Below are positions 1 to 26,214 of a stretch of DNA of 26,214 bases, piece by piece. This DNA is from an uncultured virus (IMG/VR IMGVR_UViG_3300032047_003368) (lineage: Duplodnaviria > Heunggongvirae > Uroviricota > Caudoviricetes). The notes below the pieces were generated by a model. The model ran no database searches and was not told where the DNA came from. It saw only the letters and a program-made list of their open reading frames with translations. Position numbers and translations under genes: made by a program. The stretch is taken from IMG/VR virus record IMGVR_UViG_3300032047_003368; one strand, 5' to 3'. Position 1 is the first letter of the stretch, and each line of letters begins with the position of its first letter.

Positions 1-10
1 CTTGCTTCAT
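1..10 (-). CDS. 5' start of a gene running off the left edge (MKQ...)
   Basis: Minus strand reads GGAGGT-GTAAA-ATG AAG CAA; SD at 16-21, ATG at 10-8; TATTTAT motif at 45-51. Only 3 codons visible. Confidence 0.5.
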
Positions 11-68
11 TTTACACCTCCCATTTGTTTAATCATCTCTGATTATAAATAGTCAGATGTAATAGTTT

Positions 69-611
69 TTATAATTTTGTATAACCTAGATTTTCAAAGT
101 CATCTTCAAAGATGTAATTGATAAGCTCTATTGCGATTTTATCGTCATAGTGAGTTTCCCACTTTTTAACTACATCTGGATCCACATAGTACTTGATTGT
201 ATTCAAACCTATATCTACGAGGTACTCATTTATAGTATGCCAACTTTTTAACAATTCTTCGTACTTAAAAATATCAATATCATCGTATGATTTTATATAA
301 TCATGTTGTGAAGTAAAGTTATCATCGTTCACCGGATCACCCCACTTGTTTAAATTGTTCTCAAAGTACGTTGAAAAATTTTGAGATTTTAAATCATGTT
401 CTTTTCTAAGTTGCATACCATTTTTATACAAAGATACAGCTCGTTGATACGGGTTTTGCACAATGCAGAGGTTATAATACTCAATTGAGTTATCTAACAA
501 AACTCCGTCGTCTTTCAAATCACGATTAGATTCACGGAACGGATCGAGAAATAAATCACCACCACCAAAAGGAATTTCTATAAAGTTGAACCCGTGTTCA
601 TTTGAAATCAT
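69..611 (-). CDS. Sulfotransferase family 2-like protein with degenerate PAPS-binding motifs
   Basis: MISNEHGFNFIEIP (cf. MISHKHKFIFIHIPK), IVQNPYQRAVSLY (cf. VRNPYxRxxSxY), SQHDYI, FKYEEL and C-terminal IFEDDFENLGY. Start moved to ATG 611 to avoid overlap with the upstream gene ending at 616. Confidence 0.7.
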   Translation of the reverse strand: MISNEHGFNFIEIPFGGGDLFLDPFRESNRDLKDDGVLLDNSIEYYNLCIVQNPYQRAVSLYKNGMQLRKEHDLKSQNFSTYFENNLNKWGDPVNDDNFTSQHDYIKSYDDIDIFKYEELLKSWHTINEYLVDIGLNTIKYYVDPDVVKKWETHYDDKIAIELINYIFEDDFENLGYTKL

Positions 612-615
612 TAAC

Positions 616-1164
616 TCACAACCCAAGTTCTTTAAGTTGAGAAATAGTTGAATTGGTGTTTCTATGCAAGATACCAATTCCACCTGATGAATTCCACTCT
701 AAGATGTTTGACTTCAGATCATCAATCAATATAGAGTTTTTATTTGCAAACTCTCGTTTTTTATCTTTTGAACGAAAATGAATTTTTGGAGAACCGAGTT
801 TTGCACACCACATTTTTTTTCCTTTGATACAAGTCTGTAAAACTCGTTTACTGGGAGCACTTAATATTTCTGTATCAAGTTTAGAAATGTAACTCCATAG
901 TTTTTTACCCCCAGGGTTCCAAGACATATCAGACCAGAATTTCAAACCACCATCTTCTACAACTTTCCAAAATGCTTCTGTTCCATGAATTTTTTCGTAA
1001 CGAGCAGCTGCGTTGTTTGGTACATCATCTCGTTCAGATATATCTGTTTCACCAACCTGCTTGGCAAGTTTTATGAAGTCTCCACTGAAATCTGTGAGAA
1101 CTCCATCCATATCGCAATAGATTTTGTAGGAAGTTTTTTCTTTTATCAAACTTCTAAGTTTCAT
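616..1164 (-). CDS. HAD-superfamily 5'(3')-deoxyribonucleotidase-like phosphatase
   Basis: Motif I IYCDMDGVLTDF, motif II ILSAP, K..W, motif IV ILIDD, and W...GGIGILH. Start at 1164 (MKLRSLIKE) or 1170. Confidence 0.85.
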   Translation of the reverse strand: MKLRSLIKEKTSYKIYCDMDGVLTDFSGDFIKLAKQVGETDISERDDVPNNAAARYEKIHGTEAFWKVVEDGGLKFWSDMSWNPGGKKLWSYISKLDTEILSAPSKRVLQTCIKGKKMWCAKLGSPKIHFRSKDKKREFANKNSILIDDLKSNILEWNSSGGIGILHRNTNSTISQLKELGL

Positions 1165-1185
1165 ACGCATAAATATACGTAAAAT

Positions 1186-3711
1186 TTATTTCTTATTGGT
1201 TTTTGCAGGTTCTTGCTTTTCTTTGGGACTAGAATCAGTTGTAGAATCGAAATAAACTTCGTTGTCTTTTAATTTCGCAACAAGTAAGGTTTTAGTTGAG
1301 TTTTGTATTTCTTCATTGAGAATTGCTTCTGCTAAAGTATCTTCTAGATGTTTTTCAACTGCACGACGTAAAGGTCTTGCACCCATTTTATCATCATAAC
1401 CTTCTTCTAGCAAAAATTCTTTTACTTGCTTTGAGATACGGATTTTATACCCCTTTGCTTTTACTCGTTCTCGTAACTTTTCTATTTCCAACTCAACAAT
1501 TTCTGCAATATGTTCTTTTGTAAGTTTTCTGAAAATTACCATGTCATCAAGACGATTCAAAAATTCAGGTTTAAACATTTTTTTTGATTCTTCTATAATT
1601 TTTGCCTTGGTTGCTTCGTAGTCATGCTCTCCGTCACCGGCTGCGGATGCAAAACCAAGAGACGTATTACGTTGTAAAATTTCTGCACCTACGTTTGAAG
1701 TCATAATAATAATTGTATTCCTAAAATCAATTCTGCGTCCAACATTGTCAGTTAAATGTCCATCTTCAAGAATTTGCAACAAAAGTTGACAGATATCAGG
1801 ATGTGCTTTTTCAATTTCATCAAACAATACAACCGAATACGGATTTCTACGAACTGCTTCAGTTAATTGTCCCGCATCTTCGTATCCAACATATCCAGGA
1901 GGAGAACCAATCAAACGAGACACCGAGTGCTTTTCCATATATTCACTCATATCAATTTGTAGAATATTGTCTTCGTTTCCAAAGATGTCTTCAGCAAGAG
2001 ATTTTGCCAAATAAGTTTTACCCACACCCGTTGGGCCCAAAAACATAAACGAACCAATTGGTCGTTTTGGGTCTTTTAAATCAACACGACTTCTTCGCAA
2101 TGCTTTTGAAATTACTTTTCCGGCATAGTTTTGACCAATAACTTTTGCAGATAATCGTTTCTCAAGACCAAGTAGACGTTGTGCTTCAGTTTTTTCCATA
2201 CGACTGAGAGGAACTCCAGTCCAATCGGAAATGACTTTTAATACATCATCTTCACTTACTTTGATTCTATTTGTATTTCTGTTGTTTTTCCAACGGTCTA
2301 AAACTTTTTCTTGTCGTTCTTTAAGTTTTCGTTCAATATCTCTCCAATTTGCCGCCTTTTCAAAATCTTGCTTGGTAACTGATTCATCTTTATTATTAAC
2401 TGCTTCTGTTATTTTATTTTCTAACGAGTCAAGTTCTACAGGTTTTTTTAATGATTCAATTCTGACACGTGAACCAGTTTCGTCTAAAATATCAATTGCT
2501 TTATCGGGAAGAAATCGTCCCGTGATGTATCTGTCTGAAAATTTTACAGTACTTACAACTGCTTCGTCTGTGTAATCAATATTATGATGTTCTTCGTATT
2601 TGTGCTTGATACCACGAATAATTGTTATTGCGTCATCAACCGAAGGTGGATCAACTTGAACTTTTTGAAATCGTCTTTCTAGTGCATTATCCTTTTCAAT
2701 ATACTTACGATACTCTTCCATAGTGGTTGCACCTACACACTGAAGTTCACCACGACTAAGAGAGGGTTTAATGATATTTGAAGCATCCATAGAACCTTCA
2801 GCTGCACCCGCACCTACAATTGTATGAATTTCGTCAATAAACAATATAATGTTTTTTGCTTCTTGTACTTCTTTCATCACAGACTTGATGCGTTCTTCAA
2901 ATTGACCACGATATTTTGTTCCAGCAACCATCAAAGCAAGATCAAGCATATATACTTTTTTGTCTAAAATCATTTCAGGTACGGTTCCATTTGCAATTTC
3001 TTGAGCAAGGCCTTCAACAATTGCAGTTTTTCCAACACCTGCCTCACCAATCAAAATTGGATTGTTCTTGGTTCTTCTACATAAAATCTGAATTATTCTT
3101 GCAATTTCTTTTTTTCGTCCTACCACAGGATCAAGTTTACCTTCATTCGCAAGTTTAGTGAGTTCACGTCCAAACGATTTTAACGCAGGAGTTTTATGTG
3201 AACCGTTGCGAGTTTCAGTTCCACTGCCACCTGCCATTGCTTCTTCCAAATTGTCCGACTCAAAGTTTGGATCAATCTCCATAAGAATTTCTTTACGACA
3301 CGTTTCTATGTCAATATCAAGAGAATTTAGAATGCGAAATGCGATTCCTTCATTGTCTCTTAGTAGACCAAGTAACAAATGCTCTGTTCCTACATACGAA
3401 TGACTAAGTTCTTTTGCTTCTTTACCTGCAAGAGCAATTACTTTTTTTAGACGTGGAGTGTGGGTAATTTCTTTTTCTTTCTTTGTGTTGTTTTCTTTTT
3501 TATTCTTTTTTGCTTCTTTTTCAACTTCAGCACGTACGGTTGTAAAATCGACACCCATGCGAAGAAGGGCATTTACTGCAACCCCTTGACCGAGTGTGAT
3601 GATACCGACAAGCAAATGCTCTGTGCCGACATAAGATGATTCTAGTTCTACTGCAACTCGTTTTGAAAGTGCGAGTGCTTGTTGTGCTCTTGGTGTGAGG
3701 TCTCCCATCAT
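1186..3711 (-). CDS. clpC: ATP-dependent Clp protease ATP-binding subunit ClpC (Hsp100), 841 aa
   Basis: Two Clp-N repeats (YVGTEHLL x2). NBD1 has Walker A GEAGVGKT, Walker B ILFIDE and pore loop GTKYRG. UVR/M-domain QDFEKAANWRD. NBD2 has GPTGVGKT, VVLFDEIEKAH and GYVGY; ClpP-docking LGF loop; sensor GARPLRR. Confidence 0.96.
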   Translation of the reverse strand: MMGDLTPRAQQALALSKRVAVELESSYVGTEHLLVGIITLGQGVAVNALLRMGVDFTTVRAEVEKEAKKNKKENNTKKEKEITHTPRLKKVIALAGKEAKELSHSYVGTEHLLLGLLRDNEGIAFRILNSLDIDIETCRKEILMEIDPNFESDNLEEAMAGGSGTETRNGSHKTPALKSFGRELTKLANEGKLDPVVGRKKEIARIIQILCRRTKNNPILIGEAGVGKTAIVEGLAQEIANGTVPEMILDKKVYMLDLALMVAGTKYRGQFEERIKSVMKEVQEAKNIILFIDEIHTIVGAGAAEGSMDASNIIKPSLSRGELQCVGATTMEEYRKYIEKDNALERRFQKVQVDPPSVDDAITIIRGIKHKYEEHHNIDYTDEAVVSTVKFSDRYITGRFLPDKAIDILDETGSRVRIESLKKPVELDSLENKITEAVNNKDESVTKQDFEKAANWRDIERKLKERQEKVLDRWKNNRNTNRIKVSEDDVLKVISDWTGVPLSRMEKTEAQRLLGLEKRLSAKVIGQNYAGKVISKALRRSRVDLKDPKRPIGSFMFLGPTGVGKTYLAKSLAEDIFGNEDNILQIDMSEYMEKHSVSRLIGSPPGYVGYEDAGQLTEAVRRNPYSVVLFDEIEKAHPDICQLLLQILEDGHLTDNVGRRIDFRNTIIIMTSNVGAEILQRNTSLGFASAAGDGEHDYEATKAKIIEESKKMFKPEFLNRLDDMVIFRKLTKEHIAEIVELEIEKLRERVKAKGYKIRISKQVKEFLLEEGYDDKMGARPLRRAVEKHLEDTLAEAILNEEIQNSTKTLLVAKLKDNEVYFDSTTDSSPKEKQEPAKTNKK

Positions 3712-3715
3712 AACA

Positions 3716-3961
3716 TTATTTTTTCCATTTTGTAGGTTCTAAAGGACATTGGTAATCTTGCATCATAATATTAAATCCAGCACACCCACATTTGGTGCAT
3801 CTAAATATCTCTGGATTGTTTTCATATTTTTCATAAAAATTACACAATTTACATATATCTAATCTATCATTATATGTGGGTTTGTCAACTAATTTTATTT
3901 TAGAACTTCTAAGTTCCTTTATTTTTGTTTTATACGAATCAATGACTATATCCACATACAT
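3716..3961 (-). CDS. Small Cys-rich putative metal-binding protein (cassette gene C2; resembles DUF6171-type proteins as recalled)
   Basis: RLDICKLC...RCTKCGC...CPLEPTKW; paralog of 7500..7781. True start may be GTG at 3955. Confidence 0.75.
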   Translation of the reverse strand: MYVDIVIDSYKTKIKELRSSKIKLVDKPTYNDRLDICKLCNFYEKYENNPEIFRCTKCGCAGFNIMMQDYQCPLEPTKWKK

Positions 3962-3995
3962 AAATATACCAAAGTGCTTTAATTTTATCGGTGAA

Positions 3996-4442
3996 TTAAT
4001 AAATGGATGCAGTCAAATTATATATCGAATGCAATACTAGAGTCAGTACAAATGCAATTAAGAATCCATGCTTTCTTAAATAATGAACATAGCACCATGA
4101 CATAAAAAAACATGGAATGAAAATAAAAATAGGATACAATAAGTCATTAAAAATGTGTGCAACGGAAAACAGAAATGAAACCAAAAAAACTACATACATG
4201 GGTTTTATTTTGAGTTTTAAAAACAAAGCCGTTAGCAGTACATTAAACAATATAGTTTCCAATAAAGGTGCAGTAACTATCGCAAACATGGCATCAGAGG
4301 AATTGCGTAAAGTAGACCCCACATTAATTCCATACAAACTCCAATAAATAATTTTTAATGTAAGTGATGCCACGAAAAATGCACCAAGTACACATACATC
4401 CAATAAAGTAAAATTTTGTTTAGGTAATAGTAGTTCTCTCAT
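3996..4442 (-). CDS. CPBP/CAAX (Abi) family intramembrane glutamic/metalloprotease
   Basis: Very hydrophobic multi-TM protein with APLLETILF (motif 1 variant, EE->ET), FSVAH (FxxxH) and HSIYN (HxxxN). Confidence 0.8.
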   Translation of the reverse strand: MRELLLPKQNFTLLDVCVLGAFFVASLTLKIIYWSLYGINVGSTLRNSSDAMFAIVTAPLLETILFNVLLTALFLKLKIKPMYVVFLVSFLFSVAHIFNDLLYPIFIFIPCFFMSWCYVHYLRKHGFLIAFVLTLVLHSIYNLTASIY

Positions 4443-4451
4443 CTTGGTTAT

Positions 4452-4480
4452 ATACTACCAAGATTATTATAAAAAGTCAA
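4452..4480 (-). promoter_or_regulatory. sigma70-type promoter for the CPBP protease gene
   Basis: TTGACT (4480-4475), 17-nt spacer, TAGTAT (4457-4452), 9 nt before the ATG; no SD. Confidence 0.65.
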
Positions 4481-4495
4481 GTTAAAACTTATGAT

Positions 4496-5050
4496 TTACG
4501 AAGAAGATGACTTTTTTTTCTTTCTGTTTGCAGTTATTTTCCAATTTCCGTTCTCAGCAAGTTCAAAATATCTATATTTCATCATTTCACCATTTTTAAA
4601 TTCAACTAAACTCGTATATTCGGCTGTATCATGTGCCGCGGATGATTGATTTTGCACCAAAAGTTTTATATAGCAATCTTTGGAAGCAGGTTTATTTAAT
4701 GTGACTTTAACCTCAACGATTTTTTCCTGTTCACATGGTGCATCAGGAAATTCATCATCTTGAATTTTTACACTATCTTGAATTGAAATATCTAAGGTTT
4801 TAACACACACACCTTTGCAATATGAACACTCTTCTGGGAGTTCAAAATCTATTTTTTCTTCATCAATAAGTTTAACCTCACACTTGGGTGTACTGACTGA
4901 CACAGGACTAGGAAATTTTTGTGGAGTTGCTGTGGTTTTCAAACCATCAGGATTAGGACTATTTGCCGAATCTGCTCCTGAATTCACCTTATGTCTTGGA
5001 TTCTGTGGTGAACAACTCTCAAGTATTTGTTTTATATCATCTTCATTCAT
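4496..5050 (-). CDS. Hypothetical Cys-containing protein with C-terminal Ig/Calx-beta-like strands (cassette gene B2)
   Basis: SD AAAGGAG upstream. CSYC motif and VKVTLNKPASKDCYIKL; paralog of 7806..8372. Confidence 0.75.
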   Translation of the reverse strand: MNEDDIKQILESCSPQNPRHKVNSGADSANSPNPDGLKTTATPQKFPSPVSVSTPKCEVKLIDEEKIDFELPEECSYCKGVCVKTLDISIQDSVKIQDDEFPDAPCEQEKIVEVKVTLNKPASKDCYIKLLVQNQSSAAHDTAEYTSLVEFKNGEMMKYRYFELAENGNWKITANRKKKKSSSS

Positions 5051-5081
5051 TTTTATATTCTCCTTTGTAGTTTATACCACA

Positions 5082-7478
5082 TTAATTTCTATCTTTCCAC
5101 ACCGTTCCTCCTCCGGAGTTTAATGGATTTCGTATTTTGTTAGATAATCCTTTGCGATTCGCAAAGTTTATATAATTCCGCAACGGATTTTTCAGTGCAT
5201 CACGATCTGGCTCAGAATCCCATCCAATATCAATGTTTTGAATCCTCCTCAATCCTGCGATACAGGCTTGTTGTACTTTAAACATCATTGAATTTTCCCA
5301 TGCTTCTTTTTCCATCCTCGCAAGTTCACTTCTTGAAGCAGATGCAATTGAGTTTAATCTCTTCAAAGGAGATCCTAAGAATATCTCAAACATTGCAGGA
5401 TTTGCCCATTGTTTCATCATTTTGTCCTGTGCATCATCACTAAAAATTCTTCCCAATTTATGGTTTAACCATCTAATAGAAGTATCGTTTCCAATATATG
5501 CTTTTGTTTTCGTTTTATTCGCCCATGAGGACCCGGTTATATAATATGCGGTGGCACTTTCATTGAGCAAATCAACTTTATTTTGAGACTTTATCATTTG
5601 CTCAATACCACGTTGCCCCACAGGGCCACCCAGGCCTCCTAAATCAGTTGGTTGAATCTTTGGGTTTACTCTATCGTACTCGTTCCAATTTTTAGGGGTA
5701 CTGCCATGTACAACGATATCAATTGTTGGTCTTGAAATCATACCATTCGATCCAAATCCAAAATAATTAGTCATGAGTTTCTGCTTCGTAAAACCTAAGT
5801 TATTAGTGGTGACAAATTTAGCCTCCATTTGATGAATTTGACCACCTAAATACTTATATGGAGTATCCATTGCTTTTGATATGTTAATTATATTTTTTGC
5901 TCGTATGTGATTCTGAGCCTGGATCCAAGTTTTAATGGCTTCGTATAATCCAGGATTATTTTCTTTTTGGGCTGATAAGAATAGCCTACCAGTTTCAGAA
6001 GTAGGTTTTACCACACCTGTTAATATATTTTTTACTGCGTCTTCATCCGCCCCACCAAGACTTACATTAGTATTGTGAAAAGCATAAGAAGCCGTATACC
6101 ACGACTGATCTTCTTCTGATGGATTTGTTGAAATTACTATATCAGCGACATATCTAGGATGAACTGGCTTCGTATCCTGTACGTTGTGGACTTCACCCCC
6201 GTCATATTCAAACGGACGACGTGGAGGAGTATTATAGAAATTATTATCTGTTGGTTGTAGAGTAAGACGATTATAGCTTCCTCGATCACTCTCAATTGTT
6301 ACATCTATATCACGTTCTTTGCAATATGCTACTGCCATTTGCAATGCTCTATCAGTAGACTCACCAACTACATCTTTAAAAGGAATTTGGTTTGATAAAG
6401 CTATAGCATCTTGTTGGTTCAATCCACCTGTTATAAGTTTGAGATAATTATGCGTTCCAATCGCATCAACATATTCCTCGCAATATTTTTTTATTTTATT
6501 TACTCCGAGGACCGCACCTGTATACAAAAGTAAGTTCATTACTTTATTCTCGTATTTATACTTTGCAGCTGCTGATTCAGTTCTAACATCAAACAATGAC
6601 ATTACCCATTCGTTTGTAACTGGTGTTATTTTCATATCCTCTACTGGTGCGTAATATTTGACACGGCCATAGGGTGTATTTTTTCCAGTCAACGGGTCTA
6701 TTTTTCGAGGTTCACGTGGTACTTCAATTTGCAATACTTCTTTCTGAACAACAGTTCCACCGTATCCATCGGAAATTGTTTTTGTTCGTGTGACTCTTGG
6801 TTTGAAATCCGGATCGTGTTCAGCTGCCAATCTATAAACACGGTGTGATCCGTCCTCGGTATCCCAAAAAGTATATGGTACAGTTTTGTCAATAAAAAAT
6901 GGTGCTTTGTGACGATTCAGAGTACGATTAACTGATTCAAGATCATCAGCAGCTCCACGGTTTGAATTTTTGCGGTTTGTTATATCTGCATATACCATAT
7001 TTGTTGCACCTGCAACATTTCGTGCTCTATATTGAAGATTTTTTCCAAATTCATTTCTGATTGCATCTTTTGTATATCTAGCTTCAATTTCTTTTTCTCG
7101 GTGGTACAAGTTATCAACTGCACTTGTTAATCTAAATCCGTGTATTCCTGGTTTTTTTCCCCAGGGACCATCATACTCACCATCGGATAAGGGAGCTTCT
7201 TTGTTCGATACAATACTGTAACATTGACTGGAACACATACCACCCTTGCTTGCATCCCCAAGATCAATAGTACTTGATCCTAAAACAAAATGACCATTTG
7301 GAATCTGTTTATTTGTTAAACCGGCATCAAATAAAGTAAAACTGCTTTCAAAGAATCCGTTTGGGTCCATCCAGTCCACATTACTAAATACTGTCGTATG
7401 CCCACCTCCGATTTGCTGAACTTCCGATTTTCCATCTTTGAATTCGGTTACATCTACTTTATTATTTGATTCTTTCAT
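5082..7478 (-). CDS. Large hypothetical protein, 798 aa (cassette gene A2)
   Basis: Long ORF with SD GGAG upstream; shares several ordered motifs with 8398..10365. Confidence 0.85.
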   Translation of the reverse strand: MKESNNKVDVTEFKDGKSEVQQIGGGHTTVFSNVDWMDPNGFFESSFTLFDAGLTNKQIPNGHFVLGSSTIDLGDASKGGMCSSQCYSIVSNKEAPLSDGEYDGPWGKKPGIHGFRLTSAVDNLYHREKEIEARYTKDAIRNEFGKNLQYRARNVAGATNMVYADITNRKNSNRGAADDLESVNRTLNRHKAPFFIDKTVPYTFWDTEDGSHRVYRLAAEHDPDFKPRVTRTKTISDGYGGTVVQKEVLQIEVPREPRKIDPLTGKNTPYGRVKYYAPVEDMKITPVTNEWVMSLFDVRTESAAAKYKYENKVMNLLLYTGAVLGVNKIKKYCEEYVDAIGTHNYLKLITGGLNQQDAIALSNQIPFKDVVGESTDRALQMAVAYCKERDIDVTIESDRGSYNRLTLQPTDNNFYNTPPRRPFEYDGGEVHNVQDTKPVHPRYVADIVISTNPSEEDQSWYTASYAFHNTNVSLGGADEDAVKNILTGVVKPTSETGRLFLSAQKENNPGLYEAIKTWIQAQNHIRAKNIINISKAMDTPYKYLGGQIHQMEAKFVTTNNLGFTKQKLMTNYFGFGSNGMISRPTIDIVVHGSTPKNWNEYDRVNPKIQPTDLGGLGGPVGQRGIEQMIKSQNKVDLLNESATAYYITGSSWANKTKTKAYIGNDTSIRWLNHKLGRIFSDDAQDKMMKQWANPAMFEIFLGSPLKRLNSIASASRSELARMEKEAWENSMMFKVQQACIAGLRRIQNIDIGWDSEPDRDALKNPLRNYINFANRKGLSNKIRNPLNSGGGTVWKDRN

Positions 7479-7499
7479 TTTTCTATCATCTCCGTTGGT

Positions 7500-7781
7500 T
7501 TAAACTGTTTCACTCCATTTGGGTGGATTTAAAGGACATTTACTTGTTGCCAATAAAAGTTTAGCAGATGAACATCCACACTTTTTACATCTTGCTATTT
7601 TTGTTTTTGCGAATTCTTGCCACCAATTACATTCTCTGCAAGTTTTTAATCTAAACTCCCAATCTGCTTTGGTAACAACTGGCCTACCCGAAGTTTGCCA
7701 TTTTTTTAAAGAGCCAATGAAATTTCCTGCAACTGACTTTATATCAGTTGGTGTCAATTTTTTATCATCTTCATCTCTCAT
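7500..7781 (-). CDS. Small Cys-rich putative metal-binding protein (cassette gene C1; DUF6171-like as recalled)
   Basis: RLKTCREC...RCKKCGC...CPLNPPKW; TATTTAT motif 4 nt before the ATG. Confidence 0.8.
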   Translation of the reverse strand: MRDEDDKKLTPTDIKSVAGNFIGSLKKWQTSGRPVVTKADWEFRLKTCRECNWWQEFAKTKIARCKKCGCSSAKLLLATSKCPLNPPKWSETV

Positions 7782-7805
7782 TATAATAAATATTATATTT
7801 TATTT

Positions 7806-8372
7806 TTATAATCTAAAATATTCATCTCTTCCGGGTATTCGTCTTATAGTTTTTGCTCCAGATATATCCCCCGCACCAATCCAAATATAAAGACTCCCCG
7901 TGTCCCCTGACGAGCTTTCTACAGATACATCTACAAAACAACCGGTTTTATTTTCCTTTTTTAATGTAACCGATACAGTAGACTCTTGATATCCACAACT
8001 TGGACATCCAGGAACCAAAGAAACTGGATCACTTACATTGTCTACTTTAAGTAATTCTACTTTTTTATCTGTTTCCCTTGATCCCCACCCACACATTGTG
8101 CAGGATGGAAGTCTCACTTTAAAACCCGTGGAATTCCACATCACACCCGGATATGAACATGGGATAGTTGTTCCGGAACCTGCATTCCCAGGAATTGGTG
8201 GCATGGCCATCAAATCTACTTTTGGAGCCCAAAGAGCTTTATCTGGGGTGGCAAACTCTAAGTGGCCACTCGGTTCACCGTCACTATTGAGTGTTCCGTG
8301 GGGTGATTGTGTAGCAGAGTATTTACAGTCACTTGAAACTTTAGAAAAATTATTTTGTTCTTTATCGTCCAT
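7806..8372 (-). CDS. Hypothetical Cys-containing protein with Ig/Calx-beta-like C-terminus (cassette gene B1)
   Basis: CTMC and CPSC motifs; VSVTLKKENKTGCFVDV...IGAGDISG; paralog of 4496..5050. Confidence 0.75.
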   Translation of the reverse strand: MDDKEQNNFSKVSSDCKYSATQSPHGTLNSDGEPSGHLEFATPDKALWAPKVDLMAMPPIPGNAGSGTTIPCSYPGVMWNSTGFKVRLPSCTMCGWGSRETDKKVELLKVDNVSDPVSLVPGCPSCGYQESTVSVTLKKENKTGCFVDVSVESSSGDTGSLYIWIGAGDISGAKTIRRIPGRDEYFRL

Positions 8373-8397
8373 TATTTTGTTTTTTTTTGTCGGTTTA

Positions 8398-10365
8398 TTA
8401 GAGTGAGAGAAGATTTTTAAATTTGATCCATGCGTTCGTTACCGGTCGATCTTGTTTACCACCCGTATCACGACATAACCATATTAAACTTCCAACATAT
8501 TTTTTTGATTTTTTATTGAGTGGTAGAATAAGAGCATTTAAAAATCTAGTTACTAAGTTAGCAGGACTATTACGAAGTCTGGTTTGATCTTTACACGGAA
8601 TATACGAATCAGGATCGGGTCCGATTCTTAAAAGAGGACACGCACTGGCATTTGGTTTATCATTACCATACGTTGTAATATAGTTGTAATCTTCATCAAG
8701 TGAGCCTGGACTGGTTCGAAACGACACAGAACCATCAGAGCCAGAAGTGGAATCAAATCCATAAAATAAACTTGCATAGTTCCCGCACAACACAGGATTT
8801 AATTTTTGATTGTACAATTCCGTGTCTGCAAGTGAGTCATCAACTTGGTTTGGCCGTATCTGAAGCTCTACTACGTCCGGATCATTTTTACATTTCCGTG
8901 TTTTCCATTGCATCTGGACCTTCTCCCCTGAGTCGTGGTCAGGTGGCCAGTCTCCATACGCAGCCGGAAATGATTCATTCTCTGCACAAGTAGTTGGAAG
9001 TTTAATGCCCATCTTTCTGCGATTAAATTTAAAATGTATCCGATTGGTGAAGCTTCGCGTAGGGGCTCCACGCATCGGTGGGATACTCGTACCTTGCTTG
9101 TATAACAATTCGTTGGTAGCTACATATTCACGCATATAGTTGTATATAGACATATCATCAAAGTACTTGCTATTTTTAGTTTCACCGTATACTTCGTCCG
9201 ATTGTTGCTTATATGTAGGTTCTTCGTTATCAGGATAATGAGTAAGACCGAGTATTCCAACATATCTAGGCATAGATGGTTGTCTAATGTACCCACTTCC
9301 ATTATCAGATCTTCCATCTATTCTGAAATCTAAAACGGGTTGAGTGGCAGAGTGTTCCTTTAAAACAACCTCAACCAAACCATCATAAATCATTGGAAAT
9401 GTGTTTTCTATAATTTTGTCCTTATCACGGGCTGTCCATCCATTTTCAGTAGAGTAAACTACCCAGCCGCCCAAGTCTTGACGAAAAATTGATTCCCATT
9501 CAGCTAGACTGGTACGTGACAATCCTTTATACAAAACATGTGTCATAAACTTATCAGCAAATAGGTTAAATGCTCTTGCAAGTTTAATACGACCGACAAT
9601 TATAGAACCACGTAAACTTTCAGTTGCTTTTATGAATTTTATATCCGCAGGATAAATGTCTTCATCTGTATCGGGGTAACTAAATGCAACCACTTCATTT
9701 ACCGCAGGTAACCAAAATGGATCATGCCACCCATGAATTGTAAAATTAATTCGTTTTTCACTTCCGGTTAGATGTGATCCAGTTTTATATTTATAATATG
9801 GTACATCAGTAACCAAGCACATATCTTGATGAAGTGCCAATTCAAAAAATATAGAAGTCGTGGGAAATGTTTCAGGTTCGAAATCACCAGATGTATCAAT
9901 ATTCTCGGTGTATGTTCCCGAGAATGCTCCTGGTTTATTAGTACACTCACTCTTCCAATACTTTACAAGTTGACCTTCGTCGTATGTATGAAAATCTCCA
10001 TCAAAATATTTAAATGATTTATTTTCTTTATGAGCAATTAAATTCCATCCAGGAATTTTTGCAAGAGATACATTAGAATTTTCCTCGTTATCTATTTTCG
10101 ATGCTATGGTACTCGGTGTCGCATTCACTTCGGGTGACACCATATCAACGCATTGGGTAGAGTGTCCCAAAAAGTTTCCTTCGGCGTCGAACAAACTAGG
10201 AAACAATGTAAGTGGCTCACGGGAAGTACCAAGTAACATCCGAGGGCCCATAGACATACCAGACTCAGTTTCAATGGTTTCTACCCCATATAAACCAATT
10301 TCATCTAATAAATTAGGTTCAGAATAAAATTTTTTGAAATTTGTTTTAATTGTATCATCACTCAT
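8398..10365 (-). CDS. Large hypothetical protein, 655 aa (cassette gene A1)
   Basis: Long ORF; TATTTATA upstream at 10403-10410; paralog of 5082..7478. Confidence 0.85.
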   Translation of the reverse strand: MSDDTIKTNFKKFYSEPNLLDEIGLYGVETIETESGMSMGPRMLLGTSREPLTLFPSLFDAEGNFLGHSTQCVDMVSPEVNATPSTIASKIDNEENSNVSLAKIPGWNLIAHKENKSFKYFDGDFHTYDEGQLVKYWKSECTNKPGAFSGTYTENIDTSGDFEPETFPTTSIFFELALHQDMCLVTDVPYYKYKTGSHLTGSEKRINFTIHGWHDPFWLPAVNEVVAFSYPDTDEDIYPADIKFIKATESLRGSIIVGRIKLARAFNLFADKFMTHVLYKGLSRTSLAEWESIFRQDLGGWVVYSTENGWTARDKDKIIENTFPMIYDGLVEVVLKEHSATQPVLDFRIDGRSDNGSGYIRQPSMPRYVGILGLTHYPDNEEPTYKQQSDEVYGETKNSKYFDDMSIYNYMREYVATNELLYKQGTSIPPMRGAPTRSFTNRIHFKFNRRKMGIKLPTTCAENESFPAAYGDWPPDHDSGEKVQMQWKTRKCKNDPDVVELQIRPNQVDDSLADTELYNQKLNPVLCGNYASLFYGFDSTSGSDGSVSFRTSPGSLDEDYNYITTYGNDKPNASACPLLRIGPDPDSYIPCKDQTRLRNSPANLVTRFLNALILPLNKKSKKYVGSLIWLCRDTGGKQDRPVTNAWIKFKNLLSL

Positions 10366-10410
10366 AATATCGTCTCACTTTTAGTAGAATAACTCCACTT
10401 TTTATAAATA

Positions 10411-10851
10411 TTAAAGTAAATGAGTTATCTTGATATTATTTATAATATTTTTATATTTTGCTGAGTGATATTTTTTAAACGAAATTCCATTACGAGATTG
10501 AAAATTTTCAATTCCCACTTTCATTGCAGGTTTTTGTTTTAGTTTTTTGCACAACAGAATACCTACATAATCTGCTTCTGCTTCTTGATCCTTATTAAAA
10601 CTCTTTGAATGCTTTAAATTTATATGAGCAACTTCATGTGACTCAATGAAAGTGATATGATGATTTGTTAAGTTATCACTTGCTACTTTATCGAGATCAA
10701 TAAACACCGACTTTTTCTCAGGAATTGCAAAACCTAGACCATGTGTTTCAAACTTATCTTTTAATGTTTCATATCCAGAAAATGTATTGTCTACCAAATA
10801 TACTTTGGTTTTTTTATCAAACTTACTTGTATATGAAATAAAATCACTCAT
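10411..10851 (-). CDS. Zincin HExxH metallopeptidase (ImmA/IrrE- or M48-like)
   Basis: SHEVAHINLKH followed by QEAEADYVG (ExxAD third-ligand motif). Confidence 0.75.
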   Translation of the reverse strand: MSDFISYTSKFDKKTKVYLVDNTFSGYETLKDKFETHGLGFAIPEKKSVFIDLDKVASDNLTNHHITFIESHEVAHINLKHSKSFNKDQEAEADYVGILLCKKLKQKPAMKVGIENFQSRNGISFKKYHSAKYKNIINNIKITHLL

Positions 10852-10858
10852 ACCATTA

Positions 10859-10887
10859 AGTATAACACATAAATGGTATTATGTCAT
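10859..10887 (-). promoter_or_regulatory. sigma70-type (extended -10) promoter for the HExxH peptidase gene
   Basis: ATGACA (10887-10882), 17-nt spacer ending TGT, TATACT (10864-10859), 7 nt before the ATG; no SD. Confidence 0.65.
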
Positions 10888-10969
10888 CTGTATATTTTAT
10901 TAAGGTAGAAATATACCCTCTTTATTATTTTCAGAGGAGTTGATGCATCGGATGATTCTAATATCATAC

Positions 10970-13900
10970 TCAAGTTTCTTCGGACAAAGGCTTTCCACAA
11001 AATTCAGAAAATACTAAATTGTTTTCTCCACCCATATATCCGTGATAATAACATTCATAACTCGTTGTACCGAAATCACCATTTACACACACCTCAATGT
11101 CACCATAGTAAAAATTAATTTTTTCTCCATTTAGTGCAGTTTTGCTTAATATTCCAAGTGAATTGCTTGTCATAGTTGGGTGATTTTTACAATAATAAAT
11201 AATAGTACCATCATAGTCATGTGGAATCTTCATAGTAATTTCAGATGTTTGTGAATCTAATTGAGTTCCATTCACCCAGTCTAAATCTATATCTCGTGAT
11301 TTTCCAATTTTAAAAGGATGCACTCCAGAGACTCCTGCGTTTTTAAATACATACATTTTCTTTTTCATGAATTTGAAATCACCACTGTATACATCAGATG
11401 AAATATCTGTTCCATCTTCCAGTTTGAATGTATAATGTGGAGATGACATTGATCCACCACTTACGTTTATTACAATGTCTCCGTGTGGTTTAATTTCTAT
11501 TAGTTTTTCTGACATAATTCCTACGTCATCCGAGTTTGTATGAATTCCAATTGGATGATCCACCGGTATATCAGTAAGTTGATACATATTCAGTCCTACA
11601 TTTAAAGGAGATTGAGTTTCCAGTATCCCAATGTCACCCTCATCTTCACCTTCCGTTGAATTAAACACATACTTTTTATCAACTATATTCACAGTTAACA
11701 TACCAGATACACAATCTACTTGAATTGGAGGTTCTGGTATCGAAATATCCATTACTTCAAAATCAGTAATTTTAATTCCCATCTCTTCATCTGCAATGCG
11801 TAGATCCTCATCGACATATATGTTATCTATAAATCCATATTCTGTACTGTAACTTATATCTAATTGCGCCACATTATTTTTGTAGTGATCCCATGCGTAA
11901 TCAAACATTTCAGTTAATGTCATATACTGATCCATCTCAGGTTTAACCATAAATCGTCTATCTACAAATCTTACATTTGTTATTTTACCACCCTCTACAT
12001 AAACCTTTACAGGTTTCCAAGAATTTGGAGGGCCATAGAAACTTCTTGATACAATATAAGAATAGTTATCAATCTGCGTATCTTCCCATAGTTTTTTGTT
12101 TTCTGCAAACAAATCTTCATCAAAATCTACAGGTTCGGGTTCTGGTGCAAACACATCCTTGGGGACATCAATTTTTTCATAAAAAATTCTACCGACTTGT
12201 TTTTCGGTTGAATCAATACCCCATACTTTAATTTTGTATATTCCAGATTGCAGTTCTATAAATAACGAAGTTTTGTTTTGAACAATTACTTCATCTTCAT
12301 TGTTTATTTTATATTTCCACGACGTCGTTCCTTCTAATAAATCAACTACAATTTCAACATTTTGTTCGGTGTGTGTCTCACTCACTTCTATTTTGTTCAA
12401 ATAAATTCCATTCATAATAGACGGTGGACACACTTCCCACTCACAATCATTGTGTGGGTCTCGGCCTACCATAAAACCACTTTCGCACATTTTTAAGTCT
12501 TTAGTACAAAATCTATCATCAATCACCGGTGGTTTTATTTCATCGGTGTCAGGACAAGCATGAAAGTTACAATTATTAAACGAATCTCTACCCACCGCAG
12601 TTCCGTCTGGACATATTTTTAATTCACGTGTACACGCTACAGGTTCATCTTCACCACCACCGTGTCGGTAATCTTCTGGACACATAAAAAACTTACAATC
12701 ATTTTGATGGTCTCTTGATACAACACTTCCATCCTTACAATACTTGACATCGGTAGTACACATCTTTAAATCATTGTCTCCTACAGGTGGTGGTAAAATT
12801 CCAACTTTATCACATGGATACCAATTACACTCATCAAATGGATTTCTACCAACTACATGACCGTTTTCGCATACCATAGCATCTTCTGTGCAGCTAGGGA
12901 CTTCACCATCGTCCACACAGGCCGGAAATTCACAATTATTTCGGGGGTCACGGGCAATAGAATGGCCGTCTTTGCACAATCTGACATCATCTGGACACAC
13001 CGGTGTGAACATTGTTCCCATTTGGTCATCTTCGACTTTTTCCAAATTGCACTCATCTATGATCTCAATTTTATGCTGACTTTTTCTATTTTTCCAATTA
13101 TTTTTAGTTAAAAACGCAACAATTTTTTTCGGTTTAAAGTTTTTTCTTAACTTTAGTTCACGCCCAACTAAAGTTCCTGTTGGGTGTAACCCACCCACAG
13201 ATATGTCTTCAAAATAGAAAGTTTGTTCTTTTCCAGTTGCCGACAAAACATTTATCACAATTTTGTCATTCTTATCTGCATTGAAAAAATCAATATCAGA
13301 AGTGATGGTATTGTTGTGAATACACACCGACTCATCTTTTACCATAATTTTCGGTAACTGGCACTCTCCCATATCAGTTAGTTCGGATTTTGCAATTTTA
13401 TCTTTCCAGCTACCTTTGGTTACGAGTGCAACTAAACGTGTGGGAATTTTTTTGTTATCTGGTATTTCAATGCGGATTGTTTTATTACCCACACCTGTTA
13501 AGTTTTTTACACTAAAGTTTTTAATTCTGTCTTTATCATTAAAGAGTATAAAAACAACATTCATGGTCTCAGGTAAGTCATATTCAAATCCCACTTCAAC
13601 TAAATCAGACGAAACACATACTTTTTCAGAGTGTAAATTAAGCATTTGGTATTGTTTCACACCAACTCGGTCAGAGTAAACTCTATTTTTAAAAGAATCC
13701 TTTGAAACGAAAACTGACATTTCATTTGGTATTTCTGAATTTTCATTCAAAATAAATTTATGGGTTATGTCACCTACTCCTGATATTTTCTTAAATCTTT
13801 TGGTTTTTATTATTTTTTTGTTTGCCAAAAGTCTGACTACTATGTCCAACTCTTCGGAAAGTTTGTGCTTAAAACTAACACGGGTAGAATTAGAATCGTT

Positions 13901-16900
13901 AGTTGACTTAATAGACTCAATGAAGTTACACTCAGTTATTTTAACTGAATGCCTTGCTACGGAATTACTCCATGTATTGGGGGTTAATATAGCCGTAAGT
14001 TTTATTGGTACATCGTTACCACCAATCTTATAGTTCTTCTGAAACGTATGTTGTCCTATTATGTTTTTATATGTGTATCGTTTTATAATACCAGTATTGG
14101 AATAAATAAAAACTTTTAAGTTCATTTCCTCAACTGCGTTACACTCTATTTCAAAATCTAGTTTGTTCTTACTTATACAAGTTTTTGTCTCATTTATATG
14201 CACCATATTATTATTTTCCATTATACAACTCTCTTTTATACCAATGATGTTTTCTCCTGAAATTATTTTTGTATCGCACACCGGTGCGTTTTTTATTTCA
14301 GAATCTACATTCACTAGTTTCATGTTATTAAAATTAAGATTTTTTGAAGCCGTTATTAAAACTCCGTTCGAGGATGCACCTCCGTAATGAGCAGGACTTT
14401 TTATGTCTGCATTTCCTACAAGTTCTAGATTACTACGAAACCTACCTTGTGTTTTTACCCCATCTATACATACATCAGTTATGGTGTGATTTACACCACC
14501 TGAAATAAACATTCCTATGTTTCCTTTCATAACATGACCCATGCTATCGTGATTTGGAATCAATCTCAAACCTTCATCACTCAATATAGAAGACAAATTC
14601 AAATTTCCCTCCGCCCACATTAACACACAAGACTCTATTTTTGATAAATCAGACGAAATTCCATATTGTTCATATTTTTCCAAAAATAACTGAGCATTTG
14701 CAAGTGAATTTCCCACATACTCACACCTACCTCTGTTCATTCTGGACGCAAACATAACATTAAATACATCACCAAAAGGACCAGTTTGTAGTTTTCCTTC
14801 TGCTGTTTCAACTGCCAATATTTCAACAGGATTGGATTTTATATTTTTTATAGTAATTTCGTGAAGTAGAATTGCTTCATTTCCAACAGATTCTGAGGTT
14901 CGTTCTGTAAGAAAGTCGTGTACTACAACACCAGCCACGTGTAAAACCAATCCATACATATTTCCGTCATATAGGCCAGTTTCGTTGTTAAAATAATTTT
15001 TAATAGGTTCGTTTTTTAGTACACTTTCACGAACTTCGTTTATATCACGAGAAATTTCACTTAAAATATCATCAAGTGTCAACTGTAAGTCACCCACATT
15101 AAGTGTTATATTCTCATGTAGGTCGGACGATTGTGTGAATGTGGTTTGAACTTTAGTTTTATTCGGTAAATTTGCTTTAGTGTGGCCGCAGGACGGCATA
15201 TTAAGCACATCACTTGATTGCAATCTACTTTTTATTTGTTCTAAATGCCTTTTTATAAAGACTGACTGGGAGAACATAGAGTTTACTGGTATCTTTAATT
15301 GTGTTCCCAGGATACTCACATTTGATATAACACCGGTGGTGGCTCCATTTAATGCAATTCCGGCAACTTCAAAGTTTTTAATTTCTAGGTTGCTCAACAC
15401 CACTCCCTCATTTAAGTTACCGTGTATTCCGTGATGGGACGATAGTCCAAGTTTTCCATTGAATATTAATACATTTTTTGCAGGTGAAAACGAATCTCCA
15501 AACGAATGGGGCCCTTGGGATGGTATGAACGGAGCATTGGCCAGCTCAATAATTGAGAAAAATCTTTGTTGTAAATTGTGCATCTTACTCTGTTCAATTG
15601 TATGACCATTCAAGTTTAGCATGACACCATCACATTCAACAGTAACAGCAGCGAAAAATCCAAGATGATATGCACCACCACGTCCCATTGGATATAAACC
15701 AGAAGCTATCTGTTCATGTGTAGGAAAAAAGTCGTTACCCTCGTTTGGATGGAACACCACATCTTCCATCAAGTGATAATAACCAGGTTTGGTAATTCTT
15801 AATGTACCCGTGTAGAAATCAGCCGCATATATAGAAATAACTTTTGTAATTGTAGGTTGAATATTATCTACAGTTTGGTATTCTTTAAACGAATATATGT
15901 GATTCTCTCTGTTATGTTTCTTAAAATAGTTTAAAAGTTGAGTTTGTGGTTCGTCGCAATTGTCATATAGTGTAGAATCAAACTTTATCACATACTCAGT
16001 CAGGGGTGAGTTGCGAACTCCCATAATATCAACTCCACGTAAAATTGAACTAACTTTTTTGGTAAAATTTGTCTTATAATAATATTTTTTGTGTTTAATT
16101 TGATCAAACGATAACTGAACCACTTCTTCGGTATCGTCTTCGTATAAAACCGAGAACTTTGGATCTAACCCCATATCGTATTCACTTAATATAAACTCAA
16201 TTGAAATATGTTCCGGTTGCAATCCAAGTTGCAACTCCCTCTCAGAACCAAACTCGTTAGAAAACCAAATCTTAGTTTTGATATATGGATTAAATGCAAG
16301 TCTGTTCGGTGTATTATCCACATTAAATAACTCAAAATACTCATCAGTTTTAATTGATTCTTTTAAAATTATTCTATTTCTAACAGATTTTTTTTGCCAC
16401 TTTATTATCCCGTCAGTTGACTCATGTGTGTTATCAAGAAAAGATAATTTAATATCAGACCTATAAACATCATCGGTAAACTGAGCTAATTCACCCAACT
16501 TAAATAAAATTTTGTTTCTTTGAATCTGAATTACATCATACCAAGTATCAAATCCCAACATAGCATTTCCGTCATCGAGACCAATTATCTGTATTTTTTT
16601 ATTTTTAAGTTGTGATTGAGTGAACTCGGTATCTTCAAATTCTGCCCACACTTCATCTGAATCTAATACGAACTTGAATGTTACCTTCGGTAGAGTAATT
16701 GTTTTCATTAAATTGGTAATAAGATTTTTTGAAGAGTTTTTTATTAACCAACTTTTCACGTCACCAACGGAAGCCGAGGGGTTTTCTTGTAAGTACAATG
16801 ACACCAGTCCGACCACAACTGGACACGAAAAACTTGTTCCATCCCTCCACCTATATTTTTCATATGTTGTTTTTTTCCAGTCGTATCTCGGAATTATCAT

Positions 16901-17980
16901 TTTATATCCAGGTGCGTTTATCGTGTTCCCATGACCGTAATTAGAAAAACTTGCCATCTTAGATGGCTGTGTGTTTGCCATACTACTTTCTGCATGAGTT
17001 GCTCCTACTACGATTGGGTTTCCCTGACCAGGATCATTATTATTTATTTCACGTGGAAGTAAATTCATCGATCCATTTGTAAATTTTGACATCATCGGAC
17101 CTTCTAGTGACCCCCCTCCACCAAACCCATTTCCGGCTGCACATATCACATGAATACCGAATGTAGTCGCAAGTTTCAATGCATCAAGTGTTACAATATC
17201 ATCACCGGTTTCATCTGGATAATAATTTGGGTGATTGGGTGACGGCATCATACCAAGACTATAATTTATTATCGAAGGATGGTCGTTGTCTTTTTGTAAG
17301 TGGTGTTCTATAACTTCATCAATGGCCATAGCTATGGATATATTATTACCACTACCACTTCGGTTCACAACCTTAAGTGGGAATATATTAACATCACGTG
17401 CGACTCCACACATAGTTCCGGTTATAAATAAAGCAATTTCTGTACCATGACCATTATCATCTGAACTGCTGTTTCTGACACCACCTACTACATATCCAGA
17501 TTTAAATGATTCAAGTTTATGAACATTTGGTAACAATGGGTGGTCATATTTCACACCCGTGTCAATTACATAACAATCAACTCCTCTACCTGTATATATA
17601 GGATCATACGAGTGATTCTCTGTGGTCAAGTCTCGTTTTGACAAAATTTCGAGATGTGAATAATATTCCGGATTACCCCTAAAATCACCTGCGTATGTTT
17701 CACTTACGACTGAACTGCGAGATCTCTCTCTGGCCAACGAAATATCAGGTGATGTTTCACTCGTACTTGATTCAATGATACGCACATTAGCAGAATTTTT
17801 TACATAAACTACATCATCGTTTACCGTTAGCAAGTGAGTCAATTTAGGGTCCGACTCAAATACCAGCATACACAGATGCGTTAATTTACGTTTAACATGA
17901 ATATCTGTATCGTTTTTAAGTTGGTCTGCGATAGCATCTATATCAGCAGTTTTTTTAAATTTTGCTATAAATAATCCCAC
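10970..17980 (-). CDS. Giant multidomain S8 (subtilisin-like) serine protease, 2336 aa
   Basis: GTG start. I9-like N-terminal prodomain; catalytic VIDTG (17555-17563), GHGT (17441-17452), oxyanion AAGN and GTSFSCP (16820-16840). Followed by a beta-helix-like region, 4 beta-sandwich-like repeats, 5 Cys repeats, a DUF6174-like segment and cupredoxin-like H/C/H/M motifs. Confidence 0.9.
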   Translation of the reverse strand: MGLFIAKFKKTADIDAIADQLKNDTDIHVKRKLTHLCMLVFESDPKLTHLLTVNDDVVYVKNSANVRIIESSTSETSPDISLARERSRSSVVSETYAGDFRGNPEYYSHLEILSKRDLTTENHSYDPIYTGRGVDCYVIDTGVKYDHPLLPNVHKLESFKSGYVVGGVRNSSSDDNGHGTEIALFITGTMCGVARDVNIFPLKVVNRSGSGNNISIAMAIDEVIEHHLQKDNDHPSIINYSLGMMPSPNHPNYYPDETGDDIVTLDALKLATTFGIHVICAAGNGFGGGGSLEGPMMSKFTNGSMNLLPREINNNDPGQGNPIVVGATHAESSMANTQPSKMASFSNYGHGNTINAPGYKMIIPRYDWKKTTYEKYRWRDGTSFSCPVVVGLVSLYLQENPSASVGDVKSWLIKNSSKNLITNLMKTITLPKVTFKFVLDSDEVWAEFEDTEFTQSQLKNKKIQIIGLDDGNAMLGFDTWYDVIQIQRNKILFKLGELAQFTDDVYRSDIKLSFLDNTHESTDGIIKWQKKSVRNRIILKESIKTDEYFELFNVDNTPNRLAFNPYIKTKIWFSNEFGSERELQLGLQPEHISIEFILSEYDMGLDPKFSVLYEDDTEEVVQLSFDQIKHKKYYYKTNFTKKVSSILRGVDIMGVRNSPLTEYVIKFDSTLYDNCDEPQTQLLNYFKKHNRENHIYSFKEYQTVDNIQPTITKVISIYAADFYTGTLRITKPGYYHLMEDVVFHPNEGNDFFPTHEQIASGLYPMGRGGAYHLGFFAAVTVECDGVMLNLNGHTIEQSKMHNLQQRFFSIIELANAPFIPSQGPHSFGDSFSPAKNVLIFNGKLGLSSHHGIHGNLNEGVVLSNLEIKNFEVAGIALNGATTGVISNVSILGTQLKIPVNSMFSQSVFIKRHLEQIKSRLQSSDVLNMPSCGHTKANLPNKTKVQTTFTQSSDLHENITLNVGDLQLTLDDILSEISRDINEVRESVLKNEPIKNYFNNETGLYDGNMYGLVLHVAGVVVHDFLTERTSESVGNEAILLHEITIKNIKSNPVEILAVETAEGKLQTGPFGDVFNVMFASRMNRGRCEYVGNSLANAQLFLEKYEQYGISSDLSKIESCVLMWAEGNLNLSSILSDEGLRLIPNHDSMGHVMKGNIGMFISGGVNHTITDVCIDGVKTQGRFRSNLELVGNADIKSPAHYGGASSNGVLITASKNLNFNNMKLVNVDSEIKNAPVCDTKIISGENIIGIKESCIMENNNMVHINETKTCISKNKLDFEIECNAVEEMNLKVFIYSNTGIIKRYTYKNIIGQHTFQKNYKIGGNDVPIKLTAILTPNTWSNSVARHSVKITECNFIESIKSTNDSNSTRVSFKHKLSEELDIVVRLLANKKIIKTKRFKKISGVGDITHKFILNENSEIPNEMSVFVSKDSFKNRVYSDRVGVKQYQMLNLHSEKVCVSSDLVEVGFEYDLPETMNVVFILFNDKDRIKNFSVKNLTGVGNKTIRIEIPDNKKIPTRLVALVTKGSWKDKIAKSELTDMGECQLPKIMVKDESVCIHNNTITSDIDFFNADKNDKIVINVLSATGKEQTFYFEDISVGGLHPTGTLVGRELKLRKNFKPKKIVAFLTKNNWKNRKSQHKIEIIDECNLEKVEDDQMGTMFTPVCPDDVRLCKDGHSIARDPRNNCEFPACVDDGEVPSCTEDAMVCENGHVVGRNPFDECNWYPCDKVGILPPPVGDNDLKMCTTDVKYCKDGSVVSRDHQNDCKFFMCPEDYRHGGGEDEPVACTRELKICPDGTAVGRDSFNNCNFHACPDTDEIKPPVIDDRFCTKDLKMCESGFMVGRDPHNDCEWEVCPPSIMNGIYLNKIEVSETHTEQNVEIVVDLLEGTTSWKYKINNEDEVIVQNKTSLFIELQSGIYKIKVWGIDSTEKQVGRIFYEKIDVPKDVFAPEPEPVDFDEDLFAENKKLWEDTQIDNYSYIVSRSFYGPPNSWKPVKVYVEGGKITNVRFVDRRFMVKPEMDQYMTLTEMFDYAWDHYKNNVAQLDISYSTEYGFIDNIYVDEDLRIADEEMGIKITDFEVMDISIPEPPIQVDCVSGMLTVNIVDKKYVFNSTEGEDEGDIGILETQSPLNVGLNMYQLTDIPVDHPIGIHTNSDDVGIMSEKLIEIKPHGDIVINVSGGSMSSPHYTFKLEDGTDISSDVYSGDFKFMKKKMYVFKNAGVSGVHPFKIGKSRDIDLDWVNGTQLDSQTSEITMKIPHDYDGTIIYYCKNHPTMTSNSLGILSKTALNGEKINFYYGDIEVCVNGDFGTTSYECYYHGYMGGENNLVFSEFCGKPLSEET
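12425..13000 (-). repeat. Five in-frame Cys-rich peptide repeats C-x6-C-x13-C-x4-C
   Basis: CPDDVRLCKDGHSIARDPRNNCEFPAC; CTEDAMVCENGHVVGRNPFDECNWYPC; CTTDVKYCKDGSVVSRDHQNDCKFFMC; CTRELKICPDGTAVGRDSFNNCNFHAC; CTKDLKMCESGFMVGRDPHNDCEWEVC. Confidence 0.95.
13050..14190 (-). repeat. Four diverged ~95-aa beta-rich domain repeats within the subtilase
   Basis: Each unit ends P-x2-(L/M/I)-x-(A/V)-hh-(T/S)-x3-(W/F)-x-(N/D): PIKLTAILTPNTWSN, PNEMSVFVSKDSFKN, PTRLVALVTKGSWKD, PKKIVAFLTKNNWKN. Confidence 0.75.
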
Positions 17981-17984
17981 CTAT

Positions 17985-17991
17985 ATAAATA
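17985..17991 (-). promoter_or_regulatory. Recurrent phage upstream motif TATTTAT (putative late-type promoter); representative copy
   Basis: Same 7-mer at 45-51, 1169-1175, 3960-3966, 7786-7792, 10404-10410, 20168-20174, 20722-20728, 22419-22425 and 23493-23499, all just upstream of minus-strand starts. Confidence 0.6.
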
Positions 17992-18014
17992 GACCTGTAG
18001 TGAGTTTTTATAAC

Positions 18015-18431
18015 TTACATTTTATTCAAACAATCAACTATTATACCAACACAGGTGTTTTCCAAAAAATTACAAAATTCTGATTTTATTTCATTACAAT
18101 CGGATAAAGTTTCGATGGAATTTATGTATTGATTATAGTCCACAGTATCAGAATTGCAATGTTTAAGTTCATTCAAATAATTAAGAATTGCATCAGTTCT
18201 ACAACAAGTTTCGTTTGAGTCACAATAATACTTTTCAATTTTATTTTTTAAATTAGTTTGAATTAAACATATCTGCTCTCGGTGTTCATCTGTAATTTGT
18301 AAAATTCCATTGACAGGTGGATATGGAGTAGACCGATTTGTATATTGATCAAACACTTTAGAAATTTCATCCAAAGCTGCATCAATGATTTCACTGCAAC
18401 AAAAATATTTCTTACCATTTAACTTGATCAT
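18015..18431 (-). CDS. Hypothetical Cys-rich helical protein (paralog of 18459..18863)
   Basis: ORF fills the gap; starts MIKLNGKKY. Confidence 0.75.
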   Translation of the reverse strand: MIKLNGKKYFCCSEIIDAALDEISKVFDQYTNRSTPYPPVNGILQITDEHREQICLIQTNLKNKIEKYYCDSNETCCRTDAILNYLNELKHCNSDTVDYNQYINSIETLSDCNEIKSEFCNFLENTCVGIIVDCLNKM

Positions 18432-18458
18432 TAGATTTAGATAATAAGTTATATATTT

Positions 18459-18863
18459 TCAAAAGTCAAGTTTTCCACGAAATTTTTTAATATTTTTCAT
18501 AAAAACATACAAACAAGTATTAAACACATATTTTTTTGCAGCTTCTTCGTCAGAGCGGATTGTTACTCCATATGCACCCTGTGTAAAAATACTTACTTTT
18601 TCTTTTTTATTGTCGTATAAATTGTCGTTTGTCATTTGTAATACAAGATCTAATTTACAATATCGTTCCAACTTACAATATGCTCTGAACATATCCTGAA
18701 AGTCTGCTAACATCTTTGCACAATTTTCAGCTGTTTCTACTTTTATATCTTTTATAGATTCGGCTATAATACAATAACTTCCTTCCTCAAGCAAAATAAT
18801 TAAATCTTCAAGTTCATTTATTATTTCTTCTTGCGAAAGGTATATGTTACCATTCAGTTTCAT
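18459..18863 (-). CDS. Hypothetical protein (paralog of 18015..18431)
   Basis: Start moved to ATG 18863 (MKLNGNIY), 1 nt after the upstream stop and matching the paralog N-terminus. Confidence 0.75.
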   Translation of the reverse strand: MKLNGNIYLSQEEIINELEDLIILLEEGSYCIIAESIKDIKVETAENCAKMLADFQDMFRAYCKLERYCKLDLVLQMTNDNLYDNKKEKVSIFTQGAYGVTIRSDEEAAKKYVFNTCLYVFMKNIKKFRGKLDF

Positions 18864-18864
18864 C

Positions 18865-19434
18865 TTACCACACATTCTTGATGGTAGAACTAGTCCCCAC
18901 CCATGCTTTTATTTTTACATGTCCCCACTTACGTGGGTCTACATTTCCGTCATTTCCTAAACTCAAAATTGCCATCGTGCGATGCCACCCCTCCAATAAA
19001 CGATATTCACTTCCTTTATTTAACACTATTACGGGTTCGTTTGTTCCTGGTTTTAATTTTTTGGCAAGTTTTCTTTGATATTCAGTTCGCTCTTCGTCAT
19101 CAGGTACTTTATTCGGATTTTCATTTCCGAACTTTCGTTGAATCATTGTTTTTTGGTTTGCTTTTTTAAAATCAGATATAGTGAGAGATAGAACTTGCTT
19201 TTCCCACTTTATGTTTATCCAATCCTCAAACTCAAACGCAATATCATCTTCGTCTGCATATGGATCATTTTTGAGTATTCTCTCAAGTTCACTTGGAAAA
19301 AAACCATTGGGTGACATTATAAAATCTTTAAAAATATATTTTGGCATTTTTTTAGGTACGTCGAATATTTTCTTTAGCATTTTTTTAATTTTCTTTTCGG
19401 TTATTTCCGCGAGGATATCTGAAAGAAGAATCAT
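18865..19434 (-). CDS. ParB/Sulfiredoxin N-terminal-domain-like protein
   Basis: EPVIVLNKGSEYRLLEGWHRTMA matches the ParB/Srx P-hh-V...hhDGxHR motif. Start at ATG 19434 (MILLSDILAE), just after the Nudix stop. Confidence 0.65.
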   Translation of the reverse strand: MILLSDILAEITEKKIKKMLKKIFDVPKKMPKYIFKDFIMSPNGFFPSELERILKNDPYADEDDIAFEFEDWINIKWEKQVLSLTISDFKKANQKTMIQRKFGNENPNKVPDDEERTEYQRKLAKKLKPGTNEPVIVLNKGSEYRLLEGWHRTMAILSLGNDGNVDPRKWGHVKIKAWVGTSSTIKNVW

Positions 19435-19435
19435 T

Positions 19436-19864
19436 TCACTCCTCAAGTACAAGTGTTACATCATTTCGCATTTCATCGGTGATGGGGGTTGGTATTTCAT
19501 TTATTCCAAAATAACCCCAATCAGAATGCTCTTCGTCTAGTATCGGTTCTATCTCGTTTTCTATTTCGCAAATATAATCATAAAAAACACCAACTCCATT
19601 ATGTGCAGGATATGCGGATAAGAATTTAACAGAATCTTCATTTAACTTTATTTTAGTTTCTTCTAATGTTTCTCTTATAGCAGCTGTTTTAATATCTTCT
19701 CCAGATTCTACATATCCACACGGAACACTCCAATAATCTGGTAATGCAGTTTTTGGGACATCTTCTCTTCGTTTGCATAAAAGAACTTTGTTTTTACACT
19801 TTATCATTACCCCACCAAATGCAGGATTTTTATCCTGCCCTCTTCCATCGTCTTCGTATTCCAT
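19436..19864 (-). CDS. NUDIX hydrolase
   Basis: VLLCKR; Nudix box GYVESGEDIKTAAIRETLEETKI; C-terminal LDEEHSDWGYF. Confidence 0.92.
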   Translation of the reverse strand: MEYEDDGRGQDKNPAFGGVMIKCKNKVLLCKRREDVPKTALPDYWSVPCGYVESGEDIKTAAIRETLEETKIKLNEDSVKFLSAYPAHNGVGVFYDYICEIENEIEPILDEEHSDWGYFGINEIPTPITDEMRNDVTLVLEE

Positions 19865-19878
19865 ATATAACCTTTCTT

Positions 19879-20163
19879 TTATCTTTCCGTAAAATCTTCT
19901 TTATCAATGATGTATTCGTCATCTGCACCTTCAGTTTTAAATTTTAACTGACCACTTTCATCTGCATAATAAAAATGCTTATAAAATAAACGATAATCTC
20001 CACGTTTTACCAAGTTTTCTACATCATCGGCGTAATTCATTAAAGTGTACCCGGTTGTTTTTTCACAAACCGCAGCTTTGTGTGCTTTATGCTTTGCATA
20101 ATACTCTGCACGGATAAAACCACTGCTACCACGACGTTGGTTTGATAATGGAGAATCGTTCAT
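19879..20163 (-). CDS. Hypothetical protein, 94 aa
   Basis: Fills the gap between ppa and Nudix; TATTTAT 4 nt before the ATG. Confidence 0.7.
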   Translation of the reverse strand: MNDSPLSNQRRGSSGFIRAEYYAKHKAHKAAVCEKTTGYTLMNYADDVENLVKRGDYRLFYKHFYYADESGQLKFKTEGADDEYIIDKEDFTER

Positions 20164-20178
20164 AACAATAAATATATA

Positions 20179-20703
20179 TTAAATATTTTTATTATCATTG
20201 TATCGTACAATAGACTCTTCTATAATCTCAATTGCTTTATCTTTAGGCAACCAGTTTCCAATTTTTACAGTTTTTCCTTCAAGATCTTTGTAATGTTGAA
20301 AAAAGTTTTTTGCCATTTCAAGAAATGATTCGTTGATGTTGTGAATATCGTTAATACTTTTTTTATACGAAGTTACAGGACGACCAATAACCTTCCAGTC
20401 CATTTCACCGTCATCTTCCATTTCCAAAACACCAACTACATGACACCTCACCACACACCCCATTGCCATTGGTGTCCAGTTGTAGGTGAGCATATCAATT
20501 GGATCACCATCTTCACCAAGAGTTGATGGAATAAAACCATAATTGGCAGGATACCGCATAGCAGACTTTAATATTCTGTCTAAGCGAAATGCTTGTATTT
20601 CCTCATCAAACTCGTATTTTTGATTTGTGTCTCGTGGAATTTCTATTACACAATTTACTGTACTTGGTGCATCTCTGCCTATTGGTATTTTTTTATAGTC
20701 CAT
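20179..20703 (-). CDS. ppa: Family I soluble inorganic pyrophosphatase
   Basis: VIEIP...KYE, RLDR, YPANYGFIPSTLGEDGDPID, MEDDGEMDWK, FFQHYKDLEGK. Confidence 0.95.
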   Translation of the reverse strand: MDYKKIPIGRDAPSTVNCVIEIPRDTNQKYEFDEEIQAFRLDRILKSAMRYPANYGFIPSTLGEDGDPIDMLTYNWTPMAMGCVVRCHVVGVLEMEDDGEMDWKVIGRPVTSYKKSINDIHNINESFLEMAKNFFQHYKDLEGKTVKIGNWLPKDKAIEIIEESIVRYNDNKNI

Positions 20704-20758
20704 TCATTCGTCCTTTCCTACATAAATATGCAGGTGCAGATGAAATCTTGGAATATTG

Positions 20759-22411
20759 TTAAGTAATATCAGGTGCACTTTTATTTTTATCAATTACTAG
20801 TTTTATTTGTTTTACAGATTGCTTGCTTACAGTTACTTGCTCTGATGGAAATCGGTAACCTCTTCTGGAAAGATTTCCATATTCATCTACGAGACCTTCC
20901 ACATAAAAACGAATATGAAGATTACCGTTTAATTGCCAATCTGCATGAAATTCTCCTGCTTCCTCGTTGATATCCATTATATAATCTCGTTCAACGCAGT
21001 CTGGACAATACGAACTGTCTTCACATAAATCACCTAAATATTCAGAAAATTCGAGTTCCTGTAGTTTTTCACCGTTTTCACCAAGAAATTTAACTTTAAA
21101 AAACGTTTCTCCTTCTTGGAATGGAAGATCTGATGTATCTGGAATAATTTTGGTTACAATTTGACCCGATCCATCTAGTTTATCAGTTACTAATTCGTCA
21201 GTACCTTCATTAAGTGACTGCGTAGAAGTTTCACTATTTCGTGGAATATCCAGCAATCCACCGTAACTTAGATATTTCAAATATGCCATGCTCATTCGTT
21301 CGAGTTGTATTTTTCCTTCAGAATTACCATATACTTCAATAAACTCTTTAATTGTTTCAACACTGGAATATGTTTTTAAGATTGCGTGAGTGACCGTAGG
21401 AAAATTTGTATCTGTATCTGCCTCGTTTGCTTTGATGACCTCTTCTGAATATAGAAATCGTTCACCAGGAAGATTAACTTTAGAGGCCTCATCTAAATAT
21501 AATTTAAATAGTGCATCTACAAATTTATTTCTAGTTTTTTTTGTGAGCCAATCAACAGGCATATTAAGTTTAGCTGCTACGTGCTGAAATGTTAAATCTA
21601 CATGAACACGAATACTATGTTTTACCGCATTATTCCACTCAGTTGCAGTTTTTGGTGCTTTATATGCTTTACCACCCACAATAACTTTTTCTGCGTGGAG
21701 CTTAGCTGCGTGTGCTACCTCACTTTCACGTACATTGACTTTTCCTTTTTTGTTTTTAAAGAAATGTATACCGTCTTGTATGAGTTCAGTGTTAGATTTG
21801 TTATTGAAATTTTCAATATTTTCTTTAATATCTAATATCTGATTCACCGAAGCAGGACCTTTGGTACGGGCCATTCCCTTTGCTTTTTTGATAAGTGTCT
21901 CTCGCGGGTCGGTTATCCATTGCATCGTACCATCAGCATTTCTTGTATATTTTTGCACACCTTCTGGGATAAATTTGTTAACTGATTCACTTTTCAATGA
22001 CTGACCAACTAGATTCGGCACTATGGTGGCTCCGGTTGACACTTTCGTGGCTTCCCACGCCACGCTACCGGCTGCTTTGAAAAAGCTTTTCCCTACATGA
22101 AGAGCTTGATCTGTATTACTACCACCCGAATTTTTTATTTTTTCGGCCTCATCATTTAAATTTGCCATAGCCTTTCCCGATTTTTCAAGGCCAACGATGT
22201 CTAGTTTTCTCAAAAGTCCGATTCCTGTTTTAGTAAGCTTACCGGCTTGTTCTGTTCGTTCTTTCTCTAATTTTTTTGCCCGTTCAGGATCTTCTTGTTT
22301 TTCTGCCTCGGTGAGCTGACTTTCGTATTTATTATTCGTAAAGGTGAATTTTTTTAGTTTACCCCGCCAACCTCCTGCATCGTGTGTGTTTGATTTATTT
22401 TTATCTCCCAT
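20759..22411 (-). CDS. Hypothetical protein, 550 aa (basic N-terminal half, acidic C-terminus with CxxxxxCxxC)
   Basis: Long ORF; TATTTAT upstream at 22419-22425. Confidence 0.8.
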   Translation of the reverse strand: MGDKNKSNTHDAGGWRGKLKKFTFTNNKYESQLTEAEKQEDPERAKKLEKERTEQAGKLTKTGIGLLRKLDIVGLEKSGKAMANLNDEAEKIKNSGGSNTDQALHVGKSFFKAAGSVAWEATKVSTGATIVPNLVGQSLKSESVNKFIPEGVQKYTRNADGTMQWITDPRETLIKKAKGMARTKGPASVNQILDIKENIENFNNKSNTELIQDGIHFFKNKKGKVNVRESEVAHAAKLHAEKVIVGGKAYKAPKTATEWNNAVKHSIRVHVDLTFQHVAAKLNMPVDWLTKKTRNKFVDALFKLYLDEASKVNLPGERFLYSEEVIKANEADTDTNFPTVTHAILKTYSSVETIKEFIEVYGNSEGKIQLERMSMAYLKYLSYGGLLDIPRNSETSTQSLNEGTDELVTDKLDGSGQIVTKIIPDTSDLPFQEGETFFKVKFLGENGEKLQELEFSEYLGDLCEDSSYCPDCVERDYIMDINEEAGEFHADWQLNGNLHIRFYVEGLVDEYGNLSRRGYRFPSEQVTVSKQSVKQIKLVIDKNKSAPDIT

Positions 22412-22452
22412 AATAAGAATAAATATAAACTTATTATAAAAAATAATATATT

Positions 22453-22968
22453 TTAACTACACTTTCTATAAAACTTTTCTACGAACACTTCAATTGCATC
22501 AAGTGCGTCTTTTATTTCCCACGCAGGACCATCGTATCCGTTTTCAGGTAAATAATTTTTATCACCAATTTCAAGGCATTCAACACGATCAAGATACTCT
22601 GAATGTTTCTTTTGCATCCAAGGCATATGTTCGTCTTTGTTCATTAAAATGATTTTCTCACTACTTGCACAATCATAATTATCAAGCATTTGATTCGTTG
22701 CACCAATTAAACAAAATGGAATATTGCGATTTTTAATTCGTTCATAAGAAGGAATTGCTAAACGAATTGGAAATGTAAAAGATTCTCCGTGTTCATACTT
22801 TTCAGTTGGTTGAACACGCAATCCACGACTAAATGCACGAATGTGAGTTTTATTATTTTTAATACAAAGATAATTAAAGCACGCCTCGGCATACTTGCTT
22901 CTGTACAAATTACCTGTACATACAAAGCAGAATTGCTTTACCGGTACTCTTTCTTCAGCAGTTTCCAT
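22453..22968 (-). CDS. Low-molecular-weight protein-tyrosine phosphatase / ArsC-fold protein
   Basis: P-loop FVCTGNLYRSKYAEA (CX5R), AFSRG and IILMN; overlaps the upstream gene by 31 nt. Confidence 0.85.
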   Translation of the reverse strand: METAEERVPVKQFCFVCTGNLYRSKYAEACFNYLCIKNNKTHIRAFSRGLRVQPTEKYEHGESFTFPIRLAIPSYERIKNRNIPFCLIGATNQMLDNYDCASSEKIILMNKDEHMPWMQKKHSEYLDRVECLEIGDKNYLPENGYDGPAWEIKDALDAIEVFVEKFYRKCS

Positions 22969-23486
22969 CTTCCACTATCTAAACGTTTTTTACCCGAATC
23001 AATATCCTTGATGATGTCCACAACTTCTTCAATACTATTGTAAATGTATTTGTGTGGAAACATCGCAAGCATCCACAATGGAGTTTTGACTTTACCACCT
23101 TCAATTGCAACGAACACAGGTTTTTGCTCACGAACCGCAGTTACGATTTCTTCAGCAGAACCCCAACTTGCAATTTCAGGTTGAAGATTCGCAATAATGA
23201 AATCACTTCTGTCAACGAGGTTCAGATCATAATTACGAACTTTCTTCATTCTACGAGTAAGTTCATCATATTTTCCGTCTTCCATCATTTGAAGCATTTC
23301 TTTTCTTGCTGGTTCATCTTCGTCTACGTCTTCTACGAATGGTTTGTGATATGGATCAAAAACGGTGATTCCAAGAGGAGATAATTCTTCAGTAGCATAT
23401 CCCCTCCAATCACGACCACTTTTGTATTGCATATGACCAACCAAGTAGGTTTTAGTGCGATATAAGTTATTTTTACTTTTTTTCAT
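22938..23486 (-). CDS. Nucleoside 2-deoxyribosyltransferase / nucleotide N-glycosidase-like protein (paralog 1)
   Basis: TYLVGHM...DWR...VFDPY...DLNLVDRSDFII...WGSAEEI...KPV: NDT/Rcl-type pattern with candidate catalytic Glu. Confidence 0.8.
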   Translation of the reverse strand: MKKSKNNLYRTKTYLVGHMQYKSGRDWRGYATEELSPLGITVFDPYHKPFVEDVDEDEPARKEMLQMMEDGKYDELTRRMKKVRNYDLNLVDRSDFIIANLQPEIASWGSAEEIVTAVREQKPVFVAIEGGKVKTPLWMLAMFPHKYIYNSIEEVVDIIKDIDSGKKRLDSGRWKLLKKEYR

Positions 23487-23503
23487 CTTTATATAAATAT
23501 TAT

Positions 23504-23530
23504 ATTATAACATTTATTATAGTTTGTCAA
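23504..23530 (-). promoter_or_regulatory. sigma70-type promoter (TTGACA ... TGT-TATAAT) in tandem with a TATTTATA motif
   Basis: TTGACA 23530-23525 and extended -10 TGnTATAAT (23509-23504); spacer only 15 nt. TATTTATA at 23499-23492. Confidence 0.5.
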
Positions 23531-23536
23531 CAACTT

Positions 23537-24070
23537 TTAACGAAAGCAGTTACGCAACAATTTCCATCGTTCACTGTCAATAGGAATTTTACCTTGATCA
23601 ATTTTTTGCAGTTTTTCTATAACTTCGTCAACTGAATTGTAAATGTATTTGTGTGGCATTGTCCAAAACACCCACATTGGTGTTTTATTCTTTCCTCGTA
23701 CATTCACAAAGAAAACAGGTTTCTTCATACGGTTTGCAGTAAAAAATTCTTCCCAACTTCCACAGGTTACCACCTCTGGATCATAAACAAATATCACAAA
23801 ATCACTTCTATCAATTAAACTAAGATCATAACTACGAATTTCTTTGTATGCTTCTACTTTTTCATAATCACCATTTTTCAATGCTAATCTAAGTTCATCA
23901 TGTGTTTCTTCATCTTCATTAACATCCATCAAAAAAGGTTGCTTGTAATGATCAAACAACTTGATGTTCATCTTTTTAAGTTGCTGATTAATGCTTTCAC
24001 GAATATCACGACCATTCGCATACTGCATATGACCGATGACAGTACACCGTGTTTCTGCGAGTAAATTCAT
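23537..24070 (-). CDS. Nucleoside 2-deoxyribosyltransferase-like protein (paralog 2)
   Basis: IGHMQY...DLSLIDRSDFVI...CGSWEEF...KPVF...PHKYIYNS; colinear with 22938..23486. Confidence 0.8.
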   Translation of the reverse strand: MNLLAETRCTVIGHMQYANGRDIRESINQQLKKMNIKLFDHYKQPFLMDVNEDEETHDELRLALKNGDYEKVEAYKEIRSYDLSLIDRSDFVIFVYDPEVVTCGSWEEFFTANRMKKPVFFVNVRGKNKTPMWVFWTMPHKYIYNSVDEVIEKLQKIDQGKIPIDSERWKLLRNCFR

Positions 24071-24612
24071 TACACTACTTGAAATAGTGCGTTGTGACTA
24101 TCCCAAAGATCGTTGATAAGTTCTTGTTCTTTTACACCGTTCATACTATCACGAATCTTTTTATCTTTGGAAATATCCACATACAAATAAACCACAAAAT
24201 CAAACGAACTTGAATAAACCAAACTTTGGCCGATGCCTTCGCGTAATGAACTTCCAGTTTCTCCTTTTTTAACTTCAACTGCTACACTCAATTTATCAAT
24301 CTTAACAACAAAATCAGGACGATGTTGAGTTCCAAAGAATGTAAAATTGTTTACGGTGGTATTAACATCACCTTCCCACAACAAACAATTTTTTGCTTTT
24401 TGTTTGACCAACTCTTTGTCCATTGATTTGCTGAGTTCTAGATTTTCATACAACTCTTCCAACTCATTGATCAAAGGTTGATGCATATACTGCTTGATAT
24501 AATCTTCGTTGCGATTACGATAATCAATTGTATCAAAAATCTTTTTACTTGAAATTGCAGATGCAATGCTTTCTACAATTTTAACTCTTCGTTTGCTTTT
24601 AGTTGTTCCCAT
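24070..24612 (-). CDS. PD-(D/E)XK restriction-endonuclease-like nuclease
   Basis: RPDFVV...VAVEVKK...LREGIGQSLVY (PD..ExK plus QxxxY helix). Confidence 0.75.
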   Translation of the reverse strand: MGTTKSKRRVKIVESIASAISSKKIFDTIDYRNRNEDYIKQYMHQPLINELEELYENLELSKSMDKELVKQKAKNCLLWEGDVNTTVNNFTFFGTQHRPDFVVKIDKLSVAVEVKKGETGSSLREGIGQSLVYSSSFDFVVYLYVDISKDKKIRDSMNGVKEQELINDLWDSHNALFQVV

Positions 24613-25238
24613 TATTTGTTTACCAATTCTATTATTTCTGTTGTTACTTCGTTGACCATATTCATAATTTCCAAACTTTTTCGTGGATCATCCACAGTTG
24701 GCCAATTGAGTTGAAAGTGAGCCCCTTCTCTTAATTTAGGATCATTGATACGTTCATGTTCGTTGGGTGGCTGAACATAGTTCATTTGTACATTACCTGT
24801 TTCATCAATAACCGCAGTTGAAGAACGTTCGTATCTGCGAAGATGCACAAGCAATCCTTCGTGTTCATAAACAACCCAACCAAGTTCATCGTTAGTATAA
24901 TATGCATATCGTACATCACTAACCAACGCAACATCTCCTGTGTATCTTGATATTTGCTCGTCCATTTTTTCAATCCAATGACGGCCGTTTGATTGCTTAC
25001 GTTTTAAATCCCCATACCACACAAGAAATTCACGAAACAAAGATTTATTATGTGTATTGTCTGTGTGAACATCCAGATCACAGTAAGTTTCCAAAAAGTT
25101 TGAACAATCTCTTTTTAGAGCATTTGCCAACGCAAACTGCTTTCCTGTATAACCTTGCTTTGCTAATTCTTCAATGATCAAATCACAAAACAAATTTTTG
25201 CCACTACGGGCAACTCCACTTACTCCTACTACGAACAT
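24612..25238 (-). CDS. Deoxynucleoside monophosphate kinase (T4 gp1-like)
   Basis: P-loop GVSGVARSGKN, FALANALK, R.FLVWYG...R, SDVRY..E. Confidence 0.8.
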   Translation of the reverse strand: MFVVGVSGVARSGKNLFCDLIIEELAKQGYTGKQFALANALKRDCSNFLETYCDLDVHTDNTHNKSLFREFLVWYGDLKRKQSNGRHWIEKMDEQISRYTGDVALVSDVRYAYYTNDELGWVVYEHEGLLVHLRRYERSSTAVIDETGNVQMNYVQPPNEHERINDPKLREGAHFQLNWPTVDDPRKSLEIMNMVNEVTTEIIELVNK

Positions 25239-25729
25239 AACTTTTTAATTTCCTTGGGTTCTTTGCCATATTTGACGAGCAACTCTTCAAGTTCATTTGT
25301 TCCGTCTTCAGTAGACTTAAACAAATCAATATACTCATCGGCATTTAATTTACTAACTTCAAAATGCTCTGAAATCAATGACACCAACTCAGAATTGTTT
25401 TTTTCTTCTTTCGCAGATTTTATATACTTGTGAAACGCACGACCATCAGGAACAACTTCACGAAGAACACGATAATAATCCTTGGGTTTCAATCCAACTG
25501 CGTGTTTTTGCAGTTCATCAATTACTTCAATGAGATTCATATCCATTGACAAAAATCGATTTATCATGTAATTTACAAATGTCTTTTTATCTTCATTGGT
25601 GAGTGTGTCAAAATACTTTTCATTCTTTTTCTCACGAATGTGATTGATGTGATCAAACAAAGTCTTTTTTTTAGGACCTAGATTGTTTGAAGGTTTTCTT
25701 TTTGATTTGGTTTTTTTGGTTTTTGGCAT
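25229..25729 (-). CDS. gp62: DNA polymerase clamp-loader small subunit (T4 gp62-like)
   Basis: FVNYMINRFLSM...IDELQ...YY...F.KYIK...LISEHFEVSK..A.EYI pattern of phage clamp-loader subunit A. Confidence 0.75.
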   Translation of the reverse strand: MPKTKKTKSKRKPSNNLGPKKKTLFDHINHIREKKNEKYFDTLTNEDKKTFVNYMINRFLSMDMNLIEVIDELQKHAVGLKPKDYYRVLREVVPDGRAFHKYIKSAKEEKNNSELVSLISEHFEVSKLNADEYIDLFKSTEDGTNELEELLVKYGKEPKEIKKLCS

Positions 25730-25739
25730 TTTAAATTAT

Positions 25740-25768
25740 ATAATACCTAACCAAGATTAATTTGTCAA
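25740..25768 (-). promoter_or_regulatory. sigma70-type promoter heading the gp62/dNMP kinase/nuclease/NDT operon
   Basis: TTGACA (25768-25763), 17-nt spacer, TATTAT (25745-25740), 10 nt before the ATG. Confidence 0.7.
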
Positions 25769-25824
25769 AGAAAAAGTTACTTTTCAAACTCATATCTAAA
25801 ATATTCAACATATTTTTCGTACTT

Positions 25825-26214
25825 TTAAGTATTTTCAATTTCTACGTCTACATCAACCTCAAACCTATAACTACACAAGTCTACGTCCACATAATCAATT
25901 GGTTCTTCTTCGGTGTATTCTTTGGTGTACGGAAGATTTTCATAGGTTTCTTCTTGTTCTGTGGTTGGTGTTTCTGGAATATCACAAGATTCAAGTTCAA
26001 TGTTTACAAACTCATCTACTTCTACACAAGTTCCTGTTGGTGTTGGTGGGTACAATTCAAAAATTGATTCTTCTGGAGTTGGAGTTTTTTGTTCTTCCGG
26101 ATCAGTAAGCATATCACAAGTTGGAGTTGGATATTCAAGTTTTACATAATCAATTGGTTCTTCTTCGGTGTATTCTTTGGTGTACGGAAGATTTTCATAG
26201 GTTTCTTCTTGTTC
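25825..26214 (-). CDS. C-terminal part of an acidic Glu/Pro/Thr-rich repeat protein (5'-truncated by the window)
   Basis: The frame of ORF 25825..26112 stays open to the window edge: EQEETYENLPYTKEYTEEEPIDYVKLEYPTPTCDMLTD... Confidence 0.7.
   Translation of the reverse strand, partial: EQEETYENLPYTKEYTEEEPIDYVKLEYPTPTCDMLTDPEEQKTPTPEESIFELYPPTPTGTCVEVDEFVNIELESCDIPETPTTEQEETYENLPYTKEYTEEEPIDYVDVDLCSYRFEVDVDVEIENT
25889..26214. repeat. Exact direct repeat of at least 71 bp (25889-25959 and 26144-26214), 255 bp apart, in frame
   Basis: acataatcaattggttcttcttcggtgtattctttggtgtacggaagattttcataggtttcttcttgttc occurs twice and encodes EQEETYENLPYTKEYTEEEPIDY(V). Confidence 0.95.

Follow-up and report, generated by a model that had tools for sequence, protein, structure and literature searches.

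The window, the whole stretch of 26,214 nucleotides analysed here from an uncultured marine phage of the Caudoviricetes, carries on its minus strand two successive copies of a gene cassette, A-B-C. The first copy comprises A1 (8398..10365), which encodes a large soluble protein of 655 aa from a new family, B1 (7806..8372), whose 188-aa product has a hydrophilic N-terminus and seven cysteines, five of them invariant in the family, and C1 (7500..7781), encoding a 93-aa zinc-ribbon-like protein with the pattern CxxC..CxxCGC..CP..W. The second copy is formed by the counterparts A2 (5082..7478; 798 aa), B2 (4496..5050; 184 aa) and C2 (3716..3961; 81 aa), the stop codon of C2 lying 4 nt ahead of the start of a Clp gene. 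All six ORFs were found exactly where a previous sequence-only reading of this DNA had placed them, and every motif that it quoted for A, B and C is present in the window, as is the 11-nt identity that it noted between A1 (9260-9270) and A2 (6148-6158). The A-B-C order is likewise kept in both copies, but the strict colinearity and the three-gene composition proposed at the time do not hold for copy 2, where a fourth gene that had been missed, X (3996..4442), separates B2 from C2. The window contains no further copy of any of the three genes.

As judged from their sequences, C1 and C2, proteins in the 80-95 aa range, are clear paralogs (BLASTP E 2e-16, 30 % identity over 77 aa), with a local alignment score that was equalled by none of 500 shuffles (z 22). 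Both belong to phrog_13558, which C1 matches with residues 30-89 (E 9.9e-9) and C2 with residues 15-79 (E 1.7e-7), both over about positions 10-68 of the 69 in the profile. Two CxxC knuckles, a zinc-ribbon pattern with predicted metal binding, are conserved throughout the C family: their cysteines, C48, C51, C65 and C68, do not vary in any of the 21 sequences aligned, and neither do C70, C82, G69, P83 and W89. The family is also reminiscent of DUF6171, matched at E <= 1 by 7 of 21 members (best 3e-4), but none of the members scanned reaches the gathering score of 27 bits (C2 scores 13.9 bits, E 0.074; C1 gives no match), and the relation is read as one of resemblance, not membership. Within the C family, C1-type and C2-type sequences form distinct clades, and their pairing is seen only in this lineage, a single C being present in each of 28 IMG/VR loci. 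A Tara contig carries a C1-like gene (gene602398) and a C2-like gene (gene602402) with three genes between them. The C homologs elsewhere adjoin PhoH and glycosyltransferase genes, not tail genes, in 21 of the 28 loci, an observation counted against a virion role. On the other hand, a few distant relatives of C lie near structural genes, which was counted in favour of a virion or host-interaction role: one (L028) sits between two pieces of a nozzle gene, and two others (L022 and L023) are found amid large unannotated ORFs of sizes similar to those of the internal-virion-protein genes of L028, the ORFs of L023 showing no BLASTP similarity to those of L028. In a PDB sequence search with C, the only hint was a 12-residue CxxCGC match to AcrVIA2, which is not significant (E 0.045).

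The relationship between A1 and A2 lies below the reach of pairwise comparison. Their best BLASTP E value is 1.1, hhalign with thin profiles gives E 0.3, and as many as 687 of 2000 shuffles reach the score that an A1-family profile obtains against A2. When relatives are added, HHalign of the A1-clade profile against the A2-clade profile, a check proposed along with the original claim, yields 98.4 % probability and E 6.4e-15 over 317 columns (A1 14-369, A2 31-406; reversed control E 0.84), an alignment that reaches only the N-terminal ~370 aa and leaves the C-terminal halves outside. P0043 matches A1 (5.7e-10), A2 (4.3e-12) and the A2 counterpart of a diverged contig, A2' (7e-57), across the same region; A1 aligns with P0044 at 30 % identity over residues 1-413 and not beyond, and falls within an A1-type clade with support 100/99 in a 12-row tree. 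Unlike the conserved N-terminal domain, the C-terminal half of A is entirely different from one relative to the next. Of the motif pairings, the family alignment upholds LG(T/S)S, S(T/S)QC..VS, I.G..L and PRYV, but not DEIG/QQIG and LFDA/LFDA. Most of the invariant columns hold G, P, Y, W or D, which gives them a structural and not a catalytic look.

Of 1.84 billion cluster representatives, 13 match the A family. A1 and A2 match no Pfam family at E <= 10 and no PHROG family at E <= 0.01, and no family is common to 15 A-family members at E <= 1. PADLOC returned no family for A1, A2, B1, B2, C1, C2, X or four A relatives, and neither transmembrane segments nor signal peptides were detected in A, B or C. 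The AlphaFold model of A1 has a mean pLDDT of 40.7; its sole moderately confident part, residues 130-300, is predicted as a mixed alpha/beta region followed by a long helical hairpin, and comparison of this low-confidence model with BFVD, the PDB and 48,161 representative chains did not rise above noise (best Z 7.6; Foldseek E >= 0.002). These noise-level fold matches, the fact that no fibre-like repeats were seen in A, and searches in which A and B matched no tail, fibre or virion family were counted against a virion role.

B1 and B2, members of a family of 160-190 aa, are probably paralogs as well. Pairwise BLASTP gives only E 0.031, and the HHalign check gives E 0.0089 over 115 columns, a value that is not decisive by itself because an unrelated control pair reached 0.0065. 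Once the orthologs from the diverged contig are included, the profile-versus-sequence scores were equalled by 1, 0, 0 and 0 of 2000 shuffles. Across the four B proteins, 5 cysteine columns and 11 columns overall are invariant; of 300 column shuffles, 1 and 2, respectively, attained these counts. The label "Ig-like" that had been attached to B finds no support (B1 AlphaFold model pLDDT 32). A weak match of B2 to phrog_14799 (E 0.0014) is the sole family match for A or B in Pfam, PHROGs, NCBIfam and PADLOC; together with the PDB sequence profiles, where neither protein found a match, these searches agree with the earlier statement that no described system has such a layout.

Gene X, present in copy 2 only, encodes a 148-aa multi-pass membrane protein, putatively an Rce1/CPBP-like glutamic intramembrane protease. 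It passes the Pfam gathering score of PF02517 (27.3 bits, cut-off 22.4) and contains several hydrophobic 19-residue segments consistent with a multi-pass topology, but remains far under the NCBIfam CPBP equivalog cut-offs (22.3 against 130, and 19.4 against 75). Between B2 and X, a 50-nt stretch (4434..4483, minus strand) is 90 % identical by blastn in the diverged contig, where the surrounding DNA is unalignable. A promoter scan located in it a sigma-70-like TTGACT-17-TAGTAT element with TG ahead of the -10 hexamer, which we infer to be a promoter ahead of X-C2-Clp. Such an element fits early expression by the host RNA polymerase better than that of late structural genes, and was likewise counted against a virion role.

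The cassettes are flanked downstream by the gene for a ClpB/ClpC-like double AAA+ ATPase of 841 aa (1186..3711, minus strand). Directly upstream of A1 lies a gene for a 146-aa HExxH protein (10411..10851, minus strand; phrog_87, E 0.0017), with a Lit-like HExxH region that falls far below cut-off (PADLOC 7.9e-5, NCBIfam 2.9e-4). This gene may be transcribed with the cassette, its membership of which is uncertain. Beyond it, two positions upstream of A1, lies a minus-strand gene (10970..17980) whose product of 2336 aa combines an S8 subtilase domain with DUF6174 and, towards its C-terminus, matches phrog_677 (baseplate wedge / tail fibre connector) over 69 aa (E 1e-8). In Prochlorococcus phage P-HM2, a homolog of the subtilase is located just upstream of the gp13 neck gene, in the structural region. 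The rest of the window is devoted to nucleotide metabolism, replication and chaperone genes and is not a structural module, which was also counted against a virion role. The non-structural neighbours of the cassettes are the genes for Clp, 5'-nucleotidase, NUDIX and pyrophosphatase.

The age of the duplication and its mode of evolution emerge from comparison with two metagenome contigs. The divergent contig L030 carries a C-terminal piece of A1', then B1'-C1'-A2'-B2'-X'-C2'-Clp, in the same order as the window. Amino acid identity between the two is 93 % for Clp, 75 % for C1, 60 % for C2, 29 % for X, 29 % for B2 and 27 % for B1, and A2 finds A2' only at E 0.009. Each B gene product matches its own counterpart, B1' in the case of B1 (E 1e-7) and B2' in that of B2 (1.6e-7), B1 against B2 giving only 0.79 in the same search. 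This shared order, along with identities that fall from 93 % for Clp through 60-75 % for C to 27-29 % for B and X, and an A that is barely detectable, indicates that the duplication is old and that both copies have been retained. The expected A-B-C adjacency in other genomes is borne out in L030, but not in IMG/VR, where C homologs occur without A or B in 28 of 28 loci; C is therefore a wider family recruited by this lineage, not an obligatory partner of A and B. Altogether, the region is almost certainly an ancient tandem duplication of a lineage-specific A-B-C cassette, with X gained in copy 2; a diverged relative retains both copies in unchanged order. The old, diverged duplication of a three-component module that the sequence-only reading had proposed is supported. 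As to function, that reading had guessed at virion appendage or receptor-binding units with a Zn- or Fe-S-binding chaperone, or at an effector/partner system.

At the DNA level, the window is 94.4 % identical to the second contig, L029 (Clp 99 % at the amino acid level), over 3068-3895, and 84.4 % identical to L030 over 2915-3896. Similarity to both stops at 3895/3896, inside C2, and past this point only C1 (72 %) and the 50-nt intergenic stretch align. As this breakpoint is the start of the conserved zinc-ribbon part, it could reflect constraint and not a recombination hot spot. A and B make up a hypervariable island with conserved C genes at its edges, and the A-B(-X) segments diverge or get replaced far faster than the flanking Clp gene. 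Evolution of the cassette far faster than that of its neighbours suggests that it helps the phage to deal with its host. In marine metagenomes the stretch is widespread, part of it being found in 20 of the 22 runs listed and at least half in 11.

Our best guess, held tentatively, is that the two cassettes are alternative modules of the virion or of host interaction, exchangeable and equipped with accessory proteins that bind metal. A would be associated with the virion, as a fibre, an adhesin or an ejected protein, with its conserved N-terminal domain as an anchor and its variable C-terminal half conferring specificity; B and C would bind metal and serve as accessory or assembly factors, and the conserved C genes could double as homology arms through which modules are swapped between related phages. 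Support for a host-interaction role comes from the divergence pattern, from the conserved N-terminus and swapped C-terminus of A, and from the putative fibre/baseplate-connector gene nearby.

The main rival, less probable but a serious one, is that the cassettes have no structural function and serve host takeover or anti-defence, with A, B and C as genes whose intracellular products bind or inhibit variable host targets and diversify by an arms race in an accessory-gene island. The divergence pattern fits this possibility equally, and it is also favoured by the non-structural neighbours, by the conserved sigma-70-like promoter ahead of X-C2-Clp and by the solubility of the three proteins, devoid of signal peptide or transmembrane segment. 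Small zinc-ribbon proteins are common among phage inhibitors, and the resemblance of C to AcrVIA2, non-significant as it is, points the same way. However, A, B and C have no PADLOC match, proteins of 650-800 aa are large for inhibitors, and the conserved-N/swapped-C layout with a putative fibre/baseplate gene nearby fits virion proteins at least as well.

An improbable alternative is a proteostasis or processing module acting with the Clp ATPase and the S8, HExxH and CPBP proteases, in which C is a zinc-finger adaptor and A and B are clients or specificity factors. The 4 nt that separate C2 from Clp and the three protease-type genes and Clp ATPase around the cassettes would be in line with it, and in Firmicutes the gene of the zinc-finger protein McsA precedes clpC. 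Nevertheless, none of 80 IMG/VR loci with Clp relatives encodes a relative of A, B or C, none of the 28 C loci encodes a Clp relative, and adaptors are not expected to be hypervariable next to an ATPase conserved at 93-99 %. Marginally less credible still is a polymorphic-toxin or bacteriocin-like set with A as an effector of variable C-terminus, B as cognate partner or immunity protein and X as a CPBP-type immunity protease. Polymorphic toxin loci typically repeat such cassettes in tandem, CPBP/Abi proteins bear the annotation of bacteriocin self-immunity, X matches PF02517, the N-terminus of A is conserved and its C-terminus replaced, and B is small, adjacent to A and co-varying with it; but in Pfam, NCBIfam and PADLOC neither A nor B shows a domain known from toxins, secretion or immunity, there is neither signal peptide nor secretion-system context, and this is a phage genome in which X accompanies one of the two copies only. 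Finally, it is very hard to believe that only C was duplicated and that A1/A2 and B1/B2 are orphan genes of separate origin, made similar by chance or convergence: the non-significant pairwise and shuffle results for A1/A2 and the control that matched the B alignment would allow it, but the A-clade alignment, the P0043 matches across the same region and the B shuffle tests (0-1 of 2000; 1-2 of 300) oppose it, and for A it can be considered largely refuted.

Returning to exchangeable virion or host-interaction modules, a more specific and decidedly speculative version, which we rate as doubtful, can be formulated. A, B and C would together constitute an undescribed exchangeable host-specificity module of large marine phages, in which A is a virion protein of new fold whose variable half is matured or capped by the five-Cys metalloprotein B and the zinc-ribbon C; the C genes would serve as recombination anchors for A-B swaps between co-infecting relatives, and the two units would cover two host types. 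Were the cassettes host-range modules, they would pinpoint where specificity is encoded in an abundant, uncultured lineage of marine phages and provide a natural system for module swapping bounded by conserved small genes; were they anti-defence genes, they would be candidates for new inhibitor families. Whatever their function, homology hidden below pairwise detection was recovered here, one diverged syntenic contig and ten relatives lowering the E value of A1/A2 from ~1 to 6e-15; A and B were defined as new protein families, and the phrog_13558 zinc-ribbon family was placed in a concrete, repeated genetic context.

Several known systems offer points of comparison. Metaviromic (under-recruiting) islands in marine phage genomes include host-recognition genes according to Mizuno, Ghai and Rodriguez-Valera (2014; PMC3909814). 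The A-B segment is similar in its sharp difference between otherwise near-identical marine phage relatives, seen here from contigs; since the same authors also report islands in genes that have no part in recognition, being an island does not settle what the cassette does. With the CPBP/Rce1-like proteases of PF02517, X has in common the gathering score and multi-pass topology, but it is short (148 aa). The C family has the two-knuckle CxxC...CxxC of phrog_13558 and DUF6171, families with no known function, from which it differs in the paired C1-type and C2-type arrangement. Receptor-binding and tail-fibre loci of phages, such as T4 gp37/gp38/gp57A, contain accessory or chaperone genes and duplicated, exchangeable modules. 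The cassette differs from them in lacking sequence or fold similarity to fibre, adhesin and chaperone families, and in its mostly non-structural neighbours, but resembles them in that small accessory genes follow the gene of a large protein whose N-terminal part is conserved and whose C-terminal part can be replaced, and in its tandem paralogous sets with extreme divergence beside conserved flanks.

Every long open reading frame of the window lies on the minus strand, and the six genes in which the sequence-only reading had seen a tandem duplication of a three-gene cassette are all present at exactly the coordinates proposed. The first copy consists of a large protein, A1 (8398-10365, 655 aa), a cysteine-rich protein, B1 (7806-8372, 188 aa), and a small zinc-ribbon-like protein, C1 (7500-7781, 93 aa), and the second of A2 (5082-7478, 798 aa), B2 (4496-5050, 184 aa) and C2 (3716-3961, 81 aa), with intergenic gaps of 21-53 nt in the cassette region. 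The peptide motifs and the 11-nt identity cited for the duplication were likewise all found. The three-gene layout holds for these six ORFs but overlooks a seventh, X (3996-4442, minus strand, 148 aa), in the interval between B2 and C2, which encodes a predicted multi-pass membrane protein passing the Pfam gathering score for Rce1/CPBP-like proteases (27.3 vs. 22.4 bits). The window contains no third copy of A, B or C.

C2 stops 4 nt ahead of the gene for a ClpB/ClpC-like double AAA+ ATPase (Clp; 1186-3711, minus strand), and a 5'-nucleotidase gene is also found downstream of the cassettes. Directly upstream of A1, a small HExxH protein (10411-10851, minus strand, 146 aa) displays a weak, sub-threshold likeness to Lit, a phage-exclusion protein, over the zinc-protease region of the latter (PADLOC E 7.9e-5; NCBIfam 20 bits, cut-off 274). 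Beyond it, a 2336-aa protein (10970-17980, minus strand) carries an S8 subtilase domain at residues 137-418 and DUF6174 at 1959-2075, and 69 residues at its C-terminus match phrog_677, 'baseplate wedge tail fibre connector' (E 1e-8). Over the subtilase part, it is 30 % identical to a 1827-aa hypothetical protein of Prochlorococcus phage P-HM2, whose gene sits just ahead of gp13 in the structural region. Genes for NUDIX, inorganic pyrophosphatase, dNMP kinase and a T4-type clamp-loader subunit lie further upstream, together with a second tandem duplication, made up of two neighbouring genes of the nucleoside 2-deoxyribosyltransferase-like type (22938-23486 and 23537-24070, minus strand; 45 % identical, BLASTP E 2e-57; Pfam scores near or under the cut-off). 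Two other adjacent minus-strand ORFs of exactly 138 aa each (18015-18431 and 18459-18875) share a weak N-terminal likeness (BLASTP E 0.042) and may be another old duplication. Neither tRNA genes nor Rfam families were detected in the window, which looks like part of a large tailed phage.

The homology between C1 and C2 is plain at the sequence level (BLASTP E 2e-16, 30 % identity over 77 aa; local score reached in 0 of 500 shuffles), and both proteins match phrog_13558. Searches with the pair retrieved 38 proteins, grouped into C1-type, longer and C2-type forms, and all 21 sequences aligned share C48, C51, C65, C68, G69, C70, C82, P83 and W89. C can thus be described as a zinc-ribbon-like protein of phrog_13558, with relatives on marine contigs of up to 246 kb. 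Its likeness to DUF6171 is sub-threshold, and a literature search on that name returned no paper.

B1 and B2, which had also been claimed as paralogs, are very probably homologous, a conclusion that rests on profile shuffles and invariant cysteine columns. Compared directly, they are only marginally similar (BLASTP E 0.031; global alignment z 3.3, reached by 1 of 500 shuffles; local z 2.1, reached by 15 of 500). When their counterparts B1' and B2' from the related metagenome contig L030 are added, each of the four B proteins has 7 cysteines, and the alignment contains 11 invariant columns, 5 of them cysteine. Of 300 column shuffles of the B2/B2' alignment, which preserve the mutual homology of that pair, one attained 5 cysteine columns and two attained 11 invariant columns. 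When the B1 pair and the B2 pair were compared profile versus sequence, 1, 0, 0 and 0 of 2000 shuffles equalled the scores. The B1/B2 hhalign result (E 0.0089, 115 columns) is given no weight, since an unrelated control, the A clade against C, reached E 0.0065 over 13 columns. The cysteine patterns of both B and C are of a predicted metal-binding type. The B1 structural model (pLDDT 32.3) is too poor for a fold search, and the predicted B1+C1 complex, with a score of 0.00, is readable neither way.

The relationship between A1 and A2 emerges through intermediate sequences. Pairwise, it is not significant (best BLASTP E 1.1; thin-profile hhalign E 0.3; local z -0.7; global z 3.2, reached in 1 of 200 shuffles), and a word-index search of 5.8 billion proteins returned a single close relative for each, P0002 for A1 (94 %) and P0001 for A2 (78 %). 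A2', the L030 version of A2, has the motifs [VI]PY..(about 20 residues)..DP[FY][FYW].P, K.M..LY.G and P..PRY in common with both proteins; with A2' as the only addition, hhalign was still weak (E 0.063) and the score of the A2-family profile on A1 was reached in 22 of 2000 shuffles. At E <= 1e-3, a five-sequence A profile run against 1.84 billion cluster representatives matched 13 proteins, of which 8 remain at <= 1e-10 and 4 at <= 1e-30; the 13 comprise P0002, two fragments 94-100 % identical to the A2 ends (P0047 and P0048) and ten new relatives, five of them full-length. Among these, P0043 matches A1 residues 104-379 (5.7e-10), A2 residues 66-406 (4.3e-12) and, over the same region, A2' (7e-57). 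Profile against profile, the A1 clade (A1, P0002, P0044, P0045) aligns with the A2 side (A2, P0001, A2', P0042, P0043, P0041) at a probability of 98.4 % and E 6.4e-15 over 317 columns (A1 14-369, A2 31-406), against E 0.84 when the second alignment is reversed. The library search profile mixed A1 and A2, raising possible circularity; the intermediates are strongly homologous to A2' or A1 themselves, so that selection does not account for their matching the other paralog. The proposed A1/A2 paralogy therefore stands for the N-terminal ~370 aa through family-profile hhalign, but not in pairwise comparison nor for the C-terminal halves, between which no similarity could be demonstrated. Among the motif pairs originally adduced, LG(T/S)S, S(T/S)QC..VS, I.G..L and PRYV coincide in the family alignment, whereas DEIG/QQIG and LFDA/LFDA do not.

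Glycine, proline, aromatic residues and aspartate make up most of the invariant columns in the A family, and the candidate 'HDP' histidine and 'PRY' tyrosine are not among these columns, a pattern that looks structural rather than catalytic. Neither A nor B contains a transmembrane or signal-like segment. Both lack matches in Pfam (to E 10), PHROGs, NCBIfam, PADLOC and PDB sequence profiles (0 at E <= 10), save for a weak match of B2 to phrog_14799 (E 0.0014) common to no other B, and apart from B1' and B2' no relatives of B appeared within the family libraries, PDB sequences or loci examined. The AlphaFold model of A1, built on a 15-sequence alignment, has a mean pLDDT of 40.7, with 60-88 only at residues ~130-300, and fold searches with it in BFVD, PDB and 48,161 representative chains gave rows at noise level only. 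A likeness to a PhiM1 ejectosome chain (Z 6.5) was discounted, as it covers a long helical hairpin alone. The ESM Atlas's own models are equally poor (pLDDT 0.24 and 0.30), with no usable feature match.

A scan of JGI metagenomes with a C2-type alignment yielded three loci: L031, a false relative identified as a Cas12f1-like TNB-domain protein; the short contig L029; and L030. Along its 5441 nt, L030 encodes an A1-type protein (C-terminal 185 aa only), B1' (160 aa), C1' (94 aa), A2' (628 aa), B2' (172 aa), X' (148 aa), C2' (80 aa) and Clp (its start only), in this order. B1 pairs most closely with B1' and B2 with B2', and C1-type and C2-type sequences fall in separate groups. In a maximum-likelihood tree of 12 A sequences, from which the short fragments P0041, P0046, P0047, P0048, P0050 and the L030 A1' piece were left out, the A1-type clade has a support of 100/99, and the branches are very long (0.6-2 changes per site). 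One Tara contig also bears a C1-like gene (gene602398) and a C2-like gene (gene602402) with three genes between them, as in A2-B2-X. Taken together, the ortholog pairing, the separate C groups, the A1-type clade and the Tara gene order indicate that the duplication predates the split of these phages, and that both copies have been maintained. Equal contig sizes are suggestive of further ties, between A1-type and A2-type proteins (45,132 and 23,016 nt) and between A and C proteins (27,907, 224,535 and 246,276 nt).

Divergence across the region is strikingly uneven. Between the window and L030, amino acid identity is 93 % for Clp, 75 % for C1 and 60 % for C2, and falls to 29 % for X and B2 and 27 % for B1; A2 and A2' match directly at only E 0.009. 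The C-terminal piece of A1' has no detectable similarity to A1 and is 55 % identical to the C-terminus of P0044, which in turn is 30 % identical to A1 over residues 1-413 and shows nothing further on. The A proteins thus display a layout of conserved N-terminus and swapped C-terminus, and both A and B are hypervariable in these comparisons. At the DNA level, L029 is 94.4 % identical to 3068-3895 and unalignable afterwards; L030 is 84.4 % identical to 2915-3896, past which it is alignable only at C1 (72 %, 7515-7820) and over 50 nt at 4434-4483. A neighbour with 28 % protein identity beside 94 % identical Clp DNA argues against gradual divergence and for replacement or recombination of A-B(-X). 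The similarity of both contigs ends at the same point in C2, around codon 22, which is also where the conserved zinc-ribbon part of C2 starts; this end point may reflect constraint or a recombination breakpoint, two readings that the coincidence leaves indistinguishable. The 50-nt stretch (minus strand; L030 3875-3924), 90 % identical amid unalignable DNA, lies directly upstream of X and holds TTGACT-17-TAGTAT with TG ahead of the -10 hexamer, and is probably a conserved host-type promoter. Taken as a class, promoter-like sites show no enrichment in the region (31 vs. 31.9 expected). TATAAATA, the T4-type late promoter motif, is enriched in the window (10 vs. 3.15 expected; none of 100 shuffles attains 10). 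Of its copies, seven are on the plus strand, opposite all genes, and two of these lie at 17966-17991, next to where the 2336-aa gene starts; no conclusion is drawn from this enrichment, since the cassette genes have a single minus-strand copy upstream of them, 72 nt before A1.

Part of the stretch was found in 20 of the 22 marine metagenome runs listed, and at least half of it in 11; three of the runs may be its source. Two metatranscriptome libraries include contigs with exact pieces of A1, B1, A2 and B2; since libraries of this type can contain DNA, the pieces are not taken to demonstrate transcription. Searches of 50,697 phage records by blastn with 3716-10365 and by tblastn with A2 and C1 gave no match; IMG/VR scans found nothing with A2 and confirmed none of 92 pattern matches with the A2'-type alignment and none of 95 with the C1+C2 pair. 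The C family retrieved 28 IMG/VR loci, each with one C relative. The A-B-C adjacency expected elsewhere under the sequence-only reading failed to appear in these loci, as all 28 lack A and B: BLASTP (E <= 1e-3) with A, B, X, Clp and the subtilase protein detected no relatives, the A and B profiles reached at best E 0.86 and 0.1 against all ORFs, and hhalign of the two against alignments of 14 protein groups from the neighbourhood never fell below E 0.1. Likewise, profiles of A, B and C found nothing at E <= 0.1 in 80 IMG/VR Clp loci (0 of 80), where the best relative of the window Clp is 57 % identical and none is close. C therefore belongs to a wider viral family, the A-B-C triad being lineage-specific as far as seen.

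In 21 of the C loci, from one lineage, a PhoH-like gene and glycosyltransferase genes flank C, which sits at their divergent junction. On a podovirus-like IMG/VR contig (L028, 6936-10717), a nozzle gene of the T7 type (PF25675) occurs as two pieces: a 994-aa ORF matches profile positions 1-623 and has ~330 further residues, and positions 652-794 are matched by a 159-aa ORF. Between the two lies a distant C relative (85 aa), and internal-virion-protein genes follow. A C1-like protein with 55 % identity is encoded on a 107-kb IMG/VR contig (L018, 3678-11551) beside DUF1501 and the beta-oxidation genes for thiolase, 3-hydroxyacyl-CoA dehydrogenase and acyl-CoA dehydrogenase, a stretch that looks bacterial or cellular, not viral. 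A scan of GTDB genomes with the C family gave one locus only, on a 6.6-kb contig of a Planctomycetaceae MAG (L032, 4419-6023), where a C-like or DUF6171-like domain lies inside a 534-aa ORF that also bears a phosphoribosyltransferase domain and is followed by a methyltransferase gene.

As to function, it is tentatively proposed that the cassettes could be exchangeable host-interaction modules associated with the virion. This reading is favoured because their layout and rate pattern are those of specificity determinants, because the 2336-aa gene with its baseplate/fibre-connector-like segment is near, one HExxH gene apart, because the P-HM2 homolog of its subtilase part belongs to a structural region beside gp13, and because marine phage islands of such kind include host-recognition genes, as described in PMC3909814. 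On the other hand, no similarity to any virion family was found, the neighbourhood is mostly non-structural, the putative host-type promoter ahead of X-C2-Clp is conserved, and C homologs elsewhere are mostly not beside tail genes. The main rival, that the cassettes encode intracellular host-takeover or anti-defence proteins, would account for the same rate pattern and fits the neighbourhood better; it likewise lacks a positive match, and is judged rather unlikely. Less weight is given to two further alternatives, a role in proteostasis linked to Clp and an arrangement resembling polymorphic toxins. The A and B families and the A-B-C layout are without description in any library searched; as fast-evolving, duplicated accessory cassettes, they are of a kind already known in phage genomes.
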